From: a virus | Virus record (IMG/VR): IMGVR_UViG_3300008113_005947 | Location: 1-64,000 of that record | Strand: one strand, 5' to 3' | DNA length: 64,000 nt | Shown here: in pieces, positions 1 through 64,000 of the stretch | Numbering within the stretch: the stretch's first letter is position 1 | How the letters are laid out: every line of letters starts with the position of its first letter | Made by a program: the position numbers and the translations under genes | Notes under the pieces: model-generated | The model's database searches: none | Seen by the model: the letters and a program-made list of their open reading frames with translations, nothing else | Told to the model about the DNA's origin: nothing

Positions 1-82
1 TGAATTTCATGTATCCTGTCCGCCCGTTTACTACTGTTTATAGTGTGTAGTGTAGACCTCGTTCCTACATTTTAACACTTGG

Positions 83-244
83 TTAGATTTTAAGCAGTTT
101 ATCTGCTTTCTGTACTAACTCTACATAATTAAGAACACGTTTTAGTTTGTCCTCAATCAATTTTTTCTTTTGTTCCTCTGACATTACGTGATTCTTAAAC
201 CAATTCGTTTTGTCAGAAGAAACCGATTCTATATCCTTTTTCAA
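83..244 (-). CDS. Small hypothetical protein (53 aa, MKKDIESVSSDKTNWFKNHVMSEEQKKKLIEDKLKRVLNYVELVQKADKLLKI)
   Basis: Read manually on the minus strand: TTG start at 244 (alternative ATG at 184), TAA at 85-83. Charged, helical-looking sequence. Not in the ORF track. Confidence 0.4.
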   Translation of the reverse strand: MKKDIESVSSDKTNWFKNHVMSEEQKKKLIEDKLKRVLNYVELVQKADKLLKI

Positions 245-280
245 TTTCTGTCAATTTCCTTTGTTGTTTTTTTGCTACAT

Positions 281-319
281 AAACAAAAACCCCTGAGACT
301 TTTTAGTTTCCCAGGGGTT
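281..319 (-). terminator. Rho-independent terminator / attenuator hairpin
   Basis: Minus strand AACCCCTGGGAAACTAAAAAGTCTCAGGGGTTTTTGTTT: AACCCCTG/CAGGGGTT stem followed by a U-tract. Confidence 0.8.
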
Positions 320-346
320 AAAATAATTTGTTATGATGCTAACTTG

Positions 347-487
347 TTATTCCGTTCCCCGGGCCTCTTGCTCATTGTCATTTGTGCCGCGAATACTTGT
401 AGGATATGCTGGTGTAAATGAGGCTAAGGCTACTCTAGACCATAGTCCCATATGTTTGTTCAGCGATATACAAGTTTTATTCATCAT
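347..487 (-). CDS. Putative leader peptide (46 aa, MMNKTCISLNKHMGLWSRVALASFTPAYPTSIRGTNDNEQEARGTE)
   Basis: Short ORF between the tandem promoters and the terminator hairpin. Its stop lies about 27 nt upstream of the hairpin. Confidence 0.45.
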   Translation of the reverse strand: MMNKTCISLNKHMGLWSRVALASFTPAYPTSIRGTNDNEQEARGTE

Positions 488-563
488 AGTCTTTTATTTA
501 GTCCTGGTTTCAATTTCTCTATTTTTAAGTCGCTTTTAGGCGCCTTTTTCAATTCATGTATGA

Positions 564-592
564 AGTATAGCACCATTGTACTTATACGTCAA
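564..592 (-). promoter_or_regulatory. Sigma70-type promoter, copy 1
   Basis: Minus strand TTGACG-N17-TATACT (-35 at 592-587, -10 at 569-564). Confidence 0.8.
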
Positions 593-651
593 TACCCTTG
601 TTGCCCATTTACAACACATCGTTACCAACGTGTTTTTCAATTCATGTATGA

Positions 652-680
652 AGTATAGCACCATTGTGATTATACGTCAA
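652..680 (-). promoter_or_regulatory. Sigma70-type promoter, copy 2
   Basis: Minus strand TTGACG-N17-TATACT (-35 at 680-675, -10 at 657-652). Confidence 0.8.
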
Positions 681-724
681 CCTTCTGTTTACCCAATATT
701 TATTGTATATGATCCTGTATGTAA

Positions 725-732
725 AATAAATA
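725..732 (+). promoter_or_regulatory. T4-late-like promoter (AATAAATA)
   Basis: Lies 5 nt before ATG 738 at the head of an operon. Resembles the T4 late consensus TATAAATA. Confidence 0.5.
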
Positions 733-737
733 TTGAT

Positions 738-2330
738 ATGATATTCAAAACCTCAAACTACCCTGTAGTATTCCTAAGCTACCACGAACCTAATAAGGAA
801 GAAAACTTCAAACGTTTATTAGAAGTGTGTCCTAATGCCAAACGAGTTGACAACATTAAGGGTAGTGACAATGCACATAAGAATGTAGCAAGTCTAGTTA
901 AAGATTTGAGTACACATGTTATTATAGTGGATGGTGATAACTATGTCAAGGATGATTTTCTAAAAGTGGAAATAAACATCCTAGATTCTACCGACATAAA
1001 CAACCATGTAATCAGTTTCAGTGGGTACAATGTTTTAAACGGTAACTTGTATGGGAACGGGGGAGTCAAGGTCTGGCCTATAAAACTCATTGAGAATATG
1101 GCTACACATGAAAATAGCGTTGATCCAAATAGTGTAGACTTTGATTTTAAATCCTATTTACAACTGAATCGTAGCATTAGCGACATAAACATACACTCTA
1201 GTCCATTGCAAGCATGGAGAAGCGGGTTTCGTGAGGGCATAAAACTATGCTTAGAGAACAACAAATTTGTTGGTAAACTAAGTGATATCAATTGGAAAAA
1301 CTATGAAAGACTATGGAGATGGATGCATTTGGGTGCAGACGTTGAGAATGGTATATGGGCTATCATGGGAGCAAGATTGGGCGTATATTTAAGTATGGTC
1401 AGCCCAGACTATGACATAGGAATCATACGTGATTTTGAAAAATTGAATTGGTTGTTTAGCGAAGAATATGAAAAGTACAAAACGAATCCATTAGAAGAAT
1501 GCAATAGATTGGGTACGTTAATTAGAAACAAAGCCAATGATACTAGAATACTAAACGTTTTTTCTGAGAATGACAGTAAAGAATACAAACAAAATGTTAA
1601 GCCTACATTGCGTAGTTTAGAAACATTTATCAAATACAAATATAATCCACCATATGATGTTGTATTCATAAGTTACAATGAACCAAATGCTGATGAAAAT
1701 TTTGAGTTATTAAAAACTTTTGCGCCAAAAGCAAAAAGAGTTGATGGTGTTAAGGGTATTCATAACGCACACATCGAGGCTGCAAAATTAACCACTAGTG
1801 ATTACTTTTGGGTCATTGACGGTGATGCTGTTATTATGCCTGACTTTGAGTTTGAGTATAATATAGATTTCTTTCAACAACCAAGAGTAAGAGTTTGGCG
1901 TAGTAAGAATCCAATCAATGAATTAATATATGGGTTTGGTGGTGTTAAGTTGCTACCCAGATTCCTAACACTACACATGCGTACAGACAAGCCTGATATG
2001 ACTACTAGCATATCTGATTTGTACGAGCCTGTATTCAAACTAAGTAACGTTACCAAATTTAATACTGATCCTTTCTCTACATGGCGTAGTGCTTTTAGAG
2101 AGTGTGCTAAACTAAGCAGTCAAGTTATTGACAGACAGGAATCGCAAGAGACACAGGAAAGATTAGATACATGGTGTACAGTTGGCATAGATAAACCATA
2201 CGGTAAATATGCAATTGAGGGTGCTATAGCTGGTAGAGAATATGGCACAAAATTTAAAGGCAATCTGGAAGAACTTAGAAAGATTAATGATTTTGTCTGG
2301 CTAAGAGAACAGTATGACAAACTTCACTGA
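738..2330 (+). CDS. Tandem two-domain GT-A/GT2-like glycosyltransferase
   Basis: Two homologous halves (VVFxSYxEPNxxENF...AKRVDxxKG..NAH...VxDGD...YGxGGVK...WRSxFRE), each with a DxD (DGD) motif. Start moved from 576 to ATG 738 because 576-737 is the promoter repeat region. Confidence 0.6.
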   Translation: MIFKTSNYPVVFLSYHEPNKEENFKRLLEVCPNAKRVDNIKGSDNAHKNVASLVKDLSTHVIIVDGDNYVKDDFLKVEINILDSTDINNHVISFSGYNVLNGNLYGNGGVKVWPIKLIENMATHENSVDPNSVDFDFKSYLQLNRSISDINIHSSPLQAWRSGFREGIKLCLENNKFVGKLSDINWKNYERLWRWMHLGADVENGIWAIMGARLGVYLSMVSPDYDIGIIRDFEKLNWLFSEEYEKYKTNPLEECNRLGTLIRNKANDTRILNVFSENDSKEYKQNVKPTLRSLETFIKYKYNPPYDVVFISYNEPNADENFELLKTFAPKAKRVDGVKGIHNAHIEAAKLTTSDYFWVIDGDAVIMPDFEFEYNIDFFQQPRVRVWRSKNPINELIYGFGGVKLLPRFLTLHMRTDKPDMTTSISDLYEPVFKLSNVTKFNTDPFSTWRSAFRECAKLSSQVIDRQESQETQERLDTWCTVGIDKPYGKYAIEGAIAGREYGTKFKGNLEELRKINDFVWLREQYDKLH

Positions 2331-3282
2331 AATACCCTTTAATAATATAATTAAATTTGGTCAAGAAACTATGCTGGATAAAAATTTATTCAGCGTTAGT
2401 TGGATACTGGGCAGATTCTGTAACTACAAGTGTAGTTATTGTTGGCCCTATGCCAACAGTCAAACACCTGACCATCAAGAATTAGAAATATATACCAGCA
2501 CAATAGATAACATTAGAATGCAAGCTAGTAACAATGGCTATACAAAGTTTCATTGGAGCTTTAGCGGAGGTGAACCTACAGCATACAAACACTTTTTAGT
2601 ACTAGCAGAAAAGGTATTGTTTGATAGTATACACATGACTACTAACTTAAGCCCAGGCATTCAATGGTGGGAACGTTGGTTGAAGTCAACAGTGTTAAGC
2701 AGGCGACGTAGTATTACCGCTAGCTTTCACCACGAGTTTGCAGATGAAAAAGAGTTTGGTGATAAGATATTATACTTGATGGAACGTGGTGTATTAGTAA
2801 CTATAAATCAAGTGATGGTACCTGAACAATTTGTAGACTTGTATATTAGATGTAAACGATTCAGTGAGCGAGGAATCAATGTAACATTAAAGCCACAGAC
2901 TGACCCAACTGCCAGTCACATAGTAGACGGTTACACTGAAGATATGATGAACTTGATGCGTACAGGATTCCCGCAATATACAGTAGACCAGGAAGTATTG
3001 CAGGTTAAACTGATTGATAATGAACAAAAGGTATGGTATATTGACCAAGCAGAACGATTGAATAGTTTTGGATTCAATAAGTTTAATGGTTGGGTGTGTA
3101 ATAGTGGCTATCAGGGTATTGTGATACGTGAGAATGAAGTCAAGCGTAGTTATAGTTGCCATGATGAAATACTAGGTACATTAGATAAAGGCTTCACTAT
3201 TTTTACTGAACCAAAAGAATGTATCACACCTACTTGTATGAGTAGTGCAGATAGCAAGATTCCAAAGGTTAAGCATGAGTAG
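2314..3282 (+). CDS. Radical SAM protein with C-terminal Cys-rich (twitch/SPASM-like) region
   Basis: CNYKCSYC (CxxxCxxC), SGGEP, TTN, C-terminal CNSG...SC...CITPTC. Confidence 0.9.
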   Translation: MTNFTEIPFNNIIKFGQETMLDKNLFSVSWILGRFCNYKCSYCWPYANSQTPDHQELEIYTSTIDNIRMQASNNGYTKFHWSFSGGEPTAYKHFLVLAEKVLFDSIHMTTNLSPGIQWWERWLKSTVLSRRRSITASFHHEFADEKEFGDKILYLMERGVLVTINQVMVPEQFVDLYIRCKRFSERGINVTLKPQTDPTASHIVDGYTEDMMNLMRTGFPQYTVDQEVLQVKLIDNEQKVWYIDQAERLNSFGFNKFNGWVCNSGYQGIVIRENEVKRSYSCHDEILGTLDKGFTIFTEPKECITPTCMSSADSKIPKVKHE

Positions 3283-3949
3283 GTTAATATCGTTTGGATG
3301 TTCAATGACATATGGACAAGCATTACCTGATTGTTTTACAACACAATATGGTTTTGGTCTTAACCCTAGTAAGTATTCATGGGTATCTCTTGTTGCAAAG
3401 ACAGTTAACTTAGAATGTGTAAATCTTGCTAAGCCTGGTTCGAGTAACAAGCGCATAGCACATGACATACTTAATTATAAATTTTTAGATGATGACACGG
3501 TATTCATTCAATGGACATACCCTAATCGTACATCAGTAATTGATAATAAGCACAACGTGTATAATATACTACCTCAACACACAGACATAAAATCTCAGGT
3601 ATATTACAAAGAACTTCATTCAGAATATGATTCAATACTTCAATCTAAACTGTACATCAGTAGTATAAATATGTTGCTAAAATCCAAGAACCTTAAGGTA
3701 TATAATCTATTGTTAAAGAAAGAATACACAGACTGCTTAAATCTTTCAGGATTGATTACTGAACATATACCTTTATATTTAGATGAGTATGAAAGAGCAT
3801 ACCCTAGAGCATTAGATAAATGCCATATAGGCATTGAGGGTAACAGTATGTTTGCAAAACATTTACTAGAACACCTAGATGTTGATAATAGTTTACCAAC
3901 ATACAAGAAACTAACCCTTATGCAAAAAATATTCAGAGATAGGAAGTAA
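3275..3949 (+). CDS. SGNH/GDSL-like hydrolase or acyltransferase
   Basis: FGCSMTYG (block I), NLAKPGSSN (block II), C-terminal DxxH (LDKCH). Probable ATG at 3275. Confidence 0.65.
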   Translation: MSRLISFGCSMTYGQALPDCFTTQYGFGLNPSKYSWVSLVAKTVNLECVNLAKPGSSNKRIAHDILNYKFLDDDTVFIQWTYPNRTSVIDNKHNVYNILPQHTDIKSQVYYKELHSEYDSILQSKLYISSINMLLKSKNLKVYNLLLKKEYTDCLNLSGLITEHIPLYLDEYERAYPRALDKCHIGIEGNSMFAKHLLEHLDVDNSLPTYKKLTLMQKIFRDRK

Positions 3950-3950
3950 C

Positions 3951-4550
3951 ATGAAAATAGATACAGAACATTTGCACTTTTGGATGTGTGCTATCAGGGA
4001 AAGTAATAGCCCAATGCGTACACTAGATGCATTTTGGAGTGGACAACTTAAAAGCAAAGAGTGGCTAATAGATTGTTTAGATGAACATGTACACTACAGT
4101 TCGTCTATTGATATTCACGGTGGTTGGGTAGGTGTACTAGCTAGCATGATATTTCAAAGCAATATCCCTGTAAGATATATTCGTAGTGTAGACATTGACC
4201 CATTATGCGAACATGTTGCTACCATGATGAACAAGATAGAAGAACAAGATGGTAGATTTAGAGCAATCACCGGTGATATGTGTACAGTGCCTATTCACGG
4301 AGATGTTGTTATTAATACCAGTTGCGAACATATTACGCAAGAACAGTATGAGTTATGGCTTAACAATGTACCAAACAATTGTTTAATCGTATTGCAAAGT
4401 AACGATTATAAAATACCCGAACATATTAGAACATGTATGACATTACAAGAGTTTGAAGAACAATCACATATAAACAAACTATACAGTGGTAGCTTAAAAC
4501 TGCCTTTATATACCAGACACATGATTATAGGGAAGAAATGTATAGTATAA
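3951..4550 (+). CDS. Class I SAM-dependent methyltransferase-like protein
   Basis: IHGGWVG motif I-like, SVDID acidic end of beta2, GDM, VINTSCEH. Confidence 0.7.
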   Translation: MKIDTEHLHFWMCAIRESNSPMRTLDAFWSGQLKSKEWLIDCLDEHVHYSSSIDIHGGWVGVLASMIFQSNIPVRYIRSVDIDPLCEHVATMMNKIEEQDGRFRAITGDMCTVPIHGDVVINTSCEHITQEQYELWLNNVPNNCLIVLQSNDYKIPEHIRTCMTLQEFEEQSHINKLYSGSLKLPLYTRHMIIGKKCIV

Positions 4551-5506
4551 ACGATATAGAGGTACTGCACTTAGAGATTACTAATAAGTGTCAAGCAAGC
4601 TGTCCGATGTGTGCAAGAAACTTACAGGGCGGAGTTGACAATCCATTTATGAATTTGAGTGAGATTAAACTTGAACAGTTTAAATCTTGGTTCAGTGTAG
4701 ACTTTATTAAAAGATTAGCTAAAGTTTATATGTGCGGCAATCTAGGTGATCCTATATTAGCCAAAGATACAATAGACATATTTCGTTATTGCAGAGAACA
4801 TAATCCAGATATCTGGTTAAGTATGAATACTAACGGTAGTGCGAGAACATCTGAGTTCTGGAAAGAACTAGCAAATTTGCGTGTAACTGTGAGATTTGGT
4901 ATTGATGGATTAGAAGATACTCACAAACTCTATCGTAGAAATACAGTCTGGAACAACATAATTAACAATGCAAAAACATTCATTGACAATGGTGGTGAAG
5001 CAATATGGGATATGCTTATATTTGAACACAATCAACATCAAGTAGAAGAATGTCGTGAGTTATCTAATACGATGAAGTTCATTGATTTTGTACCCAAACA
5101 TACATCACGTTTTAAAGAAAACAAACTAGATGTACTAGATGTTCAGGGCAAAGTTGAGTACACTTTATATCCTAGTGTTAAAAGCAAAGAGATATCTAAT
5201 CGTGTTATCAATATTCTACCTAGTGATATCAATTGCAAAGTAAAGCATGGTAGTTTATATATTACAAGTAACGGAGTAGTTACGCCCTGTTGCTGGCTGG
5301 GCATAGATGAGTTACCAATGATAAACCCTAGCAGAATAGACTATATGAATAAGATAGGAGAGTTTTATTCTCTGCACAAATATTCATTAGAAGAAATATT
5401 TGCATCAAAATTATTTGACCGTATCAGTGATACATGGATAGATAATCCTTTATTAGAATGTAGCAAACAATGTGGAAGTTATGACAAATTCAATAGCCAA
5501 TTCTAA
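4538..5506 (+). CDS. Radical SAM protein with C-terminal SPASM/twitch domain
   Basis: CQASCPMC, CGNLGDP, NTNG, GIDG, C-terminal GVVTPCC...CSKQC. Confidence 0.9.
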   Translation: MYSINDIEVLHLEITNKCQASCPMCARNLQGGVDNPFMNLSEIKLEQFKSWFSVDFIKRLAKVYMCGNLGDPILAKDTIDIFRYCREHNPDIWLSMNTNGSARTSEFWKELANLRVTVRFGIDGLEDTHKLYRRNTVWNNIINNAKTFIDNGGEAIWDMLIFEHNQHQVEECRELSNTMKFIDFVPKHTSRFKENKLDVLDVQGKVEYTLYPSVKSKEISNRVINILPSDINCKVKHGSLYITSNGVVTPCCWLGIDELPMINPSRIDYMNKIGEFYSLHKYSLEEIFASKLFDRISDTWIDNPLLECSKQCGSYDKFNSQF

Positions 5507-6791
5507 AACATTCTGTCCATTACCTTTTATACATATGGCAACACGACCTAACGGTGATGTTCGATTATGTTGTACCAGCAATGCATCGGGTGCTGGTATT
5601 GTTGACAGCAAAGAAATAGGACTTGTAAAGCGTGATGGAATCAATATGAATCTACGTCAGCATACTATAGAAGAAGTATGGAACAGTGAATACATGCGTG
5701 ATACTAGAATACAAATGCGTGACGGAGTTGTACCTGATAGTTGTAAGAAGTGTTTTGTAGAAGAAAGTCACGGTATTAAAAGCAAACGCTATTGGGAAAC
5801 TGAAGTTTGGAAAGAAAGAATTGACCTAGATAGTGCGGTCAACAAGATGAGTATAGATGGTAGTATGCCCATTGATATTCCTTATTTTGATTTACGTTTA
5901 GGCAATCTATGTAATTTAAAATGCATTATGTGTAGCCCGCATGATAGCAGTAGTTGGATTAAAGATTGGAAGATACAATCTCCACAGTATAAAAATATCA
6001 TACTACGTGAGGATCAGGGCTGGGATAGAACTATGGATTACACATGGTACCAAAAGGGTTCGTTCTTAGAATCAATGCGTACTCAAGCACAGTATATCAA
6101 AGAACTATACTTTGCCGGCGGTGAACCATTATTGATACCAGAACACTATAACATACTAGAGTTTATGGTGTCTGAAGGTCACGCAAAAAATTGCATATTG
6201 CGATATAACAGTAACGGCACAGAGATTAATGAGAAGTTGTTAGAGTTGTGGAGTCACTTTAAATTAGTTAAGTTTAACTTTAGCATTGATGCATACAAAG
6301 ATAAAAACGATTATATACGTTATCCTAGCAAATGGGAAGAGATAGAAAAGAACTTACATATACTTGATAACACCGGAGACAATATTATAGTGAATGTTGC
6401 ATGTGCTGTGCAAGCATTGAATATACTATACTTAGATGAATTAGTAGACTGGAAGATGAGTCAGAATTTTAAGAAGGTTAATAGAAAAGATTATGGTGCA
6501 GGACTTATTGGATTACATTTAGTATATCTGCCTAGCTATATGAATGTGCGTGTCTTACCATATAATCTTAAGGTAAAAGCAACAAAACATATATACAATC
6601 TAATTGAAAAATATGATAGTAAAGAGTTTGAATATGACCCATACGGAAAGCAACGATGGTTAGGGTTAGTAAAATATATGAAGGATGAAGACTGGTCAGG
6701 TAAATTACCTGCATTGATTGAATACCTAGAGATAACAGATAAAACTCGCAATACAGATTATAGAAAAACATTTATAGATTTAATATTATGA
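5481..6791 (+). CDS. Radical SAM protein with N-terminal twitch/SPASM-like domain
   Basis: N-terminal FCPLPF...GDVRLCC...CKKC, core CNLKCIMC, AGGEP, NSNG, SID. ATG at 5481. Confidence 0.9.
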   Translation: MTNSIANSKTFCPLPFIHMATRPNGDVRLCCTSNASGAGIVDSKEIGLVKRDGINMNLRQHTIEEVWNSEYMRDTRIQMRDGVVPDSCKKCFVEESHGIKSKRYWETEVWKERIDLDSAVNKMSIDGSMPIDIPYFDLRLGNLCNLKCIMCSPHDSSSWIKDWKIQSPQYKNIILREDQGWDRTMDYTWYQKGSFLESMRTQAQYIKELYFAGGEPLLIPEHYNILEFMVSEGHAKNCILRYNSNGTEINEKLLELWSHFKLVKFNFSIDAYKDKNDYIRYPSKWEEIEKNLHILDNTGDNIIVNVACAVQALNILYLDELVDWKMSQNFKKVNRKDYGAGLIGLHLVYLPSYMNVRVLPYNLKVKATKHIYNLIEKYDSKEFEYDPYGKQRWLGLVKYMKDEDWSGKLPALIEYLEITDKTRNTDYRKTFIDLIL

Positions 6792-7435
6792 ACACTGAAC
6801 AAGCACTATTATGGAACAGTCTATGTAACCTAGGACAGTTAACAAAACTTAAATTAAACTTTAATGGGTACGATGTTGTAAACAAGCTAGAACAATATAA
6901 AGATAACTGGTGTCCATATAACACAAAGAAAGATAAAGTGAATAACCGCTGGGGATTACCTTTAACTAGTTTTGACGGTGACATTACTAGCAATCAACAC
7001 TTAAACAGTTTTGGATATATGCAACGATATCATGGACAAGAGTATAAAGAAGAGGACTTCAATATACCTACAGTAGCGTATGAACAGTTAAATGAGATAC
7101 AAAATATTGTAGATATATTCAAGCCATATCTCGGCAGAGTGCATATATTAAGAATAGACCAAGGAGGGTATTTCCCGCCGCATAGAGACTTCCCTGGACC
7201 AGATCCCGAGTACGTTAGATTGTTCAGCGTATTTGGTAAGAGCAAGCCAGAGAACTATTCATTTATATTAGACGGGAAACTTATAAATCCTGATAACGGA
7301 TATATGTATTTTGCAAACTTTCAATTGGATCATAGTGTGTTTAGTTATAGCGACGGTGTTTATATATTAATAGTGACTATAAAAATTAATAGACACACCC
7401 ATGATTTGATATTAAAACATAGTATGTCAGAATGA
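6788..7435 (+). CDS. AspH-like Fe(II)/2-oxoglutarate oxygenase
   Basis: GRVHILRIDQGGYFPPHRD (HxD) with a distal His (DHSV); double-stranded beta-helix pattern. Confidence 0.7.
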   Translation: MNTEQALLWNSLCNLGQLTKLKLNFNGYDVVNKLEQYKDNWCPYNTKKDKVNNRWGLPLTSFDGDITSNQHLNSFGYMQRYHGQEYKEEDFNIPTVAYEQLNEIQNIVDIFKPYLGRVHILRIDQGGYFPPHRDFPGPDPEYVRLFSVFGKSKPENYSFILDGKLINPDNGYMYFANFQLDHSVFSYSDGVYILIVTIKINRHTHDLILKHSMSE

Positions 7436-8331
7436 TTAGTTACGAAGATACCAATAAAGAAAACTGGTTCCTAGTCAGTTGGACATTAAGTAACAAATGC
7501 AATTATCGTTGCAGTTATTGCCCTGACCATTTACATAACGGTAGTACAGGTCAGCCCCGATGGGATACTGTAGAACGATTTATACGTGAATTCAAAGTAG
7601 ACAAAGATATATGCTATCGTATATCAGGTGGCGAACCCACATATTGGAAACATTTTATTGACATGGCTAAACTAGTAAAAGAGTCTGGGCATACATTTAG
7701 CTTTATGACGAATGGTAGTCAGTCAACTGAATATTATAAATCTATTAGTGAATATACTGACGGGATGATTATAAGTTATCACCCAGAATTTGCAGACGTT
7801 GAACATATTATTGATATTGCTAATAATGTATCATGCCCAATAGCATTAAATCTAATGATGGTTAAAGATAATTTTGATGAGTTATATAATATCGCAACAT
7901 ATATCTATAACAATACAGAAAGATTAGCTATCTGGCCTAAAGTAATATTAGATAAATCAGACCCAGATAATATCACTAATGAACCTAGTGACTATACTGA
8001 ATCGCAATTAGAAACAATAAAGAACTGGCCCTACTTCCGCAAATTAGATGATAGTAAATTACATCGTGGGAACATATTATTAGACAATATAAAGATTGAC
8101 GCAAACCAATTAATATTAAAAGGACTTAACAGACATAAGCATTGGAACTGTTATGGCGGATTAGATATGATTAATATTGATATGTGGGGCAATATGTATC
8201 GTAGTGATTGTAAGAACGGTGGACCATTAGGTAACATAGAACGCTATGGGTTACCTATTATACCCATACGTTGTGAGATGGATACTTGTAATTGTCTAAG
8301 TGATATTTACTTAAGAAAAGTAAGGACTTAA
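7432..8331 (+). CDS. Radical SAM protein (paralog of 2314-3282)
   Basis: VSWTL..CNYRCSYC, SGGEP, MTNG, C-terminal Cys cluster CEMDTCNC. Confidence 0.9.
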   Translation: MISYEDTNKENWFLVSWTLSNKCNYRCSYCPDHLHNGSTGQPRWDTVERFIREFKVDKDICYRISGGEPTYWKHFIDMAKLVKESGHTFSFMTNGSQSTEYYKSISEYTDGMIISYHPEFADVEHIIDIANNVSCPIALNLMMVKDNFDELYNIATYIYNNTERLAIWPKVILDKSDPDNITNEPSDYTESQLETIKNWPYFRKLDDSKLHRGNILLDNIKIDANQLILKGLNRHKHWNCYGGLDMINIDMWGNMYRSDCKNGGPLGNIERYGLPIIPIRCEMDTCNCLSDIYLRKVRT

Positions 8332-9387
8332 TTCAGGGCAGACAGTTAGTATATCTGTACCCCTAAGTTCATCTAATGCACGTGTATAATTAACAAAGGT
8401 ATCTACATGACATATCATATTAGTATCATGTTTATATTCAGTACCGTGCAATATCTCACTAGATAACAACGTAGGATTTAGATATTCTGGGGTAGTTACT
8501 ACATTATTAAAGTATATTTCATAATTGTCTAATTTTATTTTATCAAACCAATCATAGACATTTTTAGTGTGGCAGACATTATAAGTCATTACAGTGCCCG
8601 CAAATATCACACGGTCAAACTTTCTAAAGTGATATACGTTATCTATAAACTGTTCAAAACTATATTGTTTTCCACCACGGATATAATCATAGAGTTTCCC
8701 TACTGCTTCAATGCTTATATGCCATTTAGTTTTAAACTGTAACGCAAGTTCCTCAAACTCTTTATTGGGCACAGTACCATTCGTGCTGATATCTAATGTT
8801 ATCTGCTTGTTTAGATTTAAATCAATTAGTTTCTGTAACAGTTTAATATTGTCGGGCTCCATATATGGTTCGCCCCCTTTAATGTTAACATACTGTAGAT
8901 TCTTAAAATAGCTAGGATATTCAAATAGTTTATCTATTATGTTTGGCTTTACTATTCTATATCCAAAGTCGGGATGATTAATTGGGCGGTCAAAGCCTAG
9001 TTCAGATAACTTAATATCTTCCTTTACCCATGCTGTACTATTAACTCCCGAACACATCACACACTTTAAATTACATATATTACTGATATTAACTTCTAAG
9101 AATCGTATATCATTAGCATATGTTCTAGGGGTATCGTGTAGTACTTGGTCAAAGAAAATACGTCTGCTGTGTCCATTGATATTCTCTTTACTACTACATT
9201 GATTACAGTCGGGAGGTAGTACACCCTTTTTAATACTAAGTTGAGTTGATAATAACCCCGGATGTTGCATAATACTAGGTAAATGGTCTTCATTTAGATT
9301 TCCATTGCGCCCTGTATATACGCAATCAGGAGTTACATCCCCATTAAATCTAACTGCAATTGCTTTCCATGGAGCTAGACATTTCAT
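8311..9387 (-). CDS. Radical SAM protein with N-terminal twitch/SPASM-like domain
   Basis: CLAPW...GDVTPDC...CNQC, core CNLKCVMC, KGGEP, STNG. Confidence 0.9.
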   Translation of the reverse strand: MKCLAPWKAIAVRFNGDVTPDCVYTGRNGNLNEDHLPSIMQHPGLLSTQLSIKKGVLPPDCNQCSSKENINGHSRRIFFDQVLHDTPRTYANDIRFLEVNISNICNLKCVMCSGVNSTAWVKEDIKLSELGFDRPINHPDFGYRIVKPNIIDKLFEYPSYFKNLQYVNIKGGEPYMEPDNIKLLQKLIDLNLNKQITLDISTNGTVPNKEFEELALQFKTKWHISIEAVGKLYDYIRGGKQYSFEQFIDNVYHFRKFDRVIFAGTVMTYNVCHTKNVYDWFDKIKLDNYEIYFNNVVTTPEYLNPTLLSSEILHGTEYKHDTNMICHVDTFVNYTRALDELRGTDILTVCPELSPYFS

Positions 9388-10529
9388 ATTTCAATTACTT
9401 TCACAGTCCATGATTCGTTAAACATATACATATAATGCTTTTCAGTATGTATATCGTATGCAATGACATGTATCATTTTATTATAGATAATCGGTCTACC
9501 AAACATTAAATTAGGATAATGTTTCTTATATACGATTTGTCCGTTAGTATTAACTGCAATGATAGGACAACTAGGAGTGCCACCGGGAAAGAATACAGAT
9601 AAGTTATAATAACTTATCCCGCTACGATATCTATATTTGCCGCCGTGGGTAATACCAATATCAAATGCCTTACTTTCTTTAGTAATAACATTGAATACGA
9701 CTCCCCAGTTACTATCCTCACAATGTTCATCTCCATAGGGCAACCCAATGATATGATTACAGTTATATACCATGCTGTTATATTTTTTAGCAAAGTCCGG
9801 GATATCAAGTTTGTATAACGATATCGTGTTAGTATCAGTATTAAACTCAACAACTTCATTTAAGCCCGGTTGTTCGCCATATGGTAAACTATAAAGAGAA
9901 TTGCCTTTGACAATTAAATCAGTATATTTACGGGTGATATCTCTATTAACCGGGATATTATATGACTTGAATTCATTACCATCAAAACTAACCAAGTCAG
10001 TATATCCTGGCTCATCCCCTCGAGGCATACTATAGAACTTGCCATTACAGTATACTGTGCCCATATGTGCTTTTGCGACTGTATGATTAAATGGTATTAA
10101 TTTTGGTACATCGTCTTTAATATACATTGCATATTGTGTGCCTTCATATCCTAGAGGGAAGCTAAATGCTTCGGTTCCATTACTAGCACCACTATAGAAC
10201 TGACCCTTGCCCTCTGCTTCAATAAAGTTTATAATAGGAACAAAGTCTTTAGTTAATTGCAATACTGTATTATAATTATTTTCATATATGCCGTAGGGAA
10301 TGAGCCAGCTAGAATTAGCTAGTGATACAACGCTATTTGTTTTGCTGACTGCGGGAGGCAATTCTGTATCAATATAACTAACAGAGCCGTCATACTTCAT
10401 AATCTTGTTATATTCAGGACAACGTTCAGTTGCAAAAGGCGGGCTAATCAAACACCCATGGTGATTATACAACAGTAAATGCTTGATATTACCTTCACGG
10501 TACCAATCTTGAAATGCTTTATATGTCAT
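9384..10529 (-). CDS. Hypothetical beta-propeller-like repeat protein
   Basis: Recurring (I/F)xxPxG motifs (IPYG, FPLG, MPRG, LPYG, LPYG, FPGG) about every 50 aa. Paralog of the adjacent gene. Confidence 0.55.
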   Translation of the reverse strand: MTYKAFQDWYREGNIKHLLLYNHHGCLISPPFATERCPEYNKIMKYDGSVSYIDTELPPAVSKTNSVVSLANSSWLIPYGIYENNYNTVLQLTKDFVPIINFIEAEGKGQFYSGASNGTEAFSFPLGYEGTQYAMYIKDDVPKLIPFNHTVAKAHMGTVYCNGKFYSMPRGDEPGYTDLVSFDGNEFKSYNIPVNRDITRKYTDLIVKGNSLYSLPYGEQPGLNEVVEFNTDTNTISLYKLDIPDFAKKYNSMVYNCNHIIGLPYGDEHCEDSNWGVVFNVITKESKAFDIGITHGGKYRYRSGISYYNLSVFFPGGTPSCPIIAVNTNGQIVYKKHYPNLMFGRPIIYNKMIHVIAYDIHTEKHYMYMFNESWTVKVIEI

Positions 10530-11751
10530 TTAAATCAATCGTTTTGATAACTGTTTCTGTGCTTGTGTCAAATACTAATAATGTTTGAAAGCTACTACTT
10601 TCTCCATAGGGAAATGCAAATATCTTATTGTCTACAATTAAGCATTGATTATATTTTTCAATAGTGGTATTGTCCAAAAAGTATTCACTTATGTCAACAG
10701 TATAACACAATTCGGTATTTGTGTCAACTACTAATACTTCTGCTAAATCCCCGTACTTTTTCCATTCTGTTTCTGGCTCACATACGCACCCGCCCCGTGG
10801 GATATAATATATCTTGCCCATAGTATTTTCTACACCCGCAAAATACTTTTTGCTTTCTTTACCTATCCCCAAATCTATCGTGTGCCAATCGTTAGTCTCA
10901 CCGTTAATTACTAGCATTTCACTCCAATTTTCTTCATGACCGGCTGGGGGGAAATATATCTTTCCGTTACTAGCAACAACATGACTATAATATTTCCTGC
11001 TTGTAGTCTTTAATCCTGTATTAACATAAGACCAAGTACCATTGTCAAATATAGATAACAAATCAAAGTTTTTATTTTCACTATAGGGCGGGGCGAATAG
11101 TTTGTTTTTATACTTAGCCACGGTGGTATATTTCTTATTACTAAACCCTTCAAGGTCTATATCAGCCCATAGACTACTCATGTCAGTTAATGTATAATCA
11201 TAACTATCACAATTGAATTCTATTCTATATGGGAAGTAGGGTTTATTCCATCGTTCTCCGCGGGGTAATCCATATATGGTATTACCTATTAGTTGTGTTG
11301 TGTGCCATTTCTTAGTGTCGTTTATAGCTAGGTTCACACTAAGATTCTTGTATATAACATCGTGTGTAGATATATCAAATATCACTGCATAATTATATTC
11401 CGTGTCTACACCGTAAGGAAGACTGATAATCTTATTGTTATATAGATGACAGCTATAATATTTACCTTTACCATAGAAGTTTAACCTAACATATTCTACG
11501 GAATCATCATCAGTATTAACGATTAATATACTATCCTCATTAAATGGTAGAAAGTATATCTTATTGTCAACTACTGTACCTGTAGTCCATTTCTCGTAAC
11601 TGTTACTGACATTTAACTTAATGCGTGATACAGTATATGTATTAGGATCTAGTTTCAGCATATAATCTAATGATTCGTCCAATCCATAGGGCGGCATATA
11701 TATCATACCATTATTAGCTAATGTCCCGTAACTAAATGCTTGTGGTGTCAT
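10519..11751 (-). CDS. Hypothetical beta-propeller-like repeat protein
   Basis: Repeats NGxIYxxPxG / NNKIxxLPYG and KKY. Probable ATG at 11751 (MTPQAF). Confidence 0.55.
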   Translation of the reverse strand: MTPQAFSYGTLANNGMIYMPPYGLDESLDYMLKLDPNTYTVSRIKLNVSNSYEKWTTGTVVDNKIYFLPFNEDSILIVNTDDDSVEYVRLNFYGKGKYYSCHLYNNKIISLPYGVDTEYNYAVIFDISTHDVIYKNLSVNLAINDTKKWHTTQLIGNTIYGLPRGERWNKPYFPYRIEFNCDSYDYTLTDMSSLWADIDLEGFSNKKYTTVAKYKNKLFAPPYSENKNFDLLSIFDNGTWSYVNTGLKTTSRKYYSHVVASNGKIYFPPAGHEENWSEMLVINGETNDWHTIDLGIGKESKKYFAGVENTMGKIYYIPRGGCVCEPETEWKKYGDLAEVLVVDTNTELCYTVDISEYFLDNTTIEKYNQCLIVDNKIFAFPYGESSSFQTLLVFDTSTETVIKTIDLNDI

Positions 11752-12184
11752 ACTTTTTGAATCTTTCTCCAAATTGGCTATATAAATCACTATAGAGTTT
11801 ATCATATGCTTCTACCTTAGGATATATCCCTACGTTGTCCCAGTCTATCATAGTTATATTATTATCATTAATTACGATATTACTAAGCACCCAGTCCCCA
11901 TGCACAAAGGGCAATGTATCTTCTATTTGTCCAATACAGAATTTATATATGTTATCTATGAATTTATCTGTATGTTCAAAGGTATTTGCAGTCTTACCCT
12001 CAACAACTTTATATTCAATATAATTGTAGCCCGACGATATAACATAGTTCGGAACAACAATGTCTAATATTCGTGCATGTTCTTTGACCCACTCAGTAGA
12101 TTTGTTGTCCCAGACTTTAATATAGCTATGTCCAGTATAATATACTTTACGCTGTTTAATTGTATTCTCTTTAACTAAAATCAT
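11732..12184 (-). CDS. Small APH/choline-kinase-like phosphotransferase
   Basis: Brenner motif FVHGDWVLSN followed by MIDWD. Confidence 0.75.
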   Translation of the reverse strand: MILVKENTIKQRKVYYTGHSYIKVWDNKSTEWVKEHARILDIVVPNYVISSGYNYIEYKVVEGKTANTFEHTDKFIDNIYKFCIGQIEDTLPFVHGDWVLSNIVINDNNITMIDWDNVGIYPKVEAYDKLYSDLYSQFGERFKKYDTTSI

Positions 12185-13190
12185 AATATTGTCCTAACTC
12201 CGGAAGATAATCTAATATATTGATAGCACGATTTTTGTCTAGGGTTTTCACACTATTAATAAACATTGTGGTTTCATTAACATACTCTCCCATACTGTAG
12301 TTTTTAATATCTTGTCTATGCTTTTCGTTACTGTTATTCAAGGATAGATATGAAGGGTGAGACAAGATGTTTTCATAAATCTTAATGTTATATCTAGCAA
12401 AATAGTCGTTGTACTCATCCATACGTAATACGTTTAATATCTGTACAGTTGGGCTGACGCTAACGTCAAACCCACAATCAATAGCTATCTCTAGGTTATT
12501 GATTATCTCTGAAAACTTGCTACCATAACGTATATAATCATTGACGGATCCAACCCCGTCTATGCTATAGCACATGTTTACATAATTAAACTCTTTTAAT
12601 ATGTCTAAAAGTTTCTTATTATATAATGTGCCGTTTGTATTAAATCTTAATTTAATATTTCTGTCTAATTTATTGATAAACTTATCTAGGTTCTTGACCA
12701 TAAAAGGTTCGCCACCGGTTAGATATATCTCACGCAATGTAGATATACTTGTGATTTGTTTCACAGCCTCTTCGCTATACCAATTATAATCAGTTGAGTC
12801 TATTTCTATCCAGGGGCTAGTCTTTCCCAAACTCTTATGTTCCTGCATTATGCTACTACTGCTACTAGGATTGCACATATTACACCGTAGATTACATTGG
12901 TTGCTGAATCGTATATCTAAATGACTTATGCCCGGTCCATAATGTTCAGGTCTTTGTCGCATACTAACTTTACCTAAACTCTCATCTATTCTGCAACTAC
13001 TACATGCATCGGGAAATATACCCCTACTTAATAACTGTTTAGCATTTAATAGTTTAGTACTTTTAGTCCACTGTTCTATAGTATGAGTTTTAATATTAAT
13101 ATCAGTAGACGGCTCCATGCTTTTACAACAGAATCTATATTCCCCATTGGTTCTAATGCAAACATGATGGTCCAGGTATTTACAATTCAT
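12171..13190 (-). CDS. Radical SAM protein with N-terminal twitch/SPASM-like domain
   Basis: C...GEYRFCC...CSSC, core CNLRCNMC, TGGEP, NTNG, SIDG. Confidence 0.9.
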   Translation of the reverse strand: MNCKYLDHHVCIRTNGEYRFCCKSMEPSTDINIKTHTIEQWTKSTKLLNAKQLLSRGIFPDACSSCRIDESLGKVSMRQRPEHYGPGISHLDIRFSNQCNLRCNMCNPSSSSSIMQEHKSLGKTSPWIEIDSTDYNWYSEEAVKQITSISTLREIYLTGGEPFMVKNLDKFINKLDRNIKLRFNTNGTLYNKKLLDILKEFNYVNMCYSIDGVGSVNDYIRYGSKFSEIINNLEIAIDCGFDVSVSPTVQILNVLRMDEYNDYFARYNIKIYENILSHPSYLSLNNSNEKHRQDIKNYSMGEYVNETTMFINSVKTLDKNRAINILDYLPELGQYYDFS

Positions 13191-13194
13191 CAGA

Positions 13195-13226
13195 TATTTA
13201 TAGACTAGACTTTAATCCATTAAATA
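13195..13226. promoter_or_regulatory. Back-to-back T4-late-like promoters
   Basis: TATAAATA on the minus strand (13202-13195, 4 nt from ATG 13190) and ATTAAATA on the plus strand (13219-13226, 5 nt from ATG 13232), within a 41-bp divergent gap. Confidence 0.6.
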
Positions 13227-13231
13227 TCATT

Positions 13232-13951
13232 ATGCACTTCCCTCAAGAATTAACAGACTATTTCTCAACACACAGAGAAAATCAATTTAAAGCCAAATAC
13301 CCAGACTTCTTTGACCCTAAATGGGTAGTAACAGAAAGTCAATGGCCATGGTTTAGGCTAAGCATATTTGATAATATGCCCTGGAAACAAATGCACGATG
13401 AAGCAGAGAAATTAATAGATAAATTTTATGTACACCGTGACGATTATGGTATGGGCTGGCGCAGTCTTACAATACATGGATTAAATGAGGATACACAAAG
13501 TTTAGACAGTTATGGATCTAATCGTATTGAAACATTAAAGAAATTAGATTATACATGGGTAGCAGATGAATGTCCTACAGTTAAGAAGTTTTTAACAGAG
13601 GTATGGCCTGCTGAGTATCTTAATCGTGTACGTTTTATGTTATTGGAGCCCGGTGGTTATATATTACCGCATCAGGATAGGCCAGACGACCAGAAAAGAT
13701 TAAGCGTCTGTAATATCAGTTTAAATCACCCGGAAGGATGTGAAATGATTATGAAGAATCAGGGCATAGTTCCTTTTAGTGATAGTGGTAGTGCAATGTT
13801 ATTAGATATATCTAACGAACATGCATATATTAATAACAGCGACAAGCCAAGACTTCATATGATTATTCATTATGAAATTGGAAATAGATTACGTGATTTC
13901 TTTTATGTATTGCGTCATAGTTACTATACAAATAGGATGAACAATGCGTGA
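13232..13951 (+). CDS. AspH-like (aspartyl/asparaginyl beta-hydroxylase family) Fe/2OG oxygenase
   Basis: GWRSL, CPTV, RVRFMLLEPGGYILPHQD, EHAYINNSDKPRLHMI. Confidence 0.85.
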   Translation: MHFPQELTDYFSTHRENQFKAKYPDFFDPKWVVTESQWPWFRLSIFDNMPWKQMHDEAEKLIDKFYVHRDDYGMGWRSLTIHGLNEDTQSLDSYGSNRIETLKKLDYTWVADECPTVKKFLTEVWPAEYLNRVRFMLLEPGGYILPHQDRPDDQKRLSVCNISLNHPEGCEMIMKNQGIVPFSDSGSAMLLDISNEHAYINNSDKPRLHMIIHYEIGNRLRDFFYVLRHSYYTNRMNNA

Positions 13952-15431
13952 TTGGAACAGTATAACTTACGACCGTTATCTAAGCGATAACAAACTAGAC
14001 ACTAAAGTGGGTCATGGCATATTAGATATAAGCCGTGATATTGATAGTGATTTTGTTAGAAAACGCACGTTTGACATGACCTTTTGGATGGTCAATCAAT
14101 GTCTTAAAATGGGGCATGGAAGCTATCGTGGATTTAATGAAAGCGTAAAAGAATTACTAAATGAGAGTTTAAATAGTGGCGATGAGATATGCATTATTCA
14201 ATGTCAGGGAATGATGAGTTTAAGACTAGCGCATATAGTTACTGAAAGCACAATATATTTTAGAAATAATCCAAATCATTTTGTAATTGGACATATAATG
14301 AATCGCAAGGGTAGATATCCTGGGATACATCGTCAGTTATTAATTGTTAATTTACGTGTCTGGGAACAATTAGGAAAGCCTGAATATTTAGAGAACGGAC
14401 ATTATTGGGACCGCAAGTTTAGTGGAGAAGATTTTATTGTAAGTGATAATAAGATATCCAGCGACTATGCGCCTGAGTATATTATACGCAATAGTGTACA
14501 TAATAAGACTGAATATAGTAGCACAGAAGATGGAAGTAATTGGGTTGATATTGCACTATCTAATGATATTCCAATACATAATCTAAGTTTAGATATGCGT
14601 GAGTGCAAATGCTTTTTATATCCCTACGAGGAAACAGATAAGATAGAGCGTGTTTGGAATAATCTACAGAATGAACAATTGGTAGATAGCTTAAGTAACT
14701 ACTCAACTAGAGCATGGATGCGTAAGCAAGCATATCAGGAGTTTATTGAAAAGGATCGTGTTTATGCATTTAATACAGAGAGATTAAGTGCTGAGGGTGT
14801 ACGTAGCCCGGGACCAATTGACAGTTTATTCTGTGCAGCCGCAGGGTTTAAACCATTAGCATTATTACGTAATAATCAGTTCCACGAGAATACAGTTGTG
14901 CATTATTTTGATTGGTGCAACAGCAGTTTGAATTTTAAAAAGCATTTACTAGAAACATGGGACGGACTTGAGTTTGATAAATGGTTAATTGAGCATGATT
15001 TAAAGTATAATTTCAGTAGCACATATCGTGGAAATTATAAAGAGTTTTGGGACCTAGAAATATCTAAAGAGTTTCATAGTGTTGAACAGTTTAAAGAACT
15101 ATGGGATAGATATAGAAAACTAGAACATCATTATCATGTTATTGACATTGTTAATGAGCCTGAAAAACTGTTTGACATAGTTAATAAACATGCAGGCAAT
15201 CGTGTATTATGGACTACAAATATCTGGGCTAGTCTAGCATTACACTGGAACGTTGAGCCAGAGTTATTAGAAGAAAAATATCTAAACTTTGAGAAATATA
15301 TACCAGATGATTTAATATTATATGGACAAGATTATATGGCACGTGACTTGCGTAGTCGTGTATTTGACGGATTTAAATTGACACATCCTCGTTACAGTAC
15401 AGAAAATAAATACATTAACATGGGAATTTAA
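13944..15431 (+). CDS. Hypothetical protein (495 aa); C-terminal half possibly SAM-binding Rossmann-like
   Basis: Long ORF within the operon. DSLFCAAAG...VVHYFDW weakly resembles methyltransferase motifs I/II. Confidence 0.5.
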   Translation: MRDWNSITYDRYLSDNKLDTKVGHGILDISRDIDSDFVRKRTFDMTFWMVNQCLKMGHGSYRGFNESVKELLNESLNSGDEICIIQCQGMMSLRLAHIVTESTIYFRNNPNHFVIGHIMNRKGRYPGIHRQLLIVNLRVWEQLGKPEYLENGHYWDRKFSGEDFIVSDNKISSDYAPEYIIRNSVHNKTEYSSTEDGSNWVDIALSNDIPIHNLSLDMRECKCFLYPYEETDKIERVWNNLQNEQLVDSLSNYSTRAWMRKQAYQEFIEKDRVYAFNTERLSAEGVRSPGPIDSLFCAAAGFKPLALLRNNQFHENTVVHYFDWCNSSLNFKKHLLETWDGLEFDKWLIEHDLKYNFSSTYRGNYKEFWDLEISKEFHSVEQFKELWDRYRKLEHHYHVIDIVNEPEKLFDIVNKHAGNRVLWTTNIWASLALHWNVEPELLEEKYLNFEKYIPDDLILYGQDYMARDLRSRVFDGFKLTHPRYSTENKYINMGI

Positions 15432-16151
15432 ATGAATAGAATAATCAAAAACTACGATGTAATTAGTAACGAGTTCTTATATGAGACTGATGACTGGGAT
15501 TTAGTTGAATTAAACTATACACTAGACATTGATAAACTCACAGACTGGTATAAACAACTAAGCACAGACTTTGAGTATATGCGTTTTATGTTTGATAAGT
15601 TCCCAGAAAAACTAGAATTATCTATCAGTAAACGAATGGTTGAAGAAGGCTATTGCGGATATTATTGTGGACCTATTGATGGTATTACATTAGCATGGCC
15701 AGAAGAAAGATATGAACCTCTTCCCCCGCCCGCTCAAGCAAACAGTGATATCTTCCCCGAAGTCAAGTATGATACATTTATTGACGATGCTAAAATAATG
15801 ACTAAATTTCGTGCAGGATATCTACAAGAAATGGTAGATATATTGGGTGAGGATAGCTTCCGTCAAGCTATTATTACTACGCATTATCCTGGCATGTATA
15901 TTCGTCAGCATATTGACAGCAAGGTATTGAAACTACATATCCCGGTAGAAACAAATAGTAATGCATTGTTTCATTTTGGGGAGAACAAAGAACGTAGTTA
16001 TCATATGCAGTTGGGTAAGATTTATCTATTGAATACAAATGATTGGCACGGAACTACAAACGAGAGTGACACAAAGCGTAGTCATATAATCACTAGAATT
16101 ATACCTGAACATGTACAATATGTGCTTGGATTAAAGAATGAGAATTATTGA
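15432..16151 (+). CDS. AspH-like Fe/2OG oxygenase
   Basis: QHIDS, KLHIPV, GKIYLLNT..WHGTTN...RSHII. Confidence 0.8.
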   Translation: MNRIIKNYDVISNEFLYETDDWDLVELNYTLDIDKLTDWYKQLSTDFEYMRFMFDKFPEKLELSISKRMVEEGYCGYYCGPIDGITLAWPEERYEPLPPPAQANSDIFPEVKYDTFIDDAKIMTKFRAGYLQEMVDILGEDSFRQAIITTHYPGMYIRQHIDSKVLKLHIPVETNSNALFHFGENKERSYHMQLGKIYLLNTNDWHGTTNESDTKRSHIITRIIPEHVQYVLGLKNENY

Positions 16152-16878
16152 GAATTACGATAACATACCATTAGAAAAGATAATGGGTGACGAATGGGAC
16201 CTGATAGTATTAAACAAGAAGGTTGATAAAGAAAAACTCTTAGACTGGTACAATACAATAGAATCTACATTAATAGAGAATAAATGCAATTTGCATGTTA
16301 ATAGAGAACTATTAAAGGGCTATGACAAGTATTATACAGGGAAAGAACGTGACTATGAGTATGATACAAATGCAGGGCCATTAAGATATCTAAACAGTTA
16401 TCAGATAACATGGCCTGTACAGAGAACAGGACCGTTGCCCCCGCCCTGGGCATGTAACATTGAATTGTTTCCTGAATTAAAACAATATGTAGATGATAAC
16501 AACGAGATAAACAAAGACATTGATTACGTTAATTGGGTCTATTTAAATCAGTATATATTTGGGGAGTTTAAGAACATATTGGAAGACTTTGGATATAAGT
16601 ATTTCCGTAATGTTAGAATCGCACAGCATTTAAATGGTTGCGAATTACCCGTACATACTGATGGATATGTTGTACGTATGCATATACCTATTACTACTGA
16701 CGATAGTTATTTTTATTGGGGAGAGAATAAAGAAAGACAATATAAATTATTGCCCGGGAATATCTATATAATCAATACTAAATTACCGCATTCTACTAGC
16801 AATCATGGCCCAGTACGTGCTAACATTATATTTGATTTAGACCCAGATGATATAATGGAATTTATATGCATAAAATGA
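16138..16878 (+). CDS. AspH-like Fe/2OG oxygenase
   Basis: VHTDG, RMHIPI, PGNIYIINTKLPHSTSN...RANII. Confidence 0.8.
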   Translation: MRIIENYDNIPLEKIMGDEWDLIVLNKKVDKEKLLDWYNTIESTLIENKCNLHVNRELLKGYDKYYTGKERDYEYDTNAGPLRYLNSYQITWPVQRTGPLPPPWACNIELFPELKQYVDDNNEINKDIDYVNWVYLNQYIFGEFKNILEDFGYKYFRNVRIAQHLNGCELPVHTDGYVVRMHIPITTDDSYFYWGENKERQYKLLPGNIYIINTKLPHSTSNHGPVRANIIFDLDPDDIMEFICIK

Positions 16879-17525
16879 AACGATATATTGAACAGCATGA
16901 ACCTATAGATTTGGGCTTTGTTGTTAAGAAGTTATTCACAGTAGATGTTGATAGAATACGTAGTTGGTATAGCGATTTAGAACGTGACTACGGTGATTGG
17001 AAGTTTATTATTGGAGAGAATCATCATGTGTGGGCTGAGCCAATTGTAGACTTAACGGGGACTACAGGGCATATATTACCCGACGATGCATATTATTATA
17101 CATTATGTTGGAATAGTGACGAGCCTGGCCCAAAGCCGTTTGAGCAAGGACAAGCTAAACCAGAGTATAAAGATGATGACAATGATGAATTAAATCCTAG
17201 AATGTGCTTTAATGGTTATGCATTAGAGTTGGTTCGTAATATGAACATGCGTAGTAAAAAATGGTTAGTAACTATACATACTCCGGGCACTAAATTAATC
17301 ACTCACCAGGATGCTACAGATAAGATACGTGTGCATATTCCTATATATACTAACACAGACAGTAATTGGATTATTGATGGTGTTGAATATCACATGGAGC
17401 CTGGATATGCATATCTAGTTAATACTACATTACCCCATAGCGTAGAGAACAAGGGCACAAGTAATCGTATACATTTATACGGGAAAGTATGGACAGAGGA
17501 TTATATTGATAGTAAAAGTTTATAA
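16866..17525 (+). CDS. AspH-like Fe/2OG oxygenase
   Basis: THQD, RVHIPI, HMEPGYAYLVNTTLPHSVENKGTSNRIHL. Confidence 0.85.
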   Translation: MHKMKRYIEQHEPIDLGFVVKKLFTVDVDRIRSWYSDLERDYGDWKFIIGENHHVWAEPIVDLTGTTGHILPDDAYYYTLCWNSDEPGPKPFEQGQAKPEYKDDDNDELNPRMCFNGYALELVRNMNMRSKKWLVTIHTPGTKLITHQDATDKIRVHIPIYTNTDSNWIIDGVEYHMEPGYAYLVNTTLPHSVENKGTSNRIHLYGKVWTEDYIDSKSL

Positions 17526-17952
17526 CATGAATCAGTTTCTGAATATGCATTATACTGATAATAATGTAGATTCATTTGAACAAGAATATTTCATATGCGT
17601 ACATAGCAACGGGTGGGTACATAGTATCAGTCACTTTGATATGCCACATAATAACGTACTAGACATTAAATTTGATGATGTTGATAGTGACGGGACCAAA
17701 CATGTACAGTGGTTTGGGGGAACAACAAAGGAAATTACTGTTAAAAAATTGACAGTTGACCAAGCTAAAGAAATTGTAGAATTTATAGATAAAGTACCAA
17801 ATGACGCAACGTTACATATATATTGCGCTAAGGGTAAAAGCCGTAGCACTGCAATAGCTAAATTTGTTGAGGAATATAGAAACAACAGTACATTAGATAT
17901 TAGTCATAACCAGTATGTATATACTATGTTGAGGGAAATAGTTCATGTTTGA
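17506..17952 (+). CDS. Cys-based (PTP/dual-specificity) phosphatase-like protein
   Basis: P-loop HIYCAKGKSRS (Cx5R-S), with upstream FDDV general-acid loop. Confidence 0.8.
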   Translation: MIVKVYNMNQFLNMHYTDNNVDSFEQEYFICVHSNGWVHSISHFDMPHNNVLDIKFDDVDSDGTKHVQWFGGTTKEITVKKLTVDQAKEIVEFIDKVPNDATLHIYCAKGKSRSTAIAKFVEEYRNNSTLDISHNQYVYTMLREIVHV

Positions 17953-19171
17953 TTTTACTATTAAAAGATTGGATAATATCAAGTTCAATGTCAATGAATT
18001 AATACAGTATTTTAACAAGATAGAATCAGATTACCAACATCTATGCTGGCGTGCTAAAGACAGTAATATAGACAGAATGACACACAAGATTGAGGGTGTA
18101 TATAGTTGGGCGATACAAACTAATCTTAAGGATATTAATAAACCCTGCCCACCCTATCATATTGAACATAGTGACGAAATATCAGACAATAATAACTTTG
18201 ATACTCCTACAGAGTTAATCTTTGGGTTTGGACAAAAGATTATTGATACATTTCCCAGAGTTCGTCAGACTGTTATTAGTTGTCATCCAGCGGATACATT
18301 TATTGATACGCATACAGACAATGACGAGTTTATTAAGATACATATCCCAATTAAAGCTAATGATAATAGCTATTTTATATTCGGGGAAGAGAAACATAAT
18401 CTACAAGTAGGACATGCTTATCTAGTTAATACTACGTTACCTCATAGTACTAACAATTTAGGAGATAGTGACAGATGCCATTTGATATTTAAGATACACC
18501 CAGAGGATATAGACAGTATTATACATGATGAGTATATACTTGATGACAGATTATTTGATTTTGATATACTAGAATTACCCAATTTTAAATTTGATTTAAA
18601 TGAATTAAGAGACTATTATAGTATAGTTACTAAGAGCAATTTAAGATTTGAATTACCTGCTATTGACAAAAACAATGACATTAGAAACTATCCACCCAAC
18701 TATGAATATAGCGTGGGTATATTTGGATATGGTATACAGAGTAACTTAGATGATGTAACAAAGCCATTAGAGCCACCGGGTAATTACAAGCAGAAGTCCA
18801 AGAACAAAAAGTCAATCAATCGTACAGTATTATGTACTGGGTTCGCACAGAAAATACTAGACATATTTCCCTATTGTGAAGAATTAGGTATCACCGGGCA
18901 TCCAAGTAAAACGCAACTACACCCGCATGTAGATAAGGACGTACATTTTAGAATACATTTACCCGTGTACACTAACGATAGTGCTGAGTTTAATTATGAC
19001 AAAACTTATATATTAGAAGCGGGTAAAGCATATCTAGTGAATACAAAGCGTACTCATAGTACTAATAATAAAGGTGATAGTGACAGAATTCATTTAATGT
19101 TTAAAGTACCAATTGGACATGTCAATAAAATAATTCACTCAACATATAATCTCTTAAATATTAGTCAATAG
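17945..19171 (+). CDS. Tandem two-domain AspH-like Fe/2OG oxygenase
   Basis: Two repeats: HTD...KIHIPI...AYLVNT..PHSTNN.G.SDR.HL and HVD...RIHLPV...AYLVNT..THSTNN.G.SDR.HL. Confidence 0.85.
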   Translation: MFDFTIKRLDNIKFNVNELIQYFNKIESDYQHLCWRAKDSNIDRMTHKIEGVYSWAIQTNLKDINKPCPPYHIEHSDEISDNNNFDTPTELIFGFGQKIIDTFPRVRQTVISCHPADTFIDTHTDNDEFIKIHIPIKANDNSYFIFGEEKHNLQVGHAYLVNTTLPHSTNNLGDSDRCHLIFKIHPEDIDSIIHDEYILDDRLFDFDILELPNFKFDLNELRDYYSIVTKSNLRFELPAIDKNNDIRNYPPNYEYSVGIFGYGIQSNLDDVTKPLEPPGNYKQKSKNKKSINRTVLCTGFAQKILDIFPYCEELGITGHPSKTQLHPHVDKDVHFRIHLPVYTNDSAEFNYDKTYILEAGKAYLVNTKRTHSTNNKGDSDRIHLMFKVPIGHVNKIIHSTYNLLNISQ

Positions 19172-19174
19172 GAG
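19153..19174 (+). promoter_or_regulatory. Late-like promoter (CTTAAATA) and RBS (AGGAG)
   Basis: TAAATA core followed by AGGAG, 5 nt before ATG 19180. Confidence 0.45.
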
Positions 19175-19179
19175 ATTAC

Positions 19180-19623
19180 ATGGATACTACATTAAGAACA
19201 TTTGTAAAGACATTAAGCTATAGAATTACAGCCGCATTAACTGTTTTTATTCTAAGTATTGTGTTAAGTTATGGAGCAGGGTTTGGACTTAAATTTTTAA
19301 TTATTACATTAACGTTTGGGTTCGTATTATTTTTCATCCACGAACGTGTATGGAATTTAGTTAAATGGGCTAAGGATGGTATTTATGATACCAAAAGACG
19401 TAGTATTGCTAAAACAGTTACGTGGAGAATTATGAGTTTCATTGCACTGTTTATTGTGGGTATGACACTAGGACTTAGTAGCAACGATGCATTTTGGTGG
19501 ACTATTATTAACAACATATCATTTGTGTTAATACATTATCTACATGAACGTGTATGGAATAAGATTACTTGGGGCAAGACTGAACATACAGTTGTCGTTG
19601 GCGATAGTATTCTGCAACATTAA
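19180..19623 (+). CDS. Tandem DUF2061-like small membrane protein
   Basis: Two copies of R(T/S)xxKTx(S/T)(Y/W)RI...HERVW with hydrophobic helices. Confidence 0.75.
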   Translation: MDTTLRTFVKTLSYRITAALTVFILSIVLSYGAGFGLKFLIITLTFGFVLFFIHERVWNLVKWAKDGIYDTKRRSIAKTVTWRIMSFIALFIVGMTLGLSSNDAFWWTIINNISFVLIHYLHERVWNKITWGKTEHTVVVGDSILQH

Positions 19624-28460: not shown

Positions 28461-30790
28461 TATAACACACAACTTTCGCAATATTCATCTTCATCGGGCT
28501 CCTTGATAGGTTGAAAGTAAACTACATTGTTTGCTTCTTCCTGTAGACTTGCTTTACTACCCACTTTATTAATCAAACTATAATAGATAGTTTTAATTCC
28601 CCATTTGTATGCAAGCATTAGATTCTTAGCAATCACTGTTCCGGGTACTTTACCTTCAGCAAAGTATGCAGGATTGTAAAAAGTGTTAGTACTTAGACTT
28701 TGGTCAATGTATACTGCCAACACTGCTGATGTTTTCAAATACTCTACACAATCTTTTTGATCCCACATCAATTGATAGCGATTCTTTAAACGTCTGTACT
28801 CTGGCACGACTTGTACAAACGAACCAGCCTTTGATTCCTTTACAGAAATCAATTCCATCGGCATTTCAATTCCGTTGGTGGAGTTTAACACAACTGAACT
28901 GGATTCGACCGGTGCCACGGCCATTAAAGTTGCATTACGAATGCCATACTTCAATAATTTTTCACGTAGACTTTCCCAATCCATACTAGGACTAAAGTCT
29001 GTCAATTCATTAACACCTTTGCTTCTACGTTCCCAGGGGAATATACCCTGACCATAGAATGTGTGTTGACTACGTTGACATGCACCTCGTTCTTGTGCTA
29101 GTTCTACGCTTGTTTCAGTTAGATAGTATGCTTGATGTTCCATCCAACGTTTTACTTCTGCTAATGCTTCTGGCGTGCCGTATTTGTAACTACGCTTTGC
29201 ATGCCAGTATGCTAAATTTGTAACCCCTACACCAAGAGGTTCGAAATCTAAGTTAGCTAACTTACTCTGAACACTGAGGAAGTCTTGGTAGCTAAGGAGA
29301 TTACTTAAACTTCTGACTAATACTCTACATGCCTTACGCATTTCTTGGGGAGTTTTAAACGCACCCCAGTTCACACTGCCTAATGTACATAATGCAATGC
29401 GACCTGCCTCGTCTTCAATACGTTGAAAAGGTTTTGTAGGTAATAGTATTTCTTGGCATAAGTTACTCTGATAAATCGGATCAAGTTTAGTATCAAACGG
29501 ACCCTGATTAATTACGTTATCAATGAATACTAGATAGATACGACCGGTGTCAGTACGTTCTTTTAGTATTCCATTTTTAAATATTTCTACTGCGGGCAAC
29601 ACTTTCTTTTTGATGCCGCGCTTATTTTCATACATTGTATAAAGTTTTTCAAATTCTTCACTGTCACGATAATATGCTTCATATAAGTCTGGTACATCAT
29701 GTGGATCAAACAATGTAATGTTTTCATTCTTAGCAAAACGATTAAAGAACATTTTGTTGACTACAACACTGTAATCCATTTGACGCACACGTGTTTCTTC
29801 TGTACCTTGATTGTTCTTTAATACAATCAAATCTTCAAACTGATAGTGCCATACTGGGAATGTAACTGTGCAACTAGCATTACGCACACCACCTTGACTG
29901 CAACTACGCAAGTCACCAAACCATTTCTTTAAGAAAGGAATCATACCAGTATGCTTAATCTCACCATTACGAATGGGTGCACCTAGTGGGCGAATGCGAC
30001 CAATCTCTAATCCTATGCCAGCACGTTTACTAGCATACTTTGCCATCATTTCTCCGGCAGCGAATATACTGTCAAGTGTATCATCGCTAGAAATAAGTAC
30101 ACAGCTAGAAAACTGCTTAGTAGTAGTGCCAAGACCAGCGAGAACGGGGGTAGCAAGAGTAAAGTGGCCATCACTTGCACATTCGTAATATTCTTTGACA
30201 TACTTTAATCTCTTTTCTTTTGGTTCATTGTGGAAAGCAGTGGCGGCTGCTATCGCATACCTTACTTGAGGACTTTCATATAATTGACCAGTAGCACGGT
30301 TCTGCACCAAGTACTTTTCTGCTAATTGTGCGATAGCCGCATAAGTGTAATTTTCGTCCTTGCTGTGGTCAATAAACAAATCAATGATATCCCATTCATC
30401 CTTTGTATACCAATCTAATAATTCACTAGTGTACATACTAGCGTCAACGTTAGTTTTGACAATATCATAAAGTGGGGGAGGAGTGTATGTGCCGTATACG
30501 CTTTTACGTAGCATTGACACTTTCTGACGTCCTGCTACATATTGATAATTAACATTGTTAATGTCAGGGTTCTCTGTTTCATCAATCAAATTTACCATTG
30601 CTTTAAGCAATAGTTCGTCAATTGTTTCAGTGCTTATTCCATCATGTAATTCGATTTGTGCTTTAATCTCAATCATACTTGGACTAACGTTATCTATGCC
30701 CTTGCAATCATGTGCTACTTGTCTCTGTATTTTTGCTATATCTAGTGGTACGCTTTCACCACTTCGTTTAACTACATTAATATTGTTCAT
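28460..30790 (-). CDS. nrdA: Ribonucleotide reductase class Ia alpha subunit with ATP cone
   Basis: VVKRSG ATP cone, ATPVL, QFSSC, SCSQGGVR, SNLCQEI, ALCTL, KTIYY, C-terminal CESC. Confidence 0.97.
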   Translation of the reverse strand: MNNINVVKRSGESVPLDIAKIQRQVAHDCKGIDNVSPSMIEIKAQIELHDGISTETIDELLLKAMVNLIDETENPDINNVNYQYVAGRQKVSMLRKSVYGTYTPPPLYDIVKTNVDASMYTSELLDWYTKDEWDIIDLFIDHSKDENYTYAAIAQLAEKYLVQNRATGQLYESPQVRYAIAAATAFHNEPKEKRLKYVKEYYECASDGHFTLATPVLAGLGTTTKQFSSCVLISSDDTLDSIFAAGEMMAKYASKRAGIGLEIGRIRPLGAPIRNGEIKHTGMIPFLKKWFGDLRSCSQGGVRNASCTVTFPVWHYQFEDLIVLKNNQGTEETRVRQMDYSVVVNKMFFNRFAKNENITLFDPHDVPDLYEAYYRDSEEFEKLYTMYENKRGIKKKVLPAVEIFKNGILKERTDTGRIYLVFIDNVINQGPFDTKLDPIYQSNLCQEILLPTKPFQRIEDEAGRIALCTLGSVNWGAFKTPQEMRKACRVLVRSLSNLLSYQDFLSVQSKLANLDFEPLGVGVTNLAYWHAKRSYKYGTPEALAEVKRWMEHQAYYLTETSVELAQERGACQRSQHTFYGQGIFPWERRSKGVNELTDFSPSMDWESLREKLLKYGIRNATLMAVAPVESSSVVLNSTNGIEMPMELISVKESKAGSFVQVVPEYRRLKNRYQLMWDQKDCVEYLKTSAVLAVYIDQSLSTNTFYNPAYFAEGKVPGTVIAKNLMLAYKWGIKTIYYSLINKVGSKASLQEEANNVVYFQPIKEPDEDEYCESCVL

Positions 30791-31236
30791 TGTACACCTT
30801 GAATTTTTTGTTTTATTTTTGATACGTCTACGTGACGTTTGATGGTAAAATCGCTTAGTGTATTACTTAGTACCGTATTCGGCCAGTAATTAAGTACATA
30901 TTTTGCACGGTCAACTAGGACTAATACCACATCATTGCCCGTTTTATCTGTTGCTTCAACCAATTCTATATCATCTATATCTGTTAGAAGTAAAGTATAA
31001 CATATTCCTAATGCTTTTGCAATAGAACAATAGGTATTTTCTACCAAAAGTTCCCAAGGATCAGGCCATATATGACTATCTAAAATATGCAAATGGTGAT
31101 TAACTAATGGGGCCTGTTGCCAAAAACTGTCTATTAAAATACACTTATCTAGTGTGTTTAATTTTTCGGCTTTCGTTCTTAAATCATGCCAACTTTGCAG
31201 TCTGGATTCATAATTATGTTGAAATATATTAAACAC
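30787..31236 (-). CDS. Hypothetical protein
   Basis: Intact ORF coupled to nrdA. WPDPWELL...YC..AKALG..YTL (possibly transglutaminase/cysteine-protease-like). Confidence 0.55.
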   Translation of the reverse strand: MFNIFQHNYESRLQSWHDLRTKAEKLNTLDKCILIDSFWQQAPLVNHHLHILDSHIWPDPWELLVENTYCSIAKALGICYTLLLTDIDDIELVEATDKTGNDVVLVLVDRAKYVLNYWPNTVLSNTLSDFTIKRHVDVSKIKQKIQGVQ

Positions 31237-31947
31237 TTACCACTCTAATTTGTCGTTTCTTTTTGTTGTTCTACCTTCAAATGGTCTAGCGGCAATTGTA
31301 GTATCTGCTTTGTCACTCATAATGTCGTATGCATATACACCCTGATGTGTGATAGTGAATAAATCTGCTCTCATCATAATATCTAAAGGGGCACAAATAC
31401 CAAACTTTAAAACATGACTCAATAGATTTTTTGCCATAGACGGATCAATAGCGTATGCATGGGCACGACAAATAAATAGGTAGTTATGTCCTTCACTAGC
31501 GTGTGGGGGTATGGGATATATTTTCCAACCTTGGTGCGTCCACTCGCTACCACCTAGATATACAATTGTGTTATAGCTTTGCATCTCCTCAAACTTTTTA
31601 ATCATAACTGCGTCATGTTCTAGTATGACTATAGGTTTATCAATATTGGCGCAGTGTTCCCATAAACTAATGTGACTTAATGCACATGCCACTTCACCAC
31701 GTGTTAAATAGTGGTCAGTGATTTTCATCATGTTCATTAGTTTATCATTTTTTAAATGCTCTGGAGCTGTAATCACACCGGGGGTTCCGATACCATTATA
31801 TGCTTCCCAAACAGTATACGGCATGCCAATTTGACTGCAACTTTCTTGGCATCTGGCGCTGTACATTTCACTGTTCTTGTTACCTTTAACAGTAATTATG
31901 TAAGCATTCTCTACTTGTGTAGTATTGGTTCTAAATAAATTTAACAT
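31237..31947 (-). CDS. Glycosyltransferase family 25 (LPS/LOS galactosyltransferase-like)
   Basis: GEVACALSHISLW, VILEHDA, AHAYAI.P..AK.LL, PLD. Confidence 0.85.
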   Translation of the reverse strand: MLNLFRTNTTQVENAYIITVKGNKNSEMYSARCQESCSQIGMPYTVWEAYNGIGTPGVITAPEHLKNDKLMNMMKITDHYLTRGEVACALSHISLWEHCANIDKPIVILEHDAVMIKKFEEMQSYNTIVYLGGSEWTHQGWKIYPIPPHASEGHNYLFICRAHAYAIDPSMAKNLLSHVLKFGICAPLDIMMRADLFTITHQGVYAYDIMSDKADTTIAARPFEGRTTKRNDKLEW

Positions 31948-32549
31948 ATTTTTTCAAAAGCTGTTTGCCATGGATCAGGAACTTTAATTGGTTTGACGTT
32001 ATGCCAATTGCATTGTATAAAACTTTCAATAGCCATTCTTGGAGCCATTTGTGCAGATTCAGTGCCGTTCTTATCTTTAAATTTCCAAACAGTAGCATCA
32101 TCACACAACATAACTCCACCAGGAACTAGTAGTTTAAACGCTAGTACTAAATCTGTCAATACTCCGGCTGCCCTATGGTCACCGTCAATGTAAATTAATT
32201 GGGCCCTAACGCCACGATTGATTAAATCAATTAATCCATCTTCACTATGCTTGCGGATATATTCTACATTCTTATGTTTGCATTCGTTCAAATTATATGT
32301 GAAGTTGTTATGTATAACTAGAGGATCTTCACTCATATCATTACTGCCCACATGAGGATCGACAGCATAGATTTTAAGATTAGGATTGTGTGGCGTTAGG
32401 TTATCTGCTACCCAAAAAGTTGTATTACCTTCAAAGACACCTACTTCAATATAAGTTTCAGGTAATCCATATATGTTTATGAGATGGGCGATGTTCTGCA
32501 TAGAGCCCGCCCCACCACAACTAAAATCCATTGTGATTCTATATGACAT
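31941..32549 (-). CDS. Class I SAM methyltransferase (Methyltransf_24-like)
   Basis: IEVGVFEG, AVDP, IYIDGDH, LLVPGGVMLCDD. Confidence 0.9.
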   Translation of the reverse strand: MSYRITMDFSCGGAGSMQNIAHLINIYGLPETYIEVGVFEGNTTFWVADNLTPHNPNLKIYAVDPHVGSNDMSEDPLVIHNNFTYNLNECKHKNVEYIRKHSEDGLIDLINRGVRAQLIYIDGDHRAAGVLTDLVLAFKLLVPGGVMLCDDATVWKFKDKNGTESAQMAPRMAIESFIQCNWHNVKPIKVPDPWQTAFEKIC

Positions 32550-34327
32550 TAACGACCTAGTCCACCAAAGTTTGTAGTATCGTCATTGCTAGTTAATTTC
32601 AATGGTTGTTGAAGTTTATCTTCTACTACCTTTTCGTACTCGCTAAAATCTATACGACCAGGCTTATGTACTTGAATCAAATATTTTGTACTAACTGCAA
32701 CATTATTAAAATGATTCAATGCATAGTTAAGTTCTTCTTGTCCTATTTCTCTGCTACGTAGTCTTTCTTGCCAAGGTTTAGTATAATCAAATTGCATATC
32801 GCAAATTTCAATATCAACATCTTGTTCAAATGCAGTAGCACTCTCAGTACCTTCTGTTTGTAATTTTTCCAACAACATGCGTTTATTAAACATGTTAAAC
32901 ATGCCCATAGTAATTACACGCTTATGGTCTGGATCATCTAATGCAGTATCACTACGCCAGTGTGGACTTTGTACTTCCCAAATAGCGCCATTGTGACTGA
33001 TACGATACATTTCTTTCATTGCCTTGATAAAGTCACTGCTAGTGTCACCCAGATGTTCTATAATATCTTTAGCAACAATATGGTCAAATTCATTATCTTC
33101 AAAAGGCCAAGGGAAACTATTCAAATCAACAATCTTATCTGGTTTTACTGTAGGACTAATGTCAACATTAACAAATCCATCAATTTTCTTAAGACCACAT
33201 CCCAAATTCAATCGTTTAGGTACACGATCCTCATCAGGCATATCAATATGTTGTAGATTGAATTTTTCTTCTAATTCTGTATACAATGTTTGAAATGTAT
33301 CGTTCCACTTACTTTTAGTTGTTTGTCTAAACAGTCTAACTGTTTCATAGTAAGGTGATCCGCGATTCTCAGGACTCTTATATGTCCATGTGTGATAAGG
33401 TAGTACGGGTACTAGTACCCAAGTTTCTTTACCCATACCAGCCGCAATGTGTGCAATACTTGTACAACTTGTGATAACAATATCCAAATTACTGATTGCT
33501 GCCATTGTATCTTCCCAACTAATTAAGAAGTGTTGTAAGTCAGTTACTCCTGCAGGCAAACTGATTAGGTTATGATCCTTTTGTAAACTATAGATTTGTA
33601 GTTCGGGATACTTTGCCAAGTTAGTGATGAAGTTCTCTGGGAAGCGTCTAAACTGTTGATGTTCAAACTTTGGATTACCTGCCCAACGAATGCCAACTTT
33701 AATCTTGTCACTGTTAATCATGCTCTTCCAAATCTCAACACTATCACTGCGTGGTGTTAAGTATGGTTTGCTTGGGAAGTTATCAAATGTATGACCTGAC
33801 ACCCATCCAGCACTAAAGCCTGGCACCCAGTAATCGTGTGATACAGTACTTGCTTGGTTGCGTAATATAACTTTATCTACGCCTTCAATACGTTCAAATA
33901 CACTTACTAATTCTGGTGCAGCCGCAATATAAACTTTATCTGCACCGTTGTTCTTAAAGCTAGTCGCAAAACGACTGTGAATAATTTCATCACCATAACC
34001 ACCTTCTAGTGATACGATAATGCTTTTACCTTTAATACTATGTTGGTCTGGATTAAAAATTGGTGCGTCTGTACGCAATGGTGGGCTACCATATACATTT
34101 AGAAAACGTCCATTTTCTAAATACTGACAACCTTTTTGATATTCTCCGTCTTGTATTAAGAACCAACCTCTATTAAAACAATGACGCATCCAAATGTCTT
34201 GGGTGTTTTTACCATTCGGGTCAAGAATCTTTTCAGGTCCGATATTTTCTAGTTTGTCACTTAATACTCTTGCTTCTTCGTGTCTGCCCTCTAACTGGAG
34301 CTTCAACATCTCATCTATTTCATGCAT
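32549..34327 (-). CDS. GT9-like (GT-B) glycosyltransferase fused to a C-terminal methyltransferase
   Basis: EGGYGDEI, VGIRWAGNP, SLQ, DTMAAISNLDIVITSCTSIAHIAAGMG, SPYY...RLFRQ, then LNLGCG...NVD...FPWPF...IIEHL...EMYRI. Confidence 0.85.
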   Translation of the reverse strand: MHEIDEMLKLQLEGRHEEARVLSDKLENIGPEKILDPNGKNTQDIWMRHCFNRGWFLIQDGEYQKGCQYLENGRFLNVYGSPPLRTDAPIFNPDQHSIKGKSIIVSLEGGYGDEIIHSRFATSFKNNGADKVYIAAAPELVSVFERIEGVDKVILRNQASTVSHDYWVPGFSAGWVSGHTFDNFPSKPYLTPRSDSVEIWKSMINSDKIKVGIRWAGNPKFEHQQFRRFPENFITNLAKYPELQIYSLQKDHNLISLPAGVTDLQHFLISWEDTMAAISNLDIVITSCTSIAHIAAGMGKETWVLVPVLPYHTWTYKSPENRGSPYYETVRLFRQTTKSKWNDTFQTLYTELEEKFNLQHIDMPDEDRVPKRLNLGCGLKKIDGFVNVDISPTVKPDKIVDLNSFPWPFEDNEFDHIVAKDIIEHLGDTSSDFIKAMKEMYRISHNGAIWEVQSPHWRSDTALDDPDHKRVITMGMFNMFNKRMLLEKLQTEGTESATAFEQDVDIEICDMQFDYTKPWQERLRSREIGQEELNYALNHFNNVAVSTKYLIQVHKPGRIDFSEYEKVVEDKLQQPLKLTSNDDTTNFGGLGR

Positions 34328-34361
34328 GTTTTTCCTCTTTTATAAAGTAATGTAGATACAC

Positions 34362-34369
34362 TACTTATT
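34362..34369 (-). promoter_or_regulatory. Late-like promoter variant (AATAAGTA) upstream of the GT9 gene
   Basis: In the 57-bp gap, followed by an AGAGG RBS and ATG 34327. Confidence 0.35.
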
Positions 34370-34384
34370 CAGGAAAAACACTGT

Positions 34385-37300
34385 TTATATATTTTTTATG
34401 AAGCCACCGCCAGTGCCACCACTACCCACTGTAGAAGGTGATGATACTACCGAAGAACCTATTTGTATTGGGCTAGACACATATACAGCATAACTATTTG
34501 TTCCGGATTGATGTAAATCGTTTCTTCCCCAGAAGTATAATGCATTGTTAGTATCAGTAATCAAACTGAATTCATTACCTGCACGAACTTGTGTCCAGCT
34601 ACCGGAAGCTACTACTACTGGACTACTATTTATTATTCCAGTTAAACCAGTATTCACTTGCACCGGGCTTGATTTATTTACAGTGGTATTATCACCCATC
34701 CCTCCGTATGTATTAAATCCCCAAAGCCATATTTGTGAGAATTTATCTATATAACCACCAACGTTGCCGCTTTGTGCTATACTAACAACATTACCTGATG
34801 CTGTTATTTGTACTGGACTACTGCGATATATCGTAGTATTATCACCTAATTCTCCTTGAAGATTATAGCCCCATGCCCATAAGTTATTATTGATATCTAT
34901 AGCAAATGCATTCTCTACATTAGTACCTTTAGATACTACTTGTTTAAATAAACTTGAACTTGCTACTTGTACTGGACTACTTCTACGAACAGTATTGTTA
35001 TCACCTACACCCCCGTTTTGACCAAGACCTGTAGCAAATATTTGTCCAGTAGCTCTTAAAAGATATATGTTATTGATGCTAGCTGCCACTTGTATATGCT
35101 TTTCAGTACCAATTTGATATGGACTACTTCTATCAATAGTAGTGTTGTCTCCCAACTGACCGTAAATATTTCTACCCCAAGACCAGGCTATGTTATCAGT
35201 ATCAAGTGCAACGGTGAAGCCACTATCGCTAACTGCAACTTGCAACCAACGTTTACTTGCAAATACTTGTACTGGGCTACTGCGTGATATAATAGTGGCA
35301 TCACCCAATTGACCAGCACTATTATCACCCCATGCCCACAATGTATTATCTGGTTTAATTGCAAAAACAAAAGTTTGTACATAAGTCGCGGCACAGACTG
35401 ATGCCCAAGAACCTGGTATTTGTACAGGGCTACTTCTAGCAATTCTATCTCCCTGTACTAATTGTCCTGCGGCGTTTTGGCCCCAGGCCCATAATGTATA
35501 ATTTGTTTTAATAGCATAAGTAGCGCCTGCTGTGGCGTAACTAGCGCAGTCAACTATAATCCAGCTTCCGCCACCGGATACCTGTACAGGACTACTACGT
35601 GTTATTGTAGTGTTATCTCCCAATACTCCATAATTGTTATAGCCGGTAGCCCATAATGTTCCGTCGTTTCTAATTGCATGTCTGACATAGCCACCACCAC
35701 CACTGCCGCCACTATATTGCCATCCTGCATTATTACCAGCACCAATACCAATTGGCATAGGATTTACTCCGGCTGAACTTCCCCATCCAAATAGTCTACT
35801 ATCTCTAGTTATGCCTAATGTATGACTATAACCAGCACTAACTTGTGACCAACTACTATTGCCTATTTGATTTATCCCTGCTATATAAGTTTGACTTAAG
35901 CCGCCAACAGTTATAGGTGTACTTGTTGTTGTCACCGTTGAGTTATCAGCTAATTGACCAAGACCGTCAGTTCCCCAGACATATAATAGACCATCAGTTT
36001 TCAGAGCCGTTACATAGGACGCTCCCACGCCCACCGTAATAAAACTTAAACCTATTGTAGTTCTAAGTTTGTTAGGATATATGAATGGATTTTGGCCTAC
36101 AGTATTAATTTGTACTGGGCCAGCAATTAATCCAGTAGTATTATTTCCTATATTACCTACTGGATTATTTCCCCATGCAAATAATAATCCATCACTTCTT
36201 ATAGCACTTACATAAATTGCATCATAATATGCAGTAGGCGTTCTACCTACAATTGGATAGGTATTATAGTTTGCAATTTTTGCGACTGATACTGCAATCC
36301 AGCTACTTGTTCCTATTTGCACAGGACTACTGCGATATATTGTAGTATTATTACCTAATTGACCATTGGGGCCATTATTTCCCCAAGCCCATAATGTAAA
36401 ATCTGCTTTAATAGCAAATGTTGTGCCACCACCAGTTGATACTGCAATCCAGCTACTTGTTCCTATTTGTACAGGACTAGAATAAAAAGCAAACGTATTT
36501 GCTGTATACACTGAATCAAGTTGAACTGGGCTACTTTTTGACACAACCGTGTTATCTCCGAGTTGACCCGTAAGACCATTGCCCCATACAAACAATCTGT
36601 TAGTAGTACCATCATTCAATAGACCGATAGCAACACCATTATTACCAGTACCAGACCCGATAGATACCCAACTACTTGTACCTATTTGCACAGGACTACT
36701 ACGTGTGATTGTAGTGCCATCACCTAGCTGACCAACATTACCAAGTCCCCAAGACCATATTGTACCAGTTGTTGTTCTAGCTATGTATGAGCCGGCGCTA
36801 CTAAAAATTGATACAATTTGTGTAAAGGAATACCCGGACATAATTTGCACTGGACTACTACGATACAATAGATGATTTGAATCATCTCCAAATTCTCCAT
36901 AATTATTCCATCCACCTATGTTGTATAATTGTCCTAATGTATTAATTGCGGCTTTAGTATATACTGCTATTGCTACACTACTCCAATTATTATTAGAACC
37001 AATTTGCACAGGGCTACTACGTGATACGGTAGTACCATCGCCTAATTGACCATACGTGTTATCACCCCATGCCCACAATGTACCATCAGTTTTTATTGCG
37101 AGTACACCTTGCGTCCCGGCGCCTTGTCCACCTTGGGCGGCAGCAGTAGTCCAGCTACCTAAAATTTGTACTGGTCTACTACGTGATATAGTATCATTTT
37201 GACCCAATTGTCCGTATAAATTTTGACCCCACGCCCACAATGTGTTGTCATCCATTATAGCTATCTGCATTGCTCCAGAATCTGCACCAACACTAAATAT

Positions 37301-40300
37301 CTGCGTCCAACTTGTACCATTAGTACCTATTTGCACAGGACTACTACGAGCGATAGTAGTACCATCACCAAATTGACCTACGTTACTATTTCTACCACCT
37401 ATAGAAATTAAAAATCCCTTTGTAGTAATAGCAAATACTGCGATGCCGCCGTCATTGGTCGGAGTACCACTAGATGCTAAAACATACGATGTAGTAGCAC
37501 TTAATTGTACAGGGCTACTACGATTTAATGTATCATTTAATCCAAGTGCTCCTGTCAGATTTCTGCCCCATACGTAAAGTAAATTGTTTCTTATAGCTGT
37601 AGAAATAGTACCGGCTACAGCATAACTCCAAGTATCACTACCCATTTGTACTGGACTACTGCGGCTTATTGTTGTATTATCACCTAATTGCCCATATGAA
37701 TTATTTCCCCATGTCCATACTGTACCATCTGTTGCTAAAGCTAATGTATACTGGCCAGTACCAGATCCGTCTTGACTTCCCATTGTAGCCATAATCCAAC
37801 TATTAGCCGTTCCTACTTGTACCGGGCTACTACGGCGTATTGTTGTATTAGTACCTAATTCTCCTTGAGTATTTTCTCCGCATACATATAACTTACCTAA
37901 AATGTCAATCATTCTAAAGCCTTCACCGGCCGCTATAAAAGTAAAACTACTAGTAGTCATAATTTGAATCGGGCTTGATTTATTAACAAAGGTGTTATCA
38001 CCCAGCTGTCCATTATTATTAAGTCCCCATACAAATAATTGACCTAATTTGTTTATAGCTGCCATACCACCTAAACTATTGCCACCAGATACAGCAAGTT
38101 TTGACCAAATTGCTAATGCACCTATTTGTACAGGGCTACTACGATTTACTGTAGTGCCATCACCTACTTGCCCAAATGAATTGCTTCCCCAACCCCATAA
38201 GGTGCCATCTATTCGTATGGCATGGGCGCAGCCTGCGGCAGCACTAATCACAAGCCAACTACTAGTACCTACTTGTACTGGGCTACTACGTGATATAATA
38301 TCATTTTGACCTAGCTGGAGACCTGCTCCCCAGGCCCAAATACTACCATCATACCTTAATCCCATAGTAAGTGCGTTACCTGCAGATATATCTTTCCATA
38401 TGTTAGGATTTAAAATTTGTACTGGTTGACTGCGATTTATAGTTGTACCATCACCTAATTGACCCTGGTTATTATAACCCCATGACCATAAATTATATGA
38501 AGTATCAATAGCTAGTTTATGCCCAGTACTAGTGTAATTTGTAGATGCTAATTGTAACCAACTACCACCCACTTGTACAGGATTACTTCTGTTAATAGTA
38601 TCATTCTGACCTAATTGTCCGTATACATTACCACCCCATACATATAATTGTTTTGTTGAGTTAAGAATGTACCCGCCGGAATTGTAGTCACGCAAAGTAT
38701 CACCGGCAACTATACCTAAGCTACCAAAATAATTGCTTCCCCAACCCCATAATGTACCGTCTGGTTTAATACCAAAACTATTTCTAGCTCCAGCTGAAAT
38801 CACACTCCAACTACTTGTGCCTATTTGCGTTGGACTGCTTATTAAATTATTTGATGTAGCGGCTATTACAGTAAAATCAAAATCCACTGCAACAGGCCAT
38901 GATTGATTAGTGGTGATTCCTATTACACCTACTGGTGGATTGCCCCATGCAAATAATTGTCCATCTGGTGCAATAGCATGAGATTTTAAATATCCTGCAC
39001 TAACATATGACCATTCATTTCCACCAACACCTACATAAAAATTATTTGCAGCCACTCCACCAATAGTTGAAACTTGTACAGGGCTACTGCGATTAGATAA
39101 TGATGAGTCACCTAGTTGACCACTAGTGTTTAATCCCCAAGCCCATAATGTATTATCTGCACGTATTGCTACATTATGTGATAACCCTGCAGATATCATT
39201 TTCCATGAAGGTAGCATTATCAAAGTACCAACTTGTACTGGACTACTACGGCTAATTGTGGTATTATCACCCAGTTGACCTACAGCATTAATACCCCAAG
39301 TCCATATTGTGTTGTCTTGTCTGAGTGCCATTGTGTGAGAGCCACCTACGGATATCTGAGTCCAACTACTTGTACCTATTTGTATTGGACTGCTACGATT
39401 TAATGTATCGCCAAAGCCAAGTTGACCCACTGCATTATTTCCCCAAGTCCATAATCTACCTACAGTGTCAATAGCACCTACGTGCAATGCTCCAGTAGTA
39501 ATTAATGTATTTGTTCCTATGCTTGTAGGTAAGACTGTAAAGCTAAACCCTGTAAGAATCTGTACGGGACTACTACGATTAATTGTAGTGTTATCTCCTA
39601 ACTGTCCATTGGCATTATATCCCCATGCATATAGTTGACCTGATGTATTAATTGCGTATGTTGTCGCTCCCGCAATGACTCTAAACCAATTAGCTAATGC
39701 ACCTATTTGTACTGGGCTTGATTTTGAATTAACCGTATTGTCACCTAAACCACCTACATTATTGTATCCCCAACCCCATAGTGTACCATCTGTTCTGATA
39801 CCTAGCATGTTGCTATGACCTATAGTCACTGATGTCCAGCTACCTGCTAGTTGTACAGGGCTACTACGATTTATCGTGTCACCAAAGCCTAATTGACCTG
39901 CAGTATTAAGACCCCAAACAAACAATCTACGTGAAGAAGTAATTGCGTACCCTACGCCATCTGCTGAGTTAGTACCAGTCTCAACGTATATTTCAGGTGC
40001 AGTATTATTGCCTAACTGACTTGTAGTATTTTCTCCCCAACCATATAATAGACCTTGGGTATTCAATGCAAAGGCATGATAATTTCCTGCAATTACTTGA
40101 TTGAAACTGGTTGTATTATTAATTTTATTAGGTACTGCTGTGTACAAAATAGATGATGTACCTATTTGTACAGGACTACTTCTTGTGATTGTAGTACCAT
40201 CACCAAGTTGGCCGTTAGAATTAATCCCAAACGCATCAAGCATGTAATTTGATTTTAACGCTAACCCAAAAGTTGAGCCAAAAGTAAATGTACCTATCTG

Positions 40301-43300
40301 AGTATAACTTGATGCCCAACGTAGTTGTGTTGGACTTGATTTACTAACTGTAGTATTATCACCCAACTGCCCGTATGTATTAACTCCCCAGGCGTATAAT
40401 AAACCAGATGCATCTATTATCCATGTCGCTTGTTCGTTATTACATGCTATTGCTAACAAAGGCATATTATATGGGAATAAGCTACTTGATAAACTAGCAC
40501 TTCCGACTTGTACAGGGCTACTACGGTCTACTGAAGTACCATCACTAAAACTATAATTATTATTACGACCCCAAGCCCACACAGAACTATTAGTTCTTAT
40601 ACCTATCATGTTTGTAGTAGCCCATACACTAGTCCAACTACCTGTAATTTGAGTTGGATTACTTCGATTCAATGTATCATTAACACCCAATGATCCAACA
40701 CTATTATTTCCCCATGCATACAATGTACCAATGGTTGTTATAGCTGCCATTTGATTTACACCCAATGACATTTGATTTAATGCTAAACCACCTGCTACCT
40801 GTACAGGACTACTTCTACTTACAGTACTGTTATCACCTAACTGACCACTATCATTAGCACCCATAGCCCATATTACATTTCCCGTTGTGCCTGCTGCCTT
40901 GAAATTGTTACTATATGTATAGTTAGGTAAGAAACTCCAAGTTGTTAATAATCCTACTTGTGTGGGAGCACTTCTATTAGCCGTATCTCCCAATCCCAAT
41001 GATCCTGTGCTATTGTTGCCCCAAGTATATAATGTTCCTGTACTAGTAACAGCAATGCCATGACCTATTTGTGTCCAACTGACACTAGGAGAAGTAATTT
41101 GTACCGGATTACTTTTGTTTATTGTGGTATTATCACCTATTGCGCCCGAACTATTATCACCCCAAATATATAAATTATTAGTGCTAGTTGTTAATGCAAA
41201 TGCAGTTGATCCGTTAGTTCTTACAACTTTAGTCCAAGTATTCAATGTACCAACTTGTACTGGGCTACTTCTATCAATCGTATCATTTAATCCAAGTTGT
41301 CCAAGATTATTTCTACCCCAAGCCCATAATGTTCCAGTTGTTGAACCTACAATCATTTTAATTGCTAATGTCCAATCGGTGCCTCCACCTACCTGTGCCC
41401 ATGAACTACCACCAACTTGTACAGGGCTACTACGTGATATGGTTGTTCCATCACCGAATTGACCTGAATTATTATTTCCCCATGCCCATAATGTATAATC
41501 ATTTTTAATAGCGTAAGTATAATTATTGGCTGATTTAACACTTATCCAACTTGAAGCACTACCATCGAATGTAGGCAATTGTGTGGGACTATAAGCAATA
41601 GTAGCATCAGTACCAGCTAAGACTACAGGACTACTCTTATTAACAGTAGTGGTGTCACCAAGTAGGCCTGTGCTATTTACACCCCATACATAAGCTAATC
41701 CGCTAGCTGATGGCCAGAAACAACCAAATGTATATCTAGTCCAAGTTGTATAATCTCTAAATCTTACTCCGCCCAACAATGTTATTGTGTTAGATGTTGT
41801 TGCAACTCCTGTCCAATTGGCTGCGCCACTCATACTACCCCAGTAGTATAAGAAATTATTTTGAGACAATGCAAATGCACCATAGTACCAGCCGTATACA
41901 GCTTTCCATGATGTTGTAATAGATGATCCTATTTGTACAGGGCTTGACGCATCAGTTGAAGTATCATCACCAATATATCCACCGGTTGCACCTTGATTAT
42001 TTCTGCCCCATCCCCACATAGTGCCATCAGTTTTAATACCGTACATATTAAAGTTGCCAGTATTGCCAGCACCATTCATACTTACCATAGTCCAACTACC
42101 TGCAATTTGCACTGGACTACTACGTGATATAGTACTATTATCTCCTAATTGACCATACGTGTTAACACCCCATGTCCATAACGTACTATCAGTTTTAATT
42201 GCGGCTACTTGATTGCTTGCAGGATTAGTATATAATGCTAACCAAGTTGTATCACTACCTATTTGTACAGGGCTTGATTTACTAACATTAGTGTTATCAC
42301 CTATTACACCATCAGTATTAACTCCCCAGCCCCATAGTTGACCTAGCGAATTTATAGCGTGTGCACCGGCATACCAACCGTCTGTGTTTGTCCAATTAGT
42401 TTTAACACCTATTTGTACAGGACTACTACGTGATATAGTAGTTCCGTCACCTAACGTTCCACCTGTAGCATTTCCCCAACCCCATAATGTTCCATCGACT
42501 CTGATAGCATGAATATGATTTACACCTATACTTACTTGTGTCCATAAAGAACTTCCTATTTGTATTGGACTTGATTTACTAACGGTAGTGTTATCACCTA
42601 ACTCACCTGAACTATTGTCCCCCACTGCCCACAATGTTAAATTGCCTTTAATCCATTGTGTAAATCCTTTTGTAAATGTGTTAGTATCAAATCCACCTTT
42701 GCTAGCAATACTTTGATAATCAGCACCTTGCAATAATCCTAAAGAACCACTAGAAGCTGTTCCCCATGTAAACAATCTACTATTACTATCAATTGCAAAC
42801 ATATTATTATTGCCAGCAGACACAGTAGACCAATTGCTATTTCCTAGTTGAGTAGGACTCATTATCATCTTTCTAGGTCCACTAGCTACTAATGTAGGCA
42901 CGCTTTTACTAACAGCAGTATTATCACCTAATTCGCCACTTGTGCCCAAGCCCATAGAATACAATAATGAATCTTTGATAAACATTATAGTAGTTTGTGT
43001 TAAGAAATTACTATAATTATTAGAAAGTAAGAAAGTTCCACCTGAACCCATAGATGTTATTTGTACAGGACTACTACGTGATGTAGTAGTACCATCACCT
43101 AACTGACCACTAGTGTTTAATCCCCAAGCCCACAGTGTATTATCGGTACTACGCACAGCTAGGATACTTTGAGAATATACTCCAATTTGTGAAAAACTAT
43201 TACCTGTTCCTATTTGTATCGGACTACTCTTGTTAACTGTAGTACTATCACCTATCATACCGTCATTATTATATCCAGTACCCCATAATGTTCCATCAGT

Positions 43301-46300
43301 TTTTAATAGGTATGTAGTATATCCCTCATTTGACCCTATTGCGGTATAACTTCCTGCAAGTTGTATAGGACTACTCTTATTGACAATTGTTCCGTCACCC
43401 AATTGACCAGCACTATTGCCTCCCCATGTATATACTGTGCCGTCAGTTCTTAATCCAACTGAATGACTCAGGCCTAAAGAAATCTGACTCCAGCTACCTG
43501 AAATTTGTACAGGGCTACTACGACTAATCGTATCACCTAGACCTAGTTGTCCTAAATTATTATATCCCCAAGTCCATAATGTAGCATCATCTTTTATGAC
43601 CATAGTACGGAATTGTGATGTAGCAACTTGTGTAAAACTAGAACCTGCAAATATTTGTTGAATCTCATGTGCTGTGTTTACCCCAACCTGAGTCCAACTA
43701 CTTTGTGTTGCGGCATTCCCTAAACCAAGTTCAGATGTTGCATTATAACCAGCCGCATATAATTTATTGTCAGTAAGTGTCATTGTAGTACCACTTAATC
43801 CACCAAGTGATACTTTTTGCACGTTAGTTCTCATTTGTGCAGGATATCCTCTTGACACAGTTGTACCATCTCCATACTGAGACCAGGTATTATTTCCTAC
43901 CATCCATAATGAATTATCTGCTCTTATTAATGCTACATAACTAGAACCAGCAGATGTAACTTGTATCCAACTACTAGTACCTACCTGTACAGGGCTACTA
44001 CGTGAAGCATCAATACCAACTTGTGTTGGGCCACTTCTATTCGTATTAGTTGTACTACCTAAAAGTGCCCCAATACCCCATAGTTCTAATGCATATTGGT
44101 CTCCCCATAAAATAGCATTAGCCTGTCCGACACCATATTTGTGAGGTAGGGTAATAGCATTCAATTGAGTAAATGATGTAGGATATATTGCAGACATTTG
44201 TACTGGACTGCTACGTGAAATAATAGTATTATCACCTACTTGACCCCAAATATTCCATCCCCATGCCCAAAGAGTATTATCTATTCTCAATGCACTAACT
44301 AAGAATTGACCAGTTTGCACTTGACTCCAACTACTTGTTCCCACTTGTGAAGGACTGCTACGATTTAGTGTATCACCAAACCCCAACTGCCCTACGTTAT
44401 TAATACCCCAAGTATATAATCTACCTAGATTATCTATAGCCACACTACTATCCCATGCGGTACCTATAGCTACATATGATACTGAAGATGTTATTTGTAC
44501 TGGACTACTTCTATTAATAGTAGTGCCATCACCCAACTGACCACTAGTGTTTAATCCCCATGCCCATAGTTTAGAGTTACTATCAAGAGCCACAAAAAAA
44601 CTTTGACCTGCATGAACATCTATCCAACTATTACCTATACCTATTTGCACAGGTTGACTACGTGTTACCGTATCACCAAAACCCAATTGTCCTACGTTAT
44701 TTCTACCACTAGTAAATAAATTAAAGGCGGTATTTATATATGCGGCTTCAGTGTTTCCTATGGCTGCTCTGCGATAATTACCGCCTCCGCCAATGTTAAC
44801 AGGACTGGATCTAGATATAGTTTCATTAGTTCCAAACTGTCCATACTGATTGTTTCCCCAACCCCATAATGAAGTATCACTACGTATGGCAGCTACAGCA
44901 CTTCCACCGGCAGCAATAAAAGTATAACTTGCACCAGTATGAATTTGTATAGGTGACAAACGTTGTACAGTTAAACCATCACCTAACACTCCTGACTCAT
45001 TGGTGCCCCAAGAATATAATCTTCCTAACCTATCGGCAGCTATTGCTGAGTTACCTAAAGTAAATGCTATAGTGTTCCATGCTATACCTGATGCAATTGT
45101 TGGCGCGGCACTTGTAGCCGCGCTAGTGCTTACGCCTGCACCCCATGTAAATAATTTATAATCAGTATTGATAGCAAAAACGTTTTGTGTAGCACCAGAG
45201 CCACCAATAAATAACCAGCTACCTGCAATTTGTACTGGACTACTTCTTGTGATTGTGGTGCTATCCCCTAATTGACCTAATGAATTCATACCCCAAGCCC
45301 ATAGTGTATTATCACTACGGATAGCTAATGTAGTATTATTATTTCCGTCAGTAGTCGCTACAAGTACAACTGAGCTCCACTTGTATGCACCAAGTTGTAC
45401 CGGACTACTACGATTAATTGTACTTCCGTCACCCAGTTGACCATTATTGTTTAATCCCCAAGAAAACAAATATCCATCTTTTCTAATTGCTAAGGTGGTA
45501 TTTGCGCCTAGTGTTACTTGAGTCCAACTACTTGTTCCTATTCTAGTAATCCAACTTTTATTAACAGTAGTGCCATCACCGATTTGTCCGCTAGCGTTAT
45601 AACCCCAAACAAATAATGTGCCGTTACTATTAATTGCAGCCATGTGGAAGGCACCGGGCATGGCAGTTGCAATAGAATTCCAATTAGTAAAGAATAGACT
45701 ATTAGTAGGTCTAAAACTTAAAGTATTATCATATGTAACAACTGTTGGGCTTGCTTGTGGTGTCGCCGTAGTACCTATACCCATTTGTCCAAAACTATTA
45801 TTACCCCATGCAAACAATACCCCATCATTACGTAATGCATATGTACTCTGATATCCTACAGTTACGCTAGTCCAAGAATAAGTTTGTTCAGGTATTGTAT
45901 AATAATTTTCACCACTACTATTATTAGTATTAGATGTTCCCCATGCAAACAATTTACCAGTATTTGTTATAGCATATGTTCCCCTAGTACTTGCCGCAAC
46001 TTTAGAAAATTTAAGGTCAGTGTTTATCGCTAATCCTACTTGTGTGGGGCTAGAAACACTAGCTATAACAGGATCATATATATTTCCACCATATCTTAAT
46101 TGGTTAAGTAATTGGGCCCAAGTCCAAAGAGTGCCGTCTGAATCAATAGCATATTGTCCATTATTTGCCGAGTAACCGATGCCACCACTAAAAATCCATG
46201 ATAGAGGATTATATGTACCTAGTTGGCCACCTACATTCGACCCCCAAGTATATAATTTATTATTTCTTATACCTATGCCTGAATTCGAATGCACACTAAT

Positions 46301-49300
46301 CATAGTCCAAGAACTATTAGAAACTTGTACTGGTGTGAAATTTTTTCTATATATTAATGGGTACCCAGATTGTCCATAATCAGTGGTTGCCCACGCCCAA
46401 TTAAATAATGTTCCGTCATTTTTTATTAAAGTTATCCAATTTGGTGAGCTGAATGCATATCCTGTCACATCTATAAAACTACCAGACAAAGCAGTAAGTT
46501 GCACTGGGCTACTACGTGATATAGTAGTGCCATCTCCTAATTGATTAAGTGAGCTTCCACTAGCACCCCATGACCATACAGTACCATTAGTTTGTAAACC
46601 TATAGTTACAGTTCCTATAGGAACTACTTTACTCCATGTATACTGGGCTCCTATTTGTACTGGACTGCTACGTGATATAGTATCATTTAGTCCTAATTCT
46701 TTAGCACCCCATGCATATAATTCACCAGCTGAATTAATTGCTGTTGCAAAACTCATACCTGCACTTATAGCAGACCACGATTGATTTACTGTTTGAGTTA
46801 TTTGTACAGGACTACTACGAGGGAATCCATCACCATATCCTAATTGTCCTGAACTATTTTGTCCCCATGCAAATAAACTTCCGAATGGATCTATAGCTAA
46901 TGCAAAATTTTCTCCGGCTGCAACTGATGTCCAATAACTAGTACCTATTTGTACTGGACTACTACGTTGTATTGTAGTACTATCACCTAATTGTCCGTAC
47001 CAATTATCTCCACCAACACCCCATAATGTACCGTCTAGACGTATTTGATATTGAGTAAGACCTCCGCCTGTTGCTAATTGTATCCAGCTATGTGTACCGT
47101 TAATGCCCGATTCGGCTGTAGCAAGAGTTCTAAATCCGGCTATTATCCAAAGTGATCCGTCAGTTTGTATTCCGAAATTAGCTCCAAAGGTAGAGGAATC
47201 ATTGCTTGCAATAGCAATACTTTGCCAATTAGATGCACCAATTTGTACAGGACTACTCCTACTTACAAAAGTTCCGTCTCCTAAGTAACCAGCTGATGAT
47301 CCCCATGCAAATAATTTATTGTCTGACCGTATTGCAAAAACTGACCCTGCAATTGAGTTTGGACCTGTTGCTCCAAACACACTTTTCCAACTATTATTAC
47401 CTACTTGGGTTAGTGTGTTCCTATTTACTGTATCATTTAAACCTAATTGACCATAAGTATTGGGCCCTGCACTAAATAAAATACCATCATATCTTATTGC
47501 ATAGATGTTAGCGGGGCCGCAACCTATTTGAATCCAACTATCATTTGAAATTTGTACTGGGCTACTACGATTGATAGTACTTCCGTCACCTAAATTTCCA
47601 CCTCCATTCCATCCCCATGCAAAAAGAAAACCTGTATTAGCTTCTAAAGCAATTACATGTAATGAGCCGGTATCTACTTTACTAAATGTTCTGCTAGATG
47701 CAATTTGAACTGGACTACTACGGTTAGCTATACTATTATCACCTACAGAACCATAAAAATTATATCCCCATGCATACAATCTACCTGCTGAATCTAAAGC
47801 AACAGTAAAGTTTTGGCTATTTCTTACAAAACTCCAATTATTATTAGTACCAATCTGTATAGGACTACTACGAGTTATAGTGGTTCCGTCACCTAACTGA
47901 CCTTCAAAATTTCTACCCCAGCCCCACAATGTACCGTTTGTTTTGATAGCCATTAAATGAGATTCACCCGCCGATATAACAGACCATGATGCTATATCTG
48001 TTATATTATTTCTTGCAAGTTGACCAAATTGATTATTACCACTAGAAAATAATAATCCATTAATATCTATTCCTAATGAAAAATTATTTCCCGCGGATAC
48101 AACATTCCAACTACTTGTCCCAACTTGTAATGGGCTATTTGTTGATGTTACCGTGTTTAAGAACAATTGACCCTGATTATTATTCCCCCAAGCCCATAAT
48201 GTTTTATCACTGCGAATTGCTAACGTATGATTAGTACCTGCACTTATTGCTGTCCAACTACTTGTTCCAAGTTGTGTTGGACTATTAAACAATAATGTTC
48301 CACCTACTTGTACCGGGCTAGACCTAGTTGAACCTGCAGTAACTAGACCCGAAATAATATAATTATCGCCCTGACCACTGTCACCTCCCCAGGCCCATAA
48401 ATTGTAAGAGGTATCAAGTGCCATCATACCGCGTTGGGTGTTAACTAACTGAAGCCAATTTGAAGTTCCGAGTACTTGAGTAGGATTTGATTTATTAATA
48501 GTAGTACCATCACCTAGTTGACCAAAAGTCGAATTAAGTCCCCATCCTATTACTTTTCCTGAACTATCAATAGCAGAATGATGACTTTGTGTAGATTTTA
48601 CTGCTACGCTAGAAACACCATTAGCTATTTGTACAGGATCACTTCTTGAAATTACTGTTCCATCACCTACTGTGCCTATAATATTAGTGCCCCAACCATA
48701 TAATGTACGATTGGTATTTAAAGCATAAGAATTATTTAAGCCAGCACCAACACCACTCCAATTAGATAAAAATCCTAACTGTACAGGGGTGCTACGACTT
48801 ATAATGTTACCGTGACCTAATTCACCATTAAGATTGTAACCATGTGACCACAATGTTCTATCATTTCTTATTGCTAATGTGAATTCAAGACCTAATGCAA
48901 CATCATTAAATTTGACACTTACTGAAACTTGTACAGGGCTACTTCTAGCAATAAGAGTGTTGTCTCCAATTTGACCAGCACTGTTTGACCCCCACATAAA
49001 AAGATTACTGTTTACGTCAATTGCCGCTGTAGTTCCCTGTCCCAAACTAGTGTTTCCGGGATTGGCTCTTACTAATGTCCAACTACTTGATCCTACTTGA
49101 ACTGGACTTGACTTACTAACAGTAGTATTGTCCCCTAGTTGTCCTTGTGCATTATAACCCCAACTGAATAATCTACCATTTATATCTATTGCAAAGGAAG
49201 TGCTAGGACCGGCAGCTATGAAAGACCAACTGCTATTTCCTATTTGCACTGGGCTAATACTATTACTAACATCACCTTTACCCAACTGACCTGTAGTATT

Positions 49301-49738
49301 TTCACCCACAGCCCATAAAGTGTTGTCTTGTCTTAGTAGTAATGTATGAGTCCATCCAGTAGCTATAGATTTCCATCCAGCATAATTAAATATACCACCT
49401 AAACCTAATTGATTAGATGTGTTACTACCCCAAACATACATTAAATTGTCACTACGTAATGCAAGACTATGACTAGCACCAGCATTAATATTATTCCAAC
49501 TATATCCTAAACCAATCTGTACAGGACTACTACGTGTGAGATATGTACCATCACCCAACTGTCCTGAAGAATTCAAACCCCATGCATATAGCAAGTTGTT
49601 ACTTTTTATAGCCAAAGCATGAGAACCACCTACACTAAGCTGTTTCCAGCTGGTGCCTATTTGTATAGGGCTTAACGAATATTGAGTAGTGTAACCGGCA
49701 ACCTGTGTTAAACTTGAACGGTTTGTATTAATACTCAT
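34385..49738 (-). CDS. Giant RCC1/BLIP-II repeat protein (5117 aa), putative virion fibre/adhesin
   Basis: About 50-55-aa repeats W.xxxAG..H.xAI..DG.LWxWG.N..GQLGDGTT.xRSSPVQ throughout. Confidence 0.9.
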   Translation of the reverse strand: MSINTNRSSLTQVAGYTTQYSLSPIQIGTSWKQLSVGGSHALAIKSNNLLYAWGLNSSGQLGDGTYLTRSSPVQIGLGYSWNNINAGASHSLALRSDNLMYVWGSNTSNQLGLGGIFNYAGWKSIATGWTHTLLLRQDNTLWAVGENTTGQLGKGDVSNSISPVQIGNSSWSFIAAGPSTSFAIDINGRLFSWGYNAQGQLGDNTTVSKSSPVQVGSSSWTLVRANPGNTSLGQGTTAAIDVNSNLFMWGSNSAGQIGDNTLIARSSPVQVSVSVKFNDVALGLEFTLAIRNDRTLWSHGYNLNGELGHGNIISRSTPVQLGFLSNWSGVGAGLNNSYALNTNRTLYGWGTNIIGTVGDGTVISRSDPVQIANGVSSVAVKSTQSHHSAIDSSGKVIGWGLNSTFGQLGDGTTINKSNPTQVLGTSNWLQLVNTQRGMMALDTSYNLWAWGGDSGQGDNYIISGLVTAGSTRSSPVQVGGTLLFNSPTQLGTSSWTAISAGTNHTLAIRSDKTLWAWGNNNQGQLFLNTVTSTNSPLQVGTSSWNVVSAGNNFSLGIDINGLLFSSGNNQFGQLARNNITDIASWSVISAGESHLMAIKTNGTLWGWGRNFEGQLGDGTTITRSSPIQIGTNNNWSFVRNSQNFTVALDSAGRLYAWGYNFYGSVGDNSIANRSSPVQIASSRTFSKVDTGSLHVIALEANTGFLFAWGWNGGGNLGDGSTINRSSPVQISNDSWIQIGCGPANIYAIRYDGILFSAGPNTYGQLGLNDTVNRNTLTQVGNNSWKSVFGATGPNSIAGSVFAIRSDNKLFAWGSSAGYLGDGTFVSRSSPVQIGASNWQSIAIASNDSSTFGANFGIQTDGSLWIIAGFRTLATAESGINGTHSWIQLATGGGLTQYQIRLDGTLWGVGGDNWYGQLGDSTTIQRSSPVQIGTSYWTSVAAGENFALAIDPFGSLFAWGQNSSGQLGYGDGFPRSSPVQITQTVNQSWSAISAGMSFATAINSAGELYAWGAKELGLNDTISRSSPVQIGAQYTWSKVVPIGTVTIGLQTNGTVWSWGASGSSLNQLGDGTTISRSSPVQLTALSGSFIDVTGYAFSSPNWITLIKNDGTLFNWAWATTDYGQSGYPLIYRKNFTPVQVSNSSWTMISVHSNSGIGIRNNKLYTWGSNVGGQLGTYNPLSWIFSGGIGYSANNGQYAIDSDGTLWTWAQLLNQLRYGGNIYDPVIASVSSPTQVGLAINTDLKFSKVAASTRGTYAITNTGKLFAWGTSNTNNSSGENYYTIPEQTYSWTSVTVGYQSTYALRNDGVLFAWGNNSFGQMGIGTTATPQASPTVVTYDNTLSFRPTNSLFFTNWNSIATAMPGAFHMAAINSNGTLFVWGYNASGQIGDGTTVNKSWITRIGTSSWTQVTLGANTTLAIRKDGYLFSWGLNNNGQLGDGSTINRSSPVQLGAYKWSSVVLVATTDGNNNTTLAIRSDNTLWAWGMNSLGQLGDSTTITRSSPVQIAGSWLFIGGSGATQNVFAINTDYKLFTWGAGVSTSAATSAAPTIASGIAWNTIAFTLGNSAIAADRLGRLYSWGTNESGVLGDGLTVQRLSPIQIHTGASYTFIAAGGSAVAAIRSDTSLWGWGNNQYGQFGTNETISRSSPVNIGGGGNYRRAAIGNTEAAYINTAFNLFTSGRNNVGQLGFGDTVTRSQPVQIGIGNSWIDVHAGQSFFVALDSNSKLWAWGLNTSGQLGDGTTINRSSPVQITSSVSYVAIGTAWDSSVAIDNLGRLYTWGINNVGQLGFGDTLNRSSPSQVGTSSWSQVQTGQFLVSALRIDNTLWAWGWNIWGQVGDNTIISRSSPVQMSAIYPTSFTQLNAITLPHKYGVGQANAILWGDQYALELWGIGALLGSTTNTNRSGPTQVGIDASRSSPVQVGTSSWIQVTSAGSSYVALIRADNSLWMVGNNTWSQYGDGTTVSRGYPAQMRTNVQKVSLGGLSGTTMTLTDNKLYAAGYNATSELGLGNAATQSSWTQVGVNTAHEIQQIFAGSSFTQVATSQFRTMVIKDDATLWTWGYNNLGQLGLGDTISRSSPVQISGSWSQISLGLSHSVGLRTDGTVYTWGGNSAGQLGDGTIVNKSSPIQLAGSYTAIGSNEGYTTYLLKTDGTLWGTGYNNDGMIGDSTTVNKSSPIQIGTGNSFSQIGVYSQSILAVRSTDNTLWAWGLNTSGQLGDGTTTSRSSPVQITSMGSGGTFLLSNNYSNFLTQTTIMFIKDSLLYSMGLGTSGELGDNTAVSKSVPTLVASGPRKMIMSPTQLGNSNWSTVSAGNNNMFAIDSNSRLFTWGTASSGSLGLLQGADYQSIASKGGFDTNTFTKGFTQWIKGNLTLWAVGDNSSGELGDNTTVSKSSPIQIGSSLWTQVSIGVNHIHAIRVDGTLWGWGNATGGTLGDGTTISRSSPVQIGVKTNWTNTDGWYAGAHAINSLGQLWGWGVNTDGVIGDNTNVSKSSPVQIGSDTTWLALYTNPASNQVAAIKTDSTLWTWGVNTYGQLGDNSTISRSSPVQIAGSWTMVSMNGAGNTGNFNMYGIKTDGTMWGWGRNNQGATGGYIGDDTSTDASSPVQIGSSITTSWKAVYGWYYGAFALSQNNFLYYWGSMSGAANWTGVATTSNTITLLGGVRFRDYTTWTRYTFGCFWPSASGLAYVWGVNSTGLLGDTTTVNKSSPVVLAGTDATIAYSPTQLPTFDGSASSWISVKSANNYTYAIKNDYTLWAWGNNNSGQFGDGTTISRSSPVQVGGSSWAQVGGGTDWTLAIKMIVGSTTGTLWAWGRNNLGQLGLNDTIDRSSPVQVGTLNTWTKVVRTNGSTAFALTTSTNNLYIWGDNSSGAIGDNTTINKSNPVQITSPSVSWTQIGHGIAVTSTGTLYTWGNNSTGSLGLGDTANRSAPTQVGLLTTWSFLPNYTYSNNFKAAGTTGNVIWAMGANDSGQLGDNSTVSRSSPVQVAGGLALNQMSLGVNQMAAITTIGTLYAWGNNSVGSLGVNDTLNRSNPTQITGSWTSVWATTNMIGIRTNSSVWAWGRNNNYSFSDGTSVDRSSPVQVGSASLSSSLFPYNMPLLAIACNNEQATWIIDASGLLYAWGVNTYGQLGDNTTVSKSSPTQLRWASSYTQIGTFTFGSTFGLALKSNYMLDAFGINSNGQLGDGTTITRSSPVQIGTSSILYTAVPNKINNTTSFNQVIAGNYHAFALNTQGLLYGWGENTTSQLGNNTAPEIYVETGTNSADGVGYAITSSRRLFVWGLNTAGQLGFGDTINRSSPVQLAGSWTSVTIGHSNMLGIRTDGTLWGWGYNNVGGLGDNTVNSKSSPVQIGALANWFRVIAGATTYAINTSGQLYAWGYNANGQLGDNTTINRSSPVQILTGFSFTVLPTSIGTNTLITTGALHVGAIDTVGRLWTWGNNAVGQLGFGDTLNRSSPIQIGTSSWTQISVGGSHTMALRQDNTIWTWGINAVGQLGDNTTISRSSPVQVGTLIMLPSWKMISAGLSHNVAIRADNTLWAWGLNTSGQLGDSSLSNRSSPVQVSTIGGVAANNFYVGVGGNEWSYVSAGYLKSHAIAPDGQLFAWGNPPVGVIGITTNQSWPVAVDFDFTVIAATSNNLISSPTQIGTSSWSVISAGARNSFGIKPDGTLWGWGSNYFGSLGIVAGDTLRDYNSGGYILNSTKQLYVWGGNVYGQLGQNDTINRSNPVQVGGSWLQLASTNYTSTGHKLAIDTSYNLWSWGYNNQGQLGDGTTINRSQPVQILNPNIWKDISAGNALTMGLRYDGSIWAWGAGLQLGQNDIISRSSPVQVGTSSWLVISAAAGCAHAIRIDGTLWGWGSNSFGQVGDGTTVNRSSPVQIGALAIWSKLAVSGGNSLGGMAAINKLGQLFVWGLNNNGQLGDNTFVNKSSPIQIMTTSSFTFIAAGEGFRMIDILGKLYVCGENTQGELGTNTTIRRSSPVQVGTANSWIMATMGSQDGSGTGQYTLALATDGTVWTWGNNSYGQLGDNTTISRSSPVQMGSDTWSYAVAGTISTAIRNNLLYVWGRNLTGALGLNDTLNRSSPVQLSATTSYVLASSGTPTNDGGIAVFAITTKGFLISIGGRNSNVGQFGDGTTIARSSPVQIGTNGTSWTQIFSVGADSGAMQIAIMDDNTLWAWGQNLYGQLGQNDTISRSRPVQILGSWTTAAAQGGQGAGTQGVLAIKTDGTLWAWGDNTYGQLGDGTTVSRSSPVQIGSNNNWSSVAIAVYTKAAINTLGQLYNIGGWNNYGEFGDDSNHLLYRSSPVQIMSGYSFTQIVSIFSSAGSYIARTTTGTIWSWGLGNVGQLGDGTTITRSSPVQIGTSSWVSIGSGTGNNGVAIGLLNDGTTNRLFVWGNGLTGQLGDNTVVSKSSPVQLDSVYTANTFAFYSSPVQIGTSSWIAVSTGGGTTFAIKADFTLWAWGNNGPNGQLGNNTTIYRSSPVQIGTSSWIAVSVAKIANYNTYPIVGRTPTAYYDAIYVSAIRSDGLLFAWGNNPVGNIGNNTTGLIAGPVQINTVGQNPFIYPNKLRTTIGLSFITVGVGASYVTALKTDGLLYVWGTDGLGQLADNSTVTTTSTPITVGGLSQTYIAGINQIGNSSWSQVSAGYSHTLGITRDSRLFGWGSSAGVNPMPIGIGAGNNAGWQYSGGSGGGGYVRHAIRNDGTLWATGYNNYGVLGDNTTITRSSPVQVSGGGSWIIVDCASYATAGATYAIKTNYTLWAWGQNAAGQLVQGDRIARSSPVQIPGSWASVCAATYVQTFVFAIKPDNTLWAWGDNSAGQLGDATIISRSSPVQVFASKRWLQVAVSDSGFTVALDTDNIAWSWGRNIYGQLGDNTTIDRSSPYQIGTEKHIQVAASINNIYLLRATGQIFATGLGQNGGVGDNNTVRRSSPVQVASSSLFKQVVSKGTNVENAFAIDINNNLWAWGYNLQGELGDNTTIYRSSPVQITASGNVVSIAQSGNVGGYIDKFSQIWLWGFNTYGGMGDNTTVNKSSPVQVNTGLTGIINSSPVVVASGSWTQVRAGNEFSLITDTNNALYFWGRNDLHQSGTNSYAVYVSSPIQIGSSVVSSPSTVGSGGTGGGFIKNI

Positions 49739-52700
49739 GTACCGTCCCCCAGTTGTCCATTGCTGTTGTTACCAAATGTATATACTGAACCATCAGATTT
49801 TTCTATTATGTTATGATTGTATCCAGCACTTATTAGTGTATAACTAGAACTACTAATTTGCACTGGACTACTTCTATTTATCGTAGAAGAATCGCCGACT
49901 TGTCCATTTACATTGTAACCCCAAGCAAATAACAATCCTGAGGAATTTTTTGCTAAACTATGATTTTCTCCTGAACTTACACTACTCCAACTATCTGTAC
50001 CTATCTGTACGGGACTACTTCTATAATAATTACCATAATCAACTGATCCAATTTGTACTGGACTGCTTGCGTTGGCTGCGGCAACAAATGACATACCGGC
50101 TAATTTATACTGTACACCGTATGTATTTGTATTGTTTTGTCCCAATTGACCGGTAGTATTTAATCCTGATGCTACCATCTTATAACCTAATACAGGATCA
50201 TTAGACATAACTGCTGTTATATGTGAACCACCTGATGCTAGTAGGGTAAAGTTATATGTGCTTAATTGTACTGGACTAATTCTATCCGTAGTACTTCCAT
50301 CTGATAATATTGAACTTGAACCACCATTGGATCCCCATGCAAACAAGCTATTATTAGATAAGATACCATATGCAAAAGAATAACCTGCAGATACAGTACT
50401 CCAATTACTGTTACCTACCTGTGTAGGACTACTTCTATTTTGAAGTAAAGAAATTTGTACTGAGTTTATTGATCCTAGTTGTACTGGACTGCTACGATTT
50501 ACGTTTTGATTATCACCTAATGAAACCCATCCAGCTGAGTTGAAACCCCATGACCAAACTAGTTCTTGATTTTGTGCTGTAGCGCCTGATATCGTTGTTG
50601 TAGCAAAGGTACTATCATATCCTAAAGATAATTTACTCCAAATAATTAAAGGTAAGTTGCCAACCCATGATGAAATTATTTGCACAGGACTACTACGTGA
50701 TACAGTTGTAAAATCTCCTAGTTGTCCTTCATTATTACGACCCCACATCCACAGTACACCACTTGTTGATATAGCACCTGAATGTGAACTTCCTGCAGAA
50801 ATAACAGACCAGCTACCTGCAATTTGTACCGGGCTACTACGTGATATAGTAGTATTATCTCCCAATTGGCCAGTACTATTACTTCCCCATGACCATAGTG
50901 TATTATCAGTTTTCAATCCTAATGCATGTGTTGTTGGGGTGACAAATCCTGTAAAGTTAGAAGCATTTATCTGAGTCCAACTACCTGGTATTTGACTAGG
51001 TGTATATTCAATATATCCTGTTGACAATTGTACTGGACTACTTTTGTTAATAACGGTATTATCTCCTAATTGACCAACACTATTTGATCCTACTGTAAAT
51101 ATTGACCCTGATGAATTTCTAAATGCGGCATATGAACTTCTCACCGATACAATAGTATTGTTAGTTGAAGAACCTACTTGTCTTGGTTGGAATTGGGTGC
51201 GGCTGGCCAGTGCAAAGTTATTTCCTGTTTGACCAACATTATTACTTCCCCATGACCATAATGTACCATCTGTCTTAACAGCAAATTGATTGTTCACACT
51301 AAAATTGTCATTACCGAAACCTACTTGTGTCCATGAACCTGCAATTTGTACTGGAATAGGTTGAAACATAGATAACGATAAAACGCCGGACCACACTGCA
51401 CCTGTGATTGACTTATTAGTAAGAGTTAAATCACCTAATTGACCTGTTGTGTTAAGTCCCCAAGCCCACATTTTTCCAGTTGGTTCGTTTGAAACTAGTA
51501 TATAGTTTCTTTCAAAACCACTGAACAGTTGTATAAATGAGGCGCTGTTGGCAGTATTTAAACTAAGTAGCTGTACAGGGCTACTACGACTAACTGTTGA
51601 TGAATCACCTACTTGACCACTATTATTTCTACCCCAAGCAAATACTAGATAGTCTGTCCTTACTGCTGTAGTAGAACGGTCTGTAGTTGCCAATGTAATC
51701 CAACTAGCGTCAGTTCTCACTTGTACTGGACTACTACGATGCACTGTGTCATTAAGTACTCCTAATTCTCCGTTGTTGTTAGCACCCCATGCAAATAATT
51801 GTCCTAATGTATTTAAATATGCAAATCCATTAGCATACGGACGCATTTGTGATACGTTTGCAAAACCTGATGTAACTTGTACCGGGCTACTACGATTCAC
51901 GGTAGTATTTGATGCAAGCTGTCCAAGACTATTACTACCCCAAGTCCAATATGTACCATCGTTTTTCAATGCCATACTCATTGCGGCACCGCCCCAGATA
52001 TTTGTCCAGGTACCTGCAAGTTGCACTGGACTACTTCTACTGGCAGTAGAACTATCACCTAACTGACCGTTACTATTAATTCCCCATGCCCATAATGTAC
52101 CATCTGTCTTAATAGCTAACATATGAAAGTTTGACCTGCCTGTCATAAGAACAGACCAACTACCGGCTATTTGAGTTGGGCTACTACGTGATATAGTATC
52201 ACTTTGACCTAATTGACCATCGGTATTACTACCCCATGCCCATAATGTAGCGTCATCTTTTATACCAAAAGATGCACTGTTTGGTGCGTTTGTATTAGCA
52301 CCTGCAACTAGGGTCCATCTTCTTACTCCACCTGCTGTAAGTACAATAGGACTAGATTTAGTAACTATGGTGTTATCTCCTAATGCACCAGCAGTACCTA
52401 ATCCATACATGTATAATGTATTATCCCCCCTTAGAGCCATAGTATGACTATCTGAACCGGCTATTTGTGTGAAGCTATAAGTAATTCCCAATGCCTGATA
52501 TTCGTTATATCCCCATACCCATAATGTACTATCTGATTTAATTGCCGCACTACTGTACTGTCCTGCAGTGACTTGTGTAAAACTAGAACCAACTTCTAAT
52601 TGAATTGGTCTAGGAGCCCACAATCTATAAACAACATTGTTACTAATAGTGAAGGGATATAATGTTGTGCTACCCAGATAATAATTACCTGCCGCAGATA

Positions 52701-55700
52701 CCTGTACCGGGCTACTACGATTTATTGTAGTGTTGGTGCCCATAGCTCCTATTGAACCATTACCCCAAGTCCATGCAATACCATTATTATCGACACCGGT
52801 AATTGTTTGTGCGCCTTGAGATGAGAATGTATATGATATTGGGGTTCCTATACCTGTGCCCGGACTTCCCGATTGTGTATAAACGAAATTGGTAGCTATC
52901 TGTACTGGACTGCTACGTGAAACGGTAGTGTTGTCACCCACAAGTCCAAGACTTGTACTCCAGCCCCAACCATGTAATGCTAATGATGCTTTGTTTGATG
53001 AATATTGAACACCAAAGAATCCTCCGTTATTTGTACCACTACTCTGGTCTGCGTATCCATAAACCTGAGTCCAGCTGTTAGCACCTATTTGTACTGGACT
53101 ACTTCTAGCTACTGTATCATTTTGTCCACAAGATCCATTAGTGTTTACGCCCCATGCAAATAATCTTCCAACACTATCAATTGCTGCCATGCCACCTTGT
53201 GTTGTAGCAACTGCACTCCATGTACTAGCACCTATTTGTACAGGACTACTACGGTTTACTGTATCATTCAACCCTAAACCACCTGCACCATTCGCCCCAC
53301 TGTTAAGTCCCCAAGACCATAATGTGCCACCGGTTTTAATTCCTAAAGCCATATCTCGTTTAATACTGATAGTAACCCAACTACCAGGCACTTGTACAGG
53401 ACTGCTACGATTAACAGTATCATTTAAACCTAACACACCTGATGTGTTTAACCCCCACATATACAATCTACCATCATTAGTTATTGCGGCAGTTACTTCA
53501 CCAACTTGTGATGTTGTAAAGAAATTGAAAGTTAATCCTGTTGTCCCTGCTACTTGAACTGGACTACTTCTAGCGACAGTAGTTAAATCTCCTATTTCTC
53601 CATTGGTATTACTTCCCCAACTCCACAGTGTACCGTTTGATTTCATAGCATGTGTAGTTGACGTTGTTGTGTTATATCCTGCACTTTCTGATTTTACCCA
53701 TAGATTATCTGTTGCAGTTCCTAGAATACCTGGAATGTTATTATCAGCAGTACTATTATTACCCATTTGACCAAAGTTATTTCGTCCCCAAGTCCATAGA
53801 TATCCGTCATTTGTAACTCCTGATCCAGCACCATATGTTAGCCAATGTTGTCTAAGGGCTGTTCCGCCAGTTAACTGCAATAATCCATTATTGCCCCAAC
53901 CATACAATTGTCCTGTTGTTCTTAGTGCAAGTGTATGTGATGTACCCGGTGCCACTTGACTCCAATTTGTAATACTACTAGCTACTTGTACTGGACTACT
54001 TCTATTAATAGTAGTACCGTCACCAACAGCATATAAAGTATTAGCACCCCAGGCCCATAATGTACCGTCAGTTTTTATAGCATAAGTTACTTCAAATCCA
54101 GCTGACACATAAGTATAACTACCTGCAACTTGTACCGGACTAAGATAAGTTGTAGTATTATTTTGACCTAATTGACCTGAATTATTTTTGCCCCAAGTAA
54201 ATAATCTCCCTGAAGCGTCAATTGCCGCAACATGGCTCCAACCAGTTGCTACGCTAGTCCAACTACTATTTCCTATTTGTAGTGGATATGAAATATTAGT
54301 AGAGGGAAGAGCGTCACCAAAGCCTAATTGACCAATATTGTTGTTCCCCCAAGAAAATAATTTACCATCACTACGTATTGCTATCATAAATCCAGTATTG
54401 TCTGCACTATTTGCACCGGCACTTATTGTAGTCCATGAATATGTTGTTGATAGACTTCTTCCTAATTGTCCAAAGTCATTTGCTCCCCAACTCCATAATG
54501 TACCGTCGGCTTTTAATGCTAACGTAAAATTAGATCCTACACTTATTGCAGTCCATGAACTAGTGCCTATTTGTACAGGGCTTGAAAGTAATTGAGTTGC
54601 GTATATATCGGTTCCAAATTGACCGTAAATATTATTACCCCAAGCCCATAATGTATTATCACTCTTAATAGCCAATGAAGTGAAACCACCATAACCAGAA
54701 GATACGGATAACCATGAACTATTACCTATTTGTATAGGATTACTTCTTGCTATAGCACTACCGCCTGTATTATCACCTAATTGACCATACCGATTATCAC
54801 CCATAGAATATAATTTATCATTTTGATTAATCAATAGCGATGATAATCCACCACCGGATACGTCTTTAAAAAATAATGATCCGGCTTGTACAGCCGTAAC
54901 TACGGAATTGGCAACAGTACCTAATCCTAATTGACCATTGGCATTATTACCCCATGCAAATGTTGCATAATCTTCTCTTATTGCAAATCCGTTATAATAG
55001 CCACCTGCTACTAGTTTTCTAATAGTTGATACATATCCCAATTGTCCAACAGTATTAGAACCCCATGTAAATAATTTACTAGTAGTTGTAATTCCTGTAC
55101 TAAAATCAACTCCAGCAGATACTACACTCCAACTGCTACTACCTATTTGTAGGGGATTATTTATTGTACTATAACTTAGTGATCCAACTTGTACTGGACT
55201 ACTACGGTTTACGTTAGTATTATCACCTACAGAACCATTTGCGTTTGAGCCCCAAGCAAAAAATCTACCAGCAGTATCAATTGCCGATGATACAAAATTA
55301 TTACATGCTACAGCTGACCATGTGCTTGCACCAACTTGTACAGGGCTACTACGACTAATCGTAGTGTTTTGACCTAGTTGACCCCCATCATTTCTGCCCC
55401 ATGACCATAAGAAATAACTAGAATCTAATGCTATTGTAAGTGAAAGACCTAATCCAAGTTTATACCACGTTTTGCCAACACCTGCTTGAACAGGACTACT
55501 TTTGTTAATAGTGGTACTATCACCTATTTGACCAAAATTATTATATCCCCAAATCCATAATGTATTATCAGATTTAATACCACCTGATATGCCGTTTCCT
55601 GCAGTTATACTAGTCCAATTACCTGAAATTTGTACTGGACTACTACGTGCGGCAGTAGTACCATCACCTATCTGGCCAAATGTATTATTGCCCCATGCCC

Positions 55701-58700
55701 ATAATGTATTGTCTGCTTTTCTTGCTAAAAATGTTCTTCCACCTGCGGCGCTGTTTGCTCCTTTGCCTCCTACTACCTCTACAAAAGTAGTTCCGGCAAG
55801 TACTTGTACCGGGCTACTACGAGTGACTGTGGTTGCACCATTGTCGCCATATATACCACCAAACCATTGACCCCATACATATATAGTATTATCTGTTTTT
55901 ATACCTAACGTAGTTTCGGCAGTTACTGCAACAATAGACCAACTGCCACCACCGGATACCTGTACAGGACTGCTTCTATAAGTTACAGTATTATCACCCA
56001 ACTGTGCGTTACTGTTTGCGCCCCATCCCCATAATGTTCCGTCTGACTTGATTCCGAATGTGAAATAATCAACAGGGAATACACCTTCACCGCTAGCTAC
56101 TATCATAGTCCAACTACCTGCAACTTGTACTGGGCTACTTCTACGAATAGTAGTGTTATCTCCTAGTGACCCGCTAGGATTATTATCTCCCCACATAAAT
56201 AATTGTCCGGCACCGACAGTATCTGATAAAATATATCCATTAGTATTGCCGCCGCCTACTAACAACATTGATATAGTTTTTGGAGTATTATATCCCACTT
56301 GTCCAGTATCATTCTTACCCCAAGCATACAGTTTACTAGTGTTATCTATTGCAAGTACATGTGACGCTCCTGCACTTACACTAGTCCAAGATTTAGCACC
56401 AAGTTGAATAGGTACACTACGTGTTACTGTATCTCCTTGACCCAATTGATATACAGAATTAAGACCCCAGGTAAATAATCTACTAGAAGTATCAATGGCA
56501 CTACTATAACTTAATGAAGCTGATATTTTAATGAACTCGTTAGAATACCCATTGGATAAAAATATAGGACTTGACCGTGCTACAGTATCACCTAAACCCA
56601 ATGCACCAAATGTATTATTACCCCATACATACAGTTTATTCTGTCCATCACGTATCATCATAGAGCCACGATTGATATATGCTTCTTTTAAATTTCCAGT
56701 AAAAGGCAATGCAACAACACTACTTCCTATTTGCACAGGGCTACTAGTATTAGCACCCGAAGATGTTATTAAGCTGTTACTTGTGTTTGTGCCCCAGCCC
56801 CAAATTGTATTATCGCTTCTTCTTGCTAGTGCTGTTCCACCACCACTAGCGTTTAATGTACCCTGTAAATCAACCCATCTATTATCTGCAATTGTTCCTA
56901 ATTGTACCGGACTACTTTTATTAACTATGTCACCTAATCCTAAAACACCGGTGGCGCCTTGACCCCATGTGAATATGTATCCGTTACCTATTGCACCTGC
57001 TGAATATTCACCTAAATTAGTAACACCAGTAAATGTTATATTACTGAAAGGTGTAGCTACTTGTACAGGACTACTACGAGATAATGTAGTGCCATCACCT
57101 ATTGTACCGTATGTTTGGTTTCCGCCCCAACCATATATTACGTTGTTAGTATCACTAGCAATGAAGGCAGCATTAGATGAAAATCCAAATCCATTAACTG
57201 GACCTATAATATAATTCCAGTTAGTTGATGTTCCCACCTGTACAGGACTTGATTTAGTAACAGTAGTACCATCACCCAACAATCCACCATCTCCATATCC
57301 CCATGTCCATAATGTTCCGTCAGTTTTTATTGCCGCGCTTGAACTTATTCCTGCCGCTATAACAGAAAAATCACTTAATGATAATACTTGAGTTGGGCTA
57401 CTGCGTGAGACAGTACTAGTTAATCCTAATTGCCCTACGTTATTCATTCCCCAACCCCAAATTTTATTACCAGTAAGCGCAAGTATATGACGCCATCCTG
57501 TAACTACCTGGCTAAATGAAGATAATCCTACACCAACACCTCCATTTAATTGCACTGGACTTGATTTACTAACAGTAGTACCATCACCTATTTTTCCATC
57601 ACCACCATTACCCCATACAAATAATAATCCACCTACTTTTATACCTACTGTAAAGGCATTGCCTGCACCTAATGCATTATAACCATATACACTAGTCCAA
57701 CTACCTGCAATTTGCACTGGACTACTACGTGATACAGTAGTACCATCACCTAACTGACCCTGGTTATTATCACCCCATAAGAATAATCTACTATCTGTTG
57801 TTATTGCCCCATACACACCTTTAGTAAGACTAGCCCAATTAGTATTAGTACCTAGTTGTACAGGACTACTGCGACTAATTGTAGTTCCATCACCTAAATA
57901 CCCCGCACTATTAAATCCCCAGGCCCATAATGTGCCATCATTTCTGATAGCCATGACTGCACCTGATACTACTGATACAGCGGACCATAAAGTACCACTA
58001 TTAATTTGTATAGGACTGCTACGTGATACCGTAGAGCCATCACCAAAAGTTCCTTCAGCATTTCTTCCCCAACCCCACAGTGAGCCACCGCTTAAAAAGA
58101 ATGTAGTTGTGTCTGTTGTTAAACTTGCAGTGTTTACGTTATAACTTAATTTAACGCCTATTTGTACTGGGCTACTTCTACGAATAGTAGCACTATTGTC
58201 ACCAACTTGCCCAAAATCATTAAATCCCCAACCCCACAATGAGTTATCACTTTTGATACCATATCTATTATATGCAGTATAGGCAATAGTTGGTATATAG
58301 TTCCAAGTACCAGCTAATTGCGTTGGCGCACTACGACTTGCTGTTGAAGTATCTCCAACTTGTCCATATATATTATTTCCCCATGCAAAGTATACACCGG
58401 TATTAGTAAGTGCTGTGCCTGCACTAATTTGAGTAATACTTAAGGCAGCAAAAGTTGCAATTTGTACTGGACTACTTTTTGCTACAGTCGTACTATCTCC
58501 AATCGCTCCGCTAGAGTTGCTTCCCCAAGCCCAAAGATTACCATTACCTGTAGTCAGTGCATATGTGGTGTCCTCCATTGTTTTTGCTACTAATGCCCAT
58601 GAAGTTAATGCACCAACTTGGACAGGACTACTTCTATTAATTGTATCTCCTAACCCGAGTTGTCCTGCATTATTATATCCCCATGTCCATAATGTACCAT

Positions 58701-59052
58701 CACTTTTAACTGCGGCGCCGTGAAAGCCACCACCACCTATTGACACCCAGTAAGGTGCAAAAATTTGTATTGGGCTTAATCTAGTTGTATTAGTACCATC
58801 ACCTACTTGGAAGGCTGCATTACCGCCCCATCCCCATAATGTATAATCAGACCTGATTCCCAAAGTATGATTCGCTCCGGCACTTACATTAAGCCAACTT
58901 GATGTACCTAGTTGTATTGGACTTGATTTACTAGCAGTGGTATTATCACCTAATTGTCCTGATGTGTTATCCCCCCAGGCCCACAAGGTGCCGTCACTTC
59001 TGACTGCCATACTATGAGAAGATCCGTTACTAATAGTTGTCCAACTTAACAT
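49735..59052 (-). CDS. Giant RCC1/BLIP-II repeat protein (3105 aa)
   Basis: Same repeat, about 58 units by manual count. ATG overlaps the upstream stop (TAATG) and its TGA overlaps the downstream ATG (ATGA). Confidence 0.9.
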   Translation of the reverse strand: MLSWTTISNGSSHSMAVRSDGTLWAWGDNTSGQLGDNTTASKSSPIQLGTSSWLNVSAGANHTLGIRSDYTLWGWGGNAAFQVGDGTNTTRLSPIQIFAPYWVSIGGGGFHGAAVKSDGTLWTWGYNNAGQLGLGDTINRSSPVQVGALTSWALVAKTMEDTTYALTTGNGNLWAWGSNSSGAIGDSTTVAKSSPVQIATFAALSITQISAGTALTNTGVYFAWGNNIYGQVGDTSTASRSAPTQLAGTWNYIPTIAYTAYNRYGIKSDNSLWGWGFNDFGQVGDNSATIRRSSPVQIGVKLSYNVNTASLTTDTTTFFLSGGSLWGWGRNAEGTFGDGSTVSRSSPIQINSGTLWSAVSVVSGAVMAIRNDGTLWAWGFNSAGYLGDGTTISRSSPVQLGTNTNWASLTKGVYGAITTDSRLFLWGDNNQGQLGDGTTVSRSSPVQIAGSWTSVYGYNALGAGNAFTVGIKVGGLLFVWGNGGDGKIGDGTTVSKSSPVQLNGGVGVGLSSFSQVVTGWRHILALTGNKIWGWGMNNVGQLGLTSTVSRSSPTQVLSLSDFSVIAAGISSSAAIKTDGTLWTWGYGDGGLLGDGTTVTKSSPVQVGTSTNWNYIIGPVNGFGFSSNAAFIASDTNNVIYGWGGNQTYGTIGDGTTLSRSSPVQVATPFSNITFTGVTNLGEYSAGAIGNGYIFTWGQGATGVLGLGDIVNKSSPVQLGTIADNRWVDLQGTLNASGGGTALARRSDNTIWGWGTNTSNSLITSSGANTSSPVQIGSSVVALPFTGNLKEAYINRGSMMIRDGQNKLYVWGNNTFGALGLGDTVARSSPIFLSNGYSNEFIKISASLSYSSAIDTSSRLFTWGLNSVYQLGQGDTVTRSVPIQLGAKSWTSVSAGASHVLAIDNTSKLYAWGKNDTGQVGYNTPKTISMLLVGGGNTNGYILSDTVGAGQLFMWGDNNPSGSLGDNTTIRRSSPVQVAGSWTMIVASGEGVFPVDYFTFGIKSDGTLWGWGANSNAQLGDNTVTYRSSPVQVSGGGSWSIVAVTAETTLGIKTDNTIYVWGQWFGGIYGDNGATTVTRSSPVQVLAGTTFVEVVGGKGANSAAGGRTFLARKADNTLWAWGNNTFGQIGDGTTAARSSPVQISGNWTSITAGNGISGGIKSDNTLWIWGYNNFGQIGDSTTINKSSPVQAGVGKTWYKLGLGLSLTIALDSSYFLWSWGRNDGGQLGQNTTISRSSPVQVGASTWSAVACNNFVSSAIDTAGRFFAWGSNANGSVGDNTNVNRSSPVQVGSLSYSTINNPLQIGSSSWSVVSAGVDFSTGITTTSKLFTWGSNTVGQLGYVSTIRKLVAGGYYNGFAIREDYATFAWGNNANGQLGLGTVANSVVTAVQAGSLFFKDVSGGGLSSLLINQNDKLYSMGDNRYGQLGDNTGGSAIARSNPIQIGNSSWLSVSSGYGGFTSLAIKSDNTLWAWGNNIYGQFGTDIYATQLLSSPVQIGTSSWTAISVGSNFTLALKADGTLWSWGANDFGQLGRSLSTTYSWTTISAGANSADNTGFMIAIRSDGKLFSWGNNNIGQLGFGDALPSTNISYPLQIGNSSWTSVATGWSHVAAIDASGRLFTWGKNNSGQLGQNNTTTYLSPVQVAGSYTYVSAGFEVTYAIKTDGTLWAWGANTLYAVGDGTTINRSSPVQVASSITNWSQVAPGTSHTLALRTTGQLYGWGNNGLLQLTGGTALRQHWLTYGAGSGVTNDGYLWTWGRNNFGQMGNNSTADNNIPGILGTATDNLWVKSESAGYNTTTSTTHAMKSNGTLWSWGSNTNGEIGDLTTVARSSPVQVAGTTGLTFNFFTTSQVGEVTAAITNDGRLYMWGLNTSGVLGLNDTVNRSSPVQVPGSWVTISIKRDMALGIKTGGTLWSWGLNSGANGAGGLGLNDTVNRSSPVQIGASTWSAVATTQGGMAAIDSVGRLFAWGVNTNGSCGQNDTVARSSPVQIGANSWTQVYGYADQSSGTNNGGFFGVQYSSNKASLALHGWGWSTSLGLVGDNTTVSRSSPVQIATNFVYTQSGSPGTGIGTPISYTFSSQGAQTITGVDNNGIAWTWGNGSIGAMGTNTTINRSSPVQVSAAGNYYLGSTTLYPFTISNNVVYRLWAPRPIQLEVGSSFTQVTAGQYSSAAIKSDSTLWVWGYNEYQALGITYSFTQIAGSDSHTMALRGDNTLYMYGLGTAGALGDNTIVTKSSPIVLTAGGVRRWTLVAGANTNAPNSASFGIKDDATLWAWGSNTDGQLGQSDTISRSSPTQIAGSWSVLMTGRSNFHMLAIKTDGTLWAWGINSNGQLGDSSTASRSSPVQLAGTWTNIWGGAAMSMALKNDGTYWTWGSNSLGQLASNTTVNRSSPVQVTSGFANVSQMRPYANGFAYLNTLGQLFAWGANNNGELGVLNDTVHRSSPVQVRTDASWITLATTDRSTTAVRTDYLVFAWGRNNSGQVGDSSTVSRSSPVQLLSLNTANSASFIQLFSGFERNYILVSNEPTGKMWAWGLNTTGQLGDLTLTNKSITGAVWSGVLSLSMFQPIPVQIAGSWTQVGFGNDNFSVNNQFAVKTDGTLWSWGSNNVGQTGNNFALASRTQFQPRQVGSSTNNTIVSVRSSYAAFRNSSGSIFTVGSNSVGQLGDNTVINKSSPVQLSTGYIEYTPSQIPGSWTQINASNFTGFVTPTTHALGLKTDNTLWSWGSNSTGQLGDNTTISRSSPVQIAGSWSVISAGSSHSGAISTSGVLWMWGRNNEGQLGDFTTVSRSSPVQIISSWVGNLPLIIWSKLSLGYDSTFATTTISGATAQNQELVWSWGFNSAGWVSLGDNQNVNRSSPVQLGSINSVQISLLQNRSSPTQVGNSNWSTVSAGYSFAYGILSNNSLFAWGSNGGSSSILSDGSTTDRISPVQLSTYNFTLLASGGSHITAVMSNDPVLGYKMVASGLNTTGQLGQNNTNTYGVQYKLAGMSFVAAANASSPVQIGSVDYGNYYRSSPVQIGTDSWSSVSSGENHSLAKNSSGLLFAWGYNVNGQVGDSSTINRSSPVQISSSSYTLISAGYNHNIIEKSDGSVYTFGNNSNGQLGDGT

Positions 59053-62000
59053 TATGTATTATTTCCTATCTGTCCAAACGTATTATCACCCCATGTAAAT
59101 AAATTACCATACGCATCAATTGCATTGCTACTATTATTAGTAGCGGCAATATACTTATATATCTTAGTACCTACTTGCATCGGACTACTTCTAGGTAATA
59201 AGCTACTATTATTTAACCCGCCGTTAAGATTGGCTCCCCATGTCCATATTGTACCATTTTGTGCCAATGCTACACTATAACTTTTGCCTGCTTGGACATC
59301 TGTCCAATTGCCTGATACTTGTACTGGACTTGATTTAGTAACAGTAGTACCATCACCTAATTGTCCATTACTATTTGTACCCCATGTCCATAGTGTATTA
59401 TCGATTCTAATTGCTGTAGTGAAATTATCAGATACACTACCTATTATCCAACTATTTGTTCCAATCTGCAATGGGCTACTTCTATTAGACGTTGTTATAT
59501 CTCCTAATTGTCCGAATCCATTATAGCCCCACATATATAATCTACCCAAAGCATCTATTGCCATGCTAGTTGACATACTAGCATTAACAAATGCCCAGCT
59601 ACTTAATAGTCCTATACGAACTGGTCTATCATAAAAATTTCCTTTTCCTGTACCCATTTGTACAGGGCTACTGCGTGAAAGAACATCATTAAATTGTCCC
59701 AATTTTCCAGAGTCGCCTTGACCAGTCACCATAGTAGTATCATTCAATACACCAAATATATTAACACTGCCTGCATATAAATTAGTAAAGCTAAATGATC
59801 CTACTTGCACCGGGCTACTTCTAGATAGAGTATCATTTTGTCCTAACTGTCCCCAAGTATTATCTCCCCATGCCCATATTGTTCCATCAGTTCTTAATGC
59901 ACTAGAGAAACTATAACCTGCACTTATTTGAGTATAACTGCTAGAATTTAATTGTATAGGGGATGGTACTATAGTTTTTAGTGCTGTATCTATTTGTACA
60001 GGACTACTTCTTGAAATTACAGTACCATCACCTAGTTGTCCTGAACTATTCGACCCGAATGTAAATAATACTCCCGCAGAATTTATATATCCTGCTTGAT
60101 TTTCTATACCACTAATTAAATCTGTGTTAGGAAGCTGTTTATATGTTCCAGAAAGTACAATGGGACTTGATTTATTAACTGTGGTATCATCACCTAGTTG
60201 ACCTAATTGATTACGACCCCATCCATACACTACACCACCACTAGTTCCGAGTACCGTAGTTGCAAATGCAGTTACGTCAGTCCAACTACCAGGTACTTGC
60301 ACTGGGCTACTTCTAGCTGTTGTATTATTTTGTCCTAATTGTCCGTATAAATTTTGACCCCATGACCATAAAGTATTATTAGATTGTAATGCTACTACAC
60401 CATATAAAGTAGATACAACTTTAGTCCAAATATTCAATGTACCAACTTGTACTGGGCTACTTCTATTAATTGTAGTTCCACTACCTAAATTTCCATTGAC
60501 ATTGAGACCCCAGGTCCACAGTGTGCCATCTGTTTTTACTATAGCTACATATGATAAACCTTGACAAACTGAACTTATGCCACCGCCAAATATTTGCACA
60601 GGACTACTACGACTAATTGTACTATTATTCCCTAGTTGACCTACGGAGTTACTACCCCAAGCATACAATCCACCATTACTTGTTAAACCTATTGTGTTTC
60701 CATTTGTAGTATAAATTTTAGTCCAATTGAGAGCAGTTCCTATTTGTATCGGACTACTGCGATATATTGTAGTATTATCACCTAGTTGTCCAATATTATT
60801 GTATCCCCATCCATAAAGAACACCAGAAAAATCTACTGCAAACATACTTGCAGAACCAAAATCACCACCTAAGGTTCCTAAAAAGCTAAATGACATTGTA
60901 CTAACTTGCACTGGACTACTTTTTGACACTGTAGTACCATCGCCATATGACGGCGTTGTAACGCCTACAGTTGAACCCCATGCATATAAGTATCCACCAT
61001 TTTTTAATCCAAAAGTAGTAGAACCCATTGATACTTGTAGCCAACTATTAGAAGAAGTTATAGTTGCAAGTTGACCGAATGTATTACTACCCCAAAGATA
61101 TAAGCTATTATTAATCAAACCCATAACGTGTGAACTGCCTGCGGCAATTTGAGTCCAACTACTTGTTCCTATTTGTATAGGGCTACTACGATAACCCATA
61201 TTAGATTCTAAGTTATTTGCTAATACTCCAAATGTTCCATTGCCCCAACTCCATAATGTACCATTACTCTTAGTAGCGATAGTAAAATCACTTTTTATAC
61301 TTACTAAATTCCAACTACCACTAGTTTGTATTGGGATTGAACGAGTGACTGTAGTATTATCACCAACTTGGCCACTAGAGTTAAGTCCCCATACAAATAA
61401 TCTCTTGTCTGTTGTTATTGCGGCACTAAAAGATGCGCCGGCGGTTATTAAACTCCAGCTACTATTACCAACTTGTAACGGGCTGTTTCTAGCTGAGGCT
61501 GAACTTCCAGTACTTGTTTGTGTTGGGCTACCTTTATCAACTGTAGTATTATCACCCAATTGACCTGTAGTGTTAAGTCCCCATGTATTAAAATTACTAA
61601 GAACATCTAGTCCATAAGAACTATATGCACCTGTAGAAACATAAGTCCAACTGCTAGTACTTACTAAAGAAATTTCTCTAACTGCTGTATTTACTATCTG
61701 TACAGGATTACTTCTTGCTATAGTAGTACCATCACCCAACTCACCATTTTTGTTTCCACCAAATGCAATTGCATATCCTTGGCTAGAATAAGCTATAGTA
61801 TGAAACTGAGTGTCAGTACTTGCAGGAATGCCAGCACCACCTGCATATACTTGAGTAAATGATATACCTGTAGATATTTGTACAGGACTACTTGTATTGT
61901 TTATTGTATTATTACCCAACTGTCCTGCAGAATTCAAACCCCAGGTAAATAATCTACCTAGGCTGGTAATCCCGACTGAATGAAAGGTTCCAACAGAAAT

Positions 62001-64000
62001 ATTAGTCCAATTACTGTTACCTACCTGTACAGGACTACTTCTATTAATTGTATCTTCTAATCCAAGTTGTCCTACATCATTTCTTCCCCATGCATATAAT
62101 CCATTATTAAGTTGAATTGCTAAAGTGTGACCACCACTATTGCCGCCGGTTGATACTGCAATCCAGCTACTTGTTCCTATTTGCACAGGGCTACTACGAT
62201 TAATTGTGGTGTTGTCACCTATTTGACCAAGGGAGTTGGAGCCTGAAGCAAATAATCTATAATTAGCATCAATTACCACTGATGTTGAGTCCCCGGCTGA
62301 TATAACAATCCAAGAACTAGAACTTATTTGTACTGGACTGCTACGACTTACTGTTGTAGTGTCACCCAACTGTCCACTGGTATTTAATCCCCAAGCCCAT
62401 AATGTACCGGTAATATTAGTTGCCAATACATGCGTAGTTTTTACACTTACTTTTGTCCAGCTACCTGCAATTTGTACCGGGCTACTGCGTGATACTGTAG
62501 TACCATCACCTAATTGTCCACTGGTATTTAATCCCCAACCCCATAATGTATTATCTGGTTTGATTGCAAATATCGTATCTTTATTGACTGAAGAAGAAAT
62601 CGCTATCCAACTGCTTGTGCCTATTTGTACTGGACTACTGCGTGATACAGTTGTAGTATTATCAAGAAATACACCATTTGATGCTTTACCCCATTGCCAC
62701 AATGAATAATCAAGTCTAGTTGCTAACCCAGTACTAATGAGACTAAACGAATTACCAGAACCTACTTGACTAAATGAGTTAGCTCCCCAACCATATAATA
62801 AACCAGTTGTAGTTATAGCTAATGCATGTGATTCACTTGCAGTAACACTAGACCAACTAGTTGATGTACCTATTTGTATCGGACTTGATTTACTAACAGT
62901 AGTATTATCACCTAATTGATATGAAGTGTCATCACCCCATGCATACAATTTTCCATCAGTTGTAATTCCATATGAAGCATTATAATTACTTGCAATAACA
63001 GACCAATTGCTAGTTCCTAATTGTACTGGACTGCTACGACTTACTGTTGTACTGTCACCCAACTGTCCTACATTATTATATCCCCATGTAAGTAATTTAG
63101 TTGTAGAATTTATTGCTGTGGTAAATCCATCTCCTGTGGTAGACCCGGCTATATTATAAGGATTTAATGTTGTTACTGCCGGTGTACCTGTTGTAAAATA
63201 TGCGGGATTACCAACTTCATTTAACTGCCATCTTGCACTTGAATTACTATAATAAGTAGTATAGGTGTCCATGTAATAATAAGGCAATGCTATACCTGAA
63301 TAATTATACTGACCTATACCCAATCCTGCATATTGAACAGTACCTGATATACTTGCGGGTGCGCCAGCACCGGTTGAACCTACTTGATTATAATTATATG
63401 GTATTCTAGCTGGTGTAAAACTAGCATTATACATTGCTTGACCGGATATAATACGAAGTCCGTGGATATAACCGTTCCAATATGAATTTGAGGCTCCGCC
63501 TCCATTGGCACCAATAACTAATATTGTTTGTACTGTAATAGCAGTAAGTGTCGTAGTACCAGTTAAGGTTTGGCTTATACCATTAATGTATATTGATATT
63601 GCTCCGGCATTTACACTAATTGCAATATGAGTCCATGTACTAGCTGATATAGCATTTACTGTTACCGTGCTTGTAGTTCCGCCGGCACCGCCTATATTTA
63701 ATAATCCATACTCAACTTGTCTACTACTATTTATACTAACAGCAAAATTATTAGTAGATGCTGTGCCACTATTTCCTGCAATTACGGATCTTACCGCACC
63801 GCCGGTATAATAAACCCAAGCCTCAAACGTGTAGGTATTAGCCAATGCTGTTGGTATACCAGTACCTGTATACCAACTAGATGATCCGTTAAAACTTACA
63901 CTATATGCTTGAATAGTAGTATCAGGTTTGCCACCTGCAGAAACAAGATTCCAATTAGTTTCTGATCCTATCTGTGTAGGGGTACTACGATTAATCGTTG
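59052..64000 (-). CDS. Giant RCC1/BLIP-II repeat protein with an inserted LamG/ConA-like domain (5'-partial, runs off the window)
   Basis: The frame stays open from 63845 to the window edge (TINRSTPTQIGSETNWNLVSAGG...). LamG motifs TFEAWVY, WTHIAIS, IYING, WNGYIHGLRI. Confidence 0.9.
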   Translation of the reverse strand, partial: TINRSTPTQIGSETNWNLVSAGGKPDTTIQAYSVSFNGSSSWYTGTGIPTALANTYTFEAWVYYTGGAVRSVIAGNSGTASTNNFAVSINSSRQVEYGLLNIGGAGGTTSTVTVNAISASTWTHIAISVNAGAISIYINGISQTLTGTTTLTAITVQTILVIGANGGGASNSYWNGYIHGLRIISGQAMYNASFTPARIPYNYNQVGSTGAGAPASISGTVQYAGLGIGQYNYSGIALPYYYMDTYTTYYSNSSARWQLNEVGNPAYFTTGTPAVTTLNPYNIAGSTTGDGFTTAINSTTKLLTWGYNNVGQLGDSTTVSRSSPVQLGTSNWSVIASNYNASYGITTDGKLYAWGDDTSYQLGDNTTVSKSSPIQIGTSTSWSSVTASESHALAITTTGLLYGWGANSFSQVGSGNSFSLISTGLATRLDYSLWQWGKASNGVFLDNTTTVSRSSPVQIGTSSWIAISSSVNKDTIFAIKPDNTLWGWGLNTSGQLGDGTTVSRSSPVQIAGSWTKVSVKTTHVLATNITGTLWAWGLNTSGQLGDTTTVSRSSPVQISSSSWIVISAGDSTSVVIDANYRLFASGSNSLGQIGDNTTINRSSPVQIGTSSWIAVSTGGNSGGHTLAIQLNNGLYAWGRNDVGQLGLEDTINRSSPVQVGNSNWTNISVGTFHSVGITSLGRLFTWGLNSAGQLGNNTINNTSSPVQISTGISFTQVYAGGAGIPASTDTQFHTIAYSSQGYAIAFGGNKNGELGDGTTIARSNPVQIVNTAVREISLVSTSSWTYVSTGAYSSYGLDVLSNFNTWGLNTTGQLGDNTTVDKGSPTQTSTGSSASARNSPLQVGNSSWSLITAGASFSAAITTDKRLFVWGLNSSGQVGDNTTVTRSIPIQTSGSWNLVSIKSDFTIATKSNGTLWSWGNGTFGVLANNLESNMGYRSSPIQIGTSSWTQIAAGSSHVMGLINNSLYLWGSNTFGQLATITSSNSWLQVSMGSTTFGLKNGGYLYAWGSTVGVTTPSYGDGTTVSKSSPVQVSTMSFSFLGTLGGDFGSASMFAVDFSGVLYGWGYNNIGQLGDNTTIYRSSPIQIGTALNWTKIYTTNGNTIGLTSNGGLYAWGSNSVGQLGNNSTISRSSPVQIFGGGISSVCQGLSYVAIVKTDGTLWTWGLNVNGNLGSGTTINRSSPVQVGTLNIWTKVVSTLYGVVALQSNNTLWSWGQNLYGQLGQNNTTARSSPVQVPGSWTDVTAFATTVLGTSGGVVYGWGRNQLGQLGDDTTVNKSSPIVLSGTYKQLPNTDLISGIENQAGYINSAGVLFTFGSNSSGQLGDGTVISRSSPVQIDTALKTIVPSPIQLNSSSYTQISAGYSFSSALRTDGTIWAWGDNTWGQLGQNDTLSRSSPVQVGSFSFTNLYAGSVNIFGVLNDTTMVTGQGDSGKLGQFNDVLSRSSPVQMGTGKGNFYDRPVRIGLLSSWAFVNASMSTSMAIDALGRLYMWGYNGFGQLGDITTSNRSSPLQIGTNSWIIGSVSDNFTTAIRIDNTLWTWGTNSNGQLGDGTTVTKSSPVQVSGNWTDVQAGKSYSVALAQNGTIWTWGANLNGGLNNSSLLPRSSPMQVGTKIYKYIAATNNSSNAIDAYGNLFTWGDNTFGQIGNNT

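What the first reader, a model, noticed from the sequence alone, without database searches (positions are those of the whole stretch)
49681..59100. Three giant genes are cut at the same point of the repeat, suggesting blades completed between chains
Seen in sequence: gene 1 ends ...WGDNTFGQIGNNT-stop and gene 2 ends ...FGNNSNGQLGDGT-stop. Both stop mid-repeat at the loop used for nested insertions. Gene 3 begins with the missing half (MSI-NTNRSSLTQVAG) plus a second orphan closer (YSLSPIQIG). Gene 2 has surplus closers near its end (ANASSPVQIG, YYRSSPVQIG) and, by manual count, about 58 repeats (8x7+2). The junctions are TAATG (59054-59050) and ATGA (49738-49735), both -1 stop/start overlaps. 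Inference: one continuous nested design of more than 9,800 aa has been split into translationally coupled subunits that lock together by sharing blades ('velcro' closure between chains). Occasional -1 frameshifting into a fused product is an alternative.
Basis: partly seen in the sequence, partly recalled or inferred. Interest (0 to 1): 0.85.

Follow-up and report, generated by a model that had tools for sequence, protein, structure and literature searches.

The report
Propeller tree protein split across genes
Three adjacent giant genes in the tail-fibre region of a large freshwater phage encode about 209 RCC1 blades that parse as roughly 30 seven-bladed propellers nested inside one another. 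The genes are cut in the same surface loop, so some propellers and blades appear to be finished only by strands from a neighbouring chain.

Summary
Gene 1 (3286 aa, starting outside the window), gene 2 (3105 aa) and gene 3 (5117 aa) total 11,508 aa. They meet at TAATG and ATGA overlaps. Genes 1 and 2 both stop three residues after GQ(L/I)G, at the same repeat column.

Neither junction is an error. Contigs from independent studies cross both without indels. The nearest relative keeps the gene 2|3 cut but is one continuous gene at the gene 1|2 site. Database proteins from many 50%-identity clusters end or begin at this same loop.

A strand grammar parses cleanly only with seven blades per propeller, in this phage and separately in its relative, and gives the same skeleton in both. 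AlphaFold, run on an alignment of 19 paralogous nested units, folded gene 3 residues 118-482 as a closed RCC1 propeller. That is the predicted inserted child. The two N-terminal orphan strands were left unplaced.

No gene holds a multiple of seven blades (55, 58, 96). Five orphan blades of gene 1 plus two of gene 2 make seven. Sharing of blades between chains is therefore the best reading, at about 0.65, but physical assembly was not shown: the complex prediction gave no answer.

This scan has already noted nested RCC1 propellers in other phage genomes. The multi-gene split is what is specific here.

The parts
59052..64000 (-). Gene 1, the part inside the window. The whole gene is 59052-68912 of the record (3286 aa, 55 blades, two Laminin_G_3 inserts). 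Its N-terminus holds 'blade 0', essentially a lone C strand.
59055..59162 (-). Last blade of gene 1 (aa 3251-3286): strands A, B and C, then GQIGNNT and the stop. It has no D strand and is left open.
   Evidence: The homologous blade in the relative (RA:3604) continues in the same chain.
59050..59054 (-). Junction 1: TAATG, where the gene 1 stop TAA overlaps the gene 2 ATG by one base. An AGGA lies 11 nt upstream.
   Evidence: Bridged without an indel by contigs of runs X1 and X4.
49735..59052 (-). Gene 2: 3105 aa, 58 blades. That is 56 blades in eight complete propellers (21 top-level blades, the rest nested) plus two orphan blades at the C-terminus.
49999..50136 (-). Three successive D strands after blade 2932 of gene 2: YGVQYKLAG (its own), ANASSPVQIG and YYRSSPVQIG (surplus closers). 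The grammar assigns the two surplus strands to the open gene 1 blades 3251 and 592.
   Evidence: The triple D is clearer in the relative. The terminal pattern '2-1-3-1-0' recurs in 10 further database proteins.
49738..49998 (-). The two orphan C-terminal blades of gene 2 (aa 3019-3105); the last one is open. This is the most conserved stretch of the three genes, 72% identical to the relative against roughly 33-45% in the interior.
49735..49738 (-). Junction 2: ATGA stop/start overlap. A GGGGGA Shine-Dalgarno-like run lies at 49745-49750.
   Evidence: The junction is conserved in the relative. It is bridged without gaps by contigs of runs X1, X2, X4 and X6.
49652..49738 (-). Gene 3 aa 1-29: two orphan D strands. 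D1 (NRSSLTQVAG) is assigned to the last blade of gene 2. D2 (YSLSPIQIG) is assigned to an open gene 1 blade, blade 0 in the best parse.
   Evidence: NTNRSSLTQ is identical in the relative. pLDDT is 37-47 when gene 3 aa 1-545 is folded alone. The same kind of start occurs in 13 or more database clusters.
48293..49387 (-). Gene 3 aa 118-482: a complete seven-blade RCC1 propeller inserted between strand C and strand D of blade 78.
   Evidence: Grammar. AlphaFold2 pLDDT 85. UVR8 4dnv_A Z 50, rmsd 1.8 A, 349 residues aligned, model range 117-482.
34385..49738 (-). Gene 3: 5117 aa, 96 blades. That is 13 complete propellers plus five root-level blades (aa 28, 78, 491, 540, 5045).
34388..34453 (-). 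Gene 3 C-terminal half blade: an A-like strand (SSPSTVGSG) and a B-like strand (GFIKNI). This is the canonical RCC1 chain end, and the likely A-B partner of gene 1's N-terminal C strand.
   Evidence: The ...GG(F/Y)IKN ending is conserved in 9 database proteins with a gene 3-type start. This assignment is an inference.
63144..63929 (-). Laminin_G_3 (ConA-like lectin) domain inserted inside a blade of gene 1. A second copy lies outside the window.

Best explanation
The three genes encode one modular structure, a tree of about 30 seven-bladed RCC1 propellers.

How the nesting works: whole propellers are inserted into the loop between strand C (WGxNxxGQLG) and strand D (RSSPVQIG) of a blade of a parent propeller, up to six or seven levels deep.

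How the genes are cut: in this phage family the design is always encoded by at least two genes, and here by three. Every cut lies in that same C-D loop.

What is left incomplete in each chain:
- Gene 1 ends with open blades.
- Gene 2 supplies the missing outer strands (ANASSPVQIG, YYRSSPVQIG). It also supplies two blades that join five gene 1 blades (aa 40, 89, 138, 543, 592) to make one propeller.
- The first 27 residues of gene 3 supply the outer strand of gene 2's last blade. They also supply the outer strand of gene 1's N-terminal 'blade 0'. Blade 0 sits with five gene 3 blades in the root propeller and is probably completed by gene 3's C-terminal A-B hairpin.

Expression and role: the stop/start overlaps with upstream Shine-Dalgarno-like runs allow coupled translation from one transcript. 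The position behind tail-fibre and fibre-assembly genes, together with two lectin-type inserts, suggests a giant host-binding appendage of the virion.

Shown: the repeat grammar, the cuts, their conservation, and one inserted propeller modelled by AlphaFold.

Inferred: the physical pairing between chains, the exact outer topology, and the function.
For: 1. Cut point. Both upstream genes stop at HMM column 15 of 51. Gene 3 resumes at the next columns.

2. Grammar.
- Spacers between blade cores are trimodal, corresponding to 0, 1 or 2 D strands.
- A stack parse of genes 1+2+3 has penalty 2.6 with modulus 7. It has 11-28 with moduli 4, 5, 6, 8, 9 and 10.
- The relative gives 3.0 against 21-25.
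- The two trees have the same skeleton: nested blades 3 and 5 in the first propeller, 2, 3 and 7 in the next, and so on.

3. Blade counts are 55, 58 and 96, which are 6, 2 and 5 modulo 7. The relative has 92 and 89. The differences are exact multiples of seven: (55+58)-92 = 21 and 96-89 = 7.

4. Structure.
- Nineteen nested units align colinearly.
- AlphaFold2 on that alignment gives pLDDT 85.3.
- Residues 117-482 match the whole UVR8 propeller at Z 50 and rmsd 1.8 A.
- The two N-terminal D strands are unplaced, at pLDDT 37-47.

5. Relative. It has one continuous gene across our junction 1 and the same ATGA cut at junction 2.

6. Reads. Contigs of 3 independent studies cross junction 2 without gaps. 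A strain about 96% identical, from another study, crosses junction 1 with only two in-frame 3-nt insertions elsewhere.

7. Family. The listed proteins come from searches that return cluster representatives (one per 50%-identity cluster).
- At least 9 listed proteins align the whole gene 2 C-terminal module at their own C-terminus and end ...GQ(L/I)GD(G/L/N)T.
- At least 13 listed proteins start Met + D strand + second D strand. Nine of them end ...GG(F/Y)IKN.
- Other lineages start at an A strand (MYSWTAI, MIINSWSQ), as gene 2 does.
- Others start at a D strand (MRSSPIQVG).
- One ends as gene 1 does (...GQLGNNNV).

8. The pieces assigned to shared propellers are the best conserved, at 54-72% identity against about 33-45% in the interior.

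9. Single-propeller RCC1 genes of other phages start at strand C and end after strand B. The virtual chain gene 1...gene 3 does exactly the same.
Against: - No physical evidence of assembly was obtained. No model coordinates were available either, so even within gene 3 the pairing of the returning D strand (aa 483-490) with strand C (aa 100-105) could not be read.
- The outer topology is not unique. A second parse of similar cost closes gene 1 blade 592 with a strand near the end of gene 3.
- Single genes parse alone at modest penalty (2.6, 1.2 and 3.6; sum 7.4). The order gene 1-3-2 costs 3.4 against 2.6.
- About 44 of the 209 strand counts were ambiguous and were chosen by the optimiser.
- Total blades are 6 modulo 7 in both phages. 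Either one propeller has six blades or one blade went undetected.
- The alignment given to AlphaFold was assembled from units chosen by the nesting hypothesis, so the model is not fully independent of it.
- Blades assigned to one propeller are no more alike than blades of different propellers.
Confidence: 0.65

Rival explanations
1. The three proteins fold and act separately. The cuts simply lie in a tolerant surface loop. The orphan blades and strands stay flexible, form open partial propellers, or are completed by copies of the same chain (homo-oligomers) rather than by the neighbouring gene's product.
For: - Each gene alone parses with a modest penalty.
- The outer topology is ambiguous.
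- No inter-chain contact has been demonstrated.
- The N-terminal strands of gene 3 are unplaced when it is folded alone, which would also fit a disordered tail.
Against: - The orphan parts are the most conserved parts: 72% identity for gene 2's last 102 aa, and NTNRSSLTQ is identical in the relative.
- They are kept in many diverged clusters.
- Orphan counts add up across genes, 5+2 = 7.
- The relative joins genes 1 and 2 in one chain, so there the same strands must pair as the grammar says.
- Five blades cannot close a seven-fold RCC1 ring.
Confidence: 0.17
2. Junction 1 is a recent one-base deletion that broke a formerly single gene. Gene 2 is then either not made, or made only by chance re-initiation, and the split has no structural meaning. 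Junction 2 would still be an old, real gene boundary.
For: - The closest relative is continuous at this site, and our spacer is 11 nt against its 12 nt.
- The Shine-Dalgarno-like AGGA is 11 nt from the ATG, which is rather far.
Against: - An ATG sits exactly in the stop overlap (TAATG). This is the usual gene-boundary style of this genome.
- Gene 2 stays open for 3105 codons.
- A strain about 96% identical, from another study, carries 67 substitutions and two in-frame codon insertions in the adjoining 1.5 kb but no frame change.
- Other lineages have genes that start at an A strand (MYSWTAI..., MIINSWSQ...), and one ends like gene 1 (...GQLGNNNV).
Confidence: 0.08
3. Programmed -1 ribosomal frameshifting at the overlaps fuses the genes, giving some or all product as a single polypeptide of up to 11,500 aa.
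For: - Both downstream genes lie in the -1 frame.
- That frame is open for about 10 codons upstream of the gene 3 ATG.
Against: - There is no X XXY YYZ slippery heptamer in either overlap region (read).
- The 85 nt downstream of each junction fold no better than shuffles, with z -0.67 and 0.05.
- Both downstream genes have their own ATG and an upstream purine-rich run.
- The family shows many separately called genes with these termini.
Confidence: 0.05
4. The junctions are sequencing or assembly frameshift errors in one long ORF.
For: Long, repeat-rich metagenomic genes are prone to such errors.
Against: - Contigs from independent runs and studies cross both junctions with no indel.
- Junction 2 is identical in kind in two other IMG/VR contigs.
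- Many database proteins share these termini.
Confidence: 0.01

Closest known systems
RCC1-like domains (RCC1, UVR8, HERC1/HERC2 RLDs, RPGR, RCC2): single seven-bladed propellers
   Same: - The same repeat family: Pfam PF00415 and PF13540.
- The modelled inserted unit superposes on UVR8 at Z 50 and rmsd 1.8 A, and on RCC1 1a12 at Z 38.
- The virtual chain starts at strand C and ends after strand B, like canonical RCC1 proteins and like the single-propeller phage RCC1 genes.
   Different: - Known members are single propellers, or separate propellers in a row, within one chain that closes its own ring.
- Here about 30 propellers are inserted into one another's C-D loops.
- The closing strands of several blades lie thousands of residues away or in another gene.
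DDB1 / Trm734 / CPSF160 / SF3B3-type multi-propeller proteins (one propeller looped out of a blade of another)
   Same: A whole propeller is inserted inside a blade of another. The chain returns afterwards to supply the missing strand. For Trm734 this is described in PMC6847430; for DDB1 and the others it is from my own knowledge.
   Different: - Those are WD40-type, nested one level deep, made of three propellers in a single chain.
- Here the repeats are RCC1-type, the insertion is recursive to six or seven levels, tandem inserts of 14 or 21 blades occur, and the design is divided among genes.
Propellers completed in trans: Sec13 with Nup145C, Sec31 or Sec16; Seh1 with Nup85
   Same: One chain has an open, incomplete propeller, and a partner chain inserts the missing blade. 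Sec13-Sec16 is described in PMC2922654, which I saw only in the listing. The rest is from my own knowledge.
   Different: - There, a six-bladed WD40 protein receives one blade from an unrelated helical partner.
- Here the partners are pieces of one homologous repeat design.
- Single outer strands as well as pairs of blades are donated.
- Three chains would be clasped at two propellers.
- No structure exists yet.
Giant RCC1-only proteins of Oscillospiraceae and multi-copy RCC1 genes of jumbo phages (phAPEC6, GAP32)
   Same: - Very long proteins made almost only of RCC1 repeats (bioRxiv 10.1101/2023.11.21.568195).
- Jumbo phages carry many RCC1-like genes of unknown role (PMC7247149).
   Different: Neither paper describes nesting of propellers or gene cuts inside a blade. 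The bacterial giants are described as arrays of a single repeating domain.
Nested RCC1 propeller proteins noted earlier in this scan on other phage genomes (e1-6006601, e1-5668092, e1-5668100)
   Same: They are in a tail-fibre neighbourhood, have seven-blade units inserted in loops of other units, and use the same grammar.
   Different: Those notes mostly concern single chains. Here the tree closes only across three genes. The cut loop is shown to be conserved across a protein family, and the sister phage is fused at one of the cuts.

Membership tests
RCC1-like repeat / seven-bladed RCC1 propeller | Repeats of about 50 aa that match the Pfam RCC1 models | tested here: met
   150 matches to PF00415 over the curated cut-off across the three frames. 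PF00415, PF13540 and PF25390 match gene 2's last 321 aa.
RCC1-like repeat / seven-bladed RCC1 propeller | Seven repeats close into one propeller | tested here: met
   AlphaFold2 model with pLDDT 85. Residues 117-482 align to the whole UVR8 propeller at Z 50, rmsd 1.8 A, 349 of 370 residues. The grammar fits modulus 7 only.
Propeller inserted in a blade of another propeller (DDB1/Trm734-like nesting) | A complete propeller lies between two strands of one blade of a parent | tested here: inconclusive
   The sequence order (A-B-C, seven blades, then D) is seen 19 times and aligns colinearly. The model puts aa 29-117 and 483-545 outside the closed propeller. Without coordinates, the pairing of strand 483-490 with strand 100-105 could not be read.
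Propeller inserted in a blade of another propeller (DDB1/Trm734-like nesting) | Homology to the WD40 propellers of DDB1 or Trm734 | tested here: not met
   The repeats are RCC1-type. WD40 chains appear only at Z about 17 against 50 for RCC1-like chains. This locus works like that family but is not a member of it.
Propeller completed in trans (Sec13-Nup145C type) | A chain on its own has an incomplete set of blades or strands | tested here: met
   Blade counts of 55, 58 and 96 are not multiples of 7. Genes 1 and 2 end in blades without a D strand. Gene 2 has two surplus D strands and gene 3 has two leading ones.
Propeller completed in trans (Sec13-Nup145C type) | The partner chain physically supplies the missing strands or blades | not testable with these tools
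   This is inferred from the grammar and from the fused relative. It needs co-purification or a structure.
Translationally coupled overlapping genes | Stop/start overlap, an upstream ribosome-binding run, and no terminator or promoter between the genes | tested here: met
   TAATG and ATGA overlaps. GGGGGA lies 6 nt, and AGGA 11 nt, before the ATGs, and the junction 2 context is conserved in the relative. No terminator-like site occurs near either junction, and promoter-like sites are below chance. Coupling itself is not shown.
Programmed -1 ribosomal frameshift site | Slippery heptamer X XXY YYZ followed by a stable downstream structure | tested here: not met
   No heptamer was found in either overlap region. 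Downstream folds have z -0.67 and 0.05.
Phage tail fibre / host-recognition module | Lies among tail-fibre genes and carries carbohydrate-binding-type domains | tested here: inconclusive
   The genes directly upstream match PHROG families for tail fibre, tail-fibre assembly and virion structural proteins. Gene 1 has two Laminin_G_3 inserts. Presence in the virion and binding were not tested.

The most novel reading that the evidence does not exclude
A family of large freshwater phages builds a tail appendage of more than 11,000 residues as a self-similar 'propeller tree'. Its outermost two propellers are obligate chimeras of different polypeptides: one has five blades from gene 1 and two from gene 2. 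The other has one blade whose A-B strands come from the C-terminus of gene 3, its C strand from the N-terminus of gene 1 and its D strand from the N-terminus of gene 3. A 27-residue N-terminal segment of gene 3 thereby clasps all three chains. During evolution the design has been cut repeatedly, and only ever in the same loop. That would make it a natural system for studying how deeply discontinuous domains fold and how split repeat proteins assemble.
Probability: 0.45. Interest if true: 0.9.

Novelty: new variant of a known kind. Interest (0 to 1): 0.8.

Why it matters
If the reading holds, this is a protein architecture that I did not find described in the papers I searched. Those searches were limited to open-access full text.

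- Protein folding. Parent propellers can close only after thousands of residues, or another chain, have been made. The architecture therefore bears on how discontinuous domains fold.
- Evolution of repeat proteins. Whole seven-blade units are gained and lost: the counts differ by 21 and 7 blades between two related phages.
- Gene fission. The same loop has been cut at several places in different lineages, and a fused sister form exists for comparison.
- Testability. The family offers small natural pairs, such as a 1454-aa first-gene type (P0081) and a 1058-aa gene 3 type (P0105), that could be expressed and solved.
- Phage biology. It may explain how jumbo phages present dozens of variable binding surfaces on a conserved core: the interior is about 33-45% identical between relatives while the junction pieces are 54-72% identical.

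Tried and rejected
- Complex prediction. Four chains were used: gene 1 aa 1-176 and 528-632, gene 2 aa 3004-3105 and gene 3 aa 1-77, each with the relative as a second alignment row. The score was 0.08 against a mark of 0.32. This is no answer and is not used as evidence either way.
- AlphaFold2 on gene 2 aa 1530-2692 without an alignment gave pLDDT 28 and is unusable.
- blastn of the junction 2 region against the phage collection found no match.
- The metagenome-contig scan with gene 2's C-terminal alignment returned only generic RCC1 arrays, in which the frame simply continues after GQLGDGT. It found no further orthologues.
- The scan of viral contigs with P0029 did not recover its own contig.
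The gene neighbourhoods of the database proteins with alternative cut points (P0163, P0009, P0029/P0202/P0212, P0158) could therefore not be checked.
- I tested whether blades of one propeller are more alike than blades of different propellers. They are not (0.375 against 0.374). The two shared propellers are only weakly above random sets, at p about 0.03-0.05, probably because their blades are closer to consensus.
- My first manual parse of gene 3 needed missing strands and left four surplus closers. I dropped it in favour of the optimiser's balanced parse.
- Automatic blade counts of database proteins are unreliable, because lectin inserts give false or missing cores. They are not used.
- No promoter or terminator signals and no RNA structure were found at the junctions.

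Full report
**Setting**

The window is the first 64 kb of a 75,325-bp linear IMG/VR virus record that CheckV rates about 21% complete, that is, a fragment of a jumbo phage.

Three very long ORFs lie head to tail on the minus strand:
- gene 1: 59052-68912 of the record, 3286 aa, reaching beyond the window;
- gene 2: 49735-59052, 3105 aa;
- gene 3: 34385-49738, 5117 aa.

Together they make 11,508 aa.

The genes directly upstream match PHROG families for tail-fibre protein, tail-fibre assembly protein and a 1080-aa virion structural protein. Downstream lie methyltransferase and glycosyltransferase-25 genes. All three giants are RCC1 repeat proteins. Gene 1 also carries two Laminin_G_3 lectin-type inserts.

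**The observation**

- Gene 1 ends ...WGDNTFGQIGNNT and gene 2 ends ...FGNNSNGQLGDGT.
- In a repeat HMM built from 81 units, both final units stop at column 15 of 51.
- Gene 3 begins with Met-Ser-Ile, then NTNRSSLTQVAG, then YSLSPIQIG. These are two outer strands in a row, before the first complete blade.
- Gene 2 has the surplus strands ANASSPVQIG and YYRSSPVQIG near its end, and 58 blades.
- The junctions are TAATG at 59054-59050 and ATGA at 49738-49735.

One refinement: junction 1 is a 'C strand then A strand' site, since gene 2 starts MLSWTTIS. Junction 2 is a 'C strand then D strand' site.

**Are the junctions real?**

Contigs from four public runs were laid on 49400-59400. The stretch itself occurs in runs of 14 studies, mostly lake and drinking water.
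- Junction 2 is bridged without any gap by contigs of X1 (possibly the source sample), X2, X4 and X6, which gives three independent studies.
- Junction 1 is bridged by X1 and by a contig of X4. The X4 contig differs at 67 positions and has only two 3-nt insertions, at 57902 and 57991, so the frame relation is kept in a diverged strain.

No terminator-like or above-chance promoter-like sites lie at the junctions. This fits one transcript.

**The relative**

The conserved 1080-aa structural protein led to 47 related viral contigs. Only one close relative, G001 (55 kb), carries giant RCC1 genes in the same place. It has two of them:
- RA, 4821 aa. It starts like gene 1 (MSSLALRLLAAQ...LYMWG) and ends like gene 2 (...FGNNNDGQLGDGT).
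- RB, 5123 aa. It starts MSNNTNRSSLTQIEG and ends ...GYIKNI.

RA and RB meet in the same ATGA overlap, with the conserved context GGGGAYGGTACATGAGTA. A second contig (L061) shows the same junction.

The end of our gene 1 aligns to RA 3603-3639 and the start of our gene 2 to RA 3644 onward. RA is continuous between them: GQLGNN-GSYY-SWS, 12 nt where we have the 11 nt ACATAATGTTA. So a fused form exists at junction 1, and the split at junction 2 is shared.

Interiors are only about 33-45% identical between the two phages. The termini are 54-72% identical.

**Grammar of the repeats**

A blade has inner strands A and B (SWxxVSAG, HTLAIK), strand C (LWAWGxNxxGQLG) and outer strand D (RSSPVQIG).

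I modelled A-B-C as one HMM and measured the spacer to the next core. The spacers fall into three classes, with no, one or two D strands.

Reading 'no D' as opening a blade and 'two D' as also closing the enclosing blade gives a bracket language. An optimiser chose among the allowed readings of the ambiguous spacers.
- With seven blades per propeller, genes 1+2+3 parse with no bad closure, penalty 2.6.
- With 4, 5, 6, 8, 9 or 10 blades per unit the penalty is 11-28.
- RA+RB, parsed independently, give 3.0 against 21-25.
- The result is 209 blades in 30 propellers, 29 of seven blades and one of six.

The two trees share their skeleton:
- An N-terminal 'blade 0' stays open over the whole first gene set.
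- Its seven children have nested inserts in blades 3 and 5.
- The insert in blade 5 has nested inserts in blades 2, 3 and 7, and so on.
- They differ by whole propellers: (55+58)-92 = 21 blades and 96-89 = 7 blades.

**Where the cuts fall in the tree**

In the best parse:
- The last blade of gene 1 (aa 3251) is the seventh blade of the propeller hanging on blade 592. Its insert is the 21 top-level blades of gene 2.
- After these come three D strands. They close gene 2's own blade 2932, then gene 1's blade 3251, then gene 1's blade 592.
- The homologous place in RA has three clear D strands.
- The terminal pattern '2-1-3-1-0' recurs in ten further database proteins.
- Gene 2's last two blades (aa 3019, 3067) then join gene 1's blades 40, 89, 138, 543 and 592 as the seven children of blade 0.
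- Gene 3's first D strand closes blade 3067 and its second closes blade 0.
- Blade 0 is a sibling of gene 3's blades 28, 78, 491, 540 and 5045.
- Gene 3 ends in an A-like and a B-like strand (SSPSTVGSG, GFIKNI).
- Single-propeller RCC1 genes of other phages start at strand C and end after strand B. This is exactly how the virtual chain gene 1...gene 3 starts and ends.

Blade 0 would therefore take A-B from the C-terminus of gene 3, C from the N-terminus of gene 1 and D from the N-terminus of gene 3. That last step is inference.

**Structural test**

A single-sequence AlphaFold2 run failed.

I then aligned 19 paralogous 'nested units' from the two phages, plus eight plain propellers. Each unit is the previous blade, the parent A-B-C, seven blades, the returning D and the next blade. 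All 19 align colinearly.

With this alignment, gene 3 aa 1-545 folded at mean pLDDT 85.3 and pTM 0.69. Structural alignment places the whole UVR8 propeller on model residues 117-482 (Z 50, rmsd 1.8 A, 349 residues). Residues 29-117 and 483-545 lie outside.

That is the child propeller the grammar predicted at aa 120-480. Residues 1-28, the two orphan strands, have pLDDT 37-47.

Caveats:
- The alignment rows were chosen by the hypothesis.

**The family**

Searches of the protein collections show that these termini are not peculiar to two phages.
- At least nine proteins listed as 50%-identity cluster representatives align the full gene 2 C-terminal module at their very end and stop at ...GQ(L/I)GD(G/L/N)T.
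- Some of these start like gene 1 or RA, that is, fused first gene: P0133, P0186, P0187, P0197.
- Some start at an A strand as our gene 2 does: P0163 (MYSWTAI...) and P0009 (MIINSWSQ...).
- Some start at a D strand: P0029, P0092, P0202 and P0212 (MRSSPIQVG...).
- One protein ends like our gene 1: P0158 (...GQLGNNNV).
- At least 13 listed proteins start Met + D strand + second D strand, like gene 3. Nine of them end ...GG(F/Y)IKN.

So the design has been cut at several places in different lineages, always in the loop after GQLG.

**Rivals**

- Sequencing error is excluded.
- A recent inactivating frameshift at junction 1 is unlikely. The ATG sits in the overlap, the 3105-codon frame is intact, the variant strain keeps the frame relation, and other lineages show similar starts. 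It remains possible at about 0.08.
- Frameshifting has no slippery site and no downstream structure.
- Independent folding with idle orphan parts fits badly with their conservation and with the 5+2 arithmetic, but cannot be excluded without experiments.

**Limits**

- The exact outer topology is not settled, because an alternative parse of similar cost exists.
- Gene order is only weakly discriminated by the grammar.
- One propeller seems to have six blades in both phages.
- Physical assembly, virion location and function are all inferred.

**Earlier work**

This scan had already noted nested RCC1 propellers in other phage genomes and in this one. I found no paper describing such nesting or such splits in a limited full-text search.

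**Verdict**

It is a new variant of known principles: RCC1 propellers, domain insertion and completion in trans. It is of high interest and directly testable.

Noticed in passing
whole of genes 1-3 (34385-64000 and beyond) and L057-L059: Total blade number is 6 modulo 7 in both phages (209 and 181). Either one propeller (the root, or the one hanging on gene 3 blade 540 / RB blade 535) has only six detectable blades, or one blade is too degenerate to be found.
   Followed up: partly
34385-64000 compared with L057-L059: The interior of the giant genes is far more diverged between the two related phages (about 33-45% identity, with whole propellers gained or lost) than the chain termini and the neighbouring structural gene (54-72%). 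The pattern looks like a conserved core carrying variable outer propellers.
   Followed up: partly
57902 and 57991: A strain about 96% identical, in an independent lake-water run (X4), carries two in-frame 3-nt insertions (CTG, TTG) in gene 2. This is codon-level variation that preserves the reading frame.
   Followed up: no
window 58400-59700 (query): This stretch, or close variants of it, occurs in runs of 14 studies labelled lake water, drinking water, freshwater, 'fungus metagenome', crustacean and marine plankton metagenomes. The phage lineage seems widespread in fresh water.
   Followed up: no
31237-34327: Directly downstream of gene 3 lie a 592-aa protein with a methyltransferase domain, a Methyltransf_24 protein and a glycosyltransferase family 25 protein. 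The same three follow RB in the relative. They may modify the Ser/Thr-rich repeat loops.
   Followed up: no
27145-30790: Class Ia ribonucleotide reductase large and small subunit genes, as in many large phages. They are also present after the giant genes in the relative.
   Followed up: no
L009:10912-11445 (record 68912-69445), just outside the window: A tail-fibre-assembly/chaperone-like gene (phrog_4912) ends in a TAATG overlap with the start of gene 1. A chaperone gene may therefore be translationally coupled to the giant genes.
   Followed up: no
database proteins P0081 (1454 aa) and P0105 (1058 aa): These are much smaller members of the same two protein types: blade-0 start with an open end, and double-D start with an ...FIKNI end. 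They would be convenient for structural work. Whether the two come from one phage is unknown.
   Followed up: no
RB in L058 (two inserts of about 234 and 249 aa after RB blades 1766 and 2952): In the relative, lectin-like inserts also appear in the gene 3 homologue, whereas in this window they are in gene 1. Judged by sequence, they show the same WxHVA(V/I)xR motif region. Insert positions therefore differ between the phages.
   Followed up: no

What the first reader, a model, noticed from the sequence alone, without database searches (positions are those of the whole stretch)
50411..56305. Recursive ('Russian-doll') nesting of exactly 7-repeat propellers inside RCC1 blades, giving a tree-shaped giant protein
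Seen in sequence: most repeats run W..AG..H...WG.N..GQLG-DGTT-xRSSPVQ. Some stop after GQLG ('openers'), and elsewhere an extra SPxQ/PxQ follows a complete repeat ('closers'). These pair like parentheses around exactly 7 repeats. In the 3105-aa gene, GQVGYNTP (~56290) opens 7 repeats closed by STINNPLQIG (~55150). GQLGYVST (~55035) opens 7 closed by QNRSSPTQVG (~50420). The 4th of those opens at GQLGRSLSTTYS (~54450) with 7 more closed by YTPSQIPG (~50995). The 4th and 5th of those each contain another 7 (QLTGGTALRQH ~53860 to APRPIQLEV ~52600; QALGITYS ~52485 to QPIPVQIAG ~51350). The same rule holds in the other genes: ~49400 to ~48280, ~35760 to ~34625, ~61060 to ~59960, and ~62760 to ~61670 (degenerate closer). 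Established: RCC1/BLIP-II domains are 7-bladed propellers. Inference: whole propellers were repeatedly inserted into one surface loop of other propellers, up to 3 levels deep, producing a branched multivalent protein rather than a linear chain. I am not aware of this architecture being described.
Basis: partly seen in the sequence, partly recalled or inferred. Interest (0 to 1): 0.93.

Follow-up and report, generated by a model that had tools for sequence, protein, structure and literature searches.

The report
Propellers nested inside propellers, phage giant protein
Three adjacent giant genes of a freshwater cyanophage-like virus encode about 30 seven-bladed RCC1 propellers. Whole propellers are inserted into loops of other propellers, up to six levels deep and across the gene boundaries. 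I could not find this branched protein architecture described anywhere.

Summary
Each encloses exactly 7 blades, and each interrupted host also totals 7.

The same rule holds in 117 other giant RCC1 proteins. Innermost opener-to-closer spacing is 7 in 74 cases, against 6.0 expected. Host totals are 7 in 15 of 15 depth-2 nests pooled over those proteins and the window's own genes.

One AlphaFold model (g2 aa 1-575) shows a closed propeller bounded exactly by opener and closing strand. UVR8 superposes on residues 118-480 at Z 47 and 1.8 A, and the four host blades are left out.

New here:
- The nesting balances only when the three ORFs (3286, 3105 and 5117 aa) are read as one chain.
- Both ORF breaks lie in the insertion loop, are stop/start overlaps, and are kept in a 91%-identical variant.
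- The window lacks 126 nt (one blade) at 46700/46701 that other public assemblies carry. With it, 210 blades parse into 30 propellers with 25 of 25 valid closures.

The genes sit in a tail-fibre module. Earlier first-stage notes on this same genome saw the same pattern. Host-ring closure and assembly between chains are inferred, not seen.

The parts
59055..64000 (-). g3, C-terminal 1648 codons. The gene starts at contig nt 68912, outside the window, and is 3286 aa in full.
   Evidence: Pfam RCC1, RCC1_2, WD40_RLD and Laminin_G_3.
49738..59052 (-). g1, 3105 aa, 58 blades. This is the gene of the finding.
34388..49738 (-). g2, 5117 aa in the window and 5159 aa in sister assemblies.
59050..59054 (-). 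TAATG stop/start overlap between g3 and g1. g3 ends as an opener (GQIGNNT*). g1 starts like the first blade of an insert (MLSWTTISNG).
   Evidence: The same ORF ends occur in a 91%-identical variant.
49735..49738 (-). ATGA stop/start overlap between g1 and g2. The cut lies between the GQLGDGT hairpin and the next A strand (MSINTNRSSLTQV).
55183..56292 (-). Inserted propeller g1 X19-25 plus its closing A strand. The host closer INNPLQIG follows at 55141-55164.
50473..55035 (-). L1: a host propeller (X27-30 and X52-54) that carries L2 after its 4th blade. Its closer QNRSSPTQVG lies at 50413-50442.
51025..54459 (-). L2: a host propeller with layout 4-[7]-1-[7]-2 (X31-34, X42, X50-51). Its closer YTPSQIPG lies at 50986-51009.
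   Evidence: AlphaFold model of aa 1532-2690.
52699..53868 (-). Inserted propeller g1 X35-41.
   Evidence: Propeller targets align on model residues 208-587, which runs from opener to closing strand.
51385..52488 (-). Inserted propeller g1 X43-49. Its closing strand KSITGAVW is degenerate.
   Evidence: The ring register in the AlphaFold model is ambiguous.
49738..50139 (-). C-terminal 134 aa of g1: three successive A strands (a double closure), then two blades, X57 and X58. The other five blades of that propeller lie in g3, and its closing strand is the N-terminus of g2.
   Evidence: Complex prediction gave weak support.
48305..49402 (-). Inserted propeller g2 X3-9, the best-tested case.
   Evidence: AlphaFold model of g2 aa 1-575. 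UVR8 13-376 superposes on model 118-480 at Z 47, rmsd 1.8 A, 347 aligned.
46700..46701 (-). Site where the window lacks 126 nt (42 codons). The missing piece is one blade preceded by an opener, and other assemblies carry it.
   Evidence: Protein alignment with P0005 and P0130. Contigs of three public runs carry 126 extra letters here.
59988..61067 (-). Inserted propeller g3 X43-49.
61695..62759 (-). Inserted propeller g3 X32-38, with a degenerate host closer.
34655..35776 (-). Inserted propeller g2 X87-93.
63141..63929 (-). A Laminin_G_3 (concanavalin-like) domain inserted between strands B and C of one blade of g3.

Best explanation
g3, g1 and g2 together encode one architectural unit of about 11,550 residues. 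It holds 210 RCC1-type blades that form 30 seven-bladed propellers arranged as a rooted tree.

How the nesting works:
- Each blade is strand A (SSPVQ) plus strands B-C-D, followed by a GQLG hairpin.
- An insert enters the host directly after a GQLG hairpin, in the loop that would lead to the next blade's A strand.
- The insert starts with B-C-D and ends with an A strand. That last A closes its first blade, which is the same arrangement as in UVR8.
- The two ends of the insert therefore meet in one blade, and the host chain resumes with its own A strand.
- Inserts can hold one to three tandem propellers and can themselves carry inserts, down to depth 6.

Shown here:
- The grammar and its exact counts.
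- Its generality in other giant RCC1 proteins.
- A predicted closed ring bounded by opener and closer.
- The reproducibility of the three-ORF split.

Inferred:
- The interrupted host blades re-form closed rings.
- The three products are separate chains, made by coupled translation, that lock together by completing three shared propellers.
- The particle is a branched, multivalent tail-fibre-associated adhesin of a T4-like cyanophage relative.
For: Grammar in g1, g3 and g2.

Uniqueness of the parse:
- With nine ambiguous junctions left free, g3 plus g1 have a single parse in which every closure holds a multiple of 7 blades.
- With the 42-aa blade that sister copies carry, the whole chain parses to a 7-blade root. 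It has 30 propellers and 25 of 25 valid closures.
- None of 200,000 shuffles of the junction order gave a valid parse; the best reached 4 valid closures.
- Contigs from three independent runs carry those 126 nt at 46700/46701.

Generality: spacing is 7 in 74 cases against 6.0 expected in 117 other proteins. Host totals are 7 in 15/15 depth-2 nests, pooled with the window's own genes. Purely linear giant RCC1 proteins give no openers, which serves as a negative control.

Structure:
- The model of g2 aa 1-575 has pLDDT 73.7.
- UVR8 residues 13-376 superpose on model 118-480 at Z 47, rmsd 1.8 A, 347 aligned. That range runs exactly from the opener to the closing strand.
- An alignment of 11 window paralogs shows openers and double A strands in register.

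Split into three ORFs:
- The junctions are TAATG and ATGA overlaps.
- The same three ORFs occur in at least four other assemblies, and the ORF ends are identical in a 91%-identical variant.
- Complex prediction of four fragments of the propeller shared by g3, g1 and g2 gave weak support. ipSAE was 0.54 (runs 0.60, 0.54, 0.45) against a best control of 0.11. Partner pLDDT was at least 82 and the runs agreed in at least 76% of contacts.
- In the tool's calibration, 51 of 78 solved complexes and 2 of 108 mismatched pairs reached the mark. At 0.60 or under, only 5 of those 78 solved complexes did, together with all 4 mismatches that passed.
- Likeness to solved RCC1 rings could by itself explain this pass.

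Context: a tail-fibre chaperone-like gene, a tail-fibre gene and a virion structural gene lie directly upstream. The virion protein is 44-45% identical to those of T4-like cyanophages.
Against: No coordinates or PAE were available, so contact between host blades on either side of an insert was never seen directly.

For the second insert, the best superpositions began one blade early, at residue 623 instead of 657, with rmsd 4.6-4.9 A. This neither shows nor excludes host closure.

Blade-similarity tests for positional identity gave only a weak signal.

Several junctions in g2 aa 575-2030 are degenerate, and four alternative complete parses remain.

The window's own sequence is one blade short. 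No evidence on protein, expression or virion presence exists.
Confidence: 0.8

Rival explanations
1. The nested tree is real, but it is made as one polypeptide of about 11,500 aa. Ribosomes would shift to the -1 frame at both junctions. Alternatively, the ORF breaks are recent damage.
For: Both junctions need the same -1 shift. Reading through gives ordinary repeat sequence (GQIGNNT-..LSWTTIS and GQLGDGT-.SINTNRSS). The nesting balances only across all three ORFs.
Against: Neither junction has an X-XXY-YYZ slippery heptamer. Both carry a start codon overlapping the stop, which a random frameshift would rarely produce. The breaks are kept in at least four other assemblies and in a variant 9% diverged in protein sequence. 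An unusual CTG-GGG-GAC codon choice places GGGGGA 6 nt before the g2 start, although 15 of 113 such motifs carry some Shine-Dalgarno-like run.
Confidence: 0.12
2. The opener and closer pattern records past insertion events, but the interrupted hosts no longer close. Inserts are closed propellers, while host blades form open arcs or flexible linkers between them.
For: Only the insert ring was seen in a model. The L2 model did not place the host closers.
Against: Host blade totals are exactly 7 in every testable case. These include 15/15 automated nests and all 25 closures of the full parse, which selection for closed rings explains and decay would not. Host blades are as well conserved as insert blades. 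The fragment complex reached weak support.
Confidence: 0.1
3. The protein is an ordinary linear string of propellers. 'Openers' and 'closers' are merely degenerate or duplicated half-repeats at domain borders.
For: Many giant RCC1 proteins are strictly linear. A chain alternating between A-first and B-first propellers would also give XX and AA junctions 7 blades apart.
Against: That model needs 7 blades between a closer and the next opener. The observed spacings are 1 to 6, and they sum to 7 per level. The predicted ring excludes the flanking blades. A 3-residue opener cannot link strand D to strand B of a neighbouring blade in the same ring; this last point is inference from propeller geometry.
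Confidence: 0.04

Closest known systems
UVR8 / RCC1 / HERC2 RLD seven-bladed propellers
   Same: Same fold and same closure: the first blade takes strands B-C-D from the N-terminus and strand A from the C-terminus. Z is 47 and rmsd 1.8 A to UVR8. Pfam RCC1 and WD40_RLD hits are far above their cut-offs.
   Different: Those are single or tandem propellers. Here propellers are inserted into one another recursively, and nothing indicates GEF or photoreceptor function.
Discontinuous RCC1-like domain of UBR5, and propellers interrupted by foreign domains such as V. cholerae sialidase
   Same: The propeller chain leaves between blades and returns. In UBR5 two inserts sit just after the 4th blade (10.1101/2022.11.03.515015). 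The interrupted 'type 2' propellers are described in PMC2716378.
   Different: The inserted domains there are small and of a different fold (UBA, small beta-barrels, lectin), with one level only. Here the insert is the same fold, is complete, and nests to depth 6.
Sec13 open propeller completed in trans by Sec31, Sec16 or Nup145C
   Same: One propeller is built from strands of two polypeptides (PMC2922654).
   Different: There a single blade is donated to a six-bladed partner. Here three rings would each be shared between chains, and only sequence logic plus a weak prediction support it.
Phage RCC1-repeat proteins (phrog_7220, phrog_4219; RCC1 genes beside the long tail fibre gene of Synechococcus phage S-SRM01)
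   Same: Same repeat family, phage-borne, and next to tail-fibre genes.
   Different: The S-SRM01 genes are single propellers of about 345-405 aa. No nesting has been described for them, and the PHROG annotations are name transfers only.

Membership tests
RCC1 / RCC1-like domain (RLD) propeller | Matches to the RCC1 repeat and RLD profiles above the curated cut-offs | tested here: met
   For the window part of g3: PF25390 at 972 bits (cut-off 150) and PF00415 at 523 bits (cut-off 21.7). g1 aa 1532-2690 scores similarly.
RCC1 / RCC1-like domain (RLD) propeller | Closed seven-bladed ring of four-stranded blades | tested here: met
   The predicted insert g2 aa 118-480 superposes on the whole of UVR8 at Z 47, rmsd 1.8 A, 347 aligned. 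This is a prediction, not a solved structure.
RCC1 / RCC1-like domain (RLD) propeller | Closure by an N-terminal B-C-D unit and a C-terminal A strand | tested here: met
   The end-to-end alignment (UVR8 13-376 on model 118-480) runs from the first B strand after the opener to the closing SSPVQ strand.
RCC1 / RCC1-like domain (RLD) propeller | Guanine-nucleotide exchange or chromatin binding | not testable with these tools
Propeller with inserted domain (discontinuous domain) | The host chain leaves between blades and returns to finish the same ring | tested here: inconclusive
   Host totals of 7 in every case and exclusion of host blades from the insert ring support it. Host closure was not resolved in the L2 model.
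Propeller completed in trans (Sec13 type) | Strands or blades of one ring are supplied by a second polypeptide | tested here: inconclusive
   The parse requires it for three rings. The complex prediction gave weak support: 0.54 against a best control of 0.11.
Phage tail fibre or receptor-binding protein | Located in the tail-fibre gene module | tested here: met
   A tail-fibre assembly/chaperone-like gene, a tail-fibre gene and a virion structural gene lie directly upstream.
Phage tail fibre or receptor-binding protein | Homology to a characterised fibre protein, or demonstrated presence in virions | tested here: not met
   The only PHROG hits are RCC1 families of no tested function. No proteomic data exist.

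The most novel reading that the evidence does not exclude
Three separately translated giant proteins assemble into a single tree-shaped particle of about 1.3 MDa and 30 propellers. The root ring and two inner rings are each completed by strands from different chains. The chains would therefore be interlocked through a recursive, fractal-like fold that serves as a multivalent phage appendage.
Probability: 0.5. Interest if true: 0.95.

Novelty: categorically new. Interest (0 to 1): 0.88.

Why it matters
The parts are familiar: RCC1 propellers, domain insertion, and rings completed in trans. Four full-text searches found no protein in which a fold is inserted recursively into itself to build a branched particle of megadalton size.

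If the model holds:
- It defines a new way to build very large, rigid, multivalent proteins from a single repeat.
- It explains how chain breaks can be tolerated inside such a fold.
- It gives repeat annotators and structure predictors a hard test case.
- It is not a one-off. 47 of 117 other giant metagenomic RCC1 proteins show at least one clean seven-blade insert.
- It points to an unstudied class of appendages in freshwater cyanophage-like viruses.

Tried and rejected
- **The look-up of encoding contigs:** Homologue segments could not be cut out for alignments, and neighbours of homologues could not be inspected.
- **First alignment for the L2 fold:** it placed P0023 and P0051 on non-equivalent regions, with blade-sized insertions, so I dropped it.
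- **L2 fold with a 31-row alignment of whole homologues:** this gave pLDDT 70 but unplaced closers. VIA ranges were ambiguous for the second insert. Foldseek gave no ranges.
the same position scored best in 7 of 16 contiguous propellers and 3 of 7 host propellers. No colinear propeller pairs stood out, so the test is too weak to use.
- **Motif-based automatic parse:** it was noisy because degenerate A strands were missed. I replaced it with the spacing-based parse.
- **Related viral loci L001-L005:** these hold mostly linear RCC1 genes or several smaller ones, and no L2-like layout.
- **Literature searches:** they found no nested propellers and nothing on cyanophage RCC1 genes.
- **Root blade:** I could not test whether the last 23 residues of g2, together with the first 18 of g3, build the remaining strands of the root's first blade.
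Full report
**What is there.** The minus strand of the window carries three contiguous giant ORFs.
- g3 occupies 59055-64000. It continues beyond the window to contig nt 68912 and is 3286 aa long.
- g1 occupies 49738-59052 and is 3105 aa. This is the gene of the finding.
- g2 occupies 34388-49738 and is 5117 aa.

All three consist almost entirely of RCC1 repeats. For the window part of g3, Pfam RCC1 scores 523 bits and WD40_RLD 972 bits. The whole genome on hand is a single 75,325-bp contig.

**Checking the observation.** I split the repeat into two modules. X holds strands B, C and D and ends in the GQLG hairpin. A is the DGTTxxRSSPVQ strand.
- X was located with an HMM built from 72 canonical repeats.
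- A was located with position matrices that gave 0-1 hits in shuffled sequence.
- Normal sequence reads X A X A. An opener is X followed directly by X. A closer is A followed by A.

The groups in g1 are:
- X19-25, 7 blades.
- L1 = X27-30 plus X52-54, 7 blades.
- L2 = X31-34, X42 and X50-51, 7 blades.
- X35-41 and X43-49, 7 blades each.

The four cases cited in the other genes also hold 7 blades each.

**Is it more than chance, and is it general?** I built a second classifier that uses only the distance between successive X matches, so it does not depend on recognising the A motif. In 117 other giant RCC1 proteins from metagenomes this distance is trimodal.
- The innermost opener-to-closer blade count is 7 in 74 cases, against 6.0 expected from shuffling. 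All other counts are depleted.
- For depth-2 nests, pooled over those proteins and the window's own genes, the interrupted host totals 7 blades in 12 of 12 single-insert cases and 3 of 3 double-insert cases.
- Strictly linear giant RCC1 proteins give no openers at all, which is a useful negative control.

A linear chain that alternates A-first and B-first propellers would also place XX and AA junctions 7 blades apart. But it requires 7 blades between a closer and the next opener. The observed spacings are 1 to 6, and they sum to 7 at each level.

**The nesting crosses the gene boundaries.**
- g3 ends as an opener (GQIGNNT, stop), and g1 begins like the first blade of an insert.
- g1 ends after GQLGDGT, and g2 begins with an A strand followed by a second one.

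I left nine ambiguous junctions free and ran an exhaustive search. It finds exactly one parse of g3 plus g1 in which every closure holds a multiple of 7 blades. In that parse:
- The body of g1 is a three-propeller insert placed after the seventh blade of a g3 propeller.
- The C-terminal 134 residues of g1 supply that propeller's closing strand.
- They also supply two blades of an outer propeller whose other five blades lie near the N-terminus of g3.
- The closing strand of that outer propeller is the N-terminus of g2.

I reached this reading before opening the earlier notes (note, look-up). Those notes report the same pattern independently on this same genome.

**The missing blade.** For g2 as it stands in the window, no complete parse exists, and the root propeller ends with 6 blades.
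- Cluster members showed that two sister assemblies encode a 5159-aa g2.
- That version differs only by 42 extra residues after aa 1012, apart from two substitutions. The extra piece is one more X module preceded by an opener.
- Contigs of three independent public runs carry 126 extra letters between window positions 46700 and 46701. In the fourth run, contigs break at exactly that point. No contig joins the window's junction.

With this blade the chain has 210 blades and parses completely. It forms 30 propellers with a 7-blade root made of the first blade of g3 and six blades of g2. Maximum depth is 6, and 25 of 25 closures are valid.

None of 200,000 shuffles of the junction order is valid; the best reaches four closures. 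Four solutions remain. They differ only at degenerate junctions in g2 (X18, X26, X39, X85).

**Structure prediction.** No coordinates are returned by the tools, so topology had to be read from alignment ranges.

*Model 1* covers g1 aa 1532-2690, which is L2 with both of its inserts.
- It was folded with 31 aligned homologues and reached pLDDT 70.3 and pTM 0.41. Both host closers stayed below pLDDT 50.
- For the first insert, propeller targets align on 208-587, which runs from the opener to the closing strand.
- For the second insert, the best RCC1-family superpositions begin at 623, one blade early, with rmsd 4.6-4.9 A.
- I treat this model as inconclusive.

*Model 2* covers g2 aa 1-575: two host blades, a seven-blade insert, then two more host blades.
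- It was folded with nine window paralogs of the same layout, in which openers and double A strands align in register.
- It reached pLDDT 73.7 and pTM 0.61.
- UVR8 residues 13-376, the whole propeller, superpose on model residues 118-480 at Z 47, rmsd 1.8 A and 347 aligned.
- The opener linker is at 113-121 and the closing SSPVQ strand at 472-478. The ring therefore consists of exactly the seven blades between opener and closer.
- It shares UVR8's closure, with B-C-D first and A last. The four host blades are left outside with pLDDT 65-90.

**Are the three ORFs real?**
- The junctions are the classic coupling overlaps TAATG and ATGA. Both move to the -1 frame, and neither has a slippery heptamer.
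- The same three ORFs occur on contigs of 49.9, 128, 45 and 29.8 kb from JGI and ENA assemblies.
- A variant 91% identical in protein sequence keeps the identical ORF ends.
- The last codons of g1 read CTG GGG GAC. That choice is unique among 113 GQLG motifs and places GGGGGA 6 nt before the g2 start. However, 15 of the 113 motifs carry some Shine-Dalgarno-like run, so this point is minor.

I tested assembly in trans with four fragments of the shared propeller: g3 aa 34-173, g3 aa 528-627, g1 aa 3007-3105 as the partner, and g2 aa 1-30.
- The verdict was weak support. ipSAE was 0.54 (runs 0.60, 0.54, 0.45) against a best control of 0.11.
- Partner pLDDT was at least 82, and the runs agreed in at least 76% of contacts.
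- In the tool's calibration, the mark was reached by 51 of 78 solved complexes and 2 of 108 mismatched pairs.
- At 0.60 or below, it was reached by only 5 of those 78 solved complexes, and by all 4 mismatches that passed.
- Pieces of one fold can also pass through likeness to solved RCC1 rings.

**Context.**
- Directly upstream of g3 lie a tail-fibre assembly/chaperone-like gene, a small tail-fibre gene, a 1075-aa virion structural protein (phrog_5838, E = 0) and another fibre-like gene.
- The virion protein is 44-45% identical to those of T4-like cyanophages such as S-RSM4.
- Synechococcus phage S-SRM01 has single-propeller RCC1 genes beside its long tail fibre gene.
- Downstream lie methyltransferase and oxygenase genes, ribonucleotide reductase, and radical SAM and glycosyltransferase genes.
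- The sequence occurs in lake, river and drinking-water metagenomes from 15 studies.

**How it most likely works.** A UVR8-type propeller has its two ends in the same blade. It can therefore be spliced into a surface loop without disturbing either partner.

Repeated insertion after the GQLG hairpin has built a tree. Chain breaks in the same loop are tolerated because each ring is held together by its neighbours.

The product is probably a rigid, branched, highly multivalent appendage associated with the tail fibres. The function is inference from gene neighbourhood only.

**Comparison with what is known.**
- RCC1-like domains with foreign inserts are known. UBR5 has two inserts after blade 4 (10.1101/2022.11.03.515015).
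- Propellers interrupted by lectin domains are known (PMC2716378).
- Propellers completed in trans are known, as in Sec13 (PMC2922654).
- Four searches found no propeller inserted in a propeller and no recursive case.

**Verdict.** Closure of the host rings and assembly between chains remain to be seen directly.

Noticed in passing
window 46700-46701: The contig lacks 126 nt (42 codons, one blade plus an opener) that two sister assemblies and contigs of three public runs carry. It is probably an assembly collapse in the repeat, or else a deletion variant that would leave one propeller a blade short.
   Followed up: yes
window 63141-63929, and contig nt about 64100-64950 (L006): Two concanavalin-like (Laminin_G_3) domains are inserted into blades of one g3 propeller, at loops not used by propeller inserts. 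One sits between strands B and C and the other between A and B. Foreign domains and propellers therefore use different insertion sites.
   Followed up: partly
L006 9912-15872 (contig 68912-74872), minus strand: A tail-fibre module lies directly upstream of g3. It holds a chaperone-like 189-aa gene, a 175-aa tail-fibre gene, a 1075-aa virion structural protein (44-45% identical to T4-like cyanophages) and a 537-aa fibre-like protein with NAQPNITSLGTL repeats.
   Followed up: partly
window 576-34327: There is a dense set of tailoring-type genes: radical SAM/SPASM, an AspH-like hydroxylase, GT2 glycosyltransferases, methyltransferases and a 2OG oxygenase. Class I ribonucleotide reductase genes lie among them. 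The tailoring genes could modify the Ser/Thr/Asn-rich loops of the giant proteins.
   Followed up: partly
window 49741-49749 (last codons of g1): The GQLGD motif is written CTG GGG GAC here, unique among 113 such motifs (GGG is 4% of Gly codons). This creates GGGGGA 6 nt before the g2 start codon.
   Followed up: partly
proteins P0022, P0032, P0042, P0077, P0097, P0106, P0115: Some giant metagenomic RCC1 proteins have 40-57 blades in a strictly linear run with no openers. Three of them carry a T9SS sorting domain (PF18962). Nesting is therefore a feature of a subset (47 of 117), not of all giant RCC1 proteins.
   Followed up: partly
L002-L005 (IMG/VR contigs), about 1765-15186: In these related viral contigs the RCC1 region is divided into several adjacent ORFs of 1060, 483, 978 and 381 aa. 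It is preceded by three paralogous ORFs of about 410 aa that end in a shared motif (...YN+ALTA.EV.QNF.A.+GR.G.).
   Followed up: no
window 34388-34516 and contig 68859-68912: g2 ends with two A-like strands and a short Gly-rich tail (..GGGFIKNI). The first blade of g3 matches only the D-strand part of the blade HMM. The two ends may together build the first blade of the root propeller.
   Followed up: no
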